DNA of 64,000 nt from a virus (lineage: Duplodnaviria; Caudoviricetes). The notes under the pieces are model-generated. The model was not told the DNA's origin and made no database searches. It was given only the letters and a program-made list of their open reading frames with translations. A program made the translations under genes and the position numbers. The DNA is taken from IMG/VR virus record IMGVR_UViG_3300034062_005626. One strand, 5' to 3'. Below are positions 1 through 64,000 of this stretch, one piece after another; position 1 is the first letter of the stretch, and each line of letters begins with the position of its first letter.

Positions 1-78
1 ATAATCCACAAGGTGATAAATCAATGATTAGAGTTTTAGTTAACGCTAAATTTGATAATGAATAAAAAATAAAAAAAT

Positions 79-714
79 ATGTCATCAGCAGAAGAATTAA
101 TGCAAAGATTGGCCGTGTCCAAAAAAATTATGGACAGACAGAGCACAATAAAAAGAGGTGAAATGCCACAAAATATTAATGCAGCACCAATGTTAGAGAG
201 TTTTAATACTCCTCAAGCAACATATAACTTACCTCAAGAATTTTTGTCTGAAAGCCCATCGACAAGTCAAAAATCAAATTATGACCCAACAAAACCGATT
301 GAAGAATCAAAAATTTTAAATTCAAAATTACCAGATGAAATTAAAAAATTAATGATTGAAAGACCTATAGTACAACCTAATACTATGTCAAGTGCGTCTA
401 TATCTGATGATATAATCGAGGGGGCACAAAGGTTAATGAAAATGGAGAATAAAAACTCACAACCATCCGAATCATTACCAAAATCAAACACCAAAACAAC
501 AACTCAAAACACACAATCACAATTCAACATGAATGAAATGAGAACAATGATTAGAGATGTTGTAAGAGATGTTGTAAGAGATGTTATTAGAGAAGAATTA
601 CAAGATGCGGGTGTCATTAGTGAATCATCTGAAGATGCTAACGAATCAATCCAATTTAAAGTTGGTAAGCACATATTTTTAGGTAGAGTTACAAAAATTC
701 AAAAGGTAAAATAA
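79..714 (+). CDS. hypothetical phage protein
   Basis: 211-aa ORF followed by a hairpin terminator; contains an RDVV-RDVV-RDVI-REE repeat helix. Confidence 0.8.
   Translation: MSSAEELMQRLAVSKKIMDRQSTIKRGEMPQNINAAPMLESFNTPQATYNLPQEFLSESPSTSQKSNYDPTKPIEESKILNSKLPDEIKKLMIERPIVQPNTMSSASISDDIIEGAQRLMKMENKNSQPSESLPKSNTKTTTQNTQSQFNMNEMRTMIRDVVRDVVRDVIREELQDAGVISESSEDANESIQFKVGKHIFLGRVTKIQKVK
553..592 (+). repeat. 12-bp tandem repeat (AGAGATGTTGTA x2, AGAGATGTTATT) encoding RDVV repeats
   Basis: read directly from sequence. Confidence 0.85.
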
Positions 715-737
715 CTTTAAACAAAATCAAAAAATGC

Positions 738-764
738 AATCCACCTATTTTAGGTGGATTTTTT
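738..764 (+). terminator. intrinsic terminator
   Basis: AATCCACCTA-TTT-TAGGTGGATT followed by a T run. Confidence 0.85.
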
Positions 765-792
765 ATTTTATTACCTTTTGATAGGTCGGGAC

Positions 793-799
793 TATTTAT
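793..799 (+). promoter_or_regulatory. putative phage late promoter TATTTAT (homing endonuclease)
   Basis: recurrent motif, 6 nt before ATG 806 and downstream of a terminator. Confidence 0.6.
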
Positions 800-805
800 C
801 ATATT

Positions 806-1753
806 ATGGGGAAAAAAATTCAATTAGACGAAGAAGAAGTAGTCAAACAATATCTTAATGGTAAAAGTAGTTCAATTGTTGCGACAGAATTTAAAGTCTC
901 CAAACCAAAAATACTCAGTATTTTAAAAAAACACAACGTAATAAGAAAAAAAGACAGATGTAAAAGTTTGAATTATAAATTAATCAACGAGTATTACGTT
1001 GTTGAAAGAATTTGCCCAACATGTAAGGAAATAATTCAAACTAAGTCAAAAAATAAAATTATTGCGTGTAGAAATCACTTTGTTAAAATTGACAAAAATT
1101 GTGATTGTAAAAATTGTTCATTAAAAAAACAAATAGGTAAAGGAAATCCGTTTTACGGAAAAAAACACGATGAAAAAACAAAAAATAAAATTTCAAAAAG
1201 TAGAAAGGGGAAGGCAAAAGGTTTTGAAAATGGAATGTCAAATCCTGACAATAAAAAAAGAGCTCACGATAATTTAAAACAAAAGTGGAATAATGGTGAA
1301 ATGGAACATGTTAGAAAAATGTTTTCAGAAACTATGAAAAATACTAGAAGGATGGGAAAAATAAAATCAATTAATAGGTCTAAAAAAGAGAAAGAAATAT
1401 TGGAAGAAATAAAAAATATGGGTTACCAAGTAAAACATTCATTAAAAATTGACACAAAAATATGTGACATATATATACCTAAATTAAATTTAATTATTGA
1501 ATATAATGGAGATTATTGGCATTGTAACCCAAAAAAATACGACGCAAGTTATTATCACCAAGTAAAGAAAAAAACCGCACAAGAATTATGGGAATATGAT
1601 AATAATAAAATTGACTTAATAAAAAGTAATGGTTATTTTTTTGAAGTGGTGTGGGAGTCTGAATTGAAATCAAACCCACAAATAATAAATAACTTAATAA
1701 AAAAACATGAATCAAGAGAGCAATCCAACTCCAGACGTTCGCAAAAAAATTAG
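806..1753 (+). mobile_element. free-standing homing endonuclease (HTH + Cys-rich + NUMOD3 + Vsr/DUF559-like EDxHD nuclease domain)
   Basis: N-terminal HTH-like segment; CPTC..CKNC; NUMOD3 GNPFYGKKHDEKTKNKISKSRKG; C-terminal DIYIPKLNLIIEYNGDYWH...VVWESE. Confidence 0.8.
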
Positions 1754-2967
1754 GGTTCTATGCGTCCCTAGCGACCGTACTGGAGTTGGCTGAATTTAAA
1801 GGAAAATTTAGGTCTGTAGACCCCCACGTAATGTTACAAAATAATCACTCAGATGAATTTCACGTAGATATAGATTACGACCCAAAAATTAATGATTATA
1901 ACTATTGGAAACAATATGACATTGTCCATTTCCATAGGTCAATTGGTCAAGATTTTGACCAAGCGAATAAGTTAATTCAAACATTAAATTCTATTGGTGT
2001 AATTACAATTATGGATTTGGACGACTATTGGTTGCCAACTAAAGAACACCCAATCCATCAACTAATCATACAGAATAAAATAAATGAAAAGATAGTTGCA
2101 AACCTAAAAGTGGCCGCACACGTCACAACAACAACATCTTTATTTGCATCAGAAATATCTAAAATTAATAAAAACGTATACGTTCTTCCAAACGCAATTA
2201 ATCCAAAAGAACCTCAATTCAATCATGAAACAAAACCTTCAGATAAACTTCGTTTTGGATGGTTGGGTGGTTCTTCTCACTTACATGATTTAAAATTATT
2301 AAACGGTGTAACAAATAAATTAAAAGATAGTCATGACAAATTTTCATTGTATCTATGTGGTTTCGATACAAGAGGAAGTGTTACTGAAATTAATAAAGAA
2401 ACGGGGGAACAAAAACAAAGGCCGATAAGGCCAGAAGAAACCGTATGGGCACGTTATGAAGAAATTTTTACTGACAATTATAAGTTAGTTTCTCCCCAAC
2501 ATCTTGAATACCTGAAAAAATTTGAGGATTCTGAATATATTATGGAGTCTGAACCTTTTTACAATCGAGTTTGGACAAAACCTGTTACAAGTTACGCTTC
2601 AAATTATAGATTATTTGATGTTTCATTATCACCGATTGTGAATCATATTTTTAACCGAGTTAAGTCACAATTAAAAGTTATTGAAGCAGGTTTTTATAAA
2701 AAAGCAATTATCGCTTCAAATGTTGGACCATATACCATTGATTTAAAACATGCATTAAAAAATGGTCAGTTCTCTGACGGAAACGCACTTTTAGTTGATG
2801 AAGTAAAAAATCATAGTGATTGGGCTAAAAACATGAAAAAATTAATTGATAATCCTAACTTTGCTTATGACTTGGGACAACGATTGTATGAAACGGTGAA
2901 AGACACATATGATTTGAATATGGTCACAAAAAATAGAGCGGAACTTTATAAATCTTTAATAAAATGA
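1707..2967 (+). CDS. GT-B (GT4-like) glycosyltransferase interrupted by a 13-nt insertion (1791-1803)
   Basis: ATG 1707 gives MNQESNPTPDVRKKIRVLCVPSDRTGVG then TGA 1791; the +1 frame continues (G)KFRSVDPHVMLQ... to 2967; removing 13 nt restores SDRTGVGKFRSVDP; C-terminal GT4 motif KSQLKVIEAGFYKKAIIASNVGPY. Confidence 0.8.
1725..1789 (+). other. GC-rich RNA stem-loop immediately 5' of the interruption
   Basis: CCAACTCCAG (1725-1734) is the perfect reverse complement of CTGGAGTTGG (1780-1789); extends via ACG/CGT with a 1-nt bulge; inner hairpin TAGGG (1751-55)/CCCTA (1766-70). Confidence 0.75.
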
Positions 2968-3692
2968 TAAACATACCTATTAACAAAATTTTATTTATCG
3001 ACATTGAAACTGTTGGTATATGTAAGGATTGGCGGACTTGTCAAGAAAATCACCCAAAAATTGCTGAACAATTTGTTAAATACTTTGATTGGTTTTTAAA
3101 GAGATTTCCTGAAGATGATGTTGAGACAAATGGTCTTGAAGAAGAACTTCAAAAAATGAATGATGTTTATTCTTCAAGAGCGGCACTTGTTCCGGAGTTT
3201 GCTAAAATTGTTTGCGTATCAATGGCATTTGTTTTAGAAAACGGTGAAGTAAAAAAACAAACTTTTAAAAATGACAGCGAAGAGGATTTATTGTTGGAAG
3301 TTAGAAATTTATTAGACCGTTGTCACAAATTAGATTTTTATTTGTGTGGTCATAATTTAAAAAACTTTGACATCCCTATGTTGGCAAAACGTATGATTAT
3401 TAACAATATTATGCCATCAAAAATACTCCCGTCATACGACACTAAACCGTGGGAAGTAAAAGCAATTGACACAAAAGAAATTTGGCAATACGGTTCGTAT
3501 AGTTCAATTGGTTCTTTAGATTTAATGTGTTCTTGTTTAGATATTCCAACACCAAAAGATGGTGAAATAAATGGGGGTATGGTTCATCAGGCATATTGGA
3601 ATCAGAACAGACTTGATGAAATTGCAAAATATTGCGAAAAAGACGTTGATGTTTTGATTGAATCAATAAAAAAATTAAAAAGTTTAAAATAA
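2964..3692 (+). CDS. predicted 3'-5' exonuclease (PolB-exo/DnaQ-like)
   Basis: DEDD motifs FIDIET, GHNLKNFDIP, YCEKDV. Confidence 0.85.
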   Translation: MINIPINKILFIDIETVGICKDWRTCQENHPKIAEQFVKYFDWFLKRFPEDDVETNGLEEELQKMNDVYSSRAALVPEFAKIVCVSMAFVLENGEVKKQTFKNDSEEDLLLEVRNLLDRCHKLDFYLCGHNLKNFDIPMLAKRMIINNIMPSKILPSYDTKPWEVKAIDTKEIWQYGSYSSIGSLDLMCSCLDIPTPKDGEINGGMVHQAYWNQNRLDEIAKYCEKDVDVLIESIKKLKSLK

Positions 3693-4294
3693 TGTTTGAA
3701 AATATAAAAGATTTAAAAAATAGCATGAAAGCTTTAAAAGAGCTTCAATCTCAGTTTGGTAATGTTGACATGACAAACCCTGAAAGTATGTTGAAATCCA
3801 TGGGACTTAATGTTGATGAAATCAATCAACATTTTGAAGGTCAATTTACATCAGAAGTTAATTTAAATTTTGTAAATAATAGTGAAAATCAAAATCCTGA
3901 ATACGCATATAAAGGTGATTCGGGATTTGATTTAAGAGCTTCGGAAGAAAAATGGATTTTTCCAAACTCAAGAGTTTTAATACCTACAGGTTTAAAATTT
4001 GACATTCCTGATGGTTATGAAATACAAGTAAGGTCTAAAAGTGGATTAGCCTTAAATCAAGGATTATTTGTTTTAAATTCACCTGGCACGGTTGATAGTG
4101 GATACTTAGGTGAAATACAAGTTATTTTATTTAACACAACAACAGAAAAAGTTAAAATAGAAAAGGGTCAAAAAATTGCACAAGCGGTTCTTTGTCCTGT
4201 TGTTAATGGCAAATGGGTTAATTTAACGCAAATTTCAAATTTAGGCTCAAAAGACCGAAATGATAATGGATTTGGTTCAACAGGTTTAGTATGA
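3692..4294 (+). CDS. dut: trimeric dUTPase with N-terminal extension
   Basis: motifs SGFDL, RSKSGLA, GTVDSGYLGEI, RNDNGFGSTG. Confidence 0.95.
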   Translation: MFENIKDLKNSMKALKELQSQFGNVDMTNPESMLKSMGLNVDEINQHFEGQFTSEVNLNFVNNSENQNPEYAYKGDSGFDLRASEEKWIFPNSRVLIPTGLKFDIPDGYEIQVRSKSGLALNQGLFVLNSPGTVDSGYLGEIQVILFNTTTEKVKIEKGQKIAQAVLCPVVNGKWVNLTQISNLGSKDRNDNGFGSTGLV

Positions 4295-5931
4295 TTACAG
4301 TAGGATTTTCAACAAGAAAAATAGATGACAATTTTGTCTCGATGTTAAAAAAAACATCAGGAGTAAGTAAATTGGAAATAATACCAATCGAAAACAATGG
4401 TGTATATTCTCTTAGTGAAGCTTACAATAAAATTTTAAATGACTCCACTAATGACATTGTTGTATTGATGCATGACGACATTTATTTTGACAGTAAAAAT
4501 TGGGCGTCAAAAGTTTTAAATTATTTTAAAAGAAATTCTGACTACGGCATTCTTGGAGTTGCAGGTTCAACATCATTACCTTCTTCTGGTAAATGGTGGG
4601 AAGATTTTTCAAAACTTAAAGGAATTGTTAATCATGAACATGAAGGAAAAAAATGGGAGTCAAAATATTCACCAAGCAAAGGTAATCAGTTAGATGACGT
4701 ATTGTTAGTAGATGGGTTATTTATAGCAATTAATAAAAAAAATATTAAACACAACTTTAACGAAGAAGTTAAAGGGTTTCACTTTTACGATGTAGATTTT
4801 TCTTTTAGAAATTATTTAGAAGATGTTAAAATAGGTGTTATGTATGATGTTAGAGTCACACATAAATCGATTGGTATGACTAATGAACAATGGGAAAAAA
4901 ATAGAGAGGAATTTGCAGAAAAATATAAAGATGTTTTACCCGTTAAAATAAAAAGAAATCTTACAATCGATTCACCTTTAAAGGTATTATTATCTTGTTT
5001 ATTTTTTAAAACTTTTACAGGTTCAGAAATGTATGTTTATGAATTAGCAAGAGGATTAAAAAAATTAAATTGTGATGTTACGGTACTATCAGATATTAAT
5101 GGGCCTTTATCTCAATTAGCAAAACAACAAGGAATCAAAGTTGTTTCATTTCAAGATGCTCCTGGTTACAAAATGGGAGATGGAAAGTGGGGATTTAATA
5201 CACCACAAGGGTTTCAACCGACACAACCAAATGTAATGTATAAAATTGGTGATGTTAATTATGATATTATACATACCCAACATACTCCAGTTTCAAATCA
5301 AATGTGTCAGATGTATCCAAACATCGATAAAATATCAACAATACATTCTGAAGTCATAGAATTAGAAAATCCAATTATTAACGATTCAATTAAAAAATAT
5401 ATTTGCATTCGTCCTGAGATACAAAACCATATTGTCGAAAAATTTAATATTGATAAAAATAATACTGAAGTAATTTATAATCCAATCGACACAAAAAGAT
5501 TCAATTCAAACAATATTAAAGATGATAATTATGTTTTGTTTGTTGGTACAATTGATTATTTAAGAGAAAATACAATAAGAGATTTAGTAACATACTCCTC
5601 TGAAATTAATAAAGAATTATGGTTAGTTGGTGAAAACAAATCAAATTACTTGGATGATTTATTAAAAAATCCACACGTAAAACATTTTAACTCAACAAGT
5701 AAAGTTGAACAGTATGTTAAAAACTGTTCTGAAACTGCGGGTATTCTTTTGGGAAGAACGACTATTGAAGGTTGGATGTGTAATAAATCTGGGTGGATTT
5801 ACAATGTTGAAAGTAGTGGTTATATTTTAGATAAAAAATTACATACCCCGCCGACAGATGTTAGTAAATTCGACTCAATTGAAGTGGCAAAAAAAATAAA
5901 AGAAGAATATATTAAAGTTTTAAATGATTAA
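4291..5931 (+). CDS. two-domain glycosyltransferase (GT2-like + GT4-like)
   Basis: LMHDDIYF and FHFYDVDFS in the N-half; TGSEMYVYELARGL in the GT-B C-half. Confidence 0.8.
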   Translation: MITVGFSTRKIDDNFVSMLKKTSGVSKLEIIPIENNGVYSLSEAYNKILNDSTNDIVVLMHDDIYFDSKNWASKVLNYFKRNSDYGILGVAGSTSLPSSGKWWEDFSKLKGIVNHEHEGKKWESKYSPSKGNQLDDVLLVDGLFIAINKKNIKHNFNEEVKGFHFYDVDFSFRNYLEDVKIGVMYDVRVTHKSIGMTNEQWEKNREEFAEKYKDVLPVKIKRNLTIDSPLKVLLSCLFFKTFTGSEMYVYELARGLKKLNCDVTVLSDINGPLSQLAKQQGIKVVSFQDAPGYKMGDGKWGFNTPQGFQPTQPNVMYKIGDVNYDIIHTQHTPVSNQMCQMYPNIDKISTIHSEVIELENPIINDSIKKYICIRPEIQNHIVEKFNIDKNNTEVIYNPIDTKRFNSNNIKDDNYVLFVGTIDYLRENTIRDLVTYSSEINKELWLVGENKSNYLDDLLKNPHVKHFNSTSKVEQYVKNCSETAGILLGRTTIEGWMCNKSGWIYNVESSGYILDKKLHTPPTDVSKFDSIEVAKKIKEEYIKVLND

Positions 5932-6661
5932 AGTTGTAAGTTGTTTTTGGAATGTTGAAAACTACATTGAAAAATGTATTAATTCGGTTAAATCTCAAAC
6001 TTATCGGGACTTTAAAATGTATTTAATTGATGATATGTCTAATGACAATACAAATCAAATCATAGAAAAATTAATAGAGGGTGATGAAAGATTTGTTCAT
6101 ATCAAAAACACTGAAAAAAAGTTCAAATTAAAAAATTTAGATGACTTATTGATGGATGAATCATTAATTGATGATGAAGATATTATTGTTGAGTTGGATG
6201 GTGATGATTGGTTTTATAATGAATTAGTTTTACAAAAAGTTTTTGATAGATATTCTAAAAACAAAAATCTTTGGATTACTAACGGTAGTTTTATATATTC
6301 TGATGGAAGAATGGGGTTTTCGGCAAAGGTGAATCCTAACACAATAAGACGTGACTTATTTGTTTTTTCCCATTTAAGAACTTGGAAAGCCCATTTATGG
6401 AGAAGCATAGATGAAGAAATGTTTTTAGATGAAAATAAAAATTATTTTAAATCAGGTGCCGACGTTGCGTACTCATTTCCTATGGTTGAAATGTCAGGTG
6501 AAAGTCATTATGAATTTATACCCGACATACTATTAGTTTATAATGAAGAAAACCCATATAATGACCACAAACAAGGTAGTGCTAGTGGTTCTAATCTTGA
6601 ACAGATAAAAGTATCAAACATGGTTAGAAATAAACAAAAATTAAATAAGTTAGTTAAATGA
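5924..6661 (+). CDS. GT2 family glycosyltransferase
   Basis: CINSVKSQTY, LIDDMSNDNT, ELDGDDW. Confidence 0.85.
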   Translation: MIKVVSCFWNVENYIEKCINSVKSQTYRDFKMYLIDDMSNDNTNQIIEKLIEGDERFVHIKNTEKKFKLKNLDDLLMDESLIDDEDIIVELDGDDWFYNELVLQKVFDRYSKNKNLWITNGSFIYSDGRMGFSAKVNPNTIRRDLFVFSHLRTWKAHLWRSIDEEMFLDENKNYFKSGADVAYSFPMVEMSGESHYEFIPDILLVYNEENPYNDHKQGSASGSNLEQIKVSNMVRNKQKLNKLVK

Positions 6662-7470
6662 ATAATTTAATCTCGTGTAATTTAATGGGTGGTTTAGGTA
6701 ATCAATTATTTCAAGCGGCTCACGCATTGGCACAAGGAATAAAACACAATAGAGAAGTAGTTTTTGTACCTAAATCATGGACACCAATGCAAGGTAGACA
6801 AACTTCAAACTATATTAATAACGTTTTTAGAAATTTAAAATTTGTTGAGTCTATTGATGGATTTGAAAAAGTCGTTGAAGGTCCTTGGGAATATTCTGAA
6901 GTAAATCCAAAAACTAATAGTACAGTCTTTGAAGGGTATTTCCAAAGTAGTAAAAACTTTTTGGGGTATGATGAACAAATTAGAAATATTTTTTTTCCGA
7001 CTGAAGACTTTATAAATAATATGTATGATAAATATCCGCAATTAAAACAAGATAATACTTTATCCATACACACACGTAGGGGGGATTGTTTTTTTAATTT
7101 AGATATTCACCCTATTGCAAACGAAAAATATATTGAAAAATCGTTAAATGTTGTTGGGGAATACAAACATGTTTTTATTTTTGGAGATGATAAAGAATGG
7201 GTAAAAAATAACATTAAATTAAAAAATTCTACGTTTATCGAAAACCTTGAGGATTATGAAGAAATGTGGTTAATGTCTCTTTGTAATCACAACATAATAG
7301 TAAACTCAACTTTTTCTTGGTGGTCATCGTTTTTAAATAAAAACCCAAATAAAAAAATATTAGCACCTTCAATTTGGTTTGGTCCAAGAGGTCCTAAAAA
7401 TTACAAAGACATATACGAAGATTATTGGAAAATTATTGATGTGTCTTATAAAAATGGTTTTTTAGAATAA
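6658..7470 (+). CDS. GT11 alpha-1,2-fucosyltransferase-like
   Basis: GGLGNQLFQ, EGYFQS, SIHTRRGD, NSTFSWWSSFL. Confidence 0.9.
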   Translation: MNNLISCNLMGGLGNQLFQAAHALAQGIKHNREVVFVPKSWTPMQGRQTSNYINNVFRNLKFVESIDGFEKVVEGPWEYSEVNPKTNSTVFEGYFQSSKNFLGYDEQIRNIFFPTEDFINNMYDKYPQLKQDNTLSIHTRRGDCFFNLDIHPIANEKYIEKSLNVVGEYKHVFIFGDDKEWVKNNIKLKNSTFIENLEDYEEMWLMSLCNHNIIVNSTFSWWSSFLNKNPNKKILAPSIWFGPRGPKNYKDIYEDYWKIIDVSYKNGFLE

Positions 7471-7473
7471 CAT

Positions 7474-8235
7474 ATGGAATACTATTACACAAGATATGAC
7501 GGTAATGACGAAGAAGGTTTAGGTTCAATTTTACAGTCACAACTTCACTTATATGCGTATTGTAGGGTCAATAATAAGAAAATGTTTTTCCCTGGTTTAC
7601 AGAACATATCACATTACCAATATGTTGGAGAAGAAAAAGAAATTTTTAATAAAAAACTAAATGATTTTTTTAATATCCCATCAGAAGGGGAAGTTGGGAC
7701 AAACTATATTGAACCATCATATCTATTAAAAAATTGGGGTGAGTCTGAAAATTCTATAAAACAAAAATATATTCCTGAGTTATTTGAAAAAATAAAATAC
7801 ACAGGAATAAATTATTTTGATAAAAATAAAAAAACTTTATCCGTACATATAAGGAATATTAATCCTCAAGATGTTTGTTTTGATTATAACAGGGAATATT
7901 ATTCAGAAAATAAAAAAAATTATTTTATAAATTTAATTACAAACATACATAAGATTCACGGAAAAAATTTAGATGTTCATATTTTTTCTCAAGGTAAAGA
8001 TGAAGATTTTGAAATATTTGAAAAAAAATTTAATGCAAAAACACATTTGAATGGTGATATAGTAACAACATTATATCATTTAATTACAAGTGAAATATTA
8101 GTAACTTCGAATAGTTCTTTTAGTTGGGTTTCTCATCTTTATGGTCAAAATAAATATGTCTATTCACGTAACAATTTTTTTCATTCTTGGTACTCATCAA
8201 CTTTTTTAGTTGACAATTATGGTAATATAATTTAA
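7474..8235 (+). CDS. fucosyltransferase-fold (GT11/NodZ-like) protein
   Basis: GLGS..Q, SVHIRN, LVTSNSSFSW. Confidence 0.6.
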   Translation: MEYYYTRYDGNDEEGLGSILQSQLHLYAYCRVNNKKMFFPGLQNISHYQYVGEEKEIFNKKLNDFFNIPSEGEVGTNYIEPSYLLKNWGESENSIKQKYIPELFEKIKYTGINYFDKNKKTLSVHIRNINPQDVCFDYNREYYSENKKNYFINLITNIHKIHGKNLDVHIFSQGKDEDFEIFEKKFNAKTHLNGDIVTTLYHLITSEILVTSNSSFSWVSHLYGQNKYVYSRNNFFHSWYSSTFLVDNYGNII

Positions 8236-8244
8236 GTTTATAAC

Positions 8245-9324
8245 ATGAAAAATAATATATCAATTATAGGTGTCGGTAAATTAGGTTTATGTTTATCGTT
8301 AAATTTAGAAAGAAAAGGATTTAATATAGTAGGGGTTGACGTTTCTGAGTCATATGTTAGTTCATTAAATAATAAAAGTTTTAAAAGTACAGAACCATAC
8401 GTTAATGAATTTTTACAAAGTTCAAAAAATATTTTTTTTACAACTTCTCTTGAATTAGCATTAAAAAATGATGTAATATTTGTTGTAGTAAAAACCCCAT
8501 CAACACCAGAATGGAAATACGACCACACCCAAATAGATAATATAGTTGATGAGTTAATTAAAATCGGAAAACAAAATACCCGTAAAGATTTAATTATAAA
8601 TTCAACAACTTTTCCAGGATACTGTGACACAATCCAAAAAAGATTGTCAGATTTAAATTATTTTGTGTCTTATAATCCAGAATTTATTGCTCAAGGTAGT
8701 ATTATTATGGACCAATTAAATTGTGATAGTGTGTTAATAGGTGAGTCAGACAAAACGGCAGGAGATACAATTGAACACATATATAAAGTAATGTGTGATT
8801 CTAACCCAATAATAAATCGCATGTCAAGAACAGAATCTGAATTAACAAAATTGTCAGTTAACTGTTTTCTCACAACTAAAATAAGTTTTGCAAACATGAT
8901 AGGTGACATATCTGAAAGGATGAATTGTAATCCTAATGTTATTTTGAATGCCGTTGGTTCAGATAGTAGAATTGGAAATAAATACCTTAAACCTGGATTT
9001 GGTTTTGGAGGACCTTGTTTCCCGAGAGATAATCGCGCATTATCTAAATGTGCAGAAGAAGTTGGTATTGACGCAGTAATTTCAAAATCTACGGACATAA
9101 TGAATGAAAAACATTTAGAATATCAAATTCAAAATTTTGTTAAAAACAATCCCGATATGACTAAAAAAGTTGTAATACCATACGTTACATATAAAAAAGA
9201 AAGTACCTTAATTGAAGAGTCCCAACAACTTAAATTTGCTTTAAGTTTAAAAAATATGGGATATAATGTTGTAGTATCTGACGACAGAGAAGAAGTAATC
9301 GAACAAATAAAAAATATATTATAA
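8245..9324 (+). CDS. UDP-glucose/GDP-mannose dehydrogenase family
   Basis: IIGVGKLG Rossmann motif, YNPEFIAQG, KLSVNCFLTTKISFAN, GFGFGGPCFPRD. Confidence 0.9.
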   Translation: MKNNISIIGVGKLGLCLSLNLERKGFNIVGVDVSESYVSSLNNKSFKSTEPYVNEFLQSSKNIFFTTSLELALKNDVIFVVVKTPSTPEWKYDHTQIDNIVDELIKIGKQNTRKDLIINSTTFPGYCDTIQKRLSDLNYFVSYNPEFIAQGSIIMDQLNCDSVLIGESDKTAGDTIEHIYKVMCDSNPIINRMSRTESELTKLSVNCFLTTKISFANMIGDISERMNCNPNVILNAVGSDSRIGNKYLKPGFGFGGPCFPRDNRALSKCAEEVGIDAVISKSTDIMNEKHLEYQIQNFVKNNPDMTKKVVIPYVTYKKESTLIEESQQLKFALSLKNMGYNVVVSDDREEVIEQIKNIL

Positions 9325-9325
9325 T

Positions 9326-9988
9326 ATGTCAGCATTTAATTCAGACCCCCAAGTTGAAAATGAAATTTTAAAATTAAAAAAATTATTCAATGTAGAAACG
9401 GTTATAGAAACAGGTACTTATATTGGAGAAACCACTAAATTTTTCTGTGAAAATTTTAAAGATGTTTACGGTATCGAAATAAGTGAAAATTATTACACAA
9501 AAACAAAAGATACGTGTATCGAAAAAAATAATTTAAATCTTATTTTAAACTCATCTACAAATTTTTTAAATGACAACCTTTTAGAAATTGGTAAAGATAA
9601 AGAAGTAATTTTATTTTATTTAGATGCTCACTGGGATAATTATTGGCCATTAAAAGATGAAATTGACGCAATATCAAAAAATTATTTTAATAGGGCGATA
9701 ATTGTTATTGACGACTTTTATGTCCCAAATAGAGATTTTCAATTTGATACATATAATAACAATGTATGTAACTATGATTACATTAAAAATAATATTGAAA
9801 ATTGTTATGATGGATTTCAATATTATTTTTTGAACAAAACTCAAAGAAATTTACCAATAAGAAATGGAAATATAGGTGGGGTTGGTAAAATTTTTATTAT
9901 ACCAAACTTATTAATTAAAAAAAATAACATAAAAAACGAAACTATTTTTTTTGAAGAGAGAGGTAGTTTTTATTCAACAACCGAGTAA
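9326..9988 (+). CDS. class I SAM-dependent methyltransferase-like
   Basis: VIETGTYIGET, FYLDAHW, IVIDDF. Confidence 0.7.
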   Translation: MSAFNSDPQVENEILKLKKLFNVETVIETGTYIGETTKFFCENFKDVYGIEISENYYTKTKDTCIEKNNLNLILNSSTNFLNDNLLEIGKDKEVILFYLDAHWDNYWPLKDEIDAISKNYFNRAIIVIDDFYVPNRDFQFDTYNNNVCNYDYIKNNIENCYDGFQYYFLNKTQRNLPIRNGNIGGVGKIFIIPNLLIKKNNIKNETIFFEERGSFYSTTE

Positions 9989-9989
9989 T

Positions 9990-10715
9990 ATGATAGACGA
10001 AAAAACAAATTTTGGATTAAAAAAATATTCTGAAAAAATATATTCTCAATACTATGAGGATGGTATGATTAGAGAAGCGTTAGAATCTGTAAATAGCATA
10101 AACAAAGGGTTTTTTGTTGATGTCGGGTCTTGGGACGGTGTTTATTTAAGTAACACATATAGACTAATTAGGGACTTTGGGTTTAAAGGAATATGTATTG
10201 AGTCAAACGAGGAAAAACATAATCAGGCGGTTGAAAACTTCCAAAATATGGGGATTACCTGTATTAATACATTGCTATCGACAGAAAAGGATAATAGTTT
10301 AGATTATATTTTAAATAAAAATAATTGTCCTAAAGATTTTGATTTTTTATCAATAGACATTGACGGGATTGATTGGTGGGTATGGCATTCATTAAAGGAT
10401 TTTTCCCCTAAAGTAGTCATAATGGAGTATAACGCTAACCACAATAATTGTTCAATCGTTAGATATGACAAAAACTATGTGCACACAAATAATATAAATT
10501 ATTATGGTGCAACCCCACCAGCACTTTATTTGTTAGGTGAATATAAAAATTATGATTTAGTTGGGATGAACAGATTAAATATGATTTTTATTAGAAAGGA
10601 TTTAAACACATTACCTGTACTTAAATCCGAAGATATACCTTGGTATTCTCCTTGGGCTAATGGTTGCGATACGCCAATGTTGGACATAGATTACGATTAT
10701 ATAAAAAATTTATGA
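9990..10715 (+). CDS. FkbM-like methyltransferase
   Basis: YSQYYEDG, FVDVGSWDG, SIDIDGIDWWVW; start moved to ATG 9990. Confidence 0.8.
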   Translation: MIDEKTNFGLKKYSEKIYSQYYEDGMIREALESVNSINKGFFVDVGSWDGVYLSNTYRLIRDFGFKGICIESNEEKHNQAVENFQNMGITCINTLLSTEKDNSLDYILNKNNCPKDFDFLSIDIDGIDWWVWHSLKDFSPKVVIMEYNANHNNCSIVRYDKNYVHTNNINYYGATPPALYLLGEYKNYDLVGMNRLNMIFIRKDLNTLPVLKSEDIPWYSPWANGCDTPMLDIDYDYIKNL

Positions 10716-11800
10716 TAATAAAAAATATAAAAAGTTTATCTGAGTTAGATACATATCTAACATCTTTACAAACCAAAGAACTTAACTTAATAAATTATGT
10801 TTGGTTAGAATATGGGTTTTATCCAATTTTATTTAATGAATTGTTTTTACCATTCATAAATCAAACTAAAGGAAAAAAAATAGGTCTATGTTTTCCAGGT
10901 CACGAAGTTTTTTATGAACCTCATGTTGATTATCTTATTGTTTTAGAAAATTTTATAGACACCTCTAAAGCATACAAGGATAATAATGAGACTGACCTGT
11001 TATTAAATAATTTTTTAAAGTTTAAAGATAGGGGAGTTGCCTTTTGGTTTACTGTTAGAAATTTTGATGAAGACCAATATTGGTCCGTAATAAGCAAATA
11101 TGAATTTAGAAACATAATTTTCCCAATAGGAAAAGAGAAGGCGTGGGAAAATGACCTATTTATTCTTAAACCAGGGTACTGTTATGGTTCCGGTAAAGAC
11201 GGGGAATGGAATTTAGGTATGAATAAATGGTATTCAACAAATACTTTAGGGTGGGAGATTGAAACATGGAATCCGACATTTAATAAAAAATCTCACTTAA
11301 ACATAAAAAAATACAATACCTTTTTTGTTAAGAACTCATGGAAAAGTAGAGATTATTCATCCAACAATATAAATGATTTTTTAGTTGGTAAAAACGCAAC
11401 TGACGGTAAAAAAGGATATGGATTTGTTGACCATTCATTTTATAACGATGTGATAAATTACCATATAAATAATAAACTAGAAATTTTGGTGATAAATGAC
11501 CTTTGTTCTTTTCCTAAAATTGAAAGTGAATATGTCCATTATTTAGATATGGTCTCTTTTTTTGACACCAAATTGTTTTTGACTGTAATAGATAATTCTG
11601 AAAACTTTATTAGTACCTCAACATCACCTATAGATTTATCAACTTACTACTGTAATACAAATTTGGTTTTATTAGACGATAAACAAAATAAAATAAACTT
11701 TGTAAAAAAAATTCAAGACATTAAAAAAAAACAATGTATGTCGTTTAACGTTGGGGTTGATGACAATAATAAATTATATAACTTTTTAAAATGGAATTAG
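10712..11800 (+). CDS. hypothetical protein in glycan cluster
   Basis: ORF coupled to both neighbours; start moved to ATG 10712. Confidence 0.7.
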   Translation: MIIKNIKSLSELDTYLTSLQTKELNLINYVWLEYGFYPILFNELFLPFINQTKGKKIGLCFPGHEVFYEPHVDYLIVLENFIDTSKAYKDNNETDLLLNNFLKFKDRGVAFWFTVRNFDEDQYWSVISKYEFRNIIFPIGKEKAWENDLFILKPGYCYGSGKDGEWNLGMNKWYSTNTLGWEIETWNPTFNKKSHLNIKKYNTFFVKNSWKSRDYSSNNINDFLVGKNATDGKKGYGFVDHSFYNDVINYHINNKLEILVINDLCSFPKIESEYVHYLDMVSFFDTKLFLTVIDNSENFISTSTSPIDLSTYYCNTNLVLLDDKQNKINFVKKIQDIKKKQCMSFNVGVDDNNKLYNFLKWN

Positions 11801-12531
11801 AAAAAAAAATATCTTCTTGGATTACTAACTATTTAGACAACACAAACTTAAGTAGTTTAATTGTTGGTGTTAGTGGCGGTATAGATTCGGCTTTGACCTC
11901 TACGTTATGTGCTATGTCAAATAAAAAAACAATTGTGGTTAGTATACCAATATTTCAAAATGAATCTCAACTAAATTTAGCAAAAAAACATATTGAATGG
12001 TTGAAAAGTAATTTTAATAATGTAATTTCAATAGAAATTGATATGTCTGATGTTTTTAGTATGTTTGAGAAAAAATTTGACTCTTATCACAATCTTTCTT
12101 CAGCTAATTCAAAATCAAGATTACGTATGGTTACATTATATCACATATCATCATTAAATAATGGAATAGTTGTGGGTACAGGAAACAAAGTTGAGGATTT
12201 TGGTATTGGTTTTTTTACTAAATATGGGGACGGAGGAGTTGATATATCACCAATAGCAGATTTAACAAAAACTGAAGTAAGGGAATTAGCATCAAATTTA
12301 GGAATTATAGAAGAAATAATTCAAGCGGAGCCCACCGATGGTCTTTGGGACGACGATAGAACCGATGAACAACAAATTGGGGCAACTTATTCAGAGTTGG
12401 AATGGGCAATGTCTTTTGATGGAAATTTGAGCGACCTCACCGAAAAAGAAATTGATGTACTTCAAATATATAAAAAATTCAATAAAATGAACGCCCATAA
12501 AATGACTACTATACCAATTTTTAAAAAATGA
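11791..12531 (+). CDS. nadE: NH3-dependent NAD+ synthetase
   Basis: GVSGGIDSA, NSKSRLRMVTLY, GTGNKVE..GFFTKYGDGG, PTDGLW..RTDEQQIGATY. Confidence 0.92.
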   Translation: MELEKKISSWITNYLDNTNLSSLIVGVSGGIDSALTSTLCAMSNKKTIVVSIPIFQNESQLNLAKKHIEWLKSNFNNVISIEIDMSDVFSMFEKKFDSYHNLSSANSKSRLRMVTLYHISSLNNGIVVGTGNKVEDFGIGFFTKYGDGGVDISPIADLTKTEVRELASNLGIIEEIIQAEPTDGLWDDDRTDEQQIGATYSELEWAMSFDGNLSDLTEKEIDVLQIYKKFNKMNAHKMTTIPIFKK

Positions 12532-13244
12532 ATACATCACAAAAAGAATTGATAAGAGGTAAAGAAGTCCTTTTAGATAATAGAAGTTTTGAATATGGGG
12601 GTTCTTGGGGTAAAGATGGTACTAACGACCCTCTTTTTCTTGAAGAGTGTATGAAAATTATTGAAGAAAAAAATCATAAAGTAATTTTTGATATTGGTTC
12701 TAATACTGGCCAATTTATTTTTTTTTACCTTTTTAAATCCGATATTGAAACGTATTGTTTTGAACCATTAAAACCTGTATACGACACACTAAATAGTAAT
12801 ATTTTGTTAAATGATATAAAAAATGCCAACACATATAACTTCGCTTTGTGTAATGAGGATGGTGAAAGTTATATTTACAGGCCAGAAAATATGATTGCTT
12901 GTGGTATGTCTACCATGGGAGAAAAAGCATTAAGATTTAAAAACGAATTTGGGGTTGTAAAAGAAAAAATACAATGTAAAAAATTAGATACTTTTGTATT
13001 GGAAAAAAAATTAAAAAAAATTGACTTTATAAAAATAGATACAGAAGGATTTGAATATTTTGTTTTACTTGGTGGTTTTAATACTTTACAAAAACACAAA
13101 CCAGACTTAGTAATTGAGTATCAAAAACTTAACATGTCTCAGTGTGGTGTTGAAGAAGATAAACTTAAAACCCTATTAGAAAGTATTGGGTATAATTATT
13201 TTAAATTTTTAAGCGGAGAAGATTTATATTGTAGTTATGTATAA
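12528..13244 (+). CDS. FkbM family methyltransferase
   Basis: FDIGSNTG, CFEP, IDFIKIDTEGFE. Confidence 0.88.
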   Translation: MNTSQKELIRGKEVLLDNRSFEYGGSWGKDGTNDPLFLEECMKIIEEKNHKVIFDIGSNTGQFIFFYLFKSDIETYCFEPLKPVYDTLNSNILLNDIKNANTYNFALCNEDGESYIYRPENMIACGMSTMGEKALRFKNEFGVVKEKIQCKKLDTFVLEKKLKKIDFIKIDTEGFEYFVLLGGFNTLQKHKPDLVIEYQKLNMSQCGVEEDKLKTLLESIGYNYFKFLSGEDLYCSYV

Positions 13245-14142
13245 TTTAATTATTTCAAATGCGGCGGGAACTTTCAGTACAATATTGAAGTACATTTCTT
13301 GGATGTGCGTACAAGAAAAAAATAGAGATACAATAAACTTATTTTTTGATTTTAGAAATAAAACAAAGGTTTCAGGTAACACTTTATTAAATTATGGTAC
13401 TTCAGATTTAAATTTAATTAATTTTTCACAAACAAGTGAAAACATTTTTGATATGTTTTTTAATATTAAAAATGTTGGTTTATACCCATATAACTCTAAA
13501 TATGTTGAGCAATACCCTTATGAAATTAAAAACATTATAAAAAATTATCCAGAACATTTAATTAAATATGAGGGTAGGGGTTGTGATGTAAAACAATATT
13601 TTGACGATTCAGAAATTAAAAAAATTAGGTCTGAATTTAATAAACAGTGGGAAAGGTTAGATTTATCACCAAACTTAAAAAAAAGAATCAATGTAGAAGT
13701 CGACCCATTTTTTAGAAATAATCATAGAATTTTATGTGCTATGATTAGGTATTCAGACCATTATGTTGGTGATTTTTCGTATGAAAAAATTTTTGAAGAG
13801 ATTGATGATAAAATGAAAAATTTTGATAAATTATTGTTAATAACACAATTATTACCTGTTGTGGAAATTCTTAAAGAAAAATATGGAAATAATTTAATTT
13901 ATTTTGAGAATAGACATAGAGTTAATGATTATAAAACTGATTGGGATGGGGGTAGGAATATAAGTATGAGTGATGAATCATTTATACGTGAAACCGAAGA
14001 TTGTATAATAGATGTCATAGCGGCTAGTAAAAGCCATTTTGTTTTAGGAGGTGCTAGTAATATGTTTTTAGGAGCACTTTCTATTAATAAAGATTTAAAT
14101 TATAAAATTTTCGACGTATTAATAAACAATATAGGTAGATAA
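13237..14142 (+). CDS. putative O-fucosyltransferase/NodZ-like glycosyltransferase
   Basis: G.FS near the N-terminus, AMIRYSD, IIDVIAASKSHFVLGGASN. Confidence 0.55.
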   Translation: MYNLIISNAAGTFSTILKYISWMCVQEKNRDTINLFFDFRNKTKVSGNTLLNYGTSDLNLINFSQTSENIFDMFFNIKNVGLYPYNSKYVEQYPYEIKNIIKNYPEHLIKYEGRGCDVKQYFDDSEIKKIRSEFNKQWERLDLSPNLKKRINVEVDPFFRNNHRILCAMIRYSDHYVGDFSYEKIFEEIDDKMKNFDKLLLITQLLPVVEILKEKYGNNLIYFENRHRVNDYKTDWDGGRNISMSDESFIRETEDCIIDVIAASKSHFVLGGASNMFLGALSINKDLNYKIFDVLINNIGR

Positions 14143-14146
14143 AAAA

Positions 14147-15154
14147 ATGAAAAAAATTGTAGTTTTAGGTGGCGGTGGATTCATAGGTGGACATTTAGCC
14201 AAAAGTTTAAAAGAAAAAGGTAATCATGTTAGAATATGTGATATAAAAAAACACGAATATTTCAAACACGAAGAAATATGTAATGAATTTGTTTTAGGTG
14301 ACTTAAGAGACCCTAACGTTGTCCAATTAGTTATTGAAGAAGGAGTTGATGAAGTTTATCAATTGGCTGCAGATATGGGTGGTGCGGGATATATTTTTAC
14401 AGGAGAAAATGATGCGAATGTTATGCATAATTCGGCATTAATTAATTTAAATGTAGTTCATGAGTGTGTTAAAAAACAAGTTAAAAAAGTTTTTTATTCT
14501 TCTTCAGCTTGTATGTACCCCGAACACAACCAATTAGACCCATTAAACCCAAATTGCGAAGAATCTTCAGCGTATCCCGCAAATCCAGATTCCGAATATG
14601 GGTGGGAAAAATTATTTAGTGAGAGGTTATATTTAGCATTCAATAGAAACTATGGGTTAGATGTTAGAATCGCCAGATTTCACAATATTTTCGGTCCTTT
14701 TGGTACGTGGGTTGGGGGTAAAGAAAAGGCTCCCGCGGCTATGTGTAGAAAGGCCTGTGAATCAAAAAATGGTGACCAAATTGAGGTATGGGGTGACGGT
14801 CAACAAACACGTTCATTTCTTTACATTGATGAGTGTTTAGAGGCGGTTTTTAAACTTATGGAAAGTAATTTTACAAACCCGGTTAATATTGGTTCTGAAG
14901 AAAAAGTTACAATAAATGAATTAGCACAAATGGCAATTAACATCTCAGGTAAGGATATAAAAATTAAAAATATTTTTGGTGATGAATTTATTAAAAAATA
15001 TGGATTCAAATGTCCTATAGGTGTTAGAGGTAGGACATCCGACAACAGTCTTTATGAAAAAACCGTTGGGTGGAAGGTTTCTAAACCACTTAAAGATGGT
15101 TTAGAAAAAACCTTACACTGGATTGATAATCAAATCAAAATTAAAAATGTATAA
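14147..15154 (+). CDS. GDP-mannose 3,5-epimerase-like SDR
   Basis: GGGGFIGGHL, QLAADMGGAGYI, SSACMYP, PDSEYGWEKL, KEKAPAAMCRK. Confidence 0.85.
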   Translation: MKKIVVLGGGGFIGGHLAKSLKEKGNHVRICDIKKHEYFKHEEICNEFVLGDLRDPNVVQLVIEEGVDEVYQLAADMGGAGYIFTGENDANVMHNSALINLNVVHECVKKQVKKVFYSSSACMYPEHNQLDPLNPNCEESSAYPANPDSEYGWEKLFSERLYLAFNRNYGLDVRIARFHNIFGPFGTWVGGKEKAPAAMCRKACESKNGDQIEVWGDGQQTRSFLYIDECLEAVFKLMESNFTNPVNIGSEEKVTINELAQMAINISGKDIKIKNIFGDEFIKKYGFKCPIGVRGRTSDNSLYEKTVGWKVSKPLKDGLEKTLHWIDNQIKIKNV

Positions 15155-16130
15155 AAAAAAAGTTTTAATAACAGGTATAAATGGTCAAGATGGTTCATAT
15201 TTGACTGAATTTTTATTAGATAAAAGTTATGAAGTGTGGGGGATGGTAAAAAGAAATTCAGTACCAGAAACACAATCATCAAGAATTGAACACTTGAGGG
15301 AAAATAAAATTATAAATTTGGAGTACGGTGATTTAACAGATATGGCTTCTTTGGTAAATATTATTCAAAAAGTCCAACCTGACGAAATTTATAACTTAGC
15401 CGCTCAATCACATGTTCGAGTTAGTTTTGACCAACCAATATACACAACAAACACAACTGGTTTAGGGACTTTAAATTTATTAGAAGCGGTCAGAATGGTG
15501 TCACCACATTCAAAAATTTATCAAGCATCATCTTCTGAAATGTTTGGTAATATGGTAGACGAAGACGGGTTCCAAAGAGAAACGACCCCTATGAACCCCG
15601 TTTCACCTTATGGTTGTGCAAAAGTATTTTCTTATAATATATGTAGAAATTATAGAAATTCATATAACATGAAAATATGGAACGGCATACTTTTTAATCA
15701 CGAATCACCAAGACGAGGAACTAATTTTGTAACTAATAAAGTGGTAAAGGGTGCCGTAAGAATTAAACTTGGTTTACAAAATAAATTAAGTTTAGGTAAT
15801 TTACAAGCCAGTAGAGATTGGGGGCATGCTAAAGATTATGTAAGGGCTATGTGGTTAATGCTACAAACAGAAACACCAGACGATTATGTATGCGCCACAG
15901 GAGTATCACATTCTGTAAAAGACTTGTGCGAATACACTTTTTCAAAACTTAATTTAAATTACAAAGATTATGTTGTGGTAGATGAGAAAAATTTTAGACC
16001 GGAAGAATTACATAATTTAAAAGGAGATTCATCCAAAATGAAGTCAAAAATAAATTGGGAACCTGAATACACATTCGAGTCAATGTTAGATGAAATGATT
16101 CAATACTGGTTAAATTATTATGATAAGTAA
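15147..16130 (+). CDS. gmd: GDP-mannose 4,6-dehydratase
   Basis: TGINGQDGSYL, NLAAQSHV, QASSSEMFG, SPYGCAK, NHESPRRG, RDWGHAKDYV. Confidence 0.95.
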   Translation: MYKKKVLITGINGQDGSYLTEFLLDKSYEVWGMVKRNSVPETQSSRIEHLRENKIINLEYGDLTDMASLVNIIQKVQPDEIYNLAAQSHVRVSFDQPIYTTNTTGLGTLNLLEAVRMVSPHSKIYQASSSEMFGNMVDEDGFQRETTPMNPVSPYGCAKVFSYNICRNYRNSYNMKIWNGILFNHESPRRGTNFVTNKVVKGAVRIKLGLQNKLSLGNLQASRDWGHAKDYVRAMWLMLQTETPDDYVCATGVSHSVKDLCEYTFSKLNLNYKDYVVVDEKNFRPEELHNLKGDSSKMKSKINWEPEYTFESMLDEMIQYWLNYYDK

Positions 16131-17031
16131 GATATTAGTTACAGGTGGTAATGGTTTAGTGGGTTCTGAGTTTGTTGGTGAAAAATATTATAAGCCAACG
16201 TCCAAAGAATATAATCTCAAAAATACGGATGACGCGAATCGTTTAATGTTGAAAAGGTTTGAAAGTGTAATTCACACCGCAGGTAGAGTGGGAGGATTGG
16301 GTAGTAATATAAATCACAAGGGAGAATTTTTTTATGAAAATATTATGATAAATACAAATGTGATTGAATCGGCAAGAATTAGTGGTGTTAAAAATTTAGT
16401 ATCTTTTTTGTCAACATGTATTTTTCCTGATAGTACGGAATACCCATTAACTGAAAAAAAAATACACATGGGTCCACCTCATTTTTCAAATGACGCTTAC
16501 GCTTACGCAAAACGTATGGTTGATGTCCAAATACGTGCATATAAAGAACAATACGGTTTAAATTATAAATCAGTTATACCTACTAATATTTATGGCCCAA
16601 ACGATAATTATGACATCAAAAATGGTCACGTAATTCCTTCACTAATTCATAAATGTTATTTAGCAAGAGAACATAAAACACCACTAACTATTTGGGGTAG
16701 TGGGAATCCACTAAGAGAGTTTATTTTTAGTAGAGATGTTGCTAAATTAACCGAGTGGGTTCTTTTTAACTATGACGAAAACGAACCAATAATACTTTCT
16801 ACCTCGGACGAGATTTCAATAAAAGAAGTTGTGGGTATAATAGTTGAAATTATGAATTTTAAAGGTGAAGTTAAGTTTGATACAACAAAACCTGACGGAC
16901 AATATAGAAAACCTTCAGACAACTCCAAAATTAAAAGTTATTTACCTGACTTTAATTTTACAAACCTTTTTGATGGATTAAAAGAAACTATTGAATATTT
17001 TGAAAAATACTATAATGTTGTAAGAAAATAA
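16120..17031 (+). CDS. fcl: GDP-L-fucose synthase
   Basis: VGGLGSN, FLSTCIFP, YAYAKR, PTNIYGPNDNY, HVIPSLI, WGSGNPLREF, KPDG. Confidence 0.92.
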   Translation: MISKILVTGGNGLVGSEFVGEKYYKPTSKEYNLKNTDDANRLMLKRFESVIHTAGRVGGLGSNINHKGEFFYENIMINTNVIESARISGVKNLVSFLSTCIFPDSTEYPLTEKKIHMGPPHFSNDAYAYAKRMVDVQIRAYKEQYGLNYKSVIPTNIYGPNDNYDIKNGHVIPSLIHKCYLAREHKTPLTIWGSGNPLREFIFSRDVAKLTEWVLFNYDENEPIILSTSDEISIKEVVGIIVEIMNFKGEVKFDTTKPDGQYRKPSDNSKIKSYLPDFNFTNLFDGLKETIEYFEKYYNVVRK

Positions 17032-17035
17032 TCAA

Positions 17036-17770
17036 ATGACAAGAAAAAAAATAACAACAGAAGAACCTGTAATTCCACAAACATTTTCAAAAAAAGATTT
17101 CATAAATGCAACAATCAAAAGAAAACAAAAAAGTAAATTTTTATCTGACAACCAAAAAGACTACTACGATATTTTATTAAGTAATCAAATTACAATCTGT
17201 TCAGGACCTGCGGGTGTTGGTAAAAGTTACATTTCTATGAAAGCAGCTGTCGATTTATTAATTGACCCATCGAACTCATATGAAAAAATAATTATTGTAA
17301 GACCTGCAGTTGAGGCTGAAGAAAAATTGGGTTCCTTACCCGGTAATTTAGAAGAGAAATTAGACCCTTATATTTTTCCATCTTATTATTTATTAAATAA
17401 AATTATTGGTAAGGATGCCAGAGAAAAACTAAAAGAGTCGGAAATAATTGAAGTTTTTGCTTTAGCATATATGAGAGGTATGAATATTGATAATTCTATT
17501 TTAATATTTGAGGAAGCTCAAAACGCAACTCCAAATCAAATTAAATTACTATTGACAAGAATCGGTTTTAATAGTAAATTTTTCATATCTGGTGACTTGG
17601 AGCAAACTGACAGATATAAGGATAAAAAACAATCAGGACTATACGACGCCCTTCAAAGATTTCAAAATGTAAACGATATTGGAATTTATGATTTTAGAAA
17701 TGCAAAAAACGTAAGAAACCCATTAATTGGTAAAATTTTAGAAAGATACGATGAAGAAAATAGGAATTGA
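17036..17770 (+). CDS. phoH: PhoH family ATPase
   Basis: GPAGVGKS, RPAVEAEEKLGSLPG, YMRG, EEAQN, SGDLEQTD. Confidence 0.93.
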   Translation: MTRKKITTEEPVIPQTFSKKDFINATIKRKQKSKFLSDNQKDYYDILLSNQITICSGPAGVGKSYISMKAAVDLLIDPSNSYEKIIIVRPAVEAEEKLGSLPGNLEEKLDPYIFPSYYLLNKIIGKDAREKLKESEIIEVFALAYMRGMNIDNSILIFEEAQNATPNQIKLLLTRIGFNSKFFISGDLEQTDRYKDKKQSGLYDALQRFQNVNDIGIYDFRNAKNVRNPLIGKILERYDEENRN

Positions 17771-18398
17771 AGTTAATGGCGTGTTAAGAAATACCTTGGG
17801 TAAAATTCAACAAACTTATGAAAAGTTTTTGATTGAAAACAACTCAACAGAAAAAACTTATATTTTGGATGAGTCAGGTAATACTGAATCAATTATACAG
17901 GAAGAAGAGTTTGAATACGAGGTGTTAGGTAATATTGACAGCCTTAATTTATTAAACCATTTTAAGTTTAAGTCTGATGATGAACTTTATGAGTTTTTAT
18001 ATCAAGAATTTGCGATGCAAATATTTGGTCATGCTGAATCTTCAGAGATGCACACATTTCATACCTTAAATGACATTTATTTAAAATATCGAAGTACAAA
18101 TGATATTGTAATTATATCTGATGAAATTGGTAAATCTAAACCGGCCACATTATTTTTTTTATCAAAGTTTGGTTGTCAAATTGAAAAAATTAAATTTTAT
18201 TCAGACACCACTAAAAACTCAATTTGGGATGAGGTTGATGTTTTAGTTAGTGCAAATCCAAGTTTAATTGAAGACCATCCAGAAAACAAAGTTGTTATAA
18301 AGTTCAATACTCAGTATAACAAAACAAATAAATCTGAACACGAAATCAGTTCACTTAAAGAATTAGATGAATGTTTACAAAAATTAGGAATATGTTAG
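17751..18398 (+). CDS. hypothetical, possibly degenerate HAD/5'-nucleotidase fold
   Basis: IGIEVNGVLRN resembles HAD motif I. Confidence 0.6.
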   Translation: MKKIGIEVNGVLRNTLGKIQQTYEKFLIENNSTEKTYILDESGNTESIIQEEEFEYEVLGNIDSLNLLNHFKFKSDDELYEFLYQEFAMQIFGHAESSEMHTFHTLNDIYLKYRSTNDIVIISDEIGKSKPATLFFLSKFGCQIEKIKFYSDTTKNSIWDEVDVLVSANPSLIEDHPENKVVIKFNTQYNKTNKSEHEISSLKELDECLQKLGIC

Positions 18399-18676
18399 AA
18401 TTTTTAGGTGAAAGATATTATATCGACGTACAGGAGATAGAAAATAAAATTGCAATTGCCAACCCCACTTTAGAATCAACTGAAGTTGATGGTCAAATTG
18501 AACCACACATAAGTGTTTCAAAATGGGAAGTATATAAAAATTTAGTAGATGTTATATTATCCGAAAGAGAAGAGCTTGATGAAAATTTAGGTATACATAG
18601 TGCCAAAAATTTATCAATCCCTTTTAAATTCGCATTCAATACTTTACTAATAAACAACATAATAAAAAAGTTATAA
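18392..18676 (+). CDS. hypothetical protein
   Basis: ORF in operon; start moved to ATG 18392. Confidence 0.7.
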   Translation: MLEFLGERYYIDVQEIENKIAIANPTLESTEVDGQIEPHISVSKWEVYKNLVDVILSEREELDENLGIHSAKNLSIPFKFAFNTLLINNIIKKL

Positions 18677-18680
18677 TAAA

Positions 18681-19745
18681 ATGGAATTAGACAAAATTAA
18701 AAAAATTGAAACGTCAGTTGAAAAACTTGGAAATAAAACCGCAAGAATTTATTTTTTAGTTCAAGACACAAAAGGAAACCCAAAGGCGGGTGTTTCTTAC
18801 ATTTATCAAATGGCAATGTCCTTGTTGAAAAAAGGATTTAACGTAAAAATGATTCACGAAACAAATGATTACCAAGGAGTTGGTGATTGGTTAGGTAAAG
18901 AATATATGGAAATTGAACATATCGCAATTGAAGGTCAGAATCTTCCTATTTCACCTGAAGATTTTGTTGTTATTCCTGAATTGTACGCGCACGTTATGGA
19001 GCAACTTAAAAATTATCCATGTGGTAAATTGGTGTTGTGTCAAGCATATGATTACATGTTAGAAACTTTACCTCCAGGTATTTCATGGGCTAATTATGGA
19101 TTTTTAAAAAGTATTAGTACTTCTGAATTTCAAAAAGAATATATCAAATCAGTTTTTAAAAATGTAAGTGTTGACGTTGTTGAACCTCTTATCTCTGAAG
19201 TATTCAGTAAAAAAGACAAACCATCAAAGCCAATTGTTTCTATTCACTGTAGAGAACCAAGAGACACTGCAAAAATTATCAAAAGTTTCTATTTGAAATA
19301 TCCTCAGTATCGTTGGTTTACTTTTAGAGACATGAAAAACATTAGTCAAACAGACTTTTCAAAGTTTTTAAAAGAATCTTTTGTTTCGGTTTGGGTTGAT
19401 AGAGAGTCTGGATTTGGTACATTCCCAATCGAAAGTATGATTTCAAACACTCCAGTAATTGGTGTGGTTCCTAATTTAAAACCTGATTGGATGAATGAAA
19501 ATAACGGTATTTGGACATATTCTTTTAACGAAATTATAGACGTTTTAGCAAATTTTGCACAAAATTGGTTAGAAGACAACATCAACGAAGAGTTGTATAC
19601 TAAAATGTCTGAAACAGGTGAAAAATATCAAAATAAAGAATTATTTGATAATAAAATTGAATCTTTGTTTGTTGATTATTTCAACGTAAGAAAAGAAATG
19701 TTTAGTCAACAATTAGAAAAATTAAAAATAACTGAAGAAAAATAA
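18681..19745 (+). CDS. GT-B glycosyltransferase-like
   Basis: GVSYIYQMA, ESGFGTFPIESM, context. Confidence 0.7.
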   Translation: MELDKIKKIETSVEKLGNKTARIYFLVQDTKGNPKAGVSYIYQMAMSLLKKGFNVKMIHETNDYQGVGDWLGKEYMEIEHIAIEGQNLPISPEDFVVIPELYAHVMEQLKNYPCGKLVLCQAYDYMLETLPPGISWANYGFLKSISTSEFQKEYIKSVFKNVSVDVVEPLISEVFSKKDKPSKPIVSIHCREPRDTAKIIKSFYLKYPQYRWFTFRDMKNISQTDFSKFLKESFVSVWVDRESGFGTFPIESMISNTPVIGVVPNLKPDWMNENNGIWTYSFNEIIDVLANFAQNWLEDNINEELYTKMSETGEKYQNKELFDNKIESLFVDYFNVRKEMFSQQLEKLKITEEK

Positions 19746-19749
19746 TATT

Positions 19750-20562
19750 ATGGAAAACTTAGAAAAATTAGATGTATCGGTAATTCTACCAATTGATTCG
19801 GCAAATAATATCATGTTCGAAGATTTATTCAACAGAGCAATTACATCGATTCAAACACAAACCAAACCTATTAATGAATTAGTAATTGTTCATTCAGGTG
19901 AAGAGTTATTAAAAAATAAATTAGATAATTACGACTTTAGTGGTCTAACAGTTACTATGGTAGAAAATCAAAATGAATTTGATTTTTGTTCTCAAGTAAA
20001 TATTGGTGTAAAACATGCCAAAAGTACTTGGATTTCTATTTTAGAATTTGATGATGAATATTCTACAATTTGGTTTAAAAATTTTGATAGATATAGTAAA
20101 TCATATTCTGAAGTTGATGCATTTTTACCTATTGTTGTTGATACTGACGAAAAAGGAGTTTTTGTTGGGTTTACTAATGAAGCCACATTCGCAGTAAGTA
20201 TGAACTCAGAAATTGGTTACTTAAATAATGATACACTTTTAAATTATCAAAATTTTCAATCAAGTGGAATTGTTATTAAAAAGTCAGTTTATGAAGAAAA
20301 CGGCGGGCTTAAATCAAGTATGAAATTAACTTTTGTATATGAGTTCTTATTAAGATTAACTTACAATTCTGTTAAAATTATGACAATTCCAAGAATTGGT
20401 TATAAACACATGAATTTAAGACCAGGTTCTATATTTTGGAATTATAAAAATGGGGAAAGTAAGATTACAGATGATGAGGTTTCTTTTTGGATTGAATCAG
20501 CAAAAAAAGAACATTTTTTTACAACTGATAGGAACATAAAATACGAACCACAAAATGTATAA
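19750..20562 (+). CDS. GT2 family glycosyltransferase
   Basis: VSVILPI, ILEFDDEY, YEFLLRL. Confidence 0.8.
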   Translation: MENLEKLDVSVILPIDSANNIMFEDLFNRAITSIQTQTKPINELVIVHSGEELLKNKLDNYDFSGLTVTMVENQNEFDFCSQVNIGVKHAKSTWISILEFDDEYSTIWFKNFDRYSKSYSEVDAFLPIVVDTDEKGVFVGFTNEATFAVSMNSEIGYLNNDTLLNYQNFQSSGIVIKKSVYEENGGLKSSMKLTFVYEFLLRLTYNSVKIMTIPRIGYKHMNLRPGSIFWNYKNGESKITDDEVSFWIESAKKEHFFTTDRNIKYEPQNV

Positions 20563-21305
20563 TGTTTTTAGAGGAGTCAAACCCTGAACATTTAGACGAA
20601 AAGAAAAAGACAGAAAAAAAAAGTAAAAATTATTTTGATGTGAGAGAGGAAGAGGCGGTGAAAGATTATATCACCGCCGAAACTCAAATAGAAAAAGAAG
20701 AGATTTATAATAAATTTCTTAAAGAACCGTTAGATAAGATGATTGAATCAATCATAAGACGCTACAAACTTTATAGAAAAGATATGGAGTATCGAGATTT
20801 ACATACTGATACACATTCTTTTTTAATGACAAAGGTTGATAAATTTAAACCAGCCAAAAACAAAAAAGCATATTCTTATTTTGGTACGATTTGTAAGAAC
20901 TATTTGATGGGTCAAATACAAAAAGACCAAAAAGAAACAAATAGAAAAGTGTCTTATGAAGATATTTCACAAGCATTGGAGAACAGACCTGACATGGTTT
21001 ATTATTTAGAGTTTGAAAAAATTGATGCTGAAAAAATAATAGATATATTTTTAAAAGACTTAAAAGACCACGTTAAAACTACATCAATGGCAGATGGAGA
21101 ATTTAAACTTGGAAATGCCTTGATTGAGTTATTTGAAAATTATGGTAATATTTTTATTGGAAATGACAACAATAAGTTTAATAAAAATATAGTTTTACTT
21201 TCACTTCGAGAAATGACAAATTTATCAACAAAAGAAATAAGAACATATCTAAAAAAATATAAAATTCTTTATTTGAATACTATTAGAAGAATAAATAATA
21301 ATTAA
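20562..21305 (+). CDS. phage late sigma factor (T4 gp55-like)
   Basis: sigma region-2-like KFKPAKNKKAYSYFGTICKNYL; 247 aa; no recognisable region 4. Confidence 0.6.
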   Translation: MFLEESNPEHLDEKKKTEKKSKNYFDVREEEAVKDYITAETQIEKEEIYNKFLKEPLDKMIESIIRRYKLYRKDMEYRDLHTDTHSFLMTKVDKFKPAKNKKAYSYFGTICKNYLMGQIQKDQKETNRKVSYEDISQALENRPDMVYYLEFEKIDAEKIIDIFLKDLKDHVKTTSMADGEFKLGNALIELFENYGNIFIGNDNNKFNKNIVLLSLREMTNLSTKEIRTYLKKYKILYLNTIRRINNN

Positions 21306-21313
21306 AATTTATC

Positions 21314-21320
21314 TATTTAT
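21314..21320 (+). promoter_or_regulatory. putative late promoter TATTTAT
   Basis: 5 nt before ATG 21326. Confidence 0.6.
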
Positions 21321-21325
21321 TGAGT

Positions 21326-21700
21326 ATGGATAGAAAGAGAAAAAAAGAAATCGCGTTAAACAAAGATTCAGTATTAGGTTTAATGCAAGAGATATACAAC
21401 GAATTAGTTGAACAAAGGTCAACGGCCATTAGGATTCAAAATAAAATGTTAGCTCTTCTTAAAGATGCTGAAGATATGACTGTTATTGGTCCTGTTATAA
21501 AAGAACAACAAAAAATCATCAACGACACTATTGAAAAAAAGTTGAGTCTTTCTAAACTTCAATCTACAATTTGGGAAAAATCTAACAGTTCTAAAGAAGA
21601 AAATTTTTCATTGTCTGATATGGATGAAACAGTTCTTCAAAGTTTAATTCAAAAAGACATTAGTCAAAATAACGACAATAATTTTACACTTGAAAAATAA
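21326..21700 (+). CDS. hypothetical coiled-coil protein
   Basis: ORF; ATG 21326 preferred over TTG 21320. Confidence 0.75.
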   Translation: MDRKRKKEIALNKDSVLGLMQEIYNELVEQRSTAIRIQNKMLALLKDAEDMTVIGPVIKEQQKIINDTIEKKLSLSKLQSTIWEKSNSSKEENFSLSDMDETVLQSLIQKDISQNNDNNFTLEK

Positions 21701-23688
21701 TGGCAAATTTAGACATCAATCAAGGGTATTCACAAGCTAAAAGTAAAATTAGTGCTTACCAAACTGTAAAACAAAGTAAGGAAGACGACAAAAAACAACA
21801 AAAAGAAAAAACAAAGGCTAGTACTGATAAGAAAAAAAGCGAAGTTCAAAAATCAATCAATGATTTAAAAAAAGGTGGTCAAGACAAAAAAAATCAAATA
21901 AAAAATGAAATAAAAAGTCAGTTAGAACAACTTTTAGAGTTATTCAAAGCAACTCTACCAAGTGGTGGTGGGTCATCTTTAAAACTTTTAACTAACGTTT
22001 TTTTACAAGCGGCAACAAACACAAAATCAAAAATACAAGAAACATTAGTAAGTGAAATAGTTTCAACAATTGGTTGTTCTGAAGAACAATCATATGGTAG
22101 TGTCGCTAACCAACCAATTTATATAAAAGTTAATCAAGTGGATTTATTTAAAATATTAAAAAATTCACCTGATGACGAAAATTTCAAATATCAATACGAA
22201 AAAAATACAACAAATAATGGTTCATTCCCATATGCAATGAATCAACAACTTTATAAAAGATTACAAAACCCATCACAATCCTTTTTGCAAGATAATACGG
22301 GAGGTAATGGTCAAACATATCAAGGAGCATCACAGTCCCAAATTTTTGATATACAATACGTACAAAATTATTTAGGTCCAAACAACTTACAAGTTACTGG
22401 TGATTTTTTCAAAGTAACCTTAAATAATCAAGCTAATAATAGAACGTCAGTTACTGATTTTTTACAAGATTATTATAGTAGTATAGACATTATGCCTTTT
22501 GATAATTTATCAGTAAACTTAAAAAATTTACTTACAGGTTCTTTTGATTTTTCTGCCGGTTTAAGTAGTGATGAATTAAAAGAGCAGAGCAAATTTATGA
22601 CTGTTTTAAAAAGAATCATGGGAATTTGCGAAGACCCGAACAAAAAAATTGATGTCGCGGGGACATCAAAACTTAGTGACGTTGATGAAATAGATGATTC
22701 TTTTTTTGATGTTACAAACCAAGAATTATTGGTTATTGAGCAAGAAGTTAATAATACCATTGATGGGGTCGTTGAATTTGAAGGTTGTGAAGGAATTAAA
22801 TTACCAATAGACGTTTTAGCGGATAGGAAATCTCAAGATGAAATTATTAATGAAAATTCAAACAATTCTAAAATAGAAAAATTTGAAAAATCATTAGAAG
22901 ATATTGCAAATGACCCGAAATGGAAATCTTTGATTCCTGGTCTTGGTTTAGATTTAAACTTATTAGCTTCACTTCAAAGTAATATTATTTTAGGTCTTCC
23001 AAGGATGATTTTAAAAACAATATTATCACCTAAAGTTATGTTAGGTTTTTTAATAATGGTTAAAGCGATAAAAAATGAAATATCAGAAAAATTAGACGAC
23101 TTGTTTGATGATTTAACAAACTTCATGAAAACTTTCAAAAAGTTTATTTTGAATTTTATGAAAAAAATTACATCTATTTTTGTTGAAGAATTGTTTAAGA
23201 TTCTAAAAAAACAAATTAAAGTTTTGGTCGAAACAATTTTATTGGAGGTCGTTAAGGAAGCAAAAAATAAACAAATTCGTATGTATGCATCGATAGTGTA
23301 TATTTTATTAGTTGTTGGTCAGGCGGTTGTGGATTTTAGAAATTGTAAAAGTGTTATAGACGAAATATTGAAACTTTTAAATTTAGGTCTTTCACAATTA
23401 AGTTTAGGGTTGCCTCAGTTTATATTGGCAGGGTCATCACTACTAGGTGGGGTTTCTGATACAAGAGCATTTTCAAATGTAATTGAAAACCTTCAAAAAC
23501 AAGGATTACCCACAGGAGCCGCACCCGATGGTGGACCTAACCTTATGAATATGTCCATGATGTCAATGGTCAAGGGTATGAATCAAGAACAAGCTGAAAA
23601 CGGAAAAACGGAAGTTTTTATTCCACCATTGACTATAACCCCAGCCGGCATTACATTACCATCAAAAGGATTTGGAAAATCATACTAA
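21700..23688 (+). CDS. hypothetical, probably virion structural protein
   Basis: 662-aa ORF in late operon. Confidence 0.7.
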   Translation: MANLDINQGYSQAKSKISAYQTVKQSKEDDKKQQKEKTKASTDKKKSEVQKSINDLKKGGQDKKNQIKNEIKSQLEQLLELFKATLPSGGGSSLKLLTNVFLQAATNTKSKIQETLVSEIVSTIGCSEEQSYGSVANQPIYIKVNQVDLFKILKNSPDDENFKYQYEKNTTNNGSFPYAMNQQLYKRLQNPSQSFLQDNTGGNGQTYQGASQSQIFDIQYVQNYLGPNNLQVTGDFFKVTLNNQANNRTSVTDFLQDYYSSIDIMPFDNLSVNLKNLLTGSFDFSAGLSSDELKEQSKFMTVLKRIMGICEDPNKKIDVAGTSKLSDVDEIDDSFFDVTNQELLVIEQEVNNTIDGVVEFEGCEGIKLPIDVLADRKSQDEIINENSNNSKIEKFEKSLEDIANDPKWKSLIPGLGLDLNLLASLQSNIILGLPRMILKTILSPKVMLGFLIMVKAIKNEISEKLDDLFDDLTNFMKTFKKFILNFMKKITSIFVEELFKILKKQIKVLVETILLEVVKEAKNKQIRMYASIVYILLVVGQAVVDFRNCKSVIDEILKLLNLGLSQLSLGLPQFILAGSSLLGGVSDTRAFSNVIENLQKQGLPTGAAPDGGPNLMNMSMMSMVKGMNQEQAENGKTEVFIPPLTITPAGITLPSKGFGKSY

Positions 23689-23893
23689 AATATCACCCGA
23701 AAAAGTTTTGGAAGTTTTATCTGAGTATAAAAAAAGACCCAATAAAGAATTAATTGAGGTTTTGGGGTTCTTATATCAAGATTTTGAAAAAACAAAGGAT
23801 TTAATACTCAAATTAACTCATCATTTGGACACAACTGAAGATAGTTATAACAAAATTTTAGAAGAAATAAACAAAAGAACAAATAATATATAA
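23672..23893 (+). CDS. hypothetical protein
   Basis: ORF overlapping both neighbours. Confidence 0.7.
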   Translation: MENHTKISPEKVLEVLSEYKKRPNKELIEVLGFLYQDFEKTKDLILKLTHHLDTTEDSYNKILEEINKRTNNI

Positions 23894-25482
23894 TGCCTGA
23901 AAACCAACCTTTAGAGGATAGTCAGATAATATTTTTTGGTGTCTGTGTTGACAATCAAGACCCATTAATGCTTGGAAGAATACGATGTAAGCCCATACAA
24001 GAAAATATTCAAGCAATGGAAAGGGCAAAACAAGGGTTTGACGAAAATAGTAAAAGTACTTTGAATGGTCCTTGGGGTGAAAAAGACCCTTTTATATTTT
24101 TACCTTTTTTACCTTATTTTGTTAATCAAGTTCCAAAAGTAGATGAGGCAGTTATGATTATTTACTTTAATAATAAACTAACTAAAGGTAAAAATAGATT
24201 TTATATTCTTGCACCATACTCATCACCAACAACAATTTTTAAAGAAGACTATAGGTCTTTTAGAACCCATACAGATATGGGTAATTCTAATTCAAGAGTA
24301 AATTTACCAAATATTAAAGACCCGTACTCTAAAACATACCCGAATAATAATAATACCGGAGTATTTCCTGAACCTGAAGATATATCAATTAATGGAAGAG
24401 GAACTTCCGATATGATAATAAAAAATAATGATTTATTATTAAGAGCAGGAAAACACAAACCATTTAAAACAGGTGAAATACCAGATTATGATGATAATAG
24501 AGCCTTTGTTCAATTATCAAAATTTACAAGTAAATTAAAATATGGTACACCCAAGTCTTATATTAGATTACAAAGAAATGAACAACAAATAAAATATCTT
24601 TTAGAGTATGATGTTTATAACCCTGAAAGTGCTCCACAAGTTTTTCAAGGGGATGTAACAATCTATCAACTACCTGATAGAGAATCTAAGGCGACAAAAA
24701 CAAACCAATTTGAGTGGGACACTGAAATAACAGGAACAACTTTATCTAAAGTAAGAATTATAAAAATTGATTCACCATTGGGTATTGATGATTTTGCGAA
24801 GTTTGTTTCAGACCAAGTTGTAGCACTAAAAGATAATCCAAGTATTTTAATATCAAATATACCAACTAACGCTAATGTAGGTTCAAATAATAATTCAAGT
24901 AACGAACTACAATTTCCTTTTTATTATAGACCCTCAAAAAGAATTAGAAATATCATAAAATCACTACCCGACCAAAATAACATAACCGATTTTACAAATA
25001 TGAATCAGTTATTATCAAAAGTATTAATAACTACAACAGATATTAGTCCTGGTTATGGTTTGGTATTAGACAGAAAGGTTAGTCCTGAATTACCATTTTT
25101 ACCATCAAGAGAAGTTTTTACACCAATTGATACTGAAGAAATAGATAATACTGTTGGGTTGATTGGGGCGTCTCAGTTATATTTACTTTCACATGATTCA
25201 GAAAATTCACAAGGTAAAATTACTTTATCAGGTTCTGTTGGAGGGATTAGTCCTGAACAAGTTTTTGATGAAATAGAACCTAAAACATCATCAATGGTTA
25301 GAGGAGAAGAATTGTTGGAACTTTTGGAATCAATTGTTGGGTTTTTAGTTAGTCACGTACATCCGTACCCGTTATTACCACCATCTGGAGTTTCTTATGA
25401 TGGTACAAGTATAGACGAATTGACCAAAAAAATGTTAGAAGCATATCAAAAAGTTTTAAACAGTAATATTCGGATTAACTAA
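23893..25482 (+). CDS. baseplate hub/spike protein (gp5-like OB-fold N-terminus)
   Basis: GVCVDNQDPLMLGRIRCKP..PFLPYFVNQVPKVDEAV; C-terminal HVHPYP. Confidence 0.65.
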   Translation: MPENQPLEDSQIIFFGVCVDNQDPLMLGRIRCKPIQENIQAMERAKQGFDENSKSTLNGPWGEKDPFIFLPFLPYFVNQVPKVDEAVMIIYFNNKLTKGKNRFYILAPYSSPTTIFKEDYRSFRTHTDMGNSNSRVNLPNIKDPYSKTYPNNNNTGVFPEPEDISINGRGTSDMIIKNNDLLLRAGKHKPFKTGEIPDYDDNRAFVQLSKFTSKLKYGTPKSYIRLQRNEQQIKYLLEYDVYNPESAPQVFQGDVTIYQLPDRESKATKTNQFEWDTEITGTTLSKVRIIKIDSPLGIDDFAKFVSDQVVALKDNPSILISNIPTNANVGSNNNSSNELQFPFYYRPSKRIRNIIKSLPDQNNITDFTNMNQLLSKVLITTTDISPGYGLVLDRKVSPELPFLPSREVFTPIDTEEIDNTVGLIGASQLYLLSHDSENSQGKITLSGSVGGISPEQVFDEIEPKTSSMVRGEELLELLESIVGFLVSHVHPYPLLPPSGVSYDGTSIDELTKKMLEAYQKVLNSNIRIN

Positions 25483-25483
25483 C

Positions 25484-25490
25484 TATTTAT
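25484..25490 (+). promoter_or_regulatory. putative late promoter TATTTAT
   Basis: 15 nt before ATG 25506. Confidence 0.6.
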
Positions 25491-25505
25491 ATATAAAATA
25501 GTTTA

Positions 25506-26987
25506 ATGTCAATTTACAGGTCATATTTCGATAAAAGTAATACTCTAATACAAAATAGTTACACCAACACAGGTAGAAACCCTATTGTTGAGTTGTTCTA
25601 CGGTCGTGTTGATAATTTTAATGCGCCAATAGGGTTTAGTAGATATATTTTTGACTTAGATTTAACAGATTTACAGTCAAGAATTTCAGATAAAATTATC
25701 ACTTCAGGATGTGGAACAAACTTTACCCACACTTTAAGAATGACAAATACGTCATATTTTGATGAAAATCTTTTAAATTCAACAACATCACAAGGAAGAA
25801 GAAGAGCAACATCTTTTGACTTAGTTCTATTTAGAATACCAAAAACTTTAGGAAACTCAGGTGTTCCTCAAAATTGGGACAGTGGTGTTGGATATGATTA
25901 CTATGATTATCAAGTAACAAACTTAAATGATAGGTCATATTCGCAAAGAGCGTCCAATTGGTTCGAAACAACAACGGTAAGTGGTTGGAGTGTTAATGGT
26001 ATATATGATAATACCAACTCAAAAATTGGTTCATTATCGGGATTAAATTATTCGGCATTAACAATCGTAGCAACACAACATTTTGAATTTGGTAATGAAG
26101 ATATTGAATTTAACATGACAAATGAAATAAATAACATTTTAAATGGTACATTAACAGGTGTCACAGGATGGGGAATTGCATTTTATCCTAATGTTGAAAA
26201 TATTAGTGGTTTAACTGAAAATTATTCAGTAGGGTTTTTCTCCCCTCACACTCAAACTTTTTATGAACCGTTTTTAGAAACTAATTATAACGATTTAATT
26301 ATTGATGATAGAAACAAATTTTATTCAGGTAATAATAATGAATTGTATTTGTATGTGTATGAAAACGGAAATGCTGTTAATTTAGATAATTTACCAACGG
26401 TTGATATATTTGACTTGAATGGTGTTGCAGTACCAGGGTTTACGGGATTATCTACTTGCCAAGTAACTAAAGGAGTTTACAAGTGTTCGGTAAACAATCT
26501 AACAGCATCGACAATACCTTGTTTATATTATGATGTTTGGAAGGGATTGTCAGTAAGTTCTACGTCAATTTCTAACGTGACTTTAGAATTTGCATTATTG
26601 GCTAAAAATGGAAACTTCCAAATAGGTTCTGTTACTCAACAACCAAAAATTTATGGTTTCGAATTTAATGGGATTAGACAAAACGAAAAAGTATTAAATA
26701 CTGATATAAGAAAAGTCAACGTAATTATAAAACAAGCGTATTCAACAAACACACCACTAACAACAGTAGAGGCATATTATAGAATTTATGTAAGAGAAGG
26801 TGCAAGTACTGAGGTTCAAGTACAAGATTGGACAAGAGTCAATGAAGTTCCTGATGGGTTTTATTTTATTTTTGACACCACAGATAAAATACCAAATGAA
26901 TATTTTGTTGATATTAAAGTTGTAAGTGATAGAAATGTTGATACTTATAAAAGAGAATTACAGTTTCAAATTGTAAATAAAAAATAA
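25506..26987 (+). CDS. putative virion structural protein
   Basis: 493-aa beta-rich ORF with late motif. Confidence 0.65.
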   Translation: MSIYRSYFDKSNTLIQNSYTNTGRNPIVELFYGRVDNFNAPIGFSRYIFDLDLTDLQSRISDKIITSGCGTNFTHTLRMTNTSYFDENLLNSTTSQGRRRATSFDLVLFRIPKTLGNSGVPQNWDSGVGYDYYDYQVTNLNDRSYSQRASNWFETTTVSGWSVNGIYDNTNSKIGSLSGLNYSALTIVATQHFEFGNEDIEFNMTNEINNILNGTLTGVTGWGIAFYPNVENISGLTENYSVGFFSPHTQTFYEPFLETNYNDLIIDDRNKFYSGNNNELYLYVYENGNAVNLDNLPTVDIFDLNGVAVPGFTGLSTCQVTKGVYKCSVNNLTASTIPCLYYDVWKGLSVSSTSISNVTLEFALLAKNGNFQIGSVTQQPKIYGFEFNGIRQNEKVLNTDIRKVNVIIKQAYSTNTPLTTVEAYYRIYVREGASTEVQVQDWTRVNEVPDGFYFIFDTTDKIPNEYFVDIKVVSDRNVDTYKRELQFQIVNKK

Positions 26988-26992
26988 ACGTA

Positions 26993-26999
26993 TATTTAT
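26993..26999 (+). promoter_or_regulatory. putative late promoter TATTTAT
   Basis: 8 nt before ATG 27008. Confidence 0.6.
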
Positions 27000-27007
27000 A
27001 AAATAAA

Positions 27008-27190
27008 ATGGCAACTACAAGCGCAAATACCGAAGTCACAATATGTGAATATATATGTACAACAGGAGGAACAGGGAGTTCTGTTGTTGTTGTGAAACCA
27101 CCACACCCTAATTATAGTGATGTAACAGGAGGAACTGTTGTTCAGTTGAATATGGTAACTATTGGTGGATTTAACGGATTAAATTCTTAA
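27008..27190 (+). CDS. small hypothetical late protein
   Basis: 60-aa ORF with late motif. Confidence 0.7.
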   Translation: MATTSANTEVTICEYICTTGGTGSSVVVVKPPHPNYSDVTGGTVVQLNMVTIGGFNGLNS

Positions 27191-27194
27191 AAAA

Positions 27195-27662
27195 ATGAAA
27201 AATTTAGATTATATTATTAAAAAAGTAATTAGAGAGACACAAGAAGAAAATTCTTCAAGATATATGTTCTTTTCTAATTTACAACAAATGAGAAGACAAT
27301 GTGATATGTTGTTAGAGATGGACCATTCTATGATAGAAAACATTTTAGAAAATGGTCACGATTGGGCTCAAGACCATATTGCCGAAGCAAAAAATAACAT
27401 GGACCAAGTATTTGACTTTTTAATGAATGAAACTAAAAAAGACAATATGAACATGTCTATGAATTTTGACAACGAAGATATAATGATGTCAGAAGGTAGA
27501 AAAAAAACCGGAACTAAATTATGTGCTCGTGGTAAGGCATCTGCAAAGGCAAAGTATGACGTGTACCCCTCAGCTTACGCAAATGGCCACGCAATACAAG
27601 TATGTAAAGGTAAAGTAAAAGGGTTAGACGGTAAAAAAAGGTGTTCACCACCTTATTGTTAA
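27195..27662 (+). CDS. hypothetical protein with basic Cys-containing YPSAYAN C-terminal module
   Basis: acidic N-half; after MMSE, KLCARGKASAKAKYDVYPSAYANGHAIQVCKG. Confidence 0.75.
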   Translation: MKNLDYIIKKVIRETQEENSSRYMFFSNLQQMRRQCDMLLEMDHSMIENILENGHDWAQDHIAEAKNNMDQVFDFLMNETKKDNMNMSMNFDNEDIMMSEGRKKTGTKLCARGKASAKAKYDVYPSAYANGHAIQVCKGKVKGLDGKKRCSPPYC

Positions 27663-28372
27663 ATATTATTCAATATACGATTAATAATAATATCTAAGGA
27701 CTCATTTTGGGTCCTTTTCTTTTTTGGTTTGTATGAAGTCATAATAGGTTTTTGACCTTTACCTGTTTGTGTGTCTTTGGACTCCGCCTTTCTTTTTTGT
27801 TGACAAGCCGCTCTTTTTTCTGAATCACTCATTTTACCCGCAACTCCAGCTGCTCTACATTTTGGGTATGCCCCTTTATTTGTATCAGGTCTACCACAAG
27901 GAGGATGTTTACCGTCGACTTTTCTACAAATATTAACCCATGGACCTTTTGGTTGGGATGAACCTTTTGGTTTTTTCTTTTTACCAAACCATACGGCCAA
28001 ATCTTCATTAAGTGTAATTTTATCTAATTCTACCCATTCTTTTATGGGTACTATTTTTTTGTTTCTACCTGGTGTAGGATTGATTGGACCGCCTTCTTCA
28101 TCACTAGGACGTGTATGTGTTTTATTATATTTATTTATTTTTTTTGATTTTTGTTCTAATCTTTTAATTTTATTTTTACTTGATTCCATAGAACCGTCGT
28201 AACTATCATATTCTAAATCAGCATTGTAATATTTTGATACTTTTTTAGTAAATGGGCCAAGTTCATCATCATCCCAATCCATTTCACCCATTGTGAGAGG
28301 GCCATTATAATAACCTCCATATCTACTTGTACTGGCCTCTAATAATATTTTCTTTACAATTTTTTTAATCAT
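27659..28372 (-). CDS. hypothetical basic Cys-containing protein (EDL.VWF..PCGR..YPKCR module)
   Basis: ORF with late motif; multiple L/I-x-E sites. Confidence 0.75.
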   Translation of the reverse strand: MIKKIVKKILLEASTSRYGGYYNGPLTMGEMDWDDDELGPFTKKVSKYYNADLEYDSYDGSMESSKNKIKRLEQKSKKINKYNKTHTRPSDEEGGPINPTPGRNKKIVPIKEWVELDKITLNEDLAVWFGKKKKPKGSSQPKGPWVNICRKVDGKHPPCGRPDTNKGAYPKCRAAGVAGKMSDSEKRAACQQKRKAESKDTQTGKGQKPIMTSYKPKKKRTQNESLDIIINRILNNI

Positions 28373-28376
28373 ATTA

Positions 28377-28383
28377 ATAAATA
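28377..28383 (-). promoter_or_regulatory. putative late promoter TATTTAT
   Basis: ATAAATA on plus strand, 4 nt before start 28372. Confidence 0.6.
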
Positions 28384-28393
28384 TTTGTTTAAT

Positions 28394-28423
28394 AAAAAAA
28401 GGTCAGATTAATCTGACCTTTTT
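28394..28423. terminator. intrinsic terminator after major capsid gene (bidirectional shape)
   Basis: A7-GGTCAGA-TTAA-TCTGACC-T5. Confidence 0.85.
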
Positions 28424-28445
28424 CTTATATTAACCTTTAAATTGA

Positions 28446-30317
28446 TTATCTCAATTCGTTTAAGTCAAATGAACGAACTCCATCAACTGTGATACGTCCG
28501 TAGAAACGGTTATTAACCATTTTCTTAGCGTATCTTGTCATAATACCTTTGATAGGTGTAAAGTTGAATGGGTTGTACATTGTAGGTGTTAATTGTAGAG
28601 GTACATATGGTGCGTAAACGTAACCTGTATCTAACAATGACGTTCCTTTGTGTCCTAACAATACTTGGTTTGCTGGGAAGTAAGGGTCACGGTATACTTG
28701 GTAACGACCTGCTAATGTACCAACTCTTTCAATACCCATATTGTATTGGTCTTGCTCAGGAGATGCGTTAGATACGTGGAAGTATTCTAAGTCATCAAAG
28801 ATTGCAGAAACCTCAGAAGAAACAACAATCCAGTTTGCTCCACCTCTCAAAGTAGATTTGTGGATTTGTGCAGACAATTGGTTGATTGCCGTAATTAAAG
28901 TTTGGTTCCAGTCTTTTTGAGTATAAGAAGTTGTGTTAGACAATCTTCTCCATCCGTTGTAATCCCAACGTAAGTTCCAAGCCGCTCCTTTACGTAAGTC
29001 ACGAAGAATTTCACGGTCAATCTCTGCAGCCACTTGCTCAGATAATAAAGCTGTTAATTCAGCCTCAGCGTCGATGTTATGGAATGCAGAAACGTCTTGT
29101 GCCAATTCAGGAGACCATTGTGCTCTTAGTTTTCTTTCTGTAACTGATACAGTAACTGACTCAAGGTCAAAAGAAACCTCACCAATTTGGTCTTCAAATT
29201 CTAATTCTTTGTAACGTCTCCAAGCGGCCATAATAATTGTGTTACCTTGAGTTCCTGACCAAGAAGATGCGGTTAAAGTTGCTCCTGAATATCCGTCGAT
29301 TGTAGCTGCGTTAGTACAAGAAACACATACGGGTACTTGTGCGTCGATTTCTAAGTAGATAAATCCTGTTTGAGAACAAACGTTGTCATAGTAACCACCA
29401 TTACCACCTGTAGATGATGTACCAAAAGGGGCTTGTGTTAAAGTTGAAGTAGGTCCTACGATTCCTTGTCCATACTTCTGAGTAACAACTCTATAAAGTA
29501 GTGGTGTGAAAGTAGACGTACCAAGGTTTGAAGCCGCTGTAGAATTTGGAGTATAAAGTACAAGATTAGATAAGAAGGATTCTGTATCCATTTCTTGTCC
29601 ATCAGGTCCAATAAGTTTTCCAAGACCAGCATTTGTAAATCCAGATAATGCAACTAAGATTTTTCTGTATTCTAAGTTACTAGATGTTGTATAAGCTGAA
29701 GCAACTAATGCTCCGCCAGACCAAGCAACTGTAGGTGTAAAACCTGTTACAGTTACGAATTGACCTTTTGAGTAATCAAACAAACCTGCTGGGTTTAATC
29801 CTGGTTCTGCTCCTTCATAAAATAAATCATAAAGATTTTTTTGGTACGTTGAATTGTAGTCACCAGTTCCTGTTGAGTATCCAGCTTGTGTGTTAGTGGA
29901 CGGGTTACTTGGCGAACCAATAGGTGCATAATGGTCACCTGAAACAACTCCTACAGTGTTTGTAATAACACCACCAGAATATCCTTGGATTTTAGGGATA
30001 AAGTAGAACAATTTACCGATAGGTAAGTTCATTGCTTGTACCGATACTAAATCATTAGCCAATAATTTAGAGAATACACGTCTAACGATAGGGAAAACTA
30101 CAGTTTCGAAAGAACCTGAACTATCTGAAGACGCAGCTTCGTTAATTAGGTGAGACGCTTGGTTTTCATATAACTGTGCCATGTTCTCTTTGATGTGTCC
30201 TTTAAGACCGTCTAGGAATCCTAATCTATCCCATTTGTTAATTGTATCTTCTTTGATAACTTTAAGGTGTTTTAACCCGATGTTACCAACAAGACCTGAT
30301 TCTAATAATGCTCCCAT
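28446..30317 (-). CDS. major capsid protein (T4 gp23-like)
   Basis: VSVQAMNLPIGKLFY, RKLRAQWSPELAQDVSAFHNIDAEAELTALLSEQVAAEIDREI, YAPYVPL, GIMTRYA. Confidence 0.96.
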   Translation of the reverse strand: MGALLESGLVGNIGLKHLKVIKEDTINKWDRLGFLDGLKGHIKENMAQLYENQASHLINEAASSDSSGSFETVVFPIVRRVFSKLLANDLVSVQAMNLPIGKLFYFIPKIQGYSGGVITNTVGVVSGDHYAPIGSPSNPSTNTQAGYSTGTGDYNSTYQKNLYDLFYEGAEPGLNPAGLFDYSKGQFVTVTGFTPTVAWSGGALVASAYTTSSNLEYRKILVALSGFTNAGLGKLIGPDGQEMDTESFLSNLVLYTPNSTAASNLGTSTFTPLLYRVVTQKYGQGIVGPTSTLTQAPFGTSSTGGNGGYYDNVCSQTGFIYLEIDAQVPVCVSCTNAATIDGYSGATLTASSWSGTQGNTIIMAAWRRYKELEFEDQIGEVSFDLESVTVSVTERKLRAQWSPELAQDVSAFHNIDAEAELTALLSEQVAAEIDREILRDLRKGAAWNLRWDYNGWRRLSNTTSYTQKDWNQTLITAINQLSAQIHKSTLRGGANWIVVSSEVSAIFDDLEYFHVSNASPEQDQYNMGIERVGTLAGRYQVYRDPYFPANQVLLGHKGTSLLDTGYVYAPYVPLQLTPTMYNPFNFTPIKGIMTRYAKKMVNNRFYGRITVDGVRSFDLNELR

Positions 30318-30350
30318 TTTTTAATTTTTTTTAGAGTTTATTTTTATTTT

Positions 30351-31763
30351 TTATTTTATTTTGTTCATTAAATCCTTCATTCTCATAAATTGAGGATTTT
30401 CATAAGCTTTAGATTCAATCAAGTTTGATGCTGAACCATTACTTGGAGTTTTAACAACTTTTTGTGCAATTGATTCGTTCATCATAGAACTTGGTGACTC
30501 ACCAATTTCTTCTTTGATTGTTCTGTAAAGTGATTTTGATTCTTTCAAAGATTCAACAGTGTCAAATCTTCTTAAGATGTTGATTTTTTCTTGTTTTGTT
30601 GTTGAGTGTTCTGTAAACAATCTAGTAGCGTAAGCCAAATTAGAATTGAAAATTGCAACTTCATTTAATTTATTTCTAAAAAAGTCTAATGCTTTTCTAT
30701 ACTCTTCATTTTTTTCTCTTAAAGATTCCAATTCACGAGATTCAAACGTTAAATTTCTGTTTGGTGTGATTCCCTTTCTTAAACCTCTACCTTTTTTAGA
30801 ACCATTTCCATAAGTTCTAGCAGCTTCAGTTGCTTCAACGTCATCATCTTCCTCTTCGTCCATCCATCCGTCTGAAATTTCATCTTCGCCTGTTTCAGTA
30901 ACACCGTGTTTCAATTTTGAAGGATAAATATTGGTTTTAAGTTTTCCAATTTTACCTTTCGCTTTAAACGCCTCAACAACATTTTCAAGTGATTCTTGGT
31001 CGATTTCATAAACTTCTTCATCCATGCCCATATCTTCGTTATAGTCCATTTCATCCATGTACGTTTCATCCATGCCCATTTCTTCGTTATAGTCCATTTC
31101 ATCCATGTACGTTTCATCCATGCCCATTTCTTCGTTATAGTCCATTTCATCCATGTACGTTTCATCCATGCCCATATCTTCGTTATAGTCCATTTCATTC
31201 GACATCGAATCGTCTTCAAAAACCAACTCATATGTTGTATTTTCAGCCATGTTTTCGACAGGTTGTTCTGTTGGCATTTCAGGTTCGTCAACTTCCATAC
31301 TGATTAGATATTCGGTATTTGCTTTACCGTCTTTCAAGTGAACATAGTTTCCATCTTTTTGAATGATAAAACCGTCCTCATCTCCCATCGCTTTGAAAAC
31401 TTTCATAACGTCGGACATTGGTGATTTTGTCATATCAAGTGGAGGTAGTTCTTCAGTTGGACCTTCAGGAGCTCCTTCCATACCATTATCAGTACTTGGT
31501 GCCGGTAGTGCTTCCACTTCCTCTTCACCTGATACTTCTACTTCTTCTCCTTCTTCTTCTGAACCTTGTGGTTGTTCACCACCTTGTGCTTGTTCTTTTA
31601 AGGATTTTTTGGAACCCATTATAGATTCCCTTACTAATTCGCCGATTTCTTGTTTCATGGTTGAAGCAAGTATTCCTTTTGCATTTTCACTAATCGCCTC
31701 TTCGATAGACTTCATTTGTAATAAAGCCTCCTCTACTAACGATTCTGATTTTCTGTTACTCAT
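30351..31763 (-). CDS. prohead core scaffold protein (gp22-like)
   Basis: highly acidic; directly upstream of the major capsid gene; coiled-coil C-terminus NEVAIFNSNLAYATRLF. Confidence 0.8.
   Translation of the reverse strand: MSNRKSESLVEEALLQMKSIEEAISENAKGILASTMKQEIGELVRESIMGSKKSLKEQAQGGEQPQGSEEEGEEVEVSGEEEVEALPAPSTDNGMEGAPEGPTEELPPLDMTKSPMSDVMKVFKAMGDEDGFIIQKDGNYVHLKDGKANTEYLISMEVDEPEMPTEQPVENMAENTTYELVFEDDSMSNEMDYNEDMGMDETYMDEMDYNEEMGMDETYMDEMDYNEEMGMDETYMDEMDYNEDMGMDEEVYEIDQESLENVVEAFKAKGKIGKLKTNIYPSKLKHGVTETGEDEISDGWMDEEEDDDVEATEAARTYGNGSKKGRGLRKGITPNRNLTFESRELESLREKNEEYRKALDFFRNKLNEVAIFNSNLAYATRLFTEHSTTKQEKINILRRFDTVESLKESKSLYRTIKEEIGESPSSMMNESIAQKVVKTPSNGSASNLIESKAYENPQFMRMKDLMNKIK
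31021..31198 (-). repeat. 48-bp tandem repeat, about 3.7 copies (MDEMDYNE[D/E]MGMDETY)
   Basis: units start at 31021, 31069, 31117, 31165 and differ at one position. Confidence 0.95.
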
Positions 31764-31798
31764 TTAAAAAAGCATATAATTTTGCGTTTATTTTTATA

Positions 31799-31805
31799 AT
31801 AAATA
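31799..31805 (-). promoter_or_regulatory. putative late promoter TATTTAT
   Basis: upstream of scaffold/capsid, just downstream of a terminator. Confidence 0.6.
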
Positions 31806-31855
31806 TATCTATATTCCAAAAAGTTTGTTTTTTATATGAAAAACCGTTAAAAAAT

Positions 31856-31881
31856 AAAAAAGGTCCCTTTTGGGGACCTTT
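31856..31881 (-). terminator. intrinsic terminator
   Basis: minus strand AGGTCCC-CAAAA-GGGACCT followed by a T run. Confidence 0.8.
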
Positions 31882-31902
31882 ATAAAAATGTTAAGAATTT
31901 TT

Positions 31903-32112
31903 TTATTCAATAACTTCGTCAATTTTACTTTCAACTATTGCAGTGATTCTCCAATCCATTGAGTAACTTTCATAAGCTTTAGTTACTTTAGCCTCAACGT
32001 CTGTTGGTGAAAAACCTTTAACCAATTTTTCTTCTCTCATTTTTTTGATTTTACCTGTGTTGTCATCAACCATATCAGTTGTGATTTTTGCTACAAAATA
32101 CTTTTCGTCCAT
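31903..32112 (-). CDS. small hypothetical protein
   Basis: 69-aa ORF in head operon. Confidence 0.75.
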   Translation of the reverse strand: MDEKYFVAKITTDMVDDNTGKIKKMREEKLVKGFSPTDVEAKVTKAYESYSMDWRITAIVESKIDEVIE

Positions 32113-32124
32113 AATTTAATTTTT

Positions 32125-32835
32125 TTACTTTCCTAAATAATCGGACAATCTTTTCATTAAGTCAACAGATTTTTCTAATCCACCACCACTAACTGAAGTA
32201 TTATCATGTTCTGCCAATTTTTCTTCATATCTTGGTCTATCTTCAGCGTTCAAATAAAGATAAGCTCCTGGTGTAGATGGTGATGATACAAGGTCAAAAC
32301 AAATTAATTCAAAATCCTCCTGTACCTCATTTTGGTCTCCTTTTTTTACTAAAGACCCGACCCCACGAGAAGATACTCCCATAGTGACTCCTTGTCTCAT
32401 AAGATTTGCTGCAACATCTCCCTTAGATGTTACAATTCCTCTTTCGTGAAAACCGGGACTTGTTAATAATTTAATTTTTCCCATCAATACATTTCCTTCC
32501 CACCACGTTTCAGTTATAAGGTGAGAAACTCTATCTAAATCCACTAAAGAAGATTCGGGGTGATTTAATTCAGAAATTGACATTCCTTTTTTAATGACCT
32601 CTTGATATTTTTCAGCCTCTCTTTTTAATATTTTTTCAGGGTATACTCTACCGTTTCTATTTGGAACTCCCCATTTTTGAAGTGTTGCATAAAAAACAAA
32701 CGGTTTAGAATGGTCTAACTGACCATAAGATTCTCTAATCAAATTTTGGTTTCTTGGTTCATTTGGATTTATAATACCAGCATCCCATTCAACTAGAATC
32801 CCTTTACCCGTGTCTTTTGGTCCTAAAATTTTCAT
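32125..32835 (-). CDS. prohead core protease (T4 gp21-like)
   Basis: NRNGRVYP, SELNHPE, DRVSH, GVSSRGVGS, FDLVSSPSTPGA. Confidence 0.92.
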   Translation of the reverse strand: MKILGPKDTGKGILVEWDAGIINPNEPRNQNLIRESYGQLDHSKPFVFYATLQKWGVPNRNGRVYPEKILKREAEKYQEVIKKGMSISELNHPESSLVDLDRVSHLITETWWEGNVLMGKIKLLTSPGFHERGIVTSKGDVAANLMRQGVTMGVSSRGVGSLVKKGDQNEVQEDFELICFDLVSSPSTPGAYLYLNAEDRPRYEEKLAEHDNTSVSGGGLEKSVDLMKRLSDYLGK

Positions 32836-32848
32836 AATATTTTTATTG

Positions 32849-32855
32849 ATAAATA
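32849..32855 (-). promoter_or_regulatory. putative late promoter TATTTAT
   Basis: 13 nt before start 32835. Confidence 0.6.
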
Positions 32856-33305
32856 TTATATTTCTTCTATTTGTGCTGATTTAGTTTTACTTAATGTGAA
32901 ATAAAGTGAATTTTTTAAGTCATCCACATATATTGATTGGAAAATATTTTTTATTTTTGACCTTAAAAGAATTGATTTGAAATCGTATGATTGGTTGTGA
33001 ATAAACAATGTAATTTCTAAATTCAAAAAACTTTTTTTATTTTTTTGTAATCCACTTGTTCTTAAATCTAAGTCAACTATACACTTCTTTTCAAAAATTT
33101 TGTGGTCAACAACTTCTAACAGTGTGTGTAGAATTTGTCTTTTTATACTACCTGTAATTGATGTCCAATTACTGTAATCATCTTTTGGTTCGACCCATGT
33201 TTGTAAAATTAAATAAATTGATTTGAAATTTTTGGAATCGACTGTTCCGTACTGACATTTTGCATCATCAAAAATGTTTAATTTTGATGTTTTTCCTTTC
33301 TTCAT
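32856..33305 (-). CDS. hypothetical protein
   Basis: 149-aa ORF. Confidence 0.75.
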   Translation of the reverse strand: MKKGKTSKLNIFDDAKCQYGTVDSKNFKSIYLILQTWVEPKDDYSNWTSITGSIKRQILHTLLEVVDHKIFEKKCIVDLDLRTSGLQKNKKSFLNLEITLFIHNQSYDFKSILLRSKIKNIFQSIYVDDLKNSLYFTLSKTKSAQIEEI

Positions 33306-33335
33306 TGTTCATATGTAAGAGGTTTATTTTTTTTA

Positions 33336-33364
33336 ATTATAACAATTATAAAAGAATTTGTCAA
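33336..33364 (-). promoter_or_regulatory. perfect sigma70 consensus TTGACA-N17-TATAAT
   Basis: minus strand TTGACA aattcttttataattgt TATAAT, 30 nt upstream of start 33305. Confidence 0.6.
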
Positions 33365-33382
33365 AACATAAAAAAATTAGTA

Positions 33383-33389
33383 TATTTAT
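33383..33389 (+). promoter_or_regulatory. putative late promoter TATTTAT (rpsU)
   Basis: 20 nt before ATG 33410. Confidence 0.6.
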
Positions 33390-33409
33390 TTTAAAAAAAG
33401 AAAAAAAAT

Positions 33410-33601
33410 ATGATTATTATCGAAGTTAAAAAAAATAATATTGAGCAAGCATTAAAACAATATAAACTCAAGATATACAAAACAAAACAACTTGAGCATT
33501 TAAGAGACAGACAAGAATTTGAGAAAAAGTCCGTTAAGTCGAGAAAGAAAAAAATAAAGGCGGTTTATATACAAAAAATTAAAAATCAACTTTCTTCTTG
33601 A
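33410..33601 (+). CDS. rpsU: phage-encoded ribosomal protein bS21
   Basis: IEV..NIEQALKQYK.K...LRDRQEFEKKSVKSRKKK; 63 aa basic; lies in head module. Confidence 0.85.
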   Translation: MIIIEVKKNNIEQALKQYKLKIYKTKQLEHLRDRQEFEKKSVKSRKKKIKAVYIQKIKNQLSS

Positions 33602-33834
33602 TTTTTATTATCCTTTTTTTTGTTGGTAAAAAAATCTACGGATGTCAATCCTAAAGTCCCAAACGCTAATAATCCAATTGTTTCTATTAAAATTTCAGGA
33701 GCCTCATATCTTCCACAACTAAATAAAGAAACGAATAAAGATATTATTAAAGAAAAAGTACATAATAGACCAATAAATCTTTTAGAGGATATGCCACCGT
33801 TTGCCCCCTCCATCATGTTTTTAAAAAATTTCAT
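33586..33834 (-). CDS. small two-TM membrane protein (holin-like)
   Basis: ISSKRFIGLLCTFSLIISLFVSLF and IGLLAFGTLGLTSVDFF, then charged tail. Confidence 0.6.
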   Translation of the reverse strand: MKFFKNMMEGANGGISSKRFIGLLCTFSLIISLFVSLFSCGRYEAPEILIETIGLLAFGTLGLTSVDFFTNKKKDNKNQEES

Positions 33835-34571
33835 TATAAACCTTCTTGGAGTTGTCTTAACTTATAGTAATTGTAAAAATCAACAGGTGAGTTTTGTATT
33901 TTGGTTACAGTTTTTTCAATTGTATTTTTTAAATCACTTTCAGTAGACTCGTTTATTTTTACTTTTAAGTTTTCAATAATACATTCCTTTAAGTTTTCCA
34001 TTCTATTTTCTAACTCAGTTTTAGATAGAGAAACTATTTCTTTAATATCATTTTTTTCACTTTCTGACAAATTAGTAATTTCATCATTAAGTTTTGAGTT
34101 TGCAACTTTCAACATAGTCTCTAAAGGTAAGTTGATAGATTCTTTGATGGTTACTTCTTTTTTAGGTGTAGATAAAGTTTTAGATATTTGTTTTTTTGAT
34201 TCTAAAATATTTTCAAGATTTTTAATAGAATTGTTATAAATCACATTATCGATTGTTTCGTAAATATTTTTTACATCCCCATGTAAATTGATTCTATTAA
34301 TCCATGAATTAATTCTACTTAATTCTTTATTATTATTTTCAACCAAAATTTGTGAGTACTCTACAGACTCATTAATATAGTCATTAACTAAGTCTACTGA
34401 TATACCTTTATTTTCTGTCAAATCATTATAGATATAATAAAGTTCCGCAATGTCTTTATTTTCCAAAACAATCTTTTTGAATTGATTGCTGAAAAATTTA
34501 AACTCATCCTTACCATATAAGTTAATGAAAGTTTCGTCTATTTTAGTTTTTATTTCACCAAAAGTTGCCAT
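33834..34571 (-). CDS. hypothetical head-module protein
   Basis: 245-aa ORF with late motif. Confidence 0.75.
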   Translation of the reverse strand: MATFGEIKTKIDETFINLYGKDEFKFFSNQFKKIVLENKDIAELYYIYNDLTENKGISVDLVNDYINESVEYSQILVENNNKELSRINSWINRINLHGDVKNIYETIDNVIYNNSIKNLENILESKKQISKTLSTPKKEVTIKESINLPLETMLKVANSKLNDEITNLSESEKNDIKEIVSLSKTELENRMENLKECIIENLKVKINESTESDLKNTIEKTVTKIQNSPVDFYNYYKLRQLQEGL

Positions 34572-34585
34572 ATCTATTTTTTTAG

Positions 34586-34592
34586 ATAAATA
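34586..34592 (-). promoter_or_regulatory. putative late promoter TATTTAT
   Basis: 14 nt before start 34571. Confidence 0.6.
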
Positions 34593-34593
34593 C

Positions 34594-36423
34594 TTACTTG
34601 TTTAATAATTTATTTATTTTGTCATCAATTTCATTGATAGATAATCTACCTTTTGATAAATCTAATGTATTATCTCTATCAAAAAGTGTGTTTTCCAAAA
34701 TTAAATTTAAATCATTTCTGTTAAAATTTTCAGGAGTTACTGCCCCACCTTCTGCGGGTGGTGGTGGTGGTGCTCCACCTCCAGCTTCAGGAGGTGCTCC
34801 TCCTTCTTCAGGTGGCATTCCTCCACCTTCAGGTGCTGCTCCACCTTCAGCAGGTGCTCCACCTGCTGACGCTTCATCTTTTTTACCATAAAGTGAATCA
34901 AGAGTATCGAATAAACCTGTTTTAGTTATAACTTCTGCTGTTTTACCAAGTTCTGCAGATACAGCTCTTTCAATTCTTTGTTGTTGTAAATCAAGTCTAA
35001 TTTCATCATCAGAAAATCCAAGAATATGTTTTTTGGCCCATGATGCCGATACAGGGGCAACACTATCTTGAATTGGCGCAACCGCATCTTTAAATAATGT
35101 TATTTTTTCTTTCCATAATTCTATACCTAATAAATCAGATTGTTTAGATGGGTTGGTTAATCCAAGTGTAAAATTGGTTAATTCATCTTCGAACCCTAAT
35201 AGAAACAAATGAATGATTGCGATTTTATTTAATTCTGCAATCATAGATTTTTGAATCCTATTGATTGTTCTAGCAAATCTAATATCTAATAGTGATAAAT
35301 TTTTACCATCACCAACAGCCTCTTCAAATCCTAAATACGCTTTAGGTATTCTTAATGCCGTAACAAGTTTCTTTTGGATATATTCAATATCAGCAATTTC
35401 CGCTAAGTTTTTAGCCCCATCTAATGTTTCAATAGGATTAGTTGCTGCTGGGTCTCTAACAGGGATAAAATAATCTTGGTCTACCGCCATTTGATTAAAT
35501 CTCATGTCAACATTTCCTGTTTTTTGGTCTACAATTTGGTCTCTTTTGAATTTATTAGCAACTCTTTGTACGTAAGCATCCACATCTTTGTCATCCATAT
35601 TACCCACAAATACTTTAAACACCCGTCTTTCAGGTGCTCTTGACACTCGGTAAATTAACATCGCATCTTCAGATAAAAGTAATTGTTTCCAAATACGACG
35701 AGCTTTTTCTAACATTGATGTACCATACGGTAATTTTCTATCGTCACCTAATATTCTAAAGTGACCTATCTCCCATGTGTTAAATTCCATGTTTTTTTCT
35801 TTCCATGTGAATTTAAGAGCGTCATTTTCAATTTCTGCTGAATATTTTTCAGGTTGAAATTTCATCCCTTTTTCTAATCTTTCTATTTGGATATTGGGTA
35901 ATTGTTGACAACCTACAACTCCTCTTTCGGGGTCTAATTTTAAATAAACAAAATTATCACCAAACTTACAAGTGTTTCTAATCCACATTGGTAAGTTTGT
36001 ATTAATATCCAATTTGTTATTAAACAAATCGGTTAAAACTGATTTAATTCTTTTTGATTCAGAATAGATTTGTAAAATGTGCCCGTCTTTATCAGGTGTT
36101 GTCGACTCTTCAGCATAAATGTCTAATGCTGCTGAAATTTCGGGGGTATATTCCATGGATTCATAATCATAATATGATGCCATTCTTGTTGGTTCATAAT
36201 AAACCGCCTGTTGATAAAGATTACTTTCTACTTTTTGCCACTGTTGACCAATATACATGGTCTGTTGAGCTTGAAGTTTTTCTTTTTCAAATTCTTGTTT
36301 GTTTGGTGTTTTTAATAATTCTTTTTTATCGAATTTAAAAACGGGTGATTGTTGGTCAATTGTTGAATTAGGTCCAAAAACTCTACCTAATCTTTGCCAA
36401 ACTGTATATTTTTCTTCTGCCAT
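34594..36423 (-). CDS. portal vertex protein (T4 gp20-like)
   Basis: PEISAALDIYAEE, LPYGTSMLEKARRIWKQL.L.EDAMLIYRVSRAPERRVF, DYFIPVR. Confidence 0.95.
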   Translation of the reverse strand: MAEEKYTVWQRLGRVFGPNSTIDQQSPVFKFDKKELLKTPNKQEFEKEKLQAQQTMYIGQQWQKVESNLYQQAVYYEPTRMASYYDYESMEYTPEISAALDIYAEESTTPDKDGHILQIYSESKRIKSVLTDLFNNKLDINTNLPMWIRNTCKFGDNFVYLKLDPERGVVGCQQLPNIQIERLEKGMKFQPEKYSAEIENDALKFTWKEKNMEFNTWEIGHFRILGDDRKLPYGTSMLEKARRIWKQLLLSEDAMLIYRVSRAPERRVFKVFVGNMDDKDVDAYVQRVANKFKRDQIVDQKTGNVDMRFNQMAVDQDYFIPVRDPAATNPIETLDGAKNLAEIADIEYIQKKLVTALRIPKAYLGFEEAVGDGKNLSLLDIRFARTINRIQKSMIAELNKIAIIHLFLLGFEDELTNFTLGLTNPSKQSDLLGIELWKEKITLFKDAVAPIQDSVAPVSASWAKKHILGFSDDEIRLDLQQQRIERAVSAELGKTAEVITKTGLFDTLDSLYGKKDEASAGGAPAEGGAAPEGGGMPPEEGGAPPEAGGGAPPPPPAEGGAVTPENFNRNDLNLILENTLFDRDNTLDLSKGRLSINEIDDKINKLLNK

Positions 36424-36456
36424 TTTATTTTTTAAAATAGTTCATTTTATAATATT

Positions 36457-38232
36457 CTAAACTCTTCTTCCTCCAAATAACCAAGAATAATTTTCATAGT
36501 CACTTTTAGTTGGTCCAGTATATGTTCTATTACTATACATATCATTTTGAACCGGAATTGATGGATTAAAATTTTGTGACGAATCTTTAAACATAGTTTT
36601 GTCTGTTGTCCAAGATTCAATCATCGCTTTTGCTTGTTCTGTTGCCTTTTCTAATTTAGAAAAAGATGACTCCCCAACATAAATAGCCATTGCCATTGCC
36701 ATAATTAAATCGTCGTGTTGACCTTTTTGGTGGTCAGGTCTTCCGTTTACATAAACAAAAGTATTAAGTTCATTAAAAAGTCTTTGGGACCTAACTGCGA
36801 ACCCAAACCTTAAAGCTTCTTCGAACGCTTGAACAATTAAAACTCGTTTTGAGTTAAAATTTATTCCTGGTATTTTATCTTCTTGTTTTGGGTCCCATTT
36901 CCATTTGTCCGCGGGATTTACACCATCAACATACAAATTTTTATATCCAAGTTCTTGAAGTTTTCTAGAAGTTGCAACACCCATACCACCTGTAATATCG
37001 GTTACAATAAATGCGTTATACATTATTGCCCATTTATATGCTATTTCCGCCACAATATCAGGTGGAACTTTTGCAATATATTCTAAGACTTGTTCTCTTT
37101 CATCAAAATCAATTATAATAAAAGTTGTAAAATCTTCACTGTCCCCTCTCGAAACGTCCATTCCCATAATATATCTATGACCAACAATCGGTTCTTTCCA
37201 TTGCCAAAGAACACCACCCATAAATTTGTTTTCAGGTTCTTTAATATGGTTTTCTTTTATTTTTTTCATAGTTTCAGGAGGAATAACATTATCCCCTGAC
37301 CCTAAAAAGTTACATTCTAATTCTTGTGATATTTTACGTTTATCAAATTTTAATTTTTTTGACATCGCCTCAAACCACGATGAATATGCCTTGTATCCGT
37401 TTTCAATTTTTTGTTTAATATCCTCAAAATCCCTATCCGATACTTTTATATTTGAATAATCGATAGTAATTTCATCATCCTTATAGTCAGCTCTATTTAA
37501 CATGTAATGTATTATATCATCACACTTGATTAGTTTTAAGTCTTTGGAGTATCTAGGGTCTCTAAACCAAAACATCTCAGTAATTTTAAAGTCATTCATT
37601 CCTTTTACTGCCTGAGTATAAATTGAGTAGTAAATTGGGTCGAATCCGTTGGGTGTTGAAATAACAATTACTTTACCACCCGTTGAAAGGGATGCCATAC
37701 ACGCTGACCAAAAATCTTCATCAGCATCAATGTATGCCGCCTCATCAAAAATAAGAATAGTTGGTGTATACCCACGAAGTGCATCTTTTGATGTTGCAAC
37801 GGCTTTAACTTCACAACCGTTTGTTAATTTAAAATGTCTTGCTGCATTTTTTTCAGAAGAAAATCCAACACCTAACCAATTTGGCCATTGTTCAACAAAT
37901 GAACGTACTTTGTTTGCCATCTCAACAGCAGTATCAAGTTTGTTTGCAATAATTAGAATTTTTTCAGGTTTTGATTTTTTTGCAAAAACTAATCTTTTTG
38001 ATGCCCATGCAGATGTTACGGTCGATACACCCGCTTGACGATATTTAAGTGCTATATTTTCTTCAGCAGTATCGTAATCTTTTACCAAAGTGACTTGGTC
38101 ATTAAATAGTTCTAGCGGTACGTATTTTGATTGTGTGTTGTCGTAAGTTTGCAAATATGTTTTTAGTGCGTAAGGTGTGTCGTTTACACATTTAGCATAT
38201 TCTAATAATATTTGTTCTTTTGAAAGCGACAT
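36457..38232 (-). CDS. terminase large subunit (T4 gp17-like)
   Basis: KYRQAGVST, Walker B IFDEAA, ISTPNG, GMDVSRGDSED, HDDLIMA. Confidence 0.95.
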   Translation of the reverse strand: MSLSKEQILLEYAKCVNDTPYALKTYLQTYDNTQSKYVPLELFNDQVTLVKDYDTAEENIALKYRQAGVSTVTSAWASKRLVFAKKSKPEKILIIANKLDTAVEMANKVRSFVEQWPNWLGVGFSSEKNAARHFKLTNGCEVKAVATSKDALRGYTPTILIFDEAAYIDADEDFWSACMASLSTGGKVIVISTPNGFDPIYYSIYTQAVKGMNDFKITEMFWFRDPRYSKDLKLIKCDDIIHYMLNRADYKDDEITIDYSNIKVSDRDFEDIKQKIENGYKAYSSWFEAMSKKLKFDKRKISQELECNFLGSGDNVIPPETMKKIKENHIKEPENKFMGGVLWQWKEPIVGHRYIMGMDVSRGDSEDFTTFIIIDFDEREQVLEYIAKVPPDIVAEIAYKWAIMYNAFIVTDITGGMGVATSRKLQELGYKNLYVDGVNPADKWKWDPKQEDKIPGINFNSKRVLIVQAFEEALRFGFAVRSQRLFNELNTFVYVNGRPDHQKGQHDDLIMAMAMAIYVGESSFSKLEKATEQAKAMIESWTTDKTMFKDSSQNFNPSIPVQNDMYSNRTYTGPTKSDYENYSWLFGGRRV

Positions 38233-38238
38233 TCATTT

Positions 38239-38871
38239 TTAAATTCTACTTCTAAAATTTCTTAAAAGTTCTCCTTTTGTAAAGTGAGTTGGTATATGTT
38301 TTTGTACTATTGATAAAATACTTTCTTCTAATTTTTTTACATCATCCTCTTCAACTCTTTTTGGTAGACCTTTGTGTTTTGTGGATGCAAAATCTTCTAA
38401 TTCTTTTTTAGACATTTCTTTTGCCATGTTTTGAACTTTTTTAGAAACCTTGGATTTTGGAGTATCCCCTTTTTTAACAGAAAGAGCTAATCCCATAATT
38501 TTTTGTTGTTGTCTAGAGACCGCTTTTTCTTCAAGTTCTCCTTCAATCGACATTCCGTCATATTCATCACCAAATCCATCATCTGAACCAGGTCCAGAAT
38601 AATTATCACCCGTTTCATATGGGTCGTTTCCTGCCATTCTATTTAATGCGAAGTCATCTTCTTCAAGTTCTTCTTCATAAGTAACAAATGATTTACCGGC
38701 AGATTTGGCCTTAGCCTCTTCAGGGGAACCTTTTTTAACATTAAGTGTCCCTTCTTGCTCCATAATTCTACGGTATAAAGAAGATAATTGTTTTTCTGAT
38801 AGATTTTCTAATGTTTTAATAGAAAACCCTTCATGAAGTAATTTTTGAAGTTTATAATTCATGTGTTTCAT
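38239..38871 (-). CDS. hypothetical protein with DUF3008-like module
   Basis: EKAVSRQQQKIMGLALSVKKG...MSKKELEDFASTKHKGLPKRV; true start may be 38862. Confidence 0.6.
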   Translation of the reverse strand: MKHMNYKLQKLLHEGFSIKTLENLSEKQLSSLYRRIMEQEGTLNVKKGSPEEAKAKSAGKSFVTYEEELEEDDFALNRMAGNDPYETGDNYSGPGSDDGFGDEYDGMSIEGELEEKAVSRQQQKIMGLALSVKKGDTPKSKVSKKVQNMAKEMSKKELEDFASTKHKGLPKRVEEDDVKKLEESILSIVQKHIPTHFTKGELLRNFRSRI

Positions 38872-39271
38872 TTAGCATCAAATTTTTTTCCCAATTTAAT
38901 ACGACATCTCTTTCGTATAATTTACTTTCAACATTTTCAATACTTTCTCCGTATTGAAAAACTAATCGTTTCTTTTTATATACAATTATTTCATCTGAAT
39001 CCGATTTTTCCCATCCTAATGAAATAACGCCATCAACAGCATCATAAACACAAAAAAAGTCTGAATTTTGAACTAATTCTAATTCTATGTCTGAGTTTTT
39101 TAAAATACCAACTTTTTTGATAAATTCAATTTTTGGTGGTTGTGGTCGGCCAGCTGCCGGTTCAATATCCCAATCTTCACCATACGAGTCATCAACGTCT
39201 GAAAAAATAAATTCATAAATATTGTCTCCTCTAAAGTTTGGTCCTAACTCATTTATATAAATTAAATTCAT
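38852..39271 (-). CDS. hypothetical protein
   Basis: 139-aa ORF in operon. Confidence 0.75.
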   Translation of the reverse strand: MNLIYINELGPNFRGDNIYEFIFSDVDDSYGEDWDIEPAAGRPQPPKIEFIKKVGILKNSDIELELVQNSDFFCVYDAVDGVISLGWEKSDSDEIIVYKKKRLVFQYGESIENVESKLYERDVVLNWEKNLMLNETHEL

Positions 39272-40581
39272 ATAATATTTCCTCTTGTGTCTATTTTAAT
39301 TTGTTTACCTTTTTTATTAAAAATTAAATTATCTAAATTTGTTTTACCTACAAATTGTGCTCCTTCAGATAAAAGTCTATTTGCTCTTTCCAACTGACGA
39401 TTAGTTTCTGATAAATTTTGCAACTCTTGTTTTACTTTTATCTGTGTTAATTTGTTTTTAATATAATCTTTTTGTTTTTTTTCTTCTAAAATTGGAGCTT
39501 CTTCTTTTGTTACTACAAAATATTTTTTCAAAACATTTTCAACTCTTGATTCTCCAAAAACATTTTCTGTTGGCTCTTGTGGCATTGGTTCTTCACCACC
39601 CATAGGAGCTCCGCCCATTGGTTCTCCTCCAAATTCCTCACCACCAAAATTGACATCTTCTTCACCACTAAAATCTAAACTTTCTGGTCCTTCATCGCCG
39701 TACATATCAATTTCTTCAAATTTAGATAAAATGTCTTCTTTATCATCCTCGTCCAACTTTTCTAAATCTAAAGCCGATAAAACCATGTTTATAACATATT
39801 TAATATCCTGTGAATCCAATCCGTCTTCATCTTGATTGTTATATGCTCTTAATTTTTGTGATAATTTACCTGTAAGTCTTTGAATAGTTTTGAATCCTCC
39901 ACCTTCTTCAGTCTCACCGCCCATTGGTTCTCCACCCATAGGCTCACCGCCCATTGGTTCTCCACCCATAGGCTCACCACCCATTTGTTCTCCACCCATC
40001 ATTTCATCACCCATAGGTTCTCCTCCCATAGGTTCTCCACCCATCATTTCATCACCCATTGGCTCACCACCTTCTTCAGGTGCTGGTGGTGCAGGAGTTT
40101 CTTCAGGAGCAGGAGCAGGTGACGATTCAGGTGCTGGCGGTGCAGGTGCAGGTGCTGGCGCTGCGTCAGGAGTTGGTTCCGTTGCGGGTTTAGGTGTTTT
40201 TAAAACAAATTTTTTTTTTGAAGCGGTTTGCTCGCCAATTAAAGGAATCTCCTCGTCATTCTCATGAATACGATTTAATTCTTTAGCGTGAAGATTCAAC
40301 TTTTTCATCGCCTGAGAATACGAATCAAAATATTTTCTTTGTCTAATTGGGTCTGAATAATCTAAAACAGATTCATTAATCCCTTTTTTAATTATATAAC
40401 CTAACTTTTCTTTAACAATACCGTAAGTGTAACCATCGGCTAATTGAATGGTATAGTTCAAAGTTTCGTTTTCGTTAAGTTGTGATTTTGGTTTTTCATT
40501 ATAATGTGCAATTTCTAAGATACGTCTAATTTTGTCCATACCTTCTAATTTTTCACTTCCAAGTGGTTTCAAATCTGCCAT
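39268..40581 (-). CDS. hypothetical acidic protein with Pro-Ala and GGEPM low-complexity repeats
   Basis: ORF with late motif. Confidence 0.75.
   Translation of the reverse strand: MADLKPLGSEKLEGMDKIRRILEIAHYNEKPKSQLNENETLNYTIQLADGYTYGIVKEKLGYIIKKGINESVLDYSDPIRQRKYFDSYSQAMKKLNLHAKELNRIHENDEEIPLIGEQTASKKKFVLKTPKPATEPTPDAAPAPAPAPPAPESSPAPAPEETPAPPAPEEGGEPMGDEMMGGEPMGGEPMGDEMMGGEQMGGEPMGGEPMGGEPMGGEPMGGETEEGGGFKTIQRLTGKLSQKLRAYNNQDEDGLDSQDIKYVINMVLSALDLEKLDEDDKEDILSKFEEIDMYGDEGPESLDFSGEEDVNFGGEEFGGEPMGGAPMGGEEPMPQEPTENVFGESRVENVLKKYFVVTKEEAPILEEKKQKDYIKNKLTQIKVKQELQNLSETNRQLERANRLLSEGAQFVGKTNLDNLIFNKKGKQIKIDTRGNII
39905..40075 (-). repeat. 15/30-bp tandem repeats encoding (G-G-E-P/Q/M-M)n
   Basis: identical 30-mers at 39913-39942 and 39943-39972 plus degenerate copies. 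Confidence 0.9.
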
Positions 40582-40612
40582 TTTGTGTTTTTCTTAATAT
40601 GTTATTTTTAAT

Positions 40613-40619
40613 ATAAATA
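40613..40619 (-). promoter_or_regulatory. putative late promoter TATTTAT
   Basis: 31 nt before start 40581; second copy at 40645-40651. Confidence 0.55.
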
Positions 40620-40676
40620 TCCAAAAGGATAGTTTAACTCAATAATAAATATATTGTTAATAGATAAATTGACTAA

Positions 40677-41450
40677 TTATTCAATATTTAAGTTTTCTAA
40701 TGATAATTTTTTATCAGTAATCTTGTTTTTGAAGTCTTCAAGTTTTTTTATATAACCTGTTCTTCTTAAAAACTTAAACACCAAATTTTCATATGAATAC
40801 TCCCCTTCTTTTGTTAATCCACAAGTTCTGTATTTTCTTAACTTTTCTTTATATTTCTTAACAAGGTCAATTGCGTCTTTTAAATCTTCATCTTCTGCGT
40901 TTTCTAAAACACCATCTATAATATCCATCCATTGTTGTGCCTTTTCTTTAATCTTTTTCTCATCGACTTCAAAATTTTCTTTTTCTGGTTTTCTAATCCA
41001 TGTATCAGAAACCAAAGAATAAGACCCCATACTTTTTTCTTTTTCGTTTGAGTCTTGAATAAAAACTTCAACTTCATAACCTTTAATTCTAATGTCATGA
41101 GATGCGTTAAACAATGTTTTTTTTAGGTGAAAAAGTTCTTCATATAATTCTTTATTTTCACCGGCTTCATTAAAATCATATAATAAATGAACGTCAAAAT
41201 CAGAAAACTCAGACCAATTATAACCAGTTAAAGAACCAATTAGTATAATGTCTTGAATAAAAATGTCTTGGTCGATTGTTTTTAAAAAAACGTCAGCAAC
41301 TTGTAAAAGTTTTTTTCTAATTTCAGGTTTTAATTTATAGAATTGGGCGTCTTTGTTACCCATATATTTTTCATTGGGTAATTCCCAAACTTCAGGATTA
41401 AGTTTGTCTTGTAAATAAAAGCTGTTTATAACTTTTTTAAATTCCTTCAT
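40677..41450 (-). CDS. Pol-beta superfamily nucleotidyltransferase
   Basis: LIGSLTGYNWSEFSDFDVHL (hGS..DxD) plus YEVEVFIQD. Confidence 0.75.
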   Translation of the reverse strand: MKEFKKVINSFYLQDKLNPEVWELPNEKYMGNKDAQFYKLKPEIRKKLLQVADVFLKTIDQDIFIQDIILIGSLTGYNWSEFSDFDVHLLYDFNEAGENKELYEELFHLKKTLFNASHDIRIKGYEVEVFIQDSNEKEKSMGSYSLVSDTWIRKPEKENFEVDEKKIKEKAQQWMDIIDGVLENAEDEDLKDAIDLVKKYKEKLRKYRTCGLTKEGEYSYENLVFKFLRRTGYIKKLEDFKNKITDKKLSLENLNIE

Positions 41451-41454
41451 ATTA

Positions 41455-41461
41455 ATAAATA
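41455..41461 (-). promoter_or_regulatory. putative late promoter TATTTAT
   Basis: 4 nt before start 41450. Confidence 0.6.
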
Positions 41462-41478
41462 CATTATCAATATGATTT

Positions 41479-41721
41479 TCAAAGTTTTTTGTATTTGAAT
41501 TTTTTTGCTATGTTTTGATTGAAATATTTTCCTTGGGAGTCAGATAATCTAAATTGAGAATATATTGAATGTGGAACTTCTTCATATTCATATAACATTT
41601 CGTTGTTAAAAGTGATTTTTAATGTTTTATTTTCAATATCATATTCACTTCTTTTTAAATTAGAAGATGTTATTTCACAAATAATTTTGTTTCCTTCTAT
41701 GTCTGTTCTAGTTATTGCCAT
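41479..41721 (-). CDS. KTSC domain protein
   Basis: SSNLKRSEYD....LKITFNN..LYEYEEVP...SDSQGKYFNQNI; start moved to ATG 41721. Confidence 0.8.
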   Translation of the reverse strand: MAITRTDIEGNKIICEITSSNLKRSEYDIENKTLKITFNNEMLYEYEEVPHSIYSQFRLSDSQGKYFNQNIAKKFKYKKL

Positions 41722-41777
41722 GTTAATATATTTTTCAAAAAAATAGTAAAAATTATAAAAGTAGTAAACACACAAAT

Positions 41778-41802
41778 AAAAAATCCACCCGAAGGTGGAT
41801 TT
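41778..41802 (-). terminator. intrinsic terminator after dnaK (C-UUCG-G loop)
   Basis: minus strand AAATCCACC-TTCG-GGTGGATTT-TTT. Confidence 0.9.
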
Positions 41803-41823
41803 AAAATTTACAATCTTGGGAGA

Positions 41824-43680
41824 TTATTTTACCTCTTCAAAATCTACATTTGTAACTTCTTCTTCATTATCAGAACTTTCTGAAGCTTGGTTATACAAAT
41901 TTTGACTTATTTTTTGAAACTCGTTATTTACCTCATCCATTAACGATTTAATATTTTCAATATTTTTTTCGTTATATGCAGTTTTTAGATTTTCAATTTT
42001 AGAAGTGATATTTTCTTTATCTTCATCTGAAATTTTATTTTTTAAATCTTCCAAAGACTTTGAAACTTGAAAAATCATAGAATCTGCCGAATTTAATGTG
42101 TCAGCATCCTCTTTTAATTTTTTGTCAATTTCGGCATTTTGTTCTGCATCCATTTTCATTTTTTCAATTTCTTCTTTGGATAATCCTGATGAAGACTCAA
42201 TTCTAATTGATTGAGTTTTATTTGTTGCTTTGTCTAATGCTGATACATTTATAATACCATTAGCGTCAATGTCAAAAGTAACTTCAATTTGAGGAACACC
42301 TCTTCTTGATGGTGGGAATCCGTCCAAATGGAACTTTCCGATAGTTTTATTGTCTTTAGCCATAGACCTTTCTCCTTGCAATACATGAATTTCTACGGAA
42401 GGTTGATTATCGACTGCGGTTGAAAATACTTCAGATTTTTTTGTTGGGATTGTTGTGTTTGCACTTATTAGTTTAGTAAAAACACCCCCCATAGTTTCAA
42501 TACCCAAAGATAGTGGTGTTACGTCCAATAATAATACATCTGTCACATCCCCACCTAATACACCACCTTGGATTGCTGCCCCTAACGCAACCACCTCATC
42601 AGGGTTTACACCTTTTGATGGGTCTTTACCAAAAAACTTCTTAACCGCCTCTTGAATTGCGGGGATTCTAGTTGAACCACCGACCAAAATAATTTCGTCA
42701 ATATCTGAAGGTTTTAATCCCGCATTTTTAAGTGCTGATTCACATGGTTTGATAGTACGTTTTACTAAATCTTCAGTTAATTGGTCAAATTTAGATTTTG
42801 TAATTTTTAAAACTAAATGTTTTGGTCCTGTTGAATCGGCAGTAAGATAAGGTAGATTGATGTCAGTTGAAGGTGAAGATGACAACTCAATTTTAGCTTT
42901 TTCTGCTGATTCTTTTAATCTTTGAATCGCCATAGGGTCTTTTGTGATGTCGATACTTGTTTCGTTTTTAAATTCACTAACCATGTAATCAATTAAAACT
43001 TGGTCAAAATCATCTCCACCTAAATGAGTATCTCCGTCTGTAGATAAAACTTCAAATACACCGTCACCAAGTTCCAAAATCGAAACGTCATGAGTACCAC
43101 CTCCACAGTCAAAAACAACAATTTTCATTTCTTTTGACATTTTATCTAATCCGTATGCTAAAGCCGCTGCGGTTGGTTCGTTTATAATTCTTCTAACCGT
43201 TAATCCCGCAATTTCACCAGCTTCTTTTGTTGCTTGTCTTTGAGCGTCATTAAAATATGCGGGTACGGTGATGACCGCCTCAGTTACTTTTTCACCTAAG
43301 TAGTCTTCAGCTGTTTGTTTCATTTTTTGTAAAATAGTTGCTGAAATTTCTTGAGGTGAAAATTTCTTATCGTCAATAAGAACTCTTGGATTATTTTTTT
43401 CACTCACAACTTTATAAGGTACTTTTTTGATTTCACTTTTTGTTTCATCAAAACTTGTACCCATAAATCTTTTAATTGAGTATATTGTTTTTTCAGGATT
43501 TGTCACCGCCTGTCTTTTTGCGGGGTCTCCAATTTTTCTCTCACCGTCTTTAACAAATCCAACAACTGATGGTGTTGTTCTTTTTCCTTCGCTGTTTGTA
43601 ATTACTACCGGCTCACGACCTTCCATTACTGCTACACAAGAATTAGTTGTTCCTAAGTCTATACCAATAATTTTTCCCAT
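41824..43680 (-). CDS. dnaK: Hsp70 chaperone DnaK
   Basis: [62 protein letters not shown]. Confidence 0.97.
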
Positions 43681-43724
43681 TTTTTGTTTAACATTTTTTA
43701 TAGTTTATTTTTTTTGTTTATTTT

Positions 43725-43800
43725 ATTCAACAAATTTGTGCCACAATTAAAAGTATGACAAAATGTCAGTATCGTCAACATATGTCAAGACATAATGTCA
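43725..43800. promoter_or_regulatory. dnaK/clpC divergent control region with TGACA-N3-TGTCA palindromes and a sigma54-like TGGCAC element
   Basis: TGACAaaaTGTCA 43756-68; AGACAtaaTGTCA 43788-800; TGTCA 43783-87; minus-strand TGGCAC 43738-43. Confidence 0.5.
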
Positions 43801-43859
43801 AAAATGTATTTTTTAATTGATTATTAATAAAGTTAGTTATACTTTTTAAAAAAAACAAT

Positions 43860-45902
43860 ATGATTGAATCAGCAGACAACAACGAAAAAGACAAAGGAAA
43901 AAAAACTGAAACCACAGGTAAAACACCCGTGTTGGATAATTTTTCAAGAGATTTAATAAAAGCGGCAGAAGAGGGTAAATTGGACCCTATTATTGGAAGA
44001 GAACAAGAAATTAACAGGATTGCACAAATTCTATCAAGAAGAAAAAAGAATAACCCAATTATTATTGGTGAACCTGGTTGTGGAAAAACTGCTATTGTGG
44101 AAGGATTAGCCAAAAAAATATTTGAAGGGGATTGTCCTCAGAATTTAGTTAGTAAAAGAATTGTCTCTTTAGATTTAACCTCTGTAGTTGCAGGAACAAA
44201 GTATAGAGGTCAGTTTGAAGAAAGAATGAAAGTTATAATTGAAGAATTATACGCAAATCCTGACATCATTATTTTTATAGATGAAATCCACACTATGATT
44301 GGTGCCGGAAATGCATCAGGTTCCATGGATGCGTCAAATATATTTAAACCAGCGTTGTCAAGAGGAGAAATTCAATGTATTGGTGCAACCACATTAGAAG
44401 AATATAGAAAAAATATTGAAAAGGATGGGGCTCTTGAAAGAAGGTTTCAAAAAGTTGTTGTAGACCCATCAACCAAAGAAGAAACTTTAGAAATACTAAA
44501 ACAATCCAAAGACCGTTACGAAAAACACCATAAAGTTAGATATAGTGAAGATATTTTGAAACTATGTGTTGAATTGGCCGATAGATATATTACCGACAGA
44601 GAATTTCCTGATAAGGCGTTTGATATACTTGATGAGGTTGGAGCAAGAAGTCAGGTGGAAATCAAATTACCTGAATCTATTGAAAAACTAAAAAAAGAAG
44701 CTCAAGAAATAAAAGAACAAAAAATAGAAGTAATTAATAAACAAAGGTACGAAGAGGCTGCAAATTTAAGAGATAGAGAAAGAAAAGTTTTATCAGAACT
44801 TCAAAAAGAAAAAGAAGATTTTGAAAAAAACAGAGACCTTTACCGAAAAGAAGTTACAGAAGAAATTGTTTATGATGTTACTTCTTTGATGACAAAAATT
44901 CCTATTAATAAAATCACAACTGATGAATCAATTCAATTAGCATCATTACATGAAGTATTAAACACAAGAGTAATTGGTCAAAATGAGGCGGTTTCCAAAA
45001 TTGCAAGAGCAATACAAAGAAATAAAGTTGGTTTAAATGACCCTAAAAAACCAATATTTAGCGGATTATTAATTGGTAATTCAGGTGTTGGTAAAACTGA
45101 ATTAGCAAAACAGTTGGCAAAACATATGTTTAATAGTGAAGACGCACTTATTAGGTTGGATATGAGTGAATTTTCAGATAAAGTTGCAACATCAAAATTA
45201 ACAGGAACATCACCAGGTTATGTTGGGTATGAAGATGGTTCACCATTTTTGAACAAAATTAAAAACAAACCTTATTCTGTTATTTTATTGGATGAAATAG
45301 AAAAGGCTCACCCAGAAATTTTTAATGTATTTTTACAAATGTTAGATGAAGGGTTTTTAACCGATGGTCACGGTAGAAAAATTAACTTTAAAAATTGTAT
45401 TATCCTTATGACATCAAATGTTGGAACAAGAGTTGTTCAACAATTTGGTACAGGTGTTGGGTTTTCAACATCACATAAAGAAGAAACAAAAGATGAAGAA
45501 ATAAAATCTTTATTGGAAAAAGAACTTTTTAAAAAGTTTGCACCTGAGTTTATCAATAGATTTGATGATATTGTATACTTTAAAGACTTGAATGACAATG
45601 ATTTAATGAAGATTTTGAATTTAGAACTTGAAAAATTATATACAAGAGTTTCAAATCTTGAATTTAATGTTGAAGTTGATGAATCACTAAAAAATCACTT
45701 AATTAAAGTGGGTACGGACACTAGATTTGGAGCTCGTATTTTGAAAAGAACGGTTCAAAAGTGGGTGGATGATGCGATTACAGAAAAAGTACTTTCAGAT
45801 AAGCCAGATAAAAACTCTACATTTTTACTGTCGTATGATGAAAAAAATAATAAAACAGAAGTTAAAATAAAAAAACCAACAAAAAGAAAAGGTAAGGTTT
45901 AA
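43860..45902 (+). CDS. clpC: ClpC-type AAA+ unfoldase lacking the N-terminal domain
   Basis: GEPGCGKT, FIDEIHT, UVR-like YEEAANLRDRE, GNSGVGKT, LLDEIEKAH, ClpP-docking-like GVGF loop. Confidence 0.85.
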   Translation: MIESADNNEKDKGKKTETTGKTPVLDNFSRDLIKAAEEGKLDPIIGREQEINRIAQILSRRKKNNPIIIGEPGCGKTAIVEGLAKKIFEGDCPQNLVSKRIVSLDLTSVVAGTKYRGQFEERMKVIIEELYANPDIIIFIDEIHTMIGAGNASGSMDASNIFKPALSRGEIQCIGATTLEEYRKNIEKDGALERRFQKVVVDPSTKEETLEILKQSKDRYEKHHKVRYSEDILKLCVELADRYITDREFPDKAFDILDEVGARSQVEIKLPESIEKLKKEAQEIKEQKIEVINKQRYEEAANLRDRERKVLSELQKEKEDFEKNRDLYRKEVTEEIVYDVTSLMTKIPINKITTDESIQLASLHEVLNTRVIGQNEAVSKIARAIQRNKVGLNDPKKPIFSGLLIGNSGVGKTELAKQLAKHMFNSEDALIRLDMSEFSDKVATSKLTGTSPGYVGYEDGSPFLNKIKNKPYSVILLDEIEKAHPEIFNVFLQMLDEGFLTDGHGRKINFKNCIILMTSNVGTRVVQQFGTGVGFSTSHKEETKDEEIKSLLEKELFKKFAPEFINRFDDIVYFKDLNDNDLMKILNLELEKLYTRVSNLEFNVEVDESLKNHLIKVGTDTRFGARILKRTVQKWVDDAITEKVLSDKPDKNSTFLLSYDEKNNKTEVKIKKPTKRKGKV

Positions 45903-45911
45903 TATTATTTA

Positions 45912-46565
45912 TTAGTATTTTCTTTCGCAAGCAAGTTTTTTTCCTTCATACGTAACCCCGTTATTTTTAAAATCTTTAGCTTTGGTAATTGCGTTTTGTA
46001 TGTTATTTGAACCTTGGGTATATGTACCAGCTGGAAAATTTTTGTTAAAGCAAACAGAACCGACACTTGTGTTAAAAATACTCACGTAAGCTCCGTCTTT
46101 TTTGAAAACATTAGGTTTTTTAGTTTTTTCAAAACCCTTACTCAATAACTCTTTAGTGAGTTCAGGGTCTGAAGAAAAGGTTGGGTCTTTTTTTGTTTGA
46201 ATTTTTTTAAGAGCCTCATTATACGACACTTCCACCTGTTGGTAAAATTGACAATTCTTTAAAAGTTCAGGGGTTATGTTTAATGTACCACTATATAAAA
46301 CCTTAGAATTATAATCAGTAATAGTCAATGATGCTTTATTTTTATTGTCTTGTGAGCGTATTGTTAAAATTAATGATACAATTGAACTTATGATTTTTTC
46401 TTTTTGAAGCATATATCTATATTTTCCACCTGTGTCTACAGATTTGTAACCCTTATTTTTTAAACAACTTATTAATTGTGAGTCCAATGTATTTTTTTCT
46501 TCATTAATAACTCTTCTTACAATTTTAGCCAAATCTGACTCAGTTAATCTTACAATTCTTTTCAT
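45912..46565 (-). CDS. LTESDL-leader protein 1 (putative internal head protein)
   Basis: true start 46565 gives MKRIVRLTESDLAKIVRRVINE. Confidence 0.75.
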   Translation of the reverse strand: MKRIVRLTESDLAKIVRRVINEEKNTLDSQLISCLKNKGYKSVDTGGKYRYMLQKEKIISSIVSLILTIRSQDNKNKASLTITDYNSKVLYSGTLNITPELLKNCQFYQQVEVSYNEALKKIQTKKDPTFSSDPELTKELLSKGFEKTKKPNVFKKDGAYVSIFNTSVGSVCFNKNFPAGTYTQGSNNIQNAITKAKDFKNNGVTYEGKKLACERKY

Positions 46566-46585
46566 AATTAATTTTATTATATACA

Positions 46586-46592
46586 ATAAATA
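46586..46592 (-). promoter_or_regulatory. putative late promoter TATTTAT
   Basis: 20 nt before start 46565. Confidence 0.6.
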
Positions 46593-46595
46593 TAT

Positions 46596-46603
46596 TATAT
46601 TTG
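46596..46603 (+). promoter_or_regulatory. Bacteroidota-type -7 element TAnnTTTG
   Basis: TATATTTG 14 nt before ATG 46618; -33 TTTG not evident. Confidence 0.45.
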
Positions 46604-46617
46604 TAAAAAACAAAATA

Positions 46618-47679
46618 ATGGACCTACAAAAATTTAAAGAACTCCTTTCAGTACCATCGAAAACATATCAAGAAGAAGATATGGTAGAATATATTTGTGA
46701 TGAGTTGGAAAAAATTCATGGAGTTACGTTTTATCGTGATAATATGATGAACATATACGCAACAAAGGGTACATTAGAAGAAGGTGAATTTTATCCCATG
46801 TTTATTGCTCACACTGATACGGTTCACAACAAAATAGATAAGATTGTTGTTAAAGAAGAAAAATTAAAACGACCATACACTTTTGGTAAAAATTTTCACG
46901 ATAATCTTGTTGACGTATTGAAAGCTTACGATGTTAATGATTTACCGACAGGCATTGGGGGTGATGACAAATGTGGTATTTTTATTTGTTTAGAATTACT
47001 TAAACAATTAGACAAAGTAAAAATTGGTTTATTTGTAAGTGAAGAAACGGGTTGTCACGGTTCATCAAAATGTGATGAAACTTTTTTGCAAGATGTAGGT
47101 TATATCACACAATACGATGCACCTGGCAACCATTTAATTACCGAGATTTGCTCGGGAGTTCGTTTATTTGAACGGGATAGTGAATTTTTTACAAAAACAT
47201 CAAAAGTTATTACCGAATCTTTTGGAAATGAAATGTTAGTTCAATCACATCCTTATACTGATATTTCACAGTTAAAGAAAAAAATTGATGTGTCTTGCAT
47301 CAACATGTCTTGCGGTTATTACAATATGCATTCACCACAAGAGTTTATTTCAATTGAAGATGTAAAATGTGCAATTGAAGCTGGAAAAAACATGGTTAAA
47401 GAATTGGGGTTAAAAAAATATGAATATCAATATAAACCGATAGTTTATACACCTACAACCGTTATGAACTCATTTGTTGAAGAATTTGATGATGATTTAG
47501 ATATTTTTGAAGTACAAGAAATAGAAAGTCATCATCGTTTACAAACTATTGATGTATATGAGGAAAAAGATGGAATCACACTAACTGATGTTTACGATGA
47601 TGGTTTTATGTTTATTCCTGATGAGGATTTGGCAAATTTATATGAAATTATTAGAGAAAGATTAATTAAAAAATATTAA
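46618..47679 (+). CDS. M20/M28-clan zinc peptidase-like protein
   Basis: IAHTDTVH, GIGGDDKCG, FVSEETGC, GYYNMHS. Confidence 0.8.
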   Translation: MDLQKFKELLSVPSKTYQEEDMVEYICDELEKIHGVTFYRDNMMNIYATKGTLEEGEFYPMFIAHTDTVHNKIDKIVVKEEKLKRPYTFGKNFHDNLVDVLKAYDVNDLPTGIGGDDKCGIFICLELLKQLDKVKIGLFVSEETGCHGSSKCDETFLQDVGYITQYDAPGNHLITEICSGVRLFERDSEFFTKTSKVITESFGNEMLVQSHPYTDISQLKKKIDVSCINMSCGYYNMHSPQEFISIEDVKCAIEAGKNMVKELGLKKYEYQYKPIVYTPTTVMNSFVEEFDDDLDIFEVQEIESHHRLQTIDVYEEKDGITLTDVYDDGFMFIPDEDLANLYEIIRERLIKKY

Positions 47680-48821
47680 TCAACATAAGGTATTAAGGGT
47701 TCGGTATTCAACATATTTAAAATATATTTTAATGGTGCCGAACCTTTTTTGAGTGGATTCCACGAACTTCTTTTACGTATACCATAATTAACCATCAAAC
47801 TATCTTTATCAACATTTAATATTCTTATTTCGTAGTCTCCTGGTATTTGTTTAAATGTGTTAAATCCAATTTTATCATTTATAATATTAATTATTTGAAA
47901 GTATTTTTTCATTTTTTCTTCTCCACCCTCTTCAATCATACTTTCCAATTCTTCTTCTAATCCTTCCAAAACTCTTACACTTCTTTTATTAAATTCACTA
48001 TAAAAAACATCAGCATCCCAAGCCTCATATTGAACTTCATAATATTCAGGAACGTGTGTTCTAACTTCTTTTTCTATCGCCTTAAATAATATATCCATCA
48101 AACAATCGTCAGGTGTTCCATATCTTACAAATAACATAATCGCATCTCCCCAATTTAAAAAATACTTCCAATAACAATTACTTGATTGGTTTTCGATTCC
48201 AACAACAGATAAACAATTACAATATATATCATCAATATATTTAGGTACTGCCGCGTCTGTTGCCATTTCACTCGCATATGAATACGATTCAATTAAATCA
48301 TCTTTTGTTCTATTACTTACAGATTCAATAAAGTCTGATATTTTATCTGACTCTTTATTTTTTTTCCATTCGATTTGGTCATTAACCACTTCAAATTCTT
48401 TTAATAAGTTTGGTTGATATATTTTTAATATGTTATATAAAACTTTTAATGATTCACCCTTTAATCCGTCTAACACATATCCTTCATCCCAATCATCATT
48501 TGCTCTATCCCAATAATCCCATTCCCATGAACCTCTACGCATAGAATCTAAGTATCCCGCTTCATACCAACCGTCACTACCTTCTTCACCATAAGTTTCT
48601 TTGAAAAAAAATCTTAGATAGTCTTCTAATCCTTCATGGAAAGTAAAAGTTATACCATCATAACCTACTTCATAAAAGTCTGAATAATCTTCACCATCGC
48701 ACCCATCAAAATCAGTATCATATGGGTCAATCTTTCTTTTGTTAAGAGCAAGAATTTTTTGATAGTCAGTTAATTCAACATCGTCATCCTCTTCTTCAAA
48801 AATTTTTGAAAATTTATTCAT
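47676..48821 (-). CDS. hypothetical acidic protein
   Basis: 381-aa ORF with late motif at 48828-48834. Confidence 0.75.
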   Translation of the reverse strand: MNKFSKIFEEEDDDVELTDYQKILALNKRKIDPYDTDFDGCDGEDYSDFYEVGYDGITFTFHEGLEDYLRFFFKETYGEEGSDGWYEAGYLDSMRRGSWEWDYWDRANDDWDEGYVLDGLKGESLKVLYNILKIYQPNLLKEFEVVNDQIEWKKNKESDKISDFIESVSNRTKDDLIESYSYASEMATDAAVPKYIDDIYCNCLSVVGIENQSSNCYWKYFLNWGDAIMLFVRYGTPDDCLMDILFKAIEKEVRTHVPEYYEVQYEAWDADVFYSEFNKRSVRVLEGLEEELESMIEEGGEEKMKKYFQIINIINDKIGFNTFKQIPGDYEIRILNVDKDSLMVNYGIRKRSSWNPLKKGSAPLKYILNMLNTEPLIPYVD

Positions 48822-48836
48822 ATATTTATAAATATA
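48821..48836. promoter_or_regulatory. perfect 16-bp palindrome TATATTTATAAATATA containing two back-to-back late motifs
   Basis: TATTTAT at 48823-29 (+) and 48828-34 (-). Confidence 0.55.
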
Positions 48837-48886
48837 TTGTGAAATATAAATATTTGTATTATATTTGTTTTATAGTTCTTTGAAAA
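48837..48886 (+). promoter_or_regulatory. Bacteroidota-type promoter plus boxA-like element upstream of tmRNA
   Basis: TTG 48837-39, N20, TATATTTG 48860-67; GTTCTTTGAAAA 48875-86. Confidence 0.55.
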
Positions 48887-48904
48887 TAGTCATTTAAGAT
48901 ATAT

Positions 48905-49292
48905 GGGCCTATATTGGAATTGACGGGCGTTGGTTGAATAAAAGAAGCATGTCGGGACTGAATTAATCTCGTTAAAAACTGATTCAAAAAACAACTGGCA
49001 ATGTGCTAAACAACCTTGAGACTTTGGGACTTATCTCAACTCAAGAAGTTACTGTAGCTTAATTAAGATACGGAAACGGGGGGTCGGCAGACATATAACC
49101 TAGCAACAGAAGTCGTAGTTGTGGTGGATTACTATTGAACCCTAAATCGAATGGTGACCATTGGTTGTTGATTTACGATGGTGAAGAACAAATCAACTAT
49201 TTTGGAATATTAGAAAATATTAACCTAAACGTGTAGTTGTCTTTTAGACAAAACGAGCCGGACGAGGGAGTCGGAGCCCTCTAGGTCCACCA
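48905..49292 (+). ncRNA. ssrA: tmRNA; predicted tag (A)GNVLNNLETLGLISTQEVTVA
   Basis: acceptor stem GGGCCTA/TAGGTCC-A-CCA with G3:U70; TTGGAATTGAC D-like loop; PK1 CGGGA/TCTCG plus GAATT/GATTC; GCATG/CGTGT helix 2; tag ORF 48997-49062 whose stop lies in a hairpin; T-stem GAGGG/CCCTC. Confidence 0.93.
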
Positions 49293-49296
49293 ACTA

Positions 49297-49329
49297 ATCC
49301 CACTATTTAATTATGGTGGGATTTTTTTT
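49297..49329 (+). terminator. intrinsic terminator after tmRNA
   Basis: ATCCCAC...GTGGGAT followed by T8. Confidence 0.85.
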
Positions 49330-49348
49330 AATATTTTTTTCAAAAAAA

Positions 49349-49379
49349 TTTGGAGATATATAAAAAACGTGTATCTTTG
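49349..49379 (+). promoter_or_regulatory. Bacteroidota housekeeping promoter TTTG-N19-TAnnTTTG
   Basis: TTTG 49349-52, 19-nt spacer, TATCTTTG 49372-79, ATG 49419. Confidence 0.75.
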
Positions 49380-49418
49380 TATTGTAATCAGTTATTAACC
49401 ATCTAAAAAATCAAAATT

Positions 49419-50015
49419 ATGAAAAAATTGTTTTTTGTCTCTACATTATTTATGTCTTTTTTCTTTTCATCTCAAGTTAAGTATACGTTAAAAAAGTACC
49501 CAATGTACTCTAAAATATGGGAAAAAAAATATGACAAAACTGAAAAAGATGAAGATGGGTTGCCTTTAATTGTTTTTTCACCAAAAGGTTACAACACGTT
49601 TGGAGACAATACCTCAACTTTTAAAAATGTAAGTCAAACTAAAGTACAATCATATTTGATTTCAGAATTAAATAAATTTAGAAAGGACTACAAAAAAAAT
49701 TCGATTTCTAAGAGTGGTGTTTTAACAAGTAAAAGTATCAATGATGCAAAAAATATATCGACGGTTAAAGATTACAATATTTCTAAAGAAAAAAATGTCA
49801 AAATTGTTTACGACTTTATTCCTGTAGATTTTTTCTCTCGTGTGGACGTAAAAAAATATGAAATTGAAAAAATTATTGCAGAGTCTGTTTTCGATTGGTT
49901 TGTTGCAAACGATGAAGGAATGTCTTTGTTGTTGACTGAAAAAAGAAAAGAATTTGGACTTGGCGTTTATATTAGTGAAACCAAAGGAGTTACAATTGTG
50001 ATTCGAGGAAAATAA
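49419..50015 (+). CDS. secreted protein, possible CAP/SCP-like fold
   Basis: signal peptide MKKLFFVSTLFMSFFFSSQ; LISELNKFRK...EFGLGV. Confidence 0.55.
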   Translation: MKKLFFVSTLFMSFFFSSQVKYTLKKYPMYSKIWEKKYDKTEKDEDGLPLIVFSPKGYNTFGDNTSTFKNVSQTKVQSYLISELNKFRKDYKKNSISKSGVLTSKSINDAKNISTVKDYNISKEKNVKIVYDFIPVDFFSRVDVKKYEIEKIIAESVFDWFVANDEGMSLLLTEKRKEFGLGVYISETKGVTIVIRGK

Positions 50016-50043
50016 AAAAAGGGGTTAATAAACCCCTTTTTTT
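50016..50043. terminator. bidirectional terminator between convergent genes
   Basis: A run-GGGGTT-AATA-AACCCC-T run. Confidence 0.85.
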
Positions 50044-50071
50044 ATTTCTTATTACAACTTAAATGTTGGTA

Positions 50072-50620
50072 TTAAACTTCAAAAGCCGAAGCTAAGTCTT
50101 TTTGTGAAGACATACCACAAATTTTTTCTTGGAAAAATTGTCTAGTATCTGAAAATTTTGTAGTTCTTGCTGTTCCCGCAGTGGCAGGGAAACTGATTGC
50201 ATCAAAAGTTATTTTCTTACTATCATAAAAAGTATAAAAAGTTCCAGTTGAACAATCAAAATATATTGTTTTAGATATTGATTGACCAGCAATAGCTTTA
50301 GCTGACTCTGCTCCCGCCATATCACCAGTATCTACTTTAGAACCAGCCTTTGAACCATCTTTTCTAAAATAAAGTAAACCTGGCATAGTACATTGTGTGT
50401 TGCTGGTTTTTGTAACTTTTGCTCCTCCTTTAATAATTAAATTTACACTTGGAAGCCAAGATTCAACAGGTTGATTACTATTATCCACAACTCTTCCAAC
50501 TGGACTGTCCGCAATTCCAAAACCTAAATTTGCAGGAATAGTCATATCCTCACTTTCTTTAATCACCCTTCTTACAATTCGAGCCAAATCTGACTCAGTT
50601 AATCTAACAATTCTTTTCAT
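50072..50620 (-). CDS. LTESDL-leader protein 2
   Basis: MKRIVRLTESDLARIVRRVIKE. Confidence 0.8.
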   Translation of the reverse strand: MKRIVRLTESDLARIVRRVIKESEDMTIPANLGFGIADSPVGRVVDNSNQPVESWLPSVNLIIKGGAKVTKTSNTQCTMPGLLYFRKDGSKAGSKVDTGDMAGAESAKAIAGQSISKTIYFDCSTGTFYTFYDSKKITFDAISFPATAGTARTTKFSDTRQFFQEKICGMSSQKDLASAFEV

Positions 50621-50637
50621 AATTTTTTTGTTATAAG

Positions 50638-50671
50638 TTAATTTTTTTATTATCTTTGTTTAATAAATATA
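50638..50671. repeat. 34-bp exact direct repeat, copy 1 (contains late motif)
   Basis: TTAATTTTTTTATTATCTTTGTTTAATAAATATA identical to 51158-51191. Confidence 0.9.
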
Positions 50672-50707
50672 CATTCAATTATAAAAATTCATTTTATGTG
50701 AACTTTT

Positions 50708-51142
50708 TTAATTAATGTCTTTAAATGGTTTATTTTTTGGACTTTTCTCGGTTCTTCCGTATGATGTTCCTTTTGTGTCCGCTGAAGAAACTTTTTCACT
50801 AGAATTAAATTGACCCAAGTGACGCTCAACCTCATCAACGATGTCATTTTGTTCATCATATAACCCACCAATGTTAGAACCATATGGTACATATTCCATA
50901 TCTGTAGATATGTAAGCACCAATAGTTTTGTATCCAAGTTTTTTTACTGCAGCTAACGCCTCTTCATAGTCCGTTTTATTTTTAATTGAGTAGACCGCTC
51001 TTTGAATTGCTCTTTCGTCAGTACCTAATCCAGACATTGCCTTAGTAATTGATTTAATTGCGTTTTCACCATTACCCTCACTAATAACCCGTCTAACAAT
51101 ACGTGCTAAGTCTGATTCTGTAAGTCTTATAATTCTTTTCAT
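50708..51142 (-). CDS. LTESDL-leader protein 3 with single annexin-like repeat
   Basis: leader ending ISE, then ITKAMSGLGTDERAIQRAV...GYKTIGAYISTD. Confidence 0.7.
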   Translation of the reverse strand: MKRIIRLTESDLARIVRRVISEGNGENAIKSITKAMSGLGTDERAIQRAVYSIKNKTDYEEALAAVKKLGYKTIGAYISTDMEYVPYGSNIGGLYDEQNDIVDEVERHLGQFNSSEKVSSADTKGTSYGRTEKSPKNKPFKDIN

Positions 51143-51157
51143 AATTTTTTAATTATT

Positions 51158-51191
51158 TTAATTTTTTTATTATCTTTGTTTAATAAATATA
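51158..51191. repeat. 34-bp exact direct repeat, copy 2
   Basis: identical to 50638-50671. Confidence 0.9.
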
Positions 51192-51210
51192 TTGTAATTC
51201 AAAAAAAGTT

Positions 51211-51714
51211 ATGCAAACTTTTCTCCCCTATTCAGATTTTAGAAAATCATTAGAGTCTTTAGATAATAAACGTCTTGGTAAACAACGTGTTGAGGCGTAT
51301 CAAATTATATCTGCGATTACTGGTCGTACACGTAAAGATGGTAAACCTTATAAAGGATGGTTAAATCACCCGTGTTCTGTCATGTGGAAAGATTATGTTA
51401 ATGCTCTAAAACAATACTATAATGATTGTATTGATGTTTGGGTTGAACGTGGTTTTAAAAACACTATGGAACACGAACATATTGAAGGTGATTTTGTTTT
51501 ACCTCATTGGTTGGGTACAGAAGAGTTTCATTCTTCACATAGAGCAAACTTATTACGTAAAGATGGTGAATACTATTCAAAACATGGTTGGACTGAAAAC
51601 CCTGATGACCCATACGTATGGATGGATGATAAAGGATTGTGGTATAAACAAATTGTTGGTAGTAAAGAAAGGGTATTTTTTACGCCTGATGTTCTACAAT
51701 TGTGTAGTGAATAA
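51211..51714 (+). CDS. pyrimidine-dimer DNA glycosylase family protein (DenV/MSMEG_6728-like)
   Basis: MQTFLPY, LDNKRLGKQRVEAYQI, NHPCSVMW, SHRANLLRKD. Confidence 0.85.
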   Translation: MQTFLPYSDFRKSLESLDNKRLGKQRVEAYQIISAITGRTRKDGKPYKGWLNHPCSVMWKDYVNALKQYYNDCIDVWVERGFKNTMEHEHIEGDFVLPHWLGTEEFHSSHRANLLRKDGEYYSKHGWTENPDDPYVWMDDKGLWYKQIVGSKERVFFTPDVLQLCSE

Positions 51715-51759
51715 TATCGCCGTAAGTTTCAATCCAATTTATACAATTAATAAATACTT

Positions 51760-52701
51760 CTATATAAGTTCCATAATTTTTCTATATACCTGTAATACGT
51801 TTGGATGACATTCAAAAGTTTTTTTATTTTCTAAACAATTCACTAAAGATGGTATACCTTGTATTGAACCCCACTCTTTTACCCCATGTTTCATGTCTGA
51901 TGCGCACATCAAATCACAGCCCCCACTAATGTAATTATATTTGTAATTTTGACTACCATTTCTATATGGGGCTCTAAATTCAGGATTAATTGAACTACCT
52001 AATTGAATAATTTCACAATCTGTGGTTCCTGCTAAGTGTAATAAACCTGAATCCATTGTAACAAAACATGAACTATAATTTATTAAATGCCATGTTTCGT
52101 CAATTGAAGTTTTATTCATTAAATTAATTCCTTTTTCTATTTCAAAGTCAAACACAGGTTTATCAACATTTGAACCTCCAATTTCTGACGAGTTTTTTCC
52201 TATTGATACAACAAAAATTCCTTGTTCATTTAAAAGTTTTGTCAAGATTTTCCAATTATCAATCGACCAAGTTCTTGAGTTCCAATTTTGAACAGGGTGA
52301 ATTAAAACATATTTTCTTGGAAAATTTTTCATTATTGAAACTTTGTTTGGAATAAAATCCAACTTCATTTCTTCTTTTGTCAACATAAACCCCAAAGAAA
52401 TTGCATGAATTTGTCTAATGTCCATTACATTATGTTTATTACAAACCCCATTTGGTTTGTAAAAAACATCAAAAGAATTAAAAATTTCATATTCATTTTT
52501 TTCTTCATCAGTTATTGGGTTAAATAATTCACTATAAACTTTATCCACATATGGATTATTTAAAAACAAATATGGGTGATGTGTAATCACCGAAATTTTT
52601 TGACCATAAGAATTATATAATTTTCTAATTGTAGGTGTTGAACATAATGTATCGCCTAAAGCTCTACTTTCAGTTAAATCTAAACAAATTTTTTTCATCA
52701 A
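51760..52701 (-). CDS. GT9 (heptosyltransferase-fold) glycosyltransferase
   Basis: ALGDTLCSTPTIRKL, RTWSIDNW, FVTMDSGLLHLAG; C-terminal four-Cys cluster. Confidence 0.8.
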   Translation of the reverse strand: MMKKICLDLTESRALGDTLCSTPTIRKLYNSYGQKISVITHHPYLFLNNPYVDKVYSELFNPITDEEKNEYEIFNSFDVFYKPNGVCNKHNVMDIRQIHAISLGFMLTKEEMKLDFIPNKVSIMKNFPRKYVLIHPVQNWNSRTWSIDNWKILTKLLNEQGIFVVSIGKNSSEIGGSNVDKPVFDFEIEKGINLMNKTSIDETWHLINYSSCFVTMDSGLLHLAGTTDCEIIQLGSSINPEFRAPYRNGSQNYKYNYISGGCDLMCASDMKHGVKEWGSIQGIPSLVNCLENKKTFECHPNVLQVYRKIMELI

Positions 52702-52752
52702 TTAAAATATAGGATACTTCACAAATAATATGAATAAATTATTTTTTTAATT

Positions 52753-55662
52753 ATGAAATTAAAATTAATGTATGTGGTTCCTCATTTATCAACAGGAGGA
52801 ATGCCACAATTCGTATTAAAAAGAATTGAATCTTTATTGGAATATAAAAATGAAATTGAAGTTTTTCTTGTAGAATACTCACAATTTAGCGACACATATA
52901 TTGTTCAAAGAAATAAGATAATAGAATTACTGGATGTTGGTCATTTTTTTTCATTAGGTTGGTTTACAGAGCCTGAAAAAAAATATCAACTAATTGATAT
53001 TATAAAAGAAAACAAGATTGATATTGTCCATATTGAAGAAATACCTGAAGGGTTTGAAAGTTTCAATAAAATTCCTTTGGATATACTTAATCAACTTTAT
53101 GATAATAATAGAACGTGGAAAATTGTTGAAAGTTGTCACAATATTTGGTTTGATGGTAATTCAAATAAAAAGTTACATCCTGACTATTACTCTTTTGTTA
53201 CTCCATACCATTTAAGCTCACAGTTTAATAAACTTAATACTCCAAAAAAAGTTTGGGAATACCCCATAGAAAATAAAGTAAGTGATATATTAAAAGAGTA
53301 TTCAATTTATGACAAATCACATAGAGTTCCAACATTAAAAAAAATAATTGAGAGGGAAAACTTACAAATTTCTATGACAAAAACACACATTTTAAATGTG
53401 GGTCTTTGGACTGAAGGTAAAAATCAAAAAGAAGGTATTGAAGTCGCAAGATTACTTGAAAATACACACCCTGATTTACATTTTCATTTTATTGGAAATC
53501 AAGCATCAAATTTTGAAAACTATTGGGGTCCAATTATGAATAACTTACCAAAAAATGTTACAGTATGGGGGGAAAGAGAAGATGTTGATACATTTATGAA
53601 AGCCTGTGATGTTTTGATGTTTAATTCAACTTGGGAATGTAACCCTTTGGTGGTTAGAGAGGCTATTAACTATGGAATGAAGATAATGACAAGAAATCTT
53701 CCTCAATATATGGGAATGTTTGATGAATATATAACACCAATTAAATCAAACAACTACGAAGACATCAAAAATACCTTACTTGAATTATTAAATTCAAATA
53801 AGACTTATGAAATAAATACAAAAAGAGATTTCAAAAAAGAATTATTAGATTTTTATAAAGAAGTTAATAACGTTTCAAAAACTTTAAACAATCCAATAAC
53901 AAAAACATATAAGGTAAATAATCATTTTGTTGTTAATCCATTTATTGAAATATCGGGCGAAGAAGAAACGAACTTTGAAATAACTTTTATTGATGAAGGT
54001 GGAAATGTAATTTATCAAAATAATATACCCATAAATTCTTGGGTAAAATTGAATAGGGAATATTACACAAAATGGACAATTAGAGTTAAAGAAGATAATA
54101 GTGTAATTTTTTCTAACATTTTAAATTTAGAAAATAGAAGAGTTTACATTTCTTTTGGTTCAAAATCCCTTGGAGATTCTTTGGCTTGGATTCCGTACTG
54201 CGAAGAATTTAGAAAAAAACATAATTGCGAATTAATTGTGTCAACATTTTTAAATGATTTATTCAAAGACCAATACCCAAATATTGAATTTGTTGAGCCA
54301 GGTGAAACTGTATATGATATATATGCTCAATACCAACTTGGTTGGTTTTATAATGAAAATGGTGAATTTGATTCAAATAAACATCCCTTTGATTTTAAAA
54401 AACAACCACTACAAAAAACGGCAACAGATATTTTAGGTTTAGATTATGTTGAAATTAGACCTGAATTAAAATTGCCAAACATTACAAAAAAGAAAAAAGT
54501 GGGCATTGGGTTTCATTCAACAGCACAAGCAAAATATTGGAATAACCCTGATGGTTGGCAGGTGGTTATAGATTATTTAGATTCATTAGGTTATGAATGT
54601 ATGATATACTCAAAAGAGGGTAATGGTTATATGAATAATTTTTATCCAAAAGGGGTTACGATTTATAAAGGTGGAAACCTTCAAGAAGTAATTGATGATT
54701 TATCCGCCTGTGAGTTTTTTGTAGGTTTAGGTTCAGGATTATCTTGGTTGGCGTGGGCATGTAAAATACCCGTAGTTTTGGTTTCAGGATTTAGTGAAAA
54801 ATGGGCTGAGACAACCTTAGACACATATAGAGTTATAAATGAAAATGTATGTCATGGATGTTTTAATAATGATAGATTAAATGCTGGAGATTGGAATTGG
54901 TGTCCGTTACATAAAGGAACTAACAGACAATTTGAATGTACAAAAGAAATAAGTTCTGATATGGTCATAAAAGAAATAAATAAAATAATTAACAAAGAAA
55001 TGATAGAAGATAAACAATTTGATTGGGGTAAAAAAAGTGAATGGTATGTAAGTCAAGCAACAAAAGAAATTTTTGAAGATGATGCTTATGAAAGATTTTT
55101 TGAAGTTGAAGAGGGGGATATAGTTGTCGATTTGGGGGCATCGATTGGTCCTTTTACCTATAAAATTTTACCTAAAAACCCAAAACAATGTTATGTTGTT
55201 GAACCTTTATCTTATCATATAAATGTTTTACATAAAAACGTAGGAGAAGATAATGTTAAAATTATTCAAGGAGCAATTACGGATAAAAAGAATATAGAAA
55301 TAACATGGGACGGTATAACAGAAAGTGTTCCTACATTTTCATTCAGAGAATTTTTAAATGAAAATAAAATAAATAAAATAGATTTTTTAAAGTGTGATTG
55401 TGAAGGTGGTGAGTATGATGTATTTCAACCGTCCAATATAGATTTTTTAAAAACAATACCAAAAATTGTAACAGAATTTCATTTAGTAAATGATGAAAAC
55501 TTCCACGAATGTAAGTTTAGATGGTTCAGAGATAATATACTACCAAAATTTGAAAATTATAAAGTGTATTCTTACGATGGTGTTGATATAAAATGGGATT
55601 TATGGAATGACCATTTTATTGAATATTATAATGAAGTTATTATCTATATAGATAATAGATAA
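52753..55662 (+). CDS. fusion: GT4-like + TibC/AAH-type autotransporter O-heptosyltransferase + FkbM methyltransferase
   Basis: PHLSTGGMPQF..ECNPLVVREA (GT4); SWVKLNREYYTKWTIRV, SKSLGDSLAW, FVGLGSGLSWLAWA, CHGC..WCPLHKGTNRQFEC (TibC/AAH); VDLGASIG, KCDCEGGEY (FkbM). Confidence 0.8.
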   Translation: MKLKLMYVVPHLSTGGMPQFVLKRIESLLEYKNEIEVFLVEYSQFSDTYIVQRNKIIELLDVGHFFSLGWFTEPEKKYQLIDIIKENKIDIVHIEEIPEGFESFNKIPLDILNQLYDNNRTWKIVESCHNIWFDGNSNKKLHPDYYSFVTPYHLSSQFNKLNTPKKVWEYPIENKVSDILKEYSIYDKSHRVPTLKKIIERENLQISMTKTHILNVGLWTEGKNQKEGIEVARLLENTHPDLHFHFIGNQASNFENYWGPIMNNLPKNVTVWGEREDVDTFMKACDVLMFNSTWECNPLVVREAINYGMKIMTRNLPQYMGMFDEYITPIKSNNYEDIKNTLLELLNSNKTYEINTKRDFKKELLDFYKEVNNVSKTLNNPITKTYKVNNHFVVNPFIEISGEEETNFEITFIDEGGNVIYQNNIPINSWVKLNREYYTKWTIRVKEDNSVIFSNILNLENRRVYISFGSKSLGDSLAWIPYCEEFRKKHNCELIVSTFLNDLFKDQYPNIEFVEPGETVYDIYAQYQLGWFYNENGEFDSNKHPFDFKKQPLQKTATDILGLDYVEIRPELKLPNITKKKKVGIGFHSTAQAKYWNNPDGWQVVIDYLDSLGYECMIYSKEGNGYMNNFYPKGVTIYKGGNLQEVIDDLSACEFFVGLGSGLSWLAWACKIPVVLVSGFSEKWAETTLDTYRVINENVCHGCFNNDRLNAGDWNWCPLHKGTNRQFECTKEISSDMVIKEINKIINKEMIEDKQFDWGKKSEWYVSQATKEIFEDDAYERFFEVEEGDIVVDLGASIGPFTYKILPKNPKQCYVVEPLSYHINVLHKNVGEDNVKIIQGAITDKKNIEITWDGITESVPTFSFREFLNENKINKIDFLKCDCEGGEYDVFQPSNIDFLKTIPKIVTEFHLVNDENFHECKFRWFRDNILPKFENYKVYSYDGVDIKWDLWNDHFIEYYNEVIIYIDNR

Positions 55663-56256
55663 TTAACCACAAGGACCGATGGGTTCCCATGACCAAACTC
55701 TTCCATCCATATACCACCTATATATCATTGTCCCATCAACATAAAATCCTTCAGGGGCATAATTACCACCACATCCACCATAAGGGTATAGTAAATTATT
55801 TGTAGAATCGAAACTATAAAACGATGCACTTCCATTACATGCAACGTCAAGGAACTTCCCATAGGAAAGGGACTTGTCATCACAAGTAGGGGTCGGTGTA
55901 CAACTACCAAAAAATGACCAAGTCCATCCCATAGTAGTCTCTTGCCAATTATATATATTACCAAAAGTATCAACATAAAATCCCTCTGGCGCATAATTTA
56001 ATACGTCGTCACAATAACCAAACTGAAACAATTGTTGAGTTGTCATATTAAAACTATAAAGACCTGACGATTCAGAACAAGCAATTCCGGGTATTGGCCC
56101 AAACTGATAACTTAAATCAACACACGATGTTGGGTCACTTCCAGGCCATCCGGGTATTTCTCTTGTATCTATTCCTCCTATATATTTTATACTTGAGGAT
56201 GTAATTCCACCTATTTTAGTAATTAATTCAACATTTACGCCTGATACTGTTCCCAT
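55663..56256 (-). CDS. small fibre-associated protein with duplicated Cys-containing module
   Basis: two copies of C..YSF...C..NYAPEGFYVD...IY.W. Confidence 0.7.
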   Translation of the reverse strand: MGTVSGVNVELITKIGGITSSSIKYIGGIDTREIPGWPGSDPTSCVDLSYQFGPIPGIACSESSGLYSFNMTTQQLFQFGYCDDVLNYAPEGFYVDTFGNIYNWQETTMGWTWSFFGSCTPTPTCDDKSLSYGKFLDVACNGSASFYSFDSTNNLLYPYGGCGGNYAPEGFYVDGTMIYRWYMDGRVWSWEPIGPCG

Positions 56257-56260
56257 GTTA

Positions 56261-59200
56261 TTATATTTCTACCCAAGTATTATCAGGATTGAAATAAATT
56301 GTTTCAGTAGTCCCATCTAAACTATACCCTATGATTCTTATTATATCACCAGTTCCTGAAGGTGCTGTTGTTGTTATACCACCCGTGCTTGTTGAAACGT
56401 ATAAAATATCTCCCGTGGTTGTAGAAAATCCTGCATCTCCTGAATTTCTAATATACCCTCTTATTAACATACCTTTTGACGGTTGCGTATCCAGTGCGAA
56501 GGCTAATAATCCTGTTGCTCCTGATGCTGCGTTCGCGTCAGTTGCAACCCAAGCTCCTGAACTATTATAATAGTATAAATTACCTGCGGTTGTTGAACCC
56601 GTTCCAAAGGTTACTATGTCACCATATCCACTTACGGAAGTTGTTAATTCTGTTGTTGGGTCATGATAAAATGAATAATCGCCATTAACATGTAATCTTC
56701 TTACGGGTACAATTGTACCGATTCCAACATTGTCAGTTGATGCATCAGCATAAAATAATCCATCTGTACCTCCTCCTTTAATTTGAAAATGAGATACGGC
56801 ATTTTGAGTATTATTAAATATTGAAGTTCCCTCGTCTGTAAAAATTGCGTAATTAGTAGTTGCTCCCGCCGAACTAACTCTAACACCATAATTTTCTAAA
56901 GCATCATTTGATACAGAAACATTTAAACCGTATTTAACACTTGTGCTTGGTGATGCAGTACCATTAACAATAAAACTACCACCCGTTTGAGTATCAGAAC
57001 CTAATGAATTTGTATTACTATTTGAAACTTTTATACCATTACTGTCACCGGTAGTACCATTAATTCTTGCTGAAAACGCATCGTTTGATATTGTTCCACC
57101 AAATACAGTGACATCATGACCTACAGTAGTATAACAATTACCAAAAACATTAAAAATAGTTCCAGTTTTACCCCCCACCCCATTTCCGTGGTCCCCAAAT
57201 ACGCTCCCCTCAATACCTAGTTGGTATGACGAATCTTTTAATGAATGATTTGTAATTCTAATACCTACATTTTCTCCATATATAGTACCATTACCTACTG
57301 TGACAACGGACCCGACATTTTCAACCGTTGCATCATATACTAAAATATCATGACCTGTTAAACCAGAAACAATAGCTTGCCCTTGACCTGTAACTTTTGA
57401 AACAGAATATCCAAAACTTTGACTGGTTTGTGTCGATGTAACATGTAATCCAAAAGTGTCGTTTCCTATTGAATCTAAAATAAATTGATGTCCCTGAACC
57501 GCCAATCTTTGAGTTCCTCCGTTGAATATTAAATTATTATCTGAAACTATACCTCCCGCACCATCTGAGCGTAAAACTTGGTATGTTGACCCACTAACAC
57601 TTGGCGATGTTCCACTACTTCCTGACGTTCCATTTGTACCACTGGTGCCGTTAGTTCCTGAAGTTCCATTTGCCCCTGAACTACCTGATGTACCATTTGT
57701 TCCTGATGAGCCCGAAGTACCGTTAGTACCTGATGTTCCATTCGTTCCACTTGTTCCATTTGTTCCCGAACTACCTGATGTTCCGTTAGTTCCGTCTGTA
57801 CCTGATGTTCCATTAGTACCACTTGAACCCGAGGTTCCATTAGTACCTGATGTACCGTTTGTACCGCTACTACCGCTTGTTCCGTTGGTTCCACTTGTAC
57901 CATTAGTTCCACTCGTGCCGTTTGTGCCTGATGTTCCGTTTGTGCCGCTCGAACCTGAAGTGCCGTTAGTACCTGAGCTTCCACTAGTACCGTTAGTGCC
58001 AGATGTTCCGTTAGTACCACTACTTCCTGAAGTTCCATTTGTTCCTGACGTTCCATTTGTTCCCGATGTTCCGGCAGCCGTTAATAAATTTGTCCCAACA
58101 CCCGCAGCACAGGCTGTTATGTCTATAAAGGCACCTCTTGCAGAGCCCCCTTGTTCAAAAAATCTAACTCTATTTTGCCACACGTCAAAAGTAACTCCAG
58201 TACCTGATATTGACGTGTTTGTTGCAGGTTTGTTTAATAATATTTCTCCACCTTCATCACCAGCTTGATACAATACACTTAATTTTGTACCGTCAAAAGT
58301 TAAAAGAGATTCCGCAACTATTGCTCCCGAACCGTTTGAAGTTAATATTTGGTCATTTGACCCTGGTACTGTTGGTGATGTCCCGCTACTTCCTGATGTA
58401 CCGTTTGTTCCTGAACTTCCACTCGTTCCGTTTGTCCCGCTCGTTCCATTTGTACCTGAGCTTCCACTAGTGCCGTTAGTTCCTGACGAACCACTAGTTC
58501 CACTACTACCTGATGTTCCATTTGTACCCGAACTTCCACTAGTACCATTCGTCCCGCTAGTTCCATTTGTACCTGAAGTTCCGTTAGTTCCTGATGTGCC
58601 ATTCGTACCAGATGAACCACTAGTTCCGTTTGTACCACTACTACCGCTAGTTCCGTTAGTACCACTAGTTCCGTTAGTACCACTCGAACCTGAAGTCCCA
58701 TCTGTACCTGAACTACCGCTGGTACCGTTTGTTCCGTTAGTTCCCGATGTCCCATTTGTACCTGAGGTTCCGTTTGTGCCATTCGTTCCCGATGTACCAT
58801 TTGTTCCTGACGTTCCATTCGTTCCCGATGTACCATTTGTTCCTGACGTTCCATTTGTTCCCGATGTTCCATTTGTTCCGTTTGTACCTGATGTTCCATT
58901 CGTTCCTGAGGTTCCATTTGTTCCACTAGTACCGTTTGTTCCATTCGTTCCTGAGGTTCCATTCGTTCCGCTAGTACCGTTTGTTCCATTCGTTCCGCTA
59001 GTACCATTAGTTCCTGAAGTTCCATTGGTTCCGTTAGTGCCTGATGTACCATTCGTACCAGATGAACCACTAGTTCCGTTTGTACCACTACTACCACTAC
59101 TACCACTTGTGCCATTTGTACCGCTAGTTCCGTTTGTCCCTGATGTTCCATCCGTACCTGAACTACCTGAAGTTCCGTTTGTCCCTGAAGACCCCGATGT

Positions 59201-61270
59201 GCCATTAGTACCATTTGTACCGCTAGTCCCATTTGTTCCTGAAGTTCCGTTGGTCCCACTACTTCCACTCGTACCATTTGTACCACTTGAACCCGAAGTT
59301 CCATTCGTACCGCTAGTACCATTAGTTCCACTCGAACCTGATGTCCCTGAAGAACCACTACTTCCATTTGTTCCGTTTGTTCCTGAAGAGCCGCTAGTCC
59401 CATTTGTACCACTACTACCACTTGTACCATTTGTACCTGAAGAGCCGTTGGTTCCGTTAGTGCCGCTACTACCACTGGTCCCATTTGTACCCGATGTACC
59501 ATTTGTTCCACTACTTCCTGACGTACCATTCGTACCACTAGTTCCATTTGTTCCCGAACTACCTGAAGTTCCGTTAGTGCCACTTGTTCCAGAAGACCCT
59601 GCAGGTCCTGGAGCACCCGCTAAATTAATGTCCCAAGTGGCATACGTACCCGTTCCTGTATTATTGGTACTTGAGATTACAAATGCCCCCGTAGATGAAT
59701 TATAGGATGATATTGTACCTTCAAATCTATTGGATAAATTGTGAGCAACAATTACTGTTTGACCCACAGTATATGAAAGTCCAGTACCTCCCGTTAAATT
59801 AACTGTCGTTGGGTGTACAGTTGGAATAGCTATTGATGTAGTGGATGTTGTTGAATAAATATCCCCGTCTTGACCGCTAGTGCCGTCAGTTCCTGAAGTA
59901 CCACTACTTCCTGAAGTCCCGTTTGTTCCTGAACTACCTGAAGTTCCATTTGTCCCGTTTGTTCCCGAAGTACCATTCGTTCCGGATGAACCCGAAGTGC
60001 CGTTAGTACCACTTGTACCATTAGTTCCACTTGTTCCGTTAGTTCCTGATGTTCCATTAGTTCCACTTGTACCATTAGTTCCACTTGTACCATTAGTACC
60101 GTTGGTTCCACTAGTCCCATTCGTTCCTGAAGTTCCGTTTGTGCCTGAGGAACCACTAGTACCATTTGTTCCATTTGTCCCTGAAGACCCTGATGTTCCG
60201 TTAGTACCACTTGAACCGTTTGTCCCTGAAGAACCACTAGTTCCATTTGTACCACTAGAACCTGAAGAGCCGTCCGTTCCACTTGAACCCGAGGTTCCAT
60301 TAGTGCCTGAAGACCCACTTGTTCCACTTGAACCTGAAGAACCGTTTGTTCCATTAGTACCGCTTGAACCCGATGTTCCATTTGTGCCCGATGTTCCATT
60401 TGTTCCCGATGTTCCATTTGTGCCCGATGTTCCATTAGTACCCGATGTTCCGTTAGTTCCGCTTGAACCCGATGTTCCGTTAGTACCCGATGTTCCGTTA
60501 GTTCCGCTTGAACCAGATGTCCCATTAGTACCTGAAGAACCACTAGTTCCATTAGTACCTGACGTTCCATTAGTTCCGCTACTACCACTTGAACCATCCG
60601 TACCATCGACTCCCGATATTCCACTTGTACCGTTTGTTCCTGATGTCCCACTACTACCTGAAGTGCCAGAACCTCCACCCGTAGTAAACCCTGTCACACT
60701 CACAGTTTGACCATCAGTTCTTGTTAGTTGTAAAGTTGTTGTTCCTGAATTATAGGTTCCACCTGTAACATATATGTCGGTAAATCCTGTTAAAAATCCA
60801 TTAACATTAAAAGTCCCTCCTGTATTGTTTGTAAATGTTGCAACACCATTATTTGGATTATATGTTCCTCCTGTTACAAATATTTCTGGAGGTAATCCTA
60901 AATATGTTGACGCAGATATTGTAAATGCACTTAAAGATTGTGTGAATAATGTATTTCCACTCACAGTTCCACCACTTAATGGTAGATATTCACCTGTGGC
61001 TGAACCACTATTAAAAATACTCCAATCAGTTATAGTATTTGACCATGGAGCGACATTTAACTTATAATAAGTTGTACCACCACTCACACCAACTACCATC
61101 CCCGCTCTTCTTCTTAAAGTTGGTATAGCGTTTAAATCACTTATAGTATTGACGTTTCTTAAACCATCAATACCATAAATTGGGTCAATTACCGGATATA
61201 CATCACTAGTGTCGCTTGGGGATATAAACCCAAAAACTTCAACACCACCTGATAGACTAAATGAACTCAT
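56261..61270 (-). CDS. long tail/head fibre-like protein with three Gly-(T/S)-(S/N) triplet blocks
   Basis: 1669 aa; strict Gly every third residue in three blocks separated by globular domains; beta-rich C-terminus. Confidence 0.8.
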   Translation of the reverse strand: MSSFSLSGGVEVFGFISPSDTSDVYPVIDPIYGIDGLRNVNTISDLNAIPTLRRRAGMVVGVSGGTTYYKLNVAPWSNTITDWSIFNSGSATGEYLPLSGGTVSGNTLFTQSLSAFTISASTYLGLPPEIFVTGGTYNPNNGVATFTNNTGGTFNVNGFLTGFTDIYVTGGTYNSGTTTLQLTRTDGQTVSVTGFTTGGGSGTSGSSGTSGTNGTSGISGVDGTDGSSGSSGTNGTSGTNGTSGSSGTNGTSGSSGTNGTSGTNGTSGSSGTNGTSGTNGTSGTNGTSGTNGTSGTNGTSGSSGTNGTNGSSGSSGTSGSSGTNGTSGSSGTDGSSGSSGTNGTSGSSGTNGSSGTNGTSGSSGTNGTNGTSGSSGTNGTSGTNGTSGTNGTNGTSGTNGTSGTNGTSGTNGTSGTNGTSGTNGTSGSSGTNGTSGTNGTNGTSGSSGTNGTSGSSGTSGTDGTSGQDGDIYSTTSTTSIAIPTVHPTTVNLTGGTGLSYTVGQTVIVAHNLSNRFEGTISSYNSSTGAFVISSTNNTGTGTYATWDINLAGAPGPAGSSGTSGTNGTSGSSGTNGTSGTNGTSGSSGTNGTSGTNGTSGSSGTNGTNGSSGTNGTSGSSGTNGTSGSSGTNGTNGSSGSSGTSGSSGTNGTSGTNGTSGSSGTNGTSGSSGTNGTSGTNGTSGTNGTNGTSGSSGTNGTSGSSGTDGTSGTNGTSGTNGTSGSSGSSGTNGTSGSSGTNGTSGTNGTNGTSGTNGTSGTNGTNGTSGTNGTSGTNGTNGTSGTNGTSGTNGTSGTNGTNGTSGTNGTSGTNGTSGTNGTSGTNGTSGTNGTNGTSGTNGTSGTNGTNGTSGSSGTDGTSGSSGTNGTSGTNGTSGSSGTNGTSGSSGTNGTSGTNGTSGTNGTSGTNGTSGSSGTNGTSGSSGTSGSSGTNGTSGSSGTNGTSGTNGTSGSSGTNGTSGSSGTSPTVPGSNDQILTSNGSGAIVAESLLTFDGTKLSVLYQAGDEGGEILLNKPATNTSISGTGVTFDVWQNRVRFFEQGGSARGAFIDITACAAGVGTNLLTAAGTSGTNGTSGTNGTSGSSGTNGTSGTNGTSGSSGTNGTSGSSGTNGTSGTNGTSGTNGTSGTNGTSGSSGTNGTSGTNGTSGSSGTNGTSGTDGTNGTSGSSGTNGTSGTNGTSGTNGTSGSSGTNGTSGSSGANGTSGTNGTSGTNGTSGSSGTSPSVSGSTYQVLRSDGAGGIVSDNNLIFNGGTQRLAVQGHQFILDSIGNDTFGLHVTSTQTSQSFGYSVSKVTGQGQAIVSGLTGHDILVYDATVENVGSVVTVGNGTIYGENVGIRITNHSLKDSSYQLGIEGSVFGDHGNGVGGKTGTIFNVFGNCYTTVGHDVTVFGGTISNDAFSARINGTTGDSNGIKVSNSNTNSLGSDTQTGGSFIVNGTASPSTSVKYGLNVSVSNDALENYGVRVSSAGATTNYAIFTDEGTSIFNNTQNAVSHFQIKGGGTDGLFYADASTDNVGIGTIVPVRRLHVNGDYSFYHDPTTELTTSVSGYGDIVTFGTGSTTAGNLYYYNSSGAWVATDANAASGATGLLAFALDTQPSKGMLIRGYIRNSGDAGFSTTTGDILYVSTSTGGITTTAPSGTGDIIRIIGYSLDGTTETIYFNPDNTWVEI
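57605..58075 (-). repeat. 9-bp-period Gly-X-Y repeat block 3 (GTN/GTS/GSS)
   Basis: read from sequence; synonymous codons vary between units. Confidence 0.9.
58375..59600 (-). repeat. 9-bp-period Gly-X-Y repeat block 2
   Basis: read from sequence; longest block. Confidence 0.9.
59865..60680 (-). repeat. 9-bp-period Gly-X-Y repeat block 1
   Basis: read from sequence. Confidence 0.9.
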
Positions 61271-61271
61271 A

Positions 61272-62042
61272 TTAACTACACATCCATATATTCAAATTAC
61301 TTGCGGCTTGATAGAATGTTCTATAAATATTGTAAACCACAGGGAATCCGTTTAAATCGTTTATTGTCACTTGTCCTATGTTATTCATAGGTACTACTAA
61401 TCCATCACAACCATTCGTACTTGAAACAAATCCTGACGGTTGTTGTAATGAAGTAGGAATCAATATATAACTATATGCAGAACCAAAACCAATACTTACG
61501 TAGTTGTTAATTGCTGGTGAAAGATATATAAATGTTAAATTACTAACCACCTGACCACTCGTCACAGTAGTACCTGTAAATTTACCATAGTAAACACCCA
61601 AAGGTAATGGTGTAGGACTTGGTGTAGGAGTCGGTGTCGGTGTAGGTGTTGGAGTAGGTGTTGGAACAATTACAGGTATTGTTCTTGGACCACAACAAAA
61701 ATCAGTATTTGATATAGATTCTGTAATATTAATATAAAGTCTTTCTTTCAATGGTATTTGAATTGACCCTTGACTATTTGTTACAAAAAAAGACCCTTCG
61801 TATCTTCCAACATCACTTGTGTTTCTTTTTGTAAATTGATAATATATCATTTCGTTTGTAGAATCATAAGTACAATTACCTCTTGCAACTTTATAAATAC
61901 CCGTTTCTTCATTGGTCATGTAAAACAAAATGGTGGAGCCACTCAAAGAAGAATCTTTAAGATTAAAACTTGTCCTTCCATTTTTGAAAATATCAAGACC
62001 TAAAACAGGTAAGGTTGCATTTTTTCTGATAAAAAACTCCAT
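61272..62042 (-). CDS. putative structural protein with (Pro-Thr)n linker
   Basis: start moved to 62042 (MEFFIRK); PTPTPTPTPTPTPSPTP. Confidence 0.7.
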   Translation of the reverse strand: MEFFIRKNATLPVLGLDIFKNGRTSFNLKDSSLSGSTILFYMTNEETGIYKVARGNCTYDSTNEMIYYQFTKRNTSDVGRYEGSFFVTNSQGSIQIPLKERLYINITESISNTDFCCGPRTIPVIVPTPTPTPTPTPTPTPSPTPLPLGVYYGKFTGTTVTSGQVVSNLTFIYLSPAINNYVSIGFGSAYSYILIPTSLQQPSGFVSSTNGCDGLVVPMNNIGQVTINDLNGFPVVYNIYRTFYQAASNLNIWMCS

Positions 62043-62046
62043 ATTG

Positions 62047-62053
62047 ATAAATA
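62047..62053 (-). promoter_or_regulatory. putative late promoter TATTTAT
   Basis: 4 nt before start 62042, just downstream of a terminator. Confidence 0.6.
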
Positions 62054-62061
62054 GTCCATAC

Positions 62062-62088
62062 AAGAAAAGGTGTCCTCTCGGACACCTT
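62062..62088 (-). terminator. intrinsic terminator (GAGA loop)
   Basis: minus strand AAGGTGTCC-GAGA-GGACACCTT-TTCTT. Confidence 0.85.
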
Positions 62089-62195
62089 CCTTAGATACGA
62101 AACACCCCCTTTTCTTTAAAAGTTTATGAAATCCATTTCTATTTAGATTTCTAATTGTTGTTTTTATTTGATTGTGACAACAAACACAATATTTT

Positions 62196-64000
62196 TTAAA
62201 AGAATGTATTCATTACATTTAAGAATGAATCCTGAACAATTAAACTATCGTATCCTAGTTCAATCATTTTATTTTTTTCTGTCTGTAATTCTCTTATAAA
62301 TTTTATATCTGAAATATTATTTTGACTTATTAAAGATTCAATAATAAAATCAAATCTTTTTTCAACTAATCTTTTTTCAACTAACATACTTGATTTCATT
62401 TCTTTTTGTTCTTTGATAATATTTTTAATTCTATTGTCTAAATTTGTTGTTCTACTATAAATATTTTCATTTTCATTAACTTGCAAAGTTATTTCCATAA
62501 ATTCTATTGATGGTGAAACATTTGTTAATTGTTTTATGTAATCCAAACTTTTTCTAGATAATTTATTTCTAAGTGTGGTATGACAACCAACAATTTTTTG
62601 TTTGTCTTTTTTTAATTGTGTTTTATCTATTGAGTCAGCAGAAATAGTTTTTCTATATAATGACACATAAGTTTGATAATATTGTTCAATTATATTTTCA
62701 CAACTTTTTAAATCAGAAAGTTTTTTTGGTTCTTTTTCAGGTCCAATTTTTGTTAATTCAAACTCAAAATTATTATTTTCCTTATTTGAAACTAATTTCA
62801 ATCTTTCTGTTTTTAATTCATACCCATCTTTTTCAAGGGTAATAAAAACAATTTTATTATTTTCAGGTTCAGATTTTCTGTTTAATCCTCTTTTTATTTT
62901 TCCACCCTGAAAAGGTATTACACCCTCTATTGATTTTTTTGGGTTGTTTCTATCTTCAATGATTGCAAATTCCACACCATCGATTGTTTTATTATCTTGG
63001 TCAACAACTTTAAGTAAATTGAATTTAAAAAATGCGTCATTTTTGTCAAGTTTGATATAAAATTCATTTTCACCTCTTTTTTTAATTTTTAATTTACCTT
63101 TTTCTGTGTCATACCCTTCATTTGATATTTCGTAATAAACTTCCGATGTTTCAAAATTTCTTGGTCTTCTGTCTAATTTAATAAAGTCCTCTACAGACCC
63201 TTTACCTGAAGTTAAAAGTTCTTTTTTACTACTATCTGAATAAACCATAATACTAGCATCAGACAAAGGCATATTATTTTCTGAGTCAGACGCAAGTATT
63301 GAGTATTGAAATTGTGTATTGATTGATACTTCAAAAATATTTGACGAAGACATGTCGTAAGAATCTGTTTTTATTCTACTTACTATTTTTTTTTCTTTTT
63401 TTCCATTGAATACACAAAGTTCAAATTCTTTTGGGGTTCCCTTTTTACCTTTAAAACTTGCAACAATCTGAACTTTTGTTTTTTCTTCACAAGGTAAATC
63501 TTTATTTTTTTTAAATTTATCGTTATAAGGTATTACAAAATTTGATAATTTTCCATTATTGTCGGTTTTACTTCTTGCTATTATTTCATTGCCAATTAAA
63601 AAAGATACGTCAGCGTTAGAAATATTTTCACCATCTTCATCTAAAACTGTTACATCAACAACACACACCTGTTCAGTTTTAACTATTCTTTTTGTTGCGA
63701 CCTCCTTTTTATCTAAAGATTTAAACTTATAATTTTTTTGAATTTTTGTGTTTGAAGTTATTTCTAAATTTTCTGTTTCCGTTGAACCGTAGTCCATGTG
63801 AAAAAATTTTAATTTATACGAACCAATAGGTACGTTTAGAATTTCATAGTTCCCTTCACCATCAGAAATAGCCCCATAACTTTTACCTGCGGTTGATAAT
63901 GTTACTTTTGCACCTGATAGAGGATTATCGGTTGAGTCTGTAATTTTACCAAAAACTGTTGCAGAATTGTCATCCTCATTTAGATAATATTTTTCAAAAT
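62196..64000 (-). CDS. large protein with CarboxypepD_reg-like/transthyretin-like repeats, 5' end outside window
   Basis: frame stays open from 63797 to the window edge: VFGKITDSTDNPLSGAKV..ISDGEGNYEILNVPIGSYKLKF; further repeats such as VLDEDGENISNADV..TDNNG. Confidence 0.7.
   Translation of the reverse strand, partial: FEKYYLNEDDNSATVFGKITDSTDNPLSGAKVTLSTAGKSYGAISDGEGNYEILNVPIGSYKLKFFHMDYGSTETENLEITSNTKIQKNYKFKSLDKKEVATKRIVKTEQVCVVDVTVLDEDGENISNADVSFLIGNEIIARSKTDNNGKLSNFVIPYNDKFKKNKDLPCEEKTKVQIVASFKGKKGTPKEFELCVFNGKKEKKIVSRIKTDSYDMSSSNIFEVSINTQFQYSILASDSENNMPLSDASIMVYSDSSKKELLTSGKGSVEDFIKLDRRPRNFETSEVYYEISNEGYDTEKGKLKIKKRGENEFYIKLDKNDAFFKFNLLKVVDQDNKTIDGVEFAIIEDRNNPKKSIEGVIPFQGGKIKRGLNRKSEPENNKIVFITLEKDGYELKTERLKLVSNKENNNFEFELTKIGPEKEPKKLSDLKSCENIIEQYYQTYVSLYRKTISADSIDKTQLKKDKQKIVGCHTTLRNKLSRKSLDYIKQLTNVSPSIEFMEITLQVNENENIYSRTTNLDNRIKNIIKEQKEMKSSMLVEKRLVEKRFDFIIESLISQNNISDIKFIRELQTEKNKMIELGYDSLIVQDSFLNVMNTFF

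What the first reader, a model, noticed from the sequence alone, without database searches (positions are those of the whole stretch)
51760..61270. Phage TibC/AAH-type protein O-glycosyltransferase next to a Ser/Thr-repeat fibre: candidate virion glycosylation system
Seen: the middle of ORF 52753 has both the N-terminal beta module and the catalytic domain of the autotransporter heptosyltransferase family, including the four iron-binding-type Cys (CHGC..WCP..FEC, 54850-54939). It is fused to a GT4-like domain and an FkbM methylase, sits back to back with a second GT9-fold gene that also has four C-terminal Cys, and converges on a fibre with hundreds of regularly spaced Ser/Thr. Established: TibC/AAH hyper-glycosylate Ser in repeats of adjacently encoded adhesins. 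Inference: a one-polypeptide initiate-extend-methylate glycosylation line for the fibre. No ADP-heptose genes are in the window, so the donor may differ.
Basis: partly seen in the sequence, partly recalled or inferred. Interest (0 to 1): 0.82.

Follow-up and report, generated by a model that had tools for sequence, protein, structure and literature searches.

The report
Phage enzyme likely sugar-coating collagen-like fibre
A lake jumbo phage has a three-part enzyme (two sugar transferases, one a true relative of the bacterial adhesin-glycosylating TibC/AAH enzymes, plus a methylase) next to a proline-free collagen-like fibre made of Gly-Thr-Ser/Asn triplets; the same pairing recurs in many uncultured phages, so the phage probably sugar-coats its own fibre, but no experiment has tested this.

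Summary
ORF 52753-55662 is a GT4 + TibC/AAH-family + FkbM fusion. It scores 295 bits on TIGR04414 (cut-off 200), and its model matches TibC 4RAP at TM 0.87. The catalytic Asp, the phosphate- and sugar-binding residues and all four finger Cys are present. It sits back to back with a GT9 gene that has four conserved C-terminal Cys. It converges, across a small Cys-rich ORF, on a 1669-aa fibre.

The fibre is collagen-like: 280 Gly-X-Y triplets, with X = Thr/Ser, Y = Ser/Asn and no Pro.

- 14 of 18 TibC-domain clusters in IMG/VR have a Ser/Thr collagen-like ORF within 10 kb.
- In five near-complete jumbo genomes, 9 of 12 collagen ORFs lie within about 22 kb of the enzyme.
- Of 19 related contigs without the enzyme, only one has such an ORF.

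The adenine-contacting Arg286 of TibC is Val/Leu/Ile in 55 of 59 phage copies, and no gmhA was found, so the donor may not be ADP-heptose.

A cultured phage, Microcystis phage Mel-JY01, has the same pairing; its collagen ORF is unannotated.

This scan has already noted the theme in at least 15 other genomes. I found no paper describing it, and nothing has been tested biochemically.

The parts
52753..55662 (+). 969-aa three-domain enzyme. GT4-like domain: residues 1-385, nt 52753-53907. TibC/AAH (BAHT) domain: residues about 400-750, nt 53950-55002. FkbM methyltransferase: residues about 760-969, nt 55030-55659.
   Evidence: Pfam and NCBIfam matches. PDB TibC match at E 8e-67. AF2 model with Foldseek TM 0.87 to 4RAP. 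dN/dS 0.06-0.17 in each domain against the four homologues with the closest FkbM domain; the fifth (L005) gives 0.13-0.39.
54175..54177 (+). Asp475, the equivalent of the TibC catalytic base Asp110.
   Evidence: Alignment with TibC-numbered bacterial enzymes. Invariant in the 58 phage copies that cover the position. Its role is taken from PMC4358343.
54688..54690 (+). Val646, at the position of TibC Arg286, which contacts adenine N1 of ADP-heptose.
   Evidence: Val, Leu or Ile in 55 of 59 phage copies; Arg in 4 of 4 bacterial enzymes. Role of Arg286.
54850..54939 (+). Four-Cys finger (Cys700, 703, 717, 729), corresponding to the TibC iron-finger residues Cys339/342/358/370.
   Evidence: Iron binding was not tested.
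51760..52701 (-). 313-aa GT9-fold glycosyltransferase, divergently transcribed from the fusion gene (51-bp gap, 52702-52752). It has no N-terminal beta-barrel and carries four conserved C-terminal Cys. The true start is probably the ATG one codon inside the listed TTG.
   Evidence: Pfam GT9 E 2e-15. The catalytic Asp motif aligns with the TibC domain. Cys conserved in 11 of 11 homologues. Model best matches are TibC (TM 0.62-0.65) and WaaF (0.60).
55663..56256 (-). 197-aa Cys-rich protein with an internal duplication, downstream of the fibre gene on the same strand. No family match.
   Evidence: Homologues occupy the same position in L002, L009 and L016.
56261..61270 (-). 1669-aa collagen-like fibre, the proposed acceptor. 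N-terminal domain: residues 1-201. Three Gly-X-Y blocks: residues 202-471 (nt 59858-60667), 552-965 (nt 58376-59617) and 1067-1222 (nt 57605-58072). C-terminal domain: about 450 residues.
   Evidence: Pfam Collagen E 9e-115. 280 triplets with X = T217/S56 and Y = S161/N108, and one Pro at X and one at Y among the 560 positions.
4291..17031 (+). Possible accessory glycan-building cluster, 35 kb from the enzyme; its link to the fibre system is not shown. Contents: a GT2+GT4 fusion, a GT2, a GT11 (fucosyltransferase family), an NDP-sugar dehydrogenase, two FkbM-like genes, GDP-mannose 4,6-dehydratase and two epimerase/reductases.
   Evidence: Pfam matches.

Best explanation
This is a phage-encoded protein O-glycosylation module whose acceptor is the phage's own collagen-like fibre.

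Shown:
- The middle domain of ORF 52753-55662 belongs to the TibC/AAH (BAHT) family, all of whose characterised members O-glycosylate Ser in repetitive proteins encoded next to them.
- It keeps the catalytic base, the beta-phosphate and sugar-O4 contacts and the four-Cys finger.
- It is fused to a GT4 domain and an FkbM methyltransferase, and a second GT9 gene lies beside it.
- The enzyme is genomically coupled, across deep divergence and gene rearrangement, to Ser/Thr-rich, Pro-free Gly-X-Y genes.

Inferred:
- In the infected cell's cytoplasm, the TibC-like domain puts the first sugar on Ser/Thr of the G-T-S, G-T-N and G-S-S triplets, before or during trimerisation.
- The GT4 domain, and perhaps the GT9 protein, extend the glycan, and FkbM O-methylates a sugar.
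- The product is a densely glycosylated fibre on the virion. The glycan may stabilise or hydrate a triple helix that lacks Pro/Hyp, and may shield the fibre or tune its adhesion.
- The donor is probably not recognised as ADP-heptose in the TibC manner, because the adenine-N1 contact Arg286 is Val here.
For: Family membership:
- TIGR04414 295 bits against a cut-off of 200; TibC 4RAP match at E 8e-67; model TM 0.87.
- Asp110, Lys230, Trp305 and three of the four Cys are invariant in the phage copies that cover them; Thr226 is Ser in one copy and Cys358 is Gly in one.

Functional coupling of the domains:
- GT4 is fused to TibC or lies directly upstream in most of the 80 loci; FkbM is fused or nearby in many.
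- All three domains are under purifying selection, dN/dS 0.06-0.17 against four of the five homologues compared.

Coupling to the fibre:
- 51 of 80 TibC loci, and 14 of 18 clusters at 65% identity, have a collagen-like ORF within 10 kb, upstream or downstream and on either strand.
- In five 249-436 kb genomes, 9 of 12 collagen ORFs lie within about 22 kb of the TibC gene. In three of these genomes they occur nowhere else.
- In 19 related contigs without TibC (1.3 Mb in all), only one has a collagen ORF, and that one sits at the contig end.
- Ser/Thr fill 63-98% of X/Y positions and Pro 0-5% in every neighbouring collagen ORF, whereas Asn varies from 0 to 32%. Ser/Thr is therefore the constant feature.
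- The main cluster without collagen sits beside a roughly 2000-aa fibre-like ORF, and one locus in it also has a poly-Thr protein.
- The cultured phage Mel-JY01 has the same order: collagen ORF, Ser-rich structural protein, GT4+TibC fusion.

Precedents: BAHTs act on adjacently encoded repeat proteins; the collagen-like protein BclA is glycosylated.
Against: - No glycan, mass shift or virion proteome exists for any of these phages.
- The fibre's place in the virion is inferred only from its architecture. PHROGs, PDB and the Atlas gave no named match for its end domains.
- Collagen ORFs far from the enzyme in two genomes have the same composition, so composition does not mark the neighbours as special.
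- Four of 18 TibC clusters have no collagen ORF within 10 kb.
- Known BAHT substrates are folded beta-helices, not collagen.
- Enzyme and fibre genes converge, so they are not one operon.
- Glycosyltransferases commonly sit in variable fibre regions of aquatic myophages, where they have been read as host-surface modifiers (PMC7029224).
Confidence: 0.6

Rival explanations
1. The module is a protein O-glycosyltransferase, but its acceptor is another protein. Candidates are the small Cys-rich neighbour, a capsid or tail protein, or a host surface protein. On this reading the link to collagen genes only reflects a shared location in the variable fibre region.
For: - The enzyme and fibre genes converge and are separated by another ORF.
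- Four of 18 TibC clusters lack a nearby collagen ORF.
- In Mel-JY01 a Ser-rich non-collagen structural protein is the immediate neighbour.
- One locus has a poly-Thr protein nearby.
Against: - The Ser/Thr Gly-X-Y gene is the neighbour that recurs across TibC lineages only 41-96% identical to this domain, and in different gene orders.
- Collagen ORFs are nearly absent from related contigs without the enzyme.
- Homologues of the Cys-rich ORF appear in only three loci.
Confidence: 0.15
2. The enzymes remodel host envelope glycans (LPS, capsule or S-layer) during infection, for example to block superinfection. This has been proposed for glycosyltransferases in the fibre regions of pelagimyophages.
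For: - PMC7029224 offers this reading for glycosyltransferases in host-recognition clusters.
- The GT9 family is best known for LPS heptosyltransferases.
- The window also carries a large glycan cluster with GDP-fucose genes and a GT11.
Against: - The middle domain is specifically TibC-type, with the beta-barrel, thumb and finger that adapt BAHTs to protein substrates. Its TM to TibC is 0.87, against about 0.5 to WaaC.
- No characterised BAHT acts on LPS.
- This reading does not explain the tight coupling to collagen-like genes.
Confidence: 0.12
3. The glycosyltransferases modify phage DNA (glycosylated bases) to evade restriction.
For: Phage GT-B enzymes, including ones that use large sugars such as heptose or Kdo, hypermodify DNA (bioRxiv 10.1101/2023.12.21.572611).
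Against: - Those enzymes resemble T4 beta-glucosyltransferase, not TibC.
- No hydroxymethylase or TET-type gene was seen near the locus.
- The fold match is to a protein-modifying enzyme.
Confidence: 0.03

Closest known systems
TibC and AAH, the bacterial autotransporter heptosyltransferases (BAHT family; TIGR04414; PDB 4RAP/4RB4; PMC4358343)
   Same: - Same family by the curated HMM cut-off, with 36% identity and TM 0.87.
- Shares the N-terminal beta-barrel, the GT-B core, the catalytic Asp110, Thr226/Lys230/Trp305 and the four-Cys finger.
- Encoded next to a long, repetitive Ser-rich protein.
   Different: - Encoded by a phage.
- Fused to GT4 and FkbM domains, whereas TibC and AAH are single-domain proteins that add single heptoses.
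- The neighbour is a collagen-like Gly-X-Y fibre, not an autotransporter beta-helix.
- Arg286, the adenine contact needed for TibC activity, is Val.
- The phage has no heptose-pathway genes.
BclA-type glycosylated collagen-like exosporium proteins of Bacillus and C. difficile (reviewed in PMC8968730)
   Same: A prokaryote-world collagen-like fibre with hydroxy-amino-acid-rich triplets that is glycosylated; the glycan is thought to help hydrate the helix.
   Different: - BclA triplets are Pro- and Thr-rich (from my own knowledge, GPT), whereas this fibre is Pro-free with Thr/Ser at X and Ser/Asn at Y.
- The BclA glycosyltransferases are not BAHT enzymes (my own knowledge, not tested here).
Chlorovirus PBCV-1 A064R, a GT-GT-methyltransferase protein that builds capsid-protein glycans (PNAS 2020, as described in PMC7826918)
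   Same: A virus-encoded single polypeptide with two glycosyltransferase domains and a terminal sugar methyltransferase, acting on a virion protein glycan.
   Different: - A virus of eukaryotic algae.
- Its glycans are N-linked on the major capsid protein.
- Its domains are unrelated to GT9/BAHT.
- No homology was tested or claimed here.
Mycobacteriophage virion glycosylation (Freeman et al. 2023, cited in PMC12619734)
   Same: Phage-encoded glycosyltransferases decorate the phage's own structural proteins.
   Different: - The acceptors there are the C-termini of the capsid and tail-tube subunits.
- The enzymes are not TibC-type.
- The hosts are Actinobacteria.
- No collagen-like acceptor is involved.
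Mimivirus collagen modification (Luther et al. 2011, cited in PMC8968730)
   Same: A virus that encodes collagen-like proteins and also glycosylates them itself.
   Different: - A giant virus of amoebae.
- The glycosylation is on hydroxylysine, by a different enzyme type.
- Here the likely acceptors are Ser/Thr, and the enzyme is a BAHT.

Membership tests
BAHT (TibC/AAH autotransporter O-heptosyltransferases) | Scores above the curated cut-off of the family model TIGR04414 | tested here: met
   295.1 bits against a cut-off of 200, residues 406-745, model positions 27-374 of 374.
BAHT (TibC/AAH autotransporter O-heptosyltransferases) | Protomer fold: N-terminal beta-barrel, GT-B catalytic domain, beta-hairpin thumb and finger insertion | tested here: met
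   AF2 model with pLDDT 91.8. Foldseek to 4RAP: TM 0.87 over 376 columns, rmsd 2.7 A. The LPS heptosyltransferases reach TM about 0.5.
BAHT (TibC/AAH autotransporter O-heptosyltransferases) | Catalytic base Asp110 and the ligand contacts Thr226, Lys230 and Trp305 | tested here: met
   Asp475, Thr590, Lys594 and Trp665 in this protein. Asp, Lys and Trp are invariant in the phage copies that cover them; Thr is Ser in one of 59.
BAHT (TibC/AAH autotransporter O-heptosyltransferases) | Arg286, which contacts adenine N1 of ADP-heptose (described as conserved in the family; R286A abolishes or largely diminishes activity) | tested here: not met
   Val646 here. Val, Leu or Ile in 55 of 59 phage copies; Arg in 4 of 4 bacterial enzymes. 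On the tree, Arg is confined to the bacterial clade, its nearest viral sister and one other viral copy.
BAHT (TibC/AAH autotransporter O-heptosyltransferases) | Four Cys that coordinate Fe(III) (iron finger) | tested here: inconclusive
   All four Cys are present and aligned. Metal binding cannot be tested with these tools.
BAHT (TibC/AAH autotransporter O-heptosyltransferases) | Dodecameric ring assembly | not testable with these tools
   A dodecamer exceeds the size limit of the complex predictor. The flanking fused domains may or may not be compatible with a ring.
BAHT (TibC/AAH autotransporter O-heptosyltransferases) | Adjacent acceptor is an autotransporter adhesin with a beta-helical repeat passenger | tested here: not met
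   There is no autotransporter in the window. The neighbour is a collagen-like fibre. Bacterial members do sit beside AIDA-type genes.
BAHT (TibC/AAH autotransporter O-heptosyltransferases) | Transfers heptose from ADP-heptose | not testable with these tools
   No heptose-pathway genes in the window, and no gmhA in four near-complete relatives. Candidate host lineages do carry GmhA-like genes, so a host-supplied donor is not excluded.
Collagen-like (Gly-X-Y) proteins | Long uninterrupted Gly-X-Y triplet runs | tested here: met
   Three blocks of 90, 138 and 52 triplets. Pfam Collagen 374.9 bits against 27.2. Triple-helix formation was not tested.
GT4 (Glycos_transf_1) glycosyltransferases | Pfam PF00534 above the gathering score | tested here: met
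   58.2 bits against 26.4, residues 199-353.
FkbM methyltransferases | TIGR01444 / PF05050 above their cut-offs | tested here: met
   55.5 bits against 37.7, and 46.1 against 22.7.
GT9 (ORF 51760-52701) | PF01075 above the gathering score, and a GT-B fold | tested here: met
   57.3 bits against 22. Model TM 0.60-0.65 to TibC and WaaF. It is not a BAHT member: TIGR04414 gives only 32.6 bits against 200.

The most novel reading that the evidence does not exclude
Dense O-glycosylation of Thr/Ser by a phage-borne branch of the BAHT family is what lets these phages build very long collagen triple helices with no proline or hydroxyproline. The result would be a sugar-coated fibre layer on the virion, made with a nucleotide-sugar donor other than ADP-heptose. 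A further possibility is that the well-known bacterial adhesin heptosyltransferases are a small Arg286-bearing offshoot of this mainly phage-borne family.
Probability: 0.25. Interest if true: 0.85.

Novelty: new variant of a known kind. Interest (0 to 1): 0.66.

Why it matters
Glycosylation of phage particles has so far been shown only for a few mycobacteriophages. If this reading is right, virion protein glycosylation is widespread in freshwater phages: at least 99 IMG/VR contigs carry the enzyme, about 5,500 related proteins exist in public data, and this phage's locus is held nearly intact (89-99% of sampled words) in 20 lake and freshwater metagenome runs.

It would also show three new things:
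- that the enzyme family known from pathogen adhesins is used by phages;
- that it has an acceptor type not previously linked to it (collagen-like triplets);
- that it may use a different sugar donor.

It gives a concrete explanation for how Pro-free Gly-Thr-Ser helices might be stabilised. That is relevant to phage adsorption, to particle stability and to recombinant collagen design. Microcystis phage Mel-JY01 is cultured and has the same gene pairing, so the idea can be tested directly.

Tried and rejected
- **Expression.** No RNA run was listed for the gene, so expression is untested.
- **Host without heptose.** I tested whether the likely host lineage lacks heptose, which would force a different donor. 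This is rejected: 4 of 5 Flavobacteriales genomes with the closest DnaK have a GmhA-like gene at 196-217 bits.
- **Composition of near versus distant collagen ORFs.** I tested whether collagen ORFs near the enzyme differ in composition from distant ones in the same genomes. They do not.
- **Fibre end domains, the Cys-rich ORF and neighbouring ORFs.** No family or solved relative was found.
- **GT4 region.** No relative by sequence in the PDB.
- **Cys-rich ORF versus the poly-Thr protein of L036.** The similarity is one short motif and is not significant (E 0.14).
- **Four-Cys region of the GT9 protein.** Modelled at pLDDT below 50, so a TibC-like finger there is unconfirmed.
- **Presence/absence test with capsid-related contigs.** This is limited because most are fragments, 8-76% complete.
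- **Tree root.** The outgroup branch is extremely long, so the nesting of bacterial enzymes among phage ones is only a hint.
- **Tool error.** The first genome-contig scan gave no answer and was repeated.

Full report
**What is in the sequence**

The region holds four ORFs:
- 51760-52701 (-), 313 aa
- 52753-55662 (+), 969 aa
- 55663-56256 (-), 197 aa
- 56261-61270 (-), 1669 aa

The 969-aa protein has three domains. Residues 199-353 match Pfam Glycos_transf_1 (GT4-type, E 1e-15). Residues 406-745 match NCBIfam TIGR04414, the TibC/AAH model, at 295 bits against a cut-off of 200 (E 7e-88). Residues about 790-917 are FkbM, above both curated cut-offs.

The middle domain matches TibC crystal structures 4RAP/4RB4 at E 8e-67. 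An AlphaFold2 model of residues 385-758, built on 57 sequences, has pLDDT 91.8. It superposes on TibC over 376 columns with TM 0.87, whereas LPS heptosyltransferases reach about 0.5. The N-terminal beta module and the insertions typical of TibC are therefore present.

The 313-aa ORF is a GT9 protein (Pfam 57 bits against 22). It lacks the beta-barrel, and its catalytic Asp motif aligns with that of the TibC domain. Four C-terminal Cys are conserved in all 11 homologues. The model is unreliable over that stretch, so a metal finger there is unproven.

**The fibre is collagen-like**

It has 280 Gly-X-Y triplets in three blocks (residues 202-471, 552-965, 1067-1222). X is Thr in 217 triplets and Ser in 56. 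Y is Ser in 161 and Asn in 108. Pro appears once at X and once at Y among the 560 positions, and the blocks hold 434 Ser/Thr. Pfam Collagen matches at E 9e-115.

Typical bacterial collagens have Pro at X in 19-31% of triplets (PMC8968730), so this composition is unusual.

The end domains have no named relatives. That the protein is a virion fibre is inferred from its architecture alone.

**Context**

The window is from a low-GC (about 29%) T4-like phage. It carries a gp23-type capsid protein, a gp20-type portal, a large terminase and a prohead protease, plus Hsp70, ClpB and PhoH.

The closest DnaK sequences (70-75% identity) are from Flavobacteriales and other Bacteroidota. This fits the aquatic jumbo 'moraphages' described in PMC12619734, although that paper mentions neither TibC nor collagen.

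Contigs carrying close relatives of the TibC domain reach 229-436 kb, which suggests a jumbo phage. The locus is held nearly intact (89-99% of sampled words) in 20 lake and freshwater metagenome runs from 20 studies, released 2016-2024.

At 4291-17031 the window also carries a glycan cluster: several glycosyltransferases including a GT11, an NDP-sugar dehydrogenase, two FkbM-like genes, GDP-mannose 4,6-dehydratase and two epimerase/reductases. None of the 52 window ORFs scanned with Pfam (all those of 150 aa or more, plus two shorter ones) has a heptose-pathway domain.

**Comparative test**

A scan of IMG/VR found at least 99 viral contigs encoding the TibC-like domain, at 41-96% identity. In these loci the GT4 domain is fused to TibC or lies directly upstream in most cases. 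FkbM is fused or nearby in many, and the GT9 gene is present in about 15. Domains that are fused in some genomes and separate neighbours in others usually act together.

All three domains are under purifying selection. dN/dS is 0.06-0.17 against four of the five homologues compared; the fifth, L005, gives 0.13-0.39.

The link to collagen-like genes is strong:
- A collagen-like ORF of at least 15 triplets lies within 10 kb in 51 of 80 loci.
- After clustering the enzyme at 65% identity, this holds for 14 of 18 clusters, with the fibre upstream or downstream and on either strand.
- In five near-complete genomes (249-436 kb), 9 of 12 collagen ORFs lie within about 22 kb of the TibC gene. In three of those genomes they occur nowhere else.
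- As a control, 19 capsid-related contigs without the enzyme (36-229 kb, 1.3 Mb in total) contain one collagen ORF, cut by a contig end (positive control).

Every neighbouring collagen ORF is Ser/Thr-rich (63-98% of X/Y positions) and has little or no Pro (0-5%). Asn varies from 0 to 32%, so Ser/Thr is the constant feature rather than the N-G-T sequons.

The largest cluster without collagen sits beside a roughly 2000-aa fibre-like ORF, and one locus in it also has a poly-Thr mucin-like protein.

**A cultured example**

Microcystis phage Mel-JY01 (PP395634) is the only isolate among the five records in the phage collection that matched the protein's TibC region; a sixth record matched only the FkbM part.

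Its + strand, bases 2-3049, is an open frame of at least 1016 aa of G-T-S/G-S-S triplets with non-repeat domains. The deposited annotation instead calls short minus-strand ORFs there. Next come a Ser-rich 'structural protein' (3065-4591) and a 1226-aa GT4+TibC fusion annotated as 'methyltransferase FkbM'.

**Donor**

According to PMC4358343, TibC has these functional residues:
- Asp110, the catalytic base
- Thr226 and Lys230, which hold the beta-phosphate
- Trp305, which binds heptose O4
- Arg286, which contacts adenine N1 and explains the ADP specificity; R286A abolishes or largely diminishes activity
- Cys339/342/358/370, which bind iron

I aligned 59 dereplicated phage domains with four bacterial enzymes that use TibC numbering. 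Asp110, Lys230, Trp305 and three of the four Cys are invariant; Thr226 is Ser in one copy and Cys358 is Gly in one. Position 286 is Val in 45, Leu in 8, Ile in 2 and Thr in 1, and Arg in only 3. All four bacterial enzymes have Arg. Here it is Val646.

On a maximum-likelihood tree, Arg286 is confined to the bacterial clade, its nearest viral sister group (which has no collagen neighbour) and one other viral sequence. The root rests on a very long outgroup branch, so the apparent nesting of bacterial enzymes among phage ones is only a hint.

No gmhA was found in four near-complete relatives, and only one of them has a weak rfaE-domain-II-like match. However, 4 of 5 candidate host genomes have a GmhA-like gene, so a host-supplied heptose donor cannot be excluded.

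My reading is that the chemistry at the phosphate and sugar is kept, while recognition of the nucleotide base has changed. The identity of the sugar remains open.

**Mechanism and rivals**

Best-supported model (confidence about 0.6):
- The TibC-like domain initiates O-glycosylation on Ser/Thr of the fibre's triplets in the cytoplasm.
- The GT4 domain, and possibly the GT9 protein, extend the glycan.
- FkbM methylates a sugar.
- The glycosylated fibre is assembled on the virion.

Family membership, the residues, the fusions and the genomic coupling are shown. The acceptor, the order of steps, the sugar and the virion location are inferred.

Rivals:
- Another protein is the acceptor (0.15).
- Host envelope glycans are the target, as proposed for pelagimyophage glycosyltransferases in PMC7029224 (0.12).
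- DNA glycosylation (0.03). Those enzymes resemble T4 beta-glucosyltransferase, not TibC.

**Comparison with what is known, and novelty**

The enzyme passes the sequence, fold and catalytic-residue tests for the BAHT family. It fails two family features: Arg286 and the autotransporter neighbour. It is best described as a phage-borne subfamily of BAHT.

The closest functional analogues are:
- the glycosylated collagen-like protein BclA and Mimivirus collagen glycosylation;
- the GT-GT-methyltransferase A064R of chlorovirus PBCV-1;
- mycobacteriophage virion glycosylation.

Full-text searches found no paper linking TibC-type enzymes to phages or to collagen-like fibres.

Earlier notes of this scan describe the same theme in at least 15 other genomes, so it is not new to the scan. 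This window adds:
- the Arg286 result;
- the negative-control contigs;
- the whole-genome clustering;
- the selection analysis;
- the host heptose check;
- the cultured Mel-JY01 case.

I classify it as a new variant of a known kind, with interest 0.66.

Noticed in passing
window 4291-17031 (+): A large sugar-metabolism cluster: a GT2+GT4 fusion, a GT2, a GT11 (fucosyltransferase family), a UDP-Glc/GDP-Man dehydrogenase, two FkbM-like genes, GDP-mannose 4,6-dehydratase and two epimerase/reductases (a GDP-fucose-type pathway). An NAD synthase gene (11791-12531) sits in the middle. It could supply or extend the fibre glycan, but no link was shown.
   Followed up: partly
L001 (Microcystis phage Mel-JY01, PP395634) 2-3049 (+): The deposited annotation calls minus-strand hypothetical proteins (1-651, 739-2298) over what is really a plus-strand collagen-like ORF of at least 1016 aa (G-T-S/G-S-S triplets plus non-repeat domains). 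The ORF runs off the start of the record. The GT4+TibC fusion downstream is annotated only as 'methyltransferase FkbM'.
   Followed up: yes
window 41824-43680 (-) and 43860-45902 (+): The phage encodes a full-length Hsp70/DnaK (Pfam E 2e-260) and a ClpB-type disaggregase side by side. The closest DnaK sequences (70-75% identity) are from Flavobacteriales and other Bacteroidota, which points to the host lineage.
   Followed up: partly
window 55663-56256 (-): A 197-aa Cys-rich protein with an internal duplication (45% identity over 53 aa, E 6e-13) and a repeated 'YAPEGFYVD' motif, lying just downstream of the fibre gene. It has no family match. Homologues occupy the same position in three related loci.
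   Followed up: partly
L036 4185-5549 (+): In a phage lineage whose TibC gene has no collagen neighbour, a 455-aa protein with long poly-Thr and (T6-EAP)n mucin-like linkers between Cys-containing domains lies a few kb upstream of the GT4 and TibC genes. It is another plausible O-glycosylation acceptor.
   Followed up: no
window 56261-61270 (-): The G-T-N-G-T-S pattern gives 108 Asn at the Y position, nearly all followed by Gly-Thr or Gly-Ser (N-G-T/S sequons). Asn content in related fibres ranges from 0 to 32%, so this is not a conserved feature, and no N-glycosyltransferase was seen.
   Followed up: partly
tree of TibC domains (loci L002-L085): The four bacterial autotransporter heptosyltransferases group with one Arg286-bearing viral cluster (L078-L081), and this group lies inside a wider set of phage sequences. 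This may mean the bacterial enzymes are an offshoot of a mainly phage-borne family. However, the root rests on a very long outgroup branch, and sampling is biased towards phage sequences.
   Followed up: partly
window 806-1753 (+): An ORF with a NUMOD3 motif and a weak match to a restriction-endonuclease-like domain, probably a homing endonuclease. It lies near a PolB-type exonuclease-like gene and a dUTPase gene.
   Followed up: no
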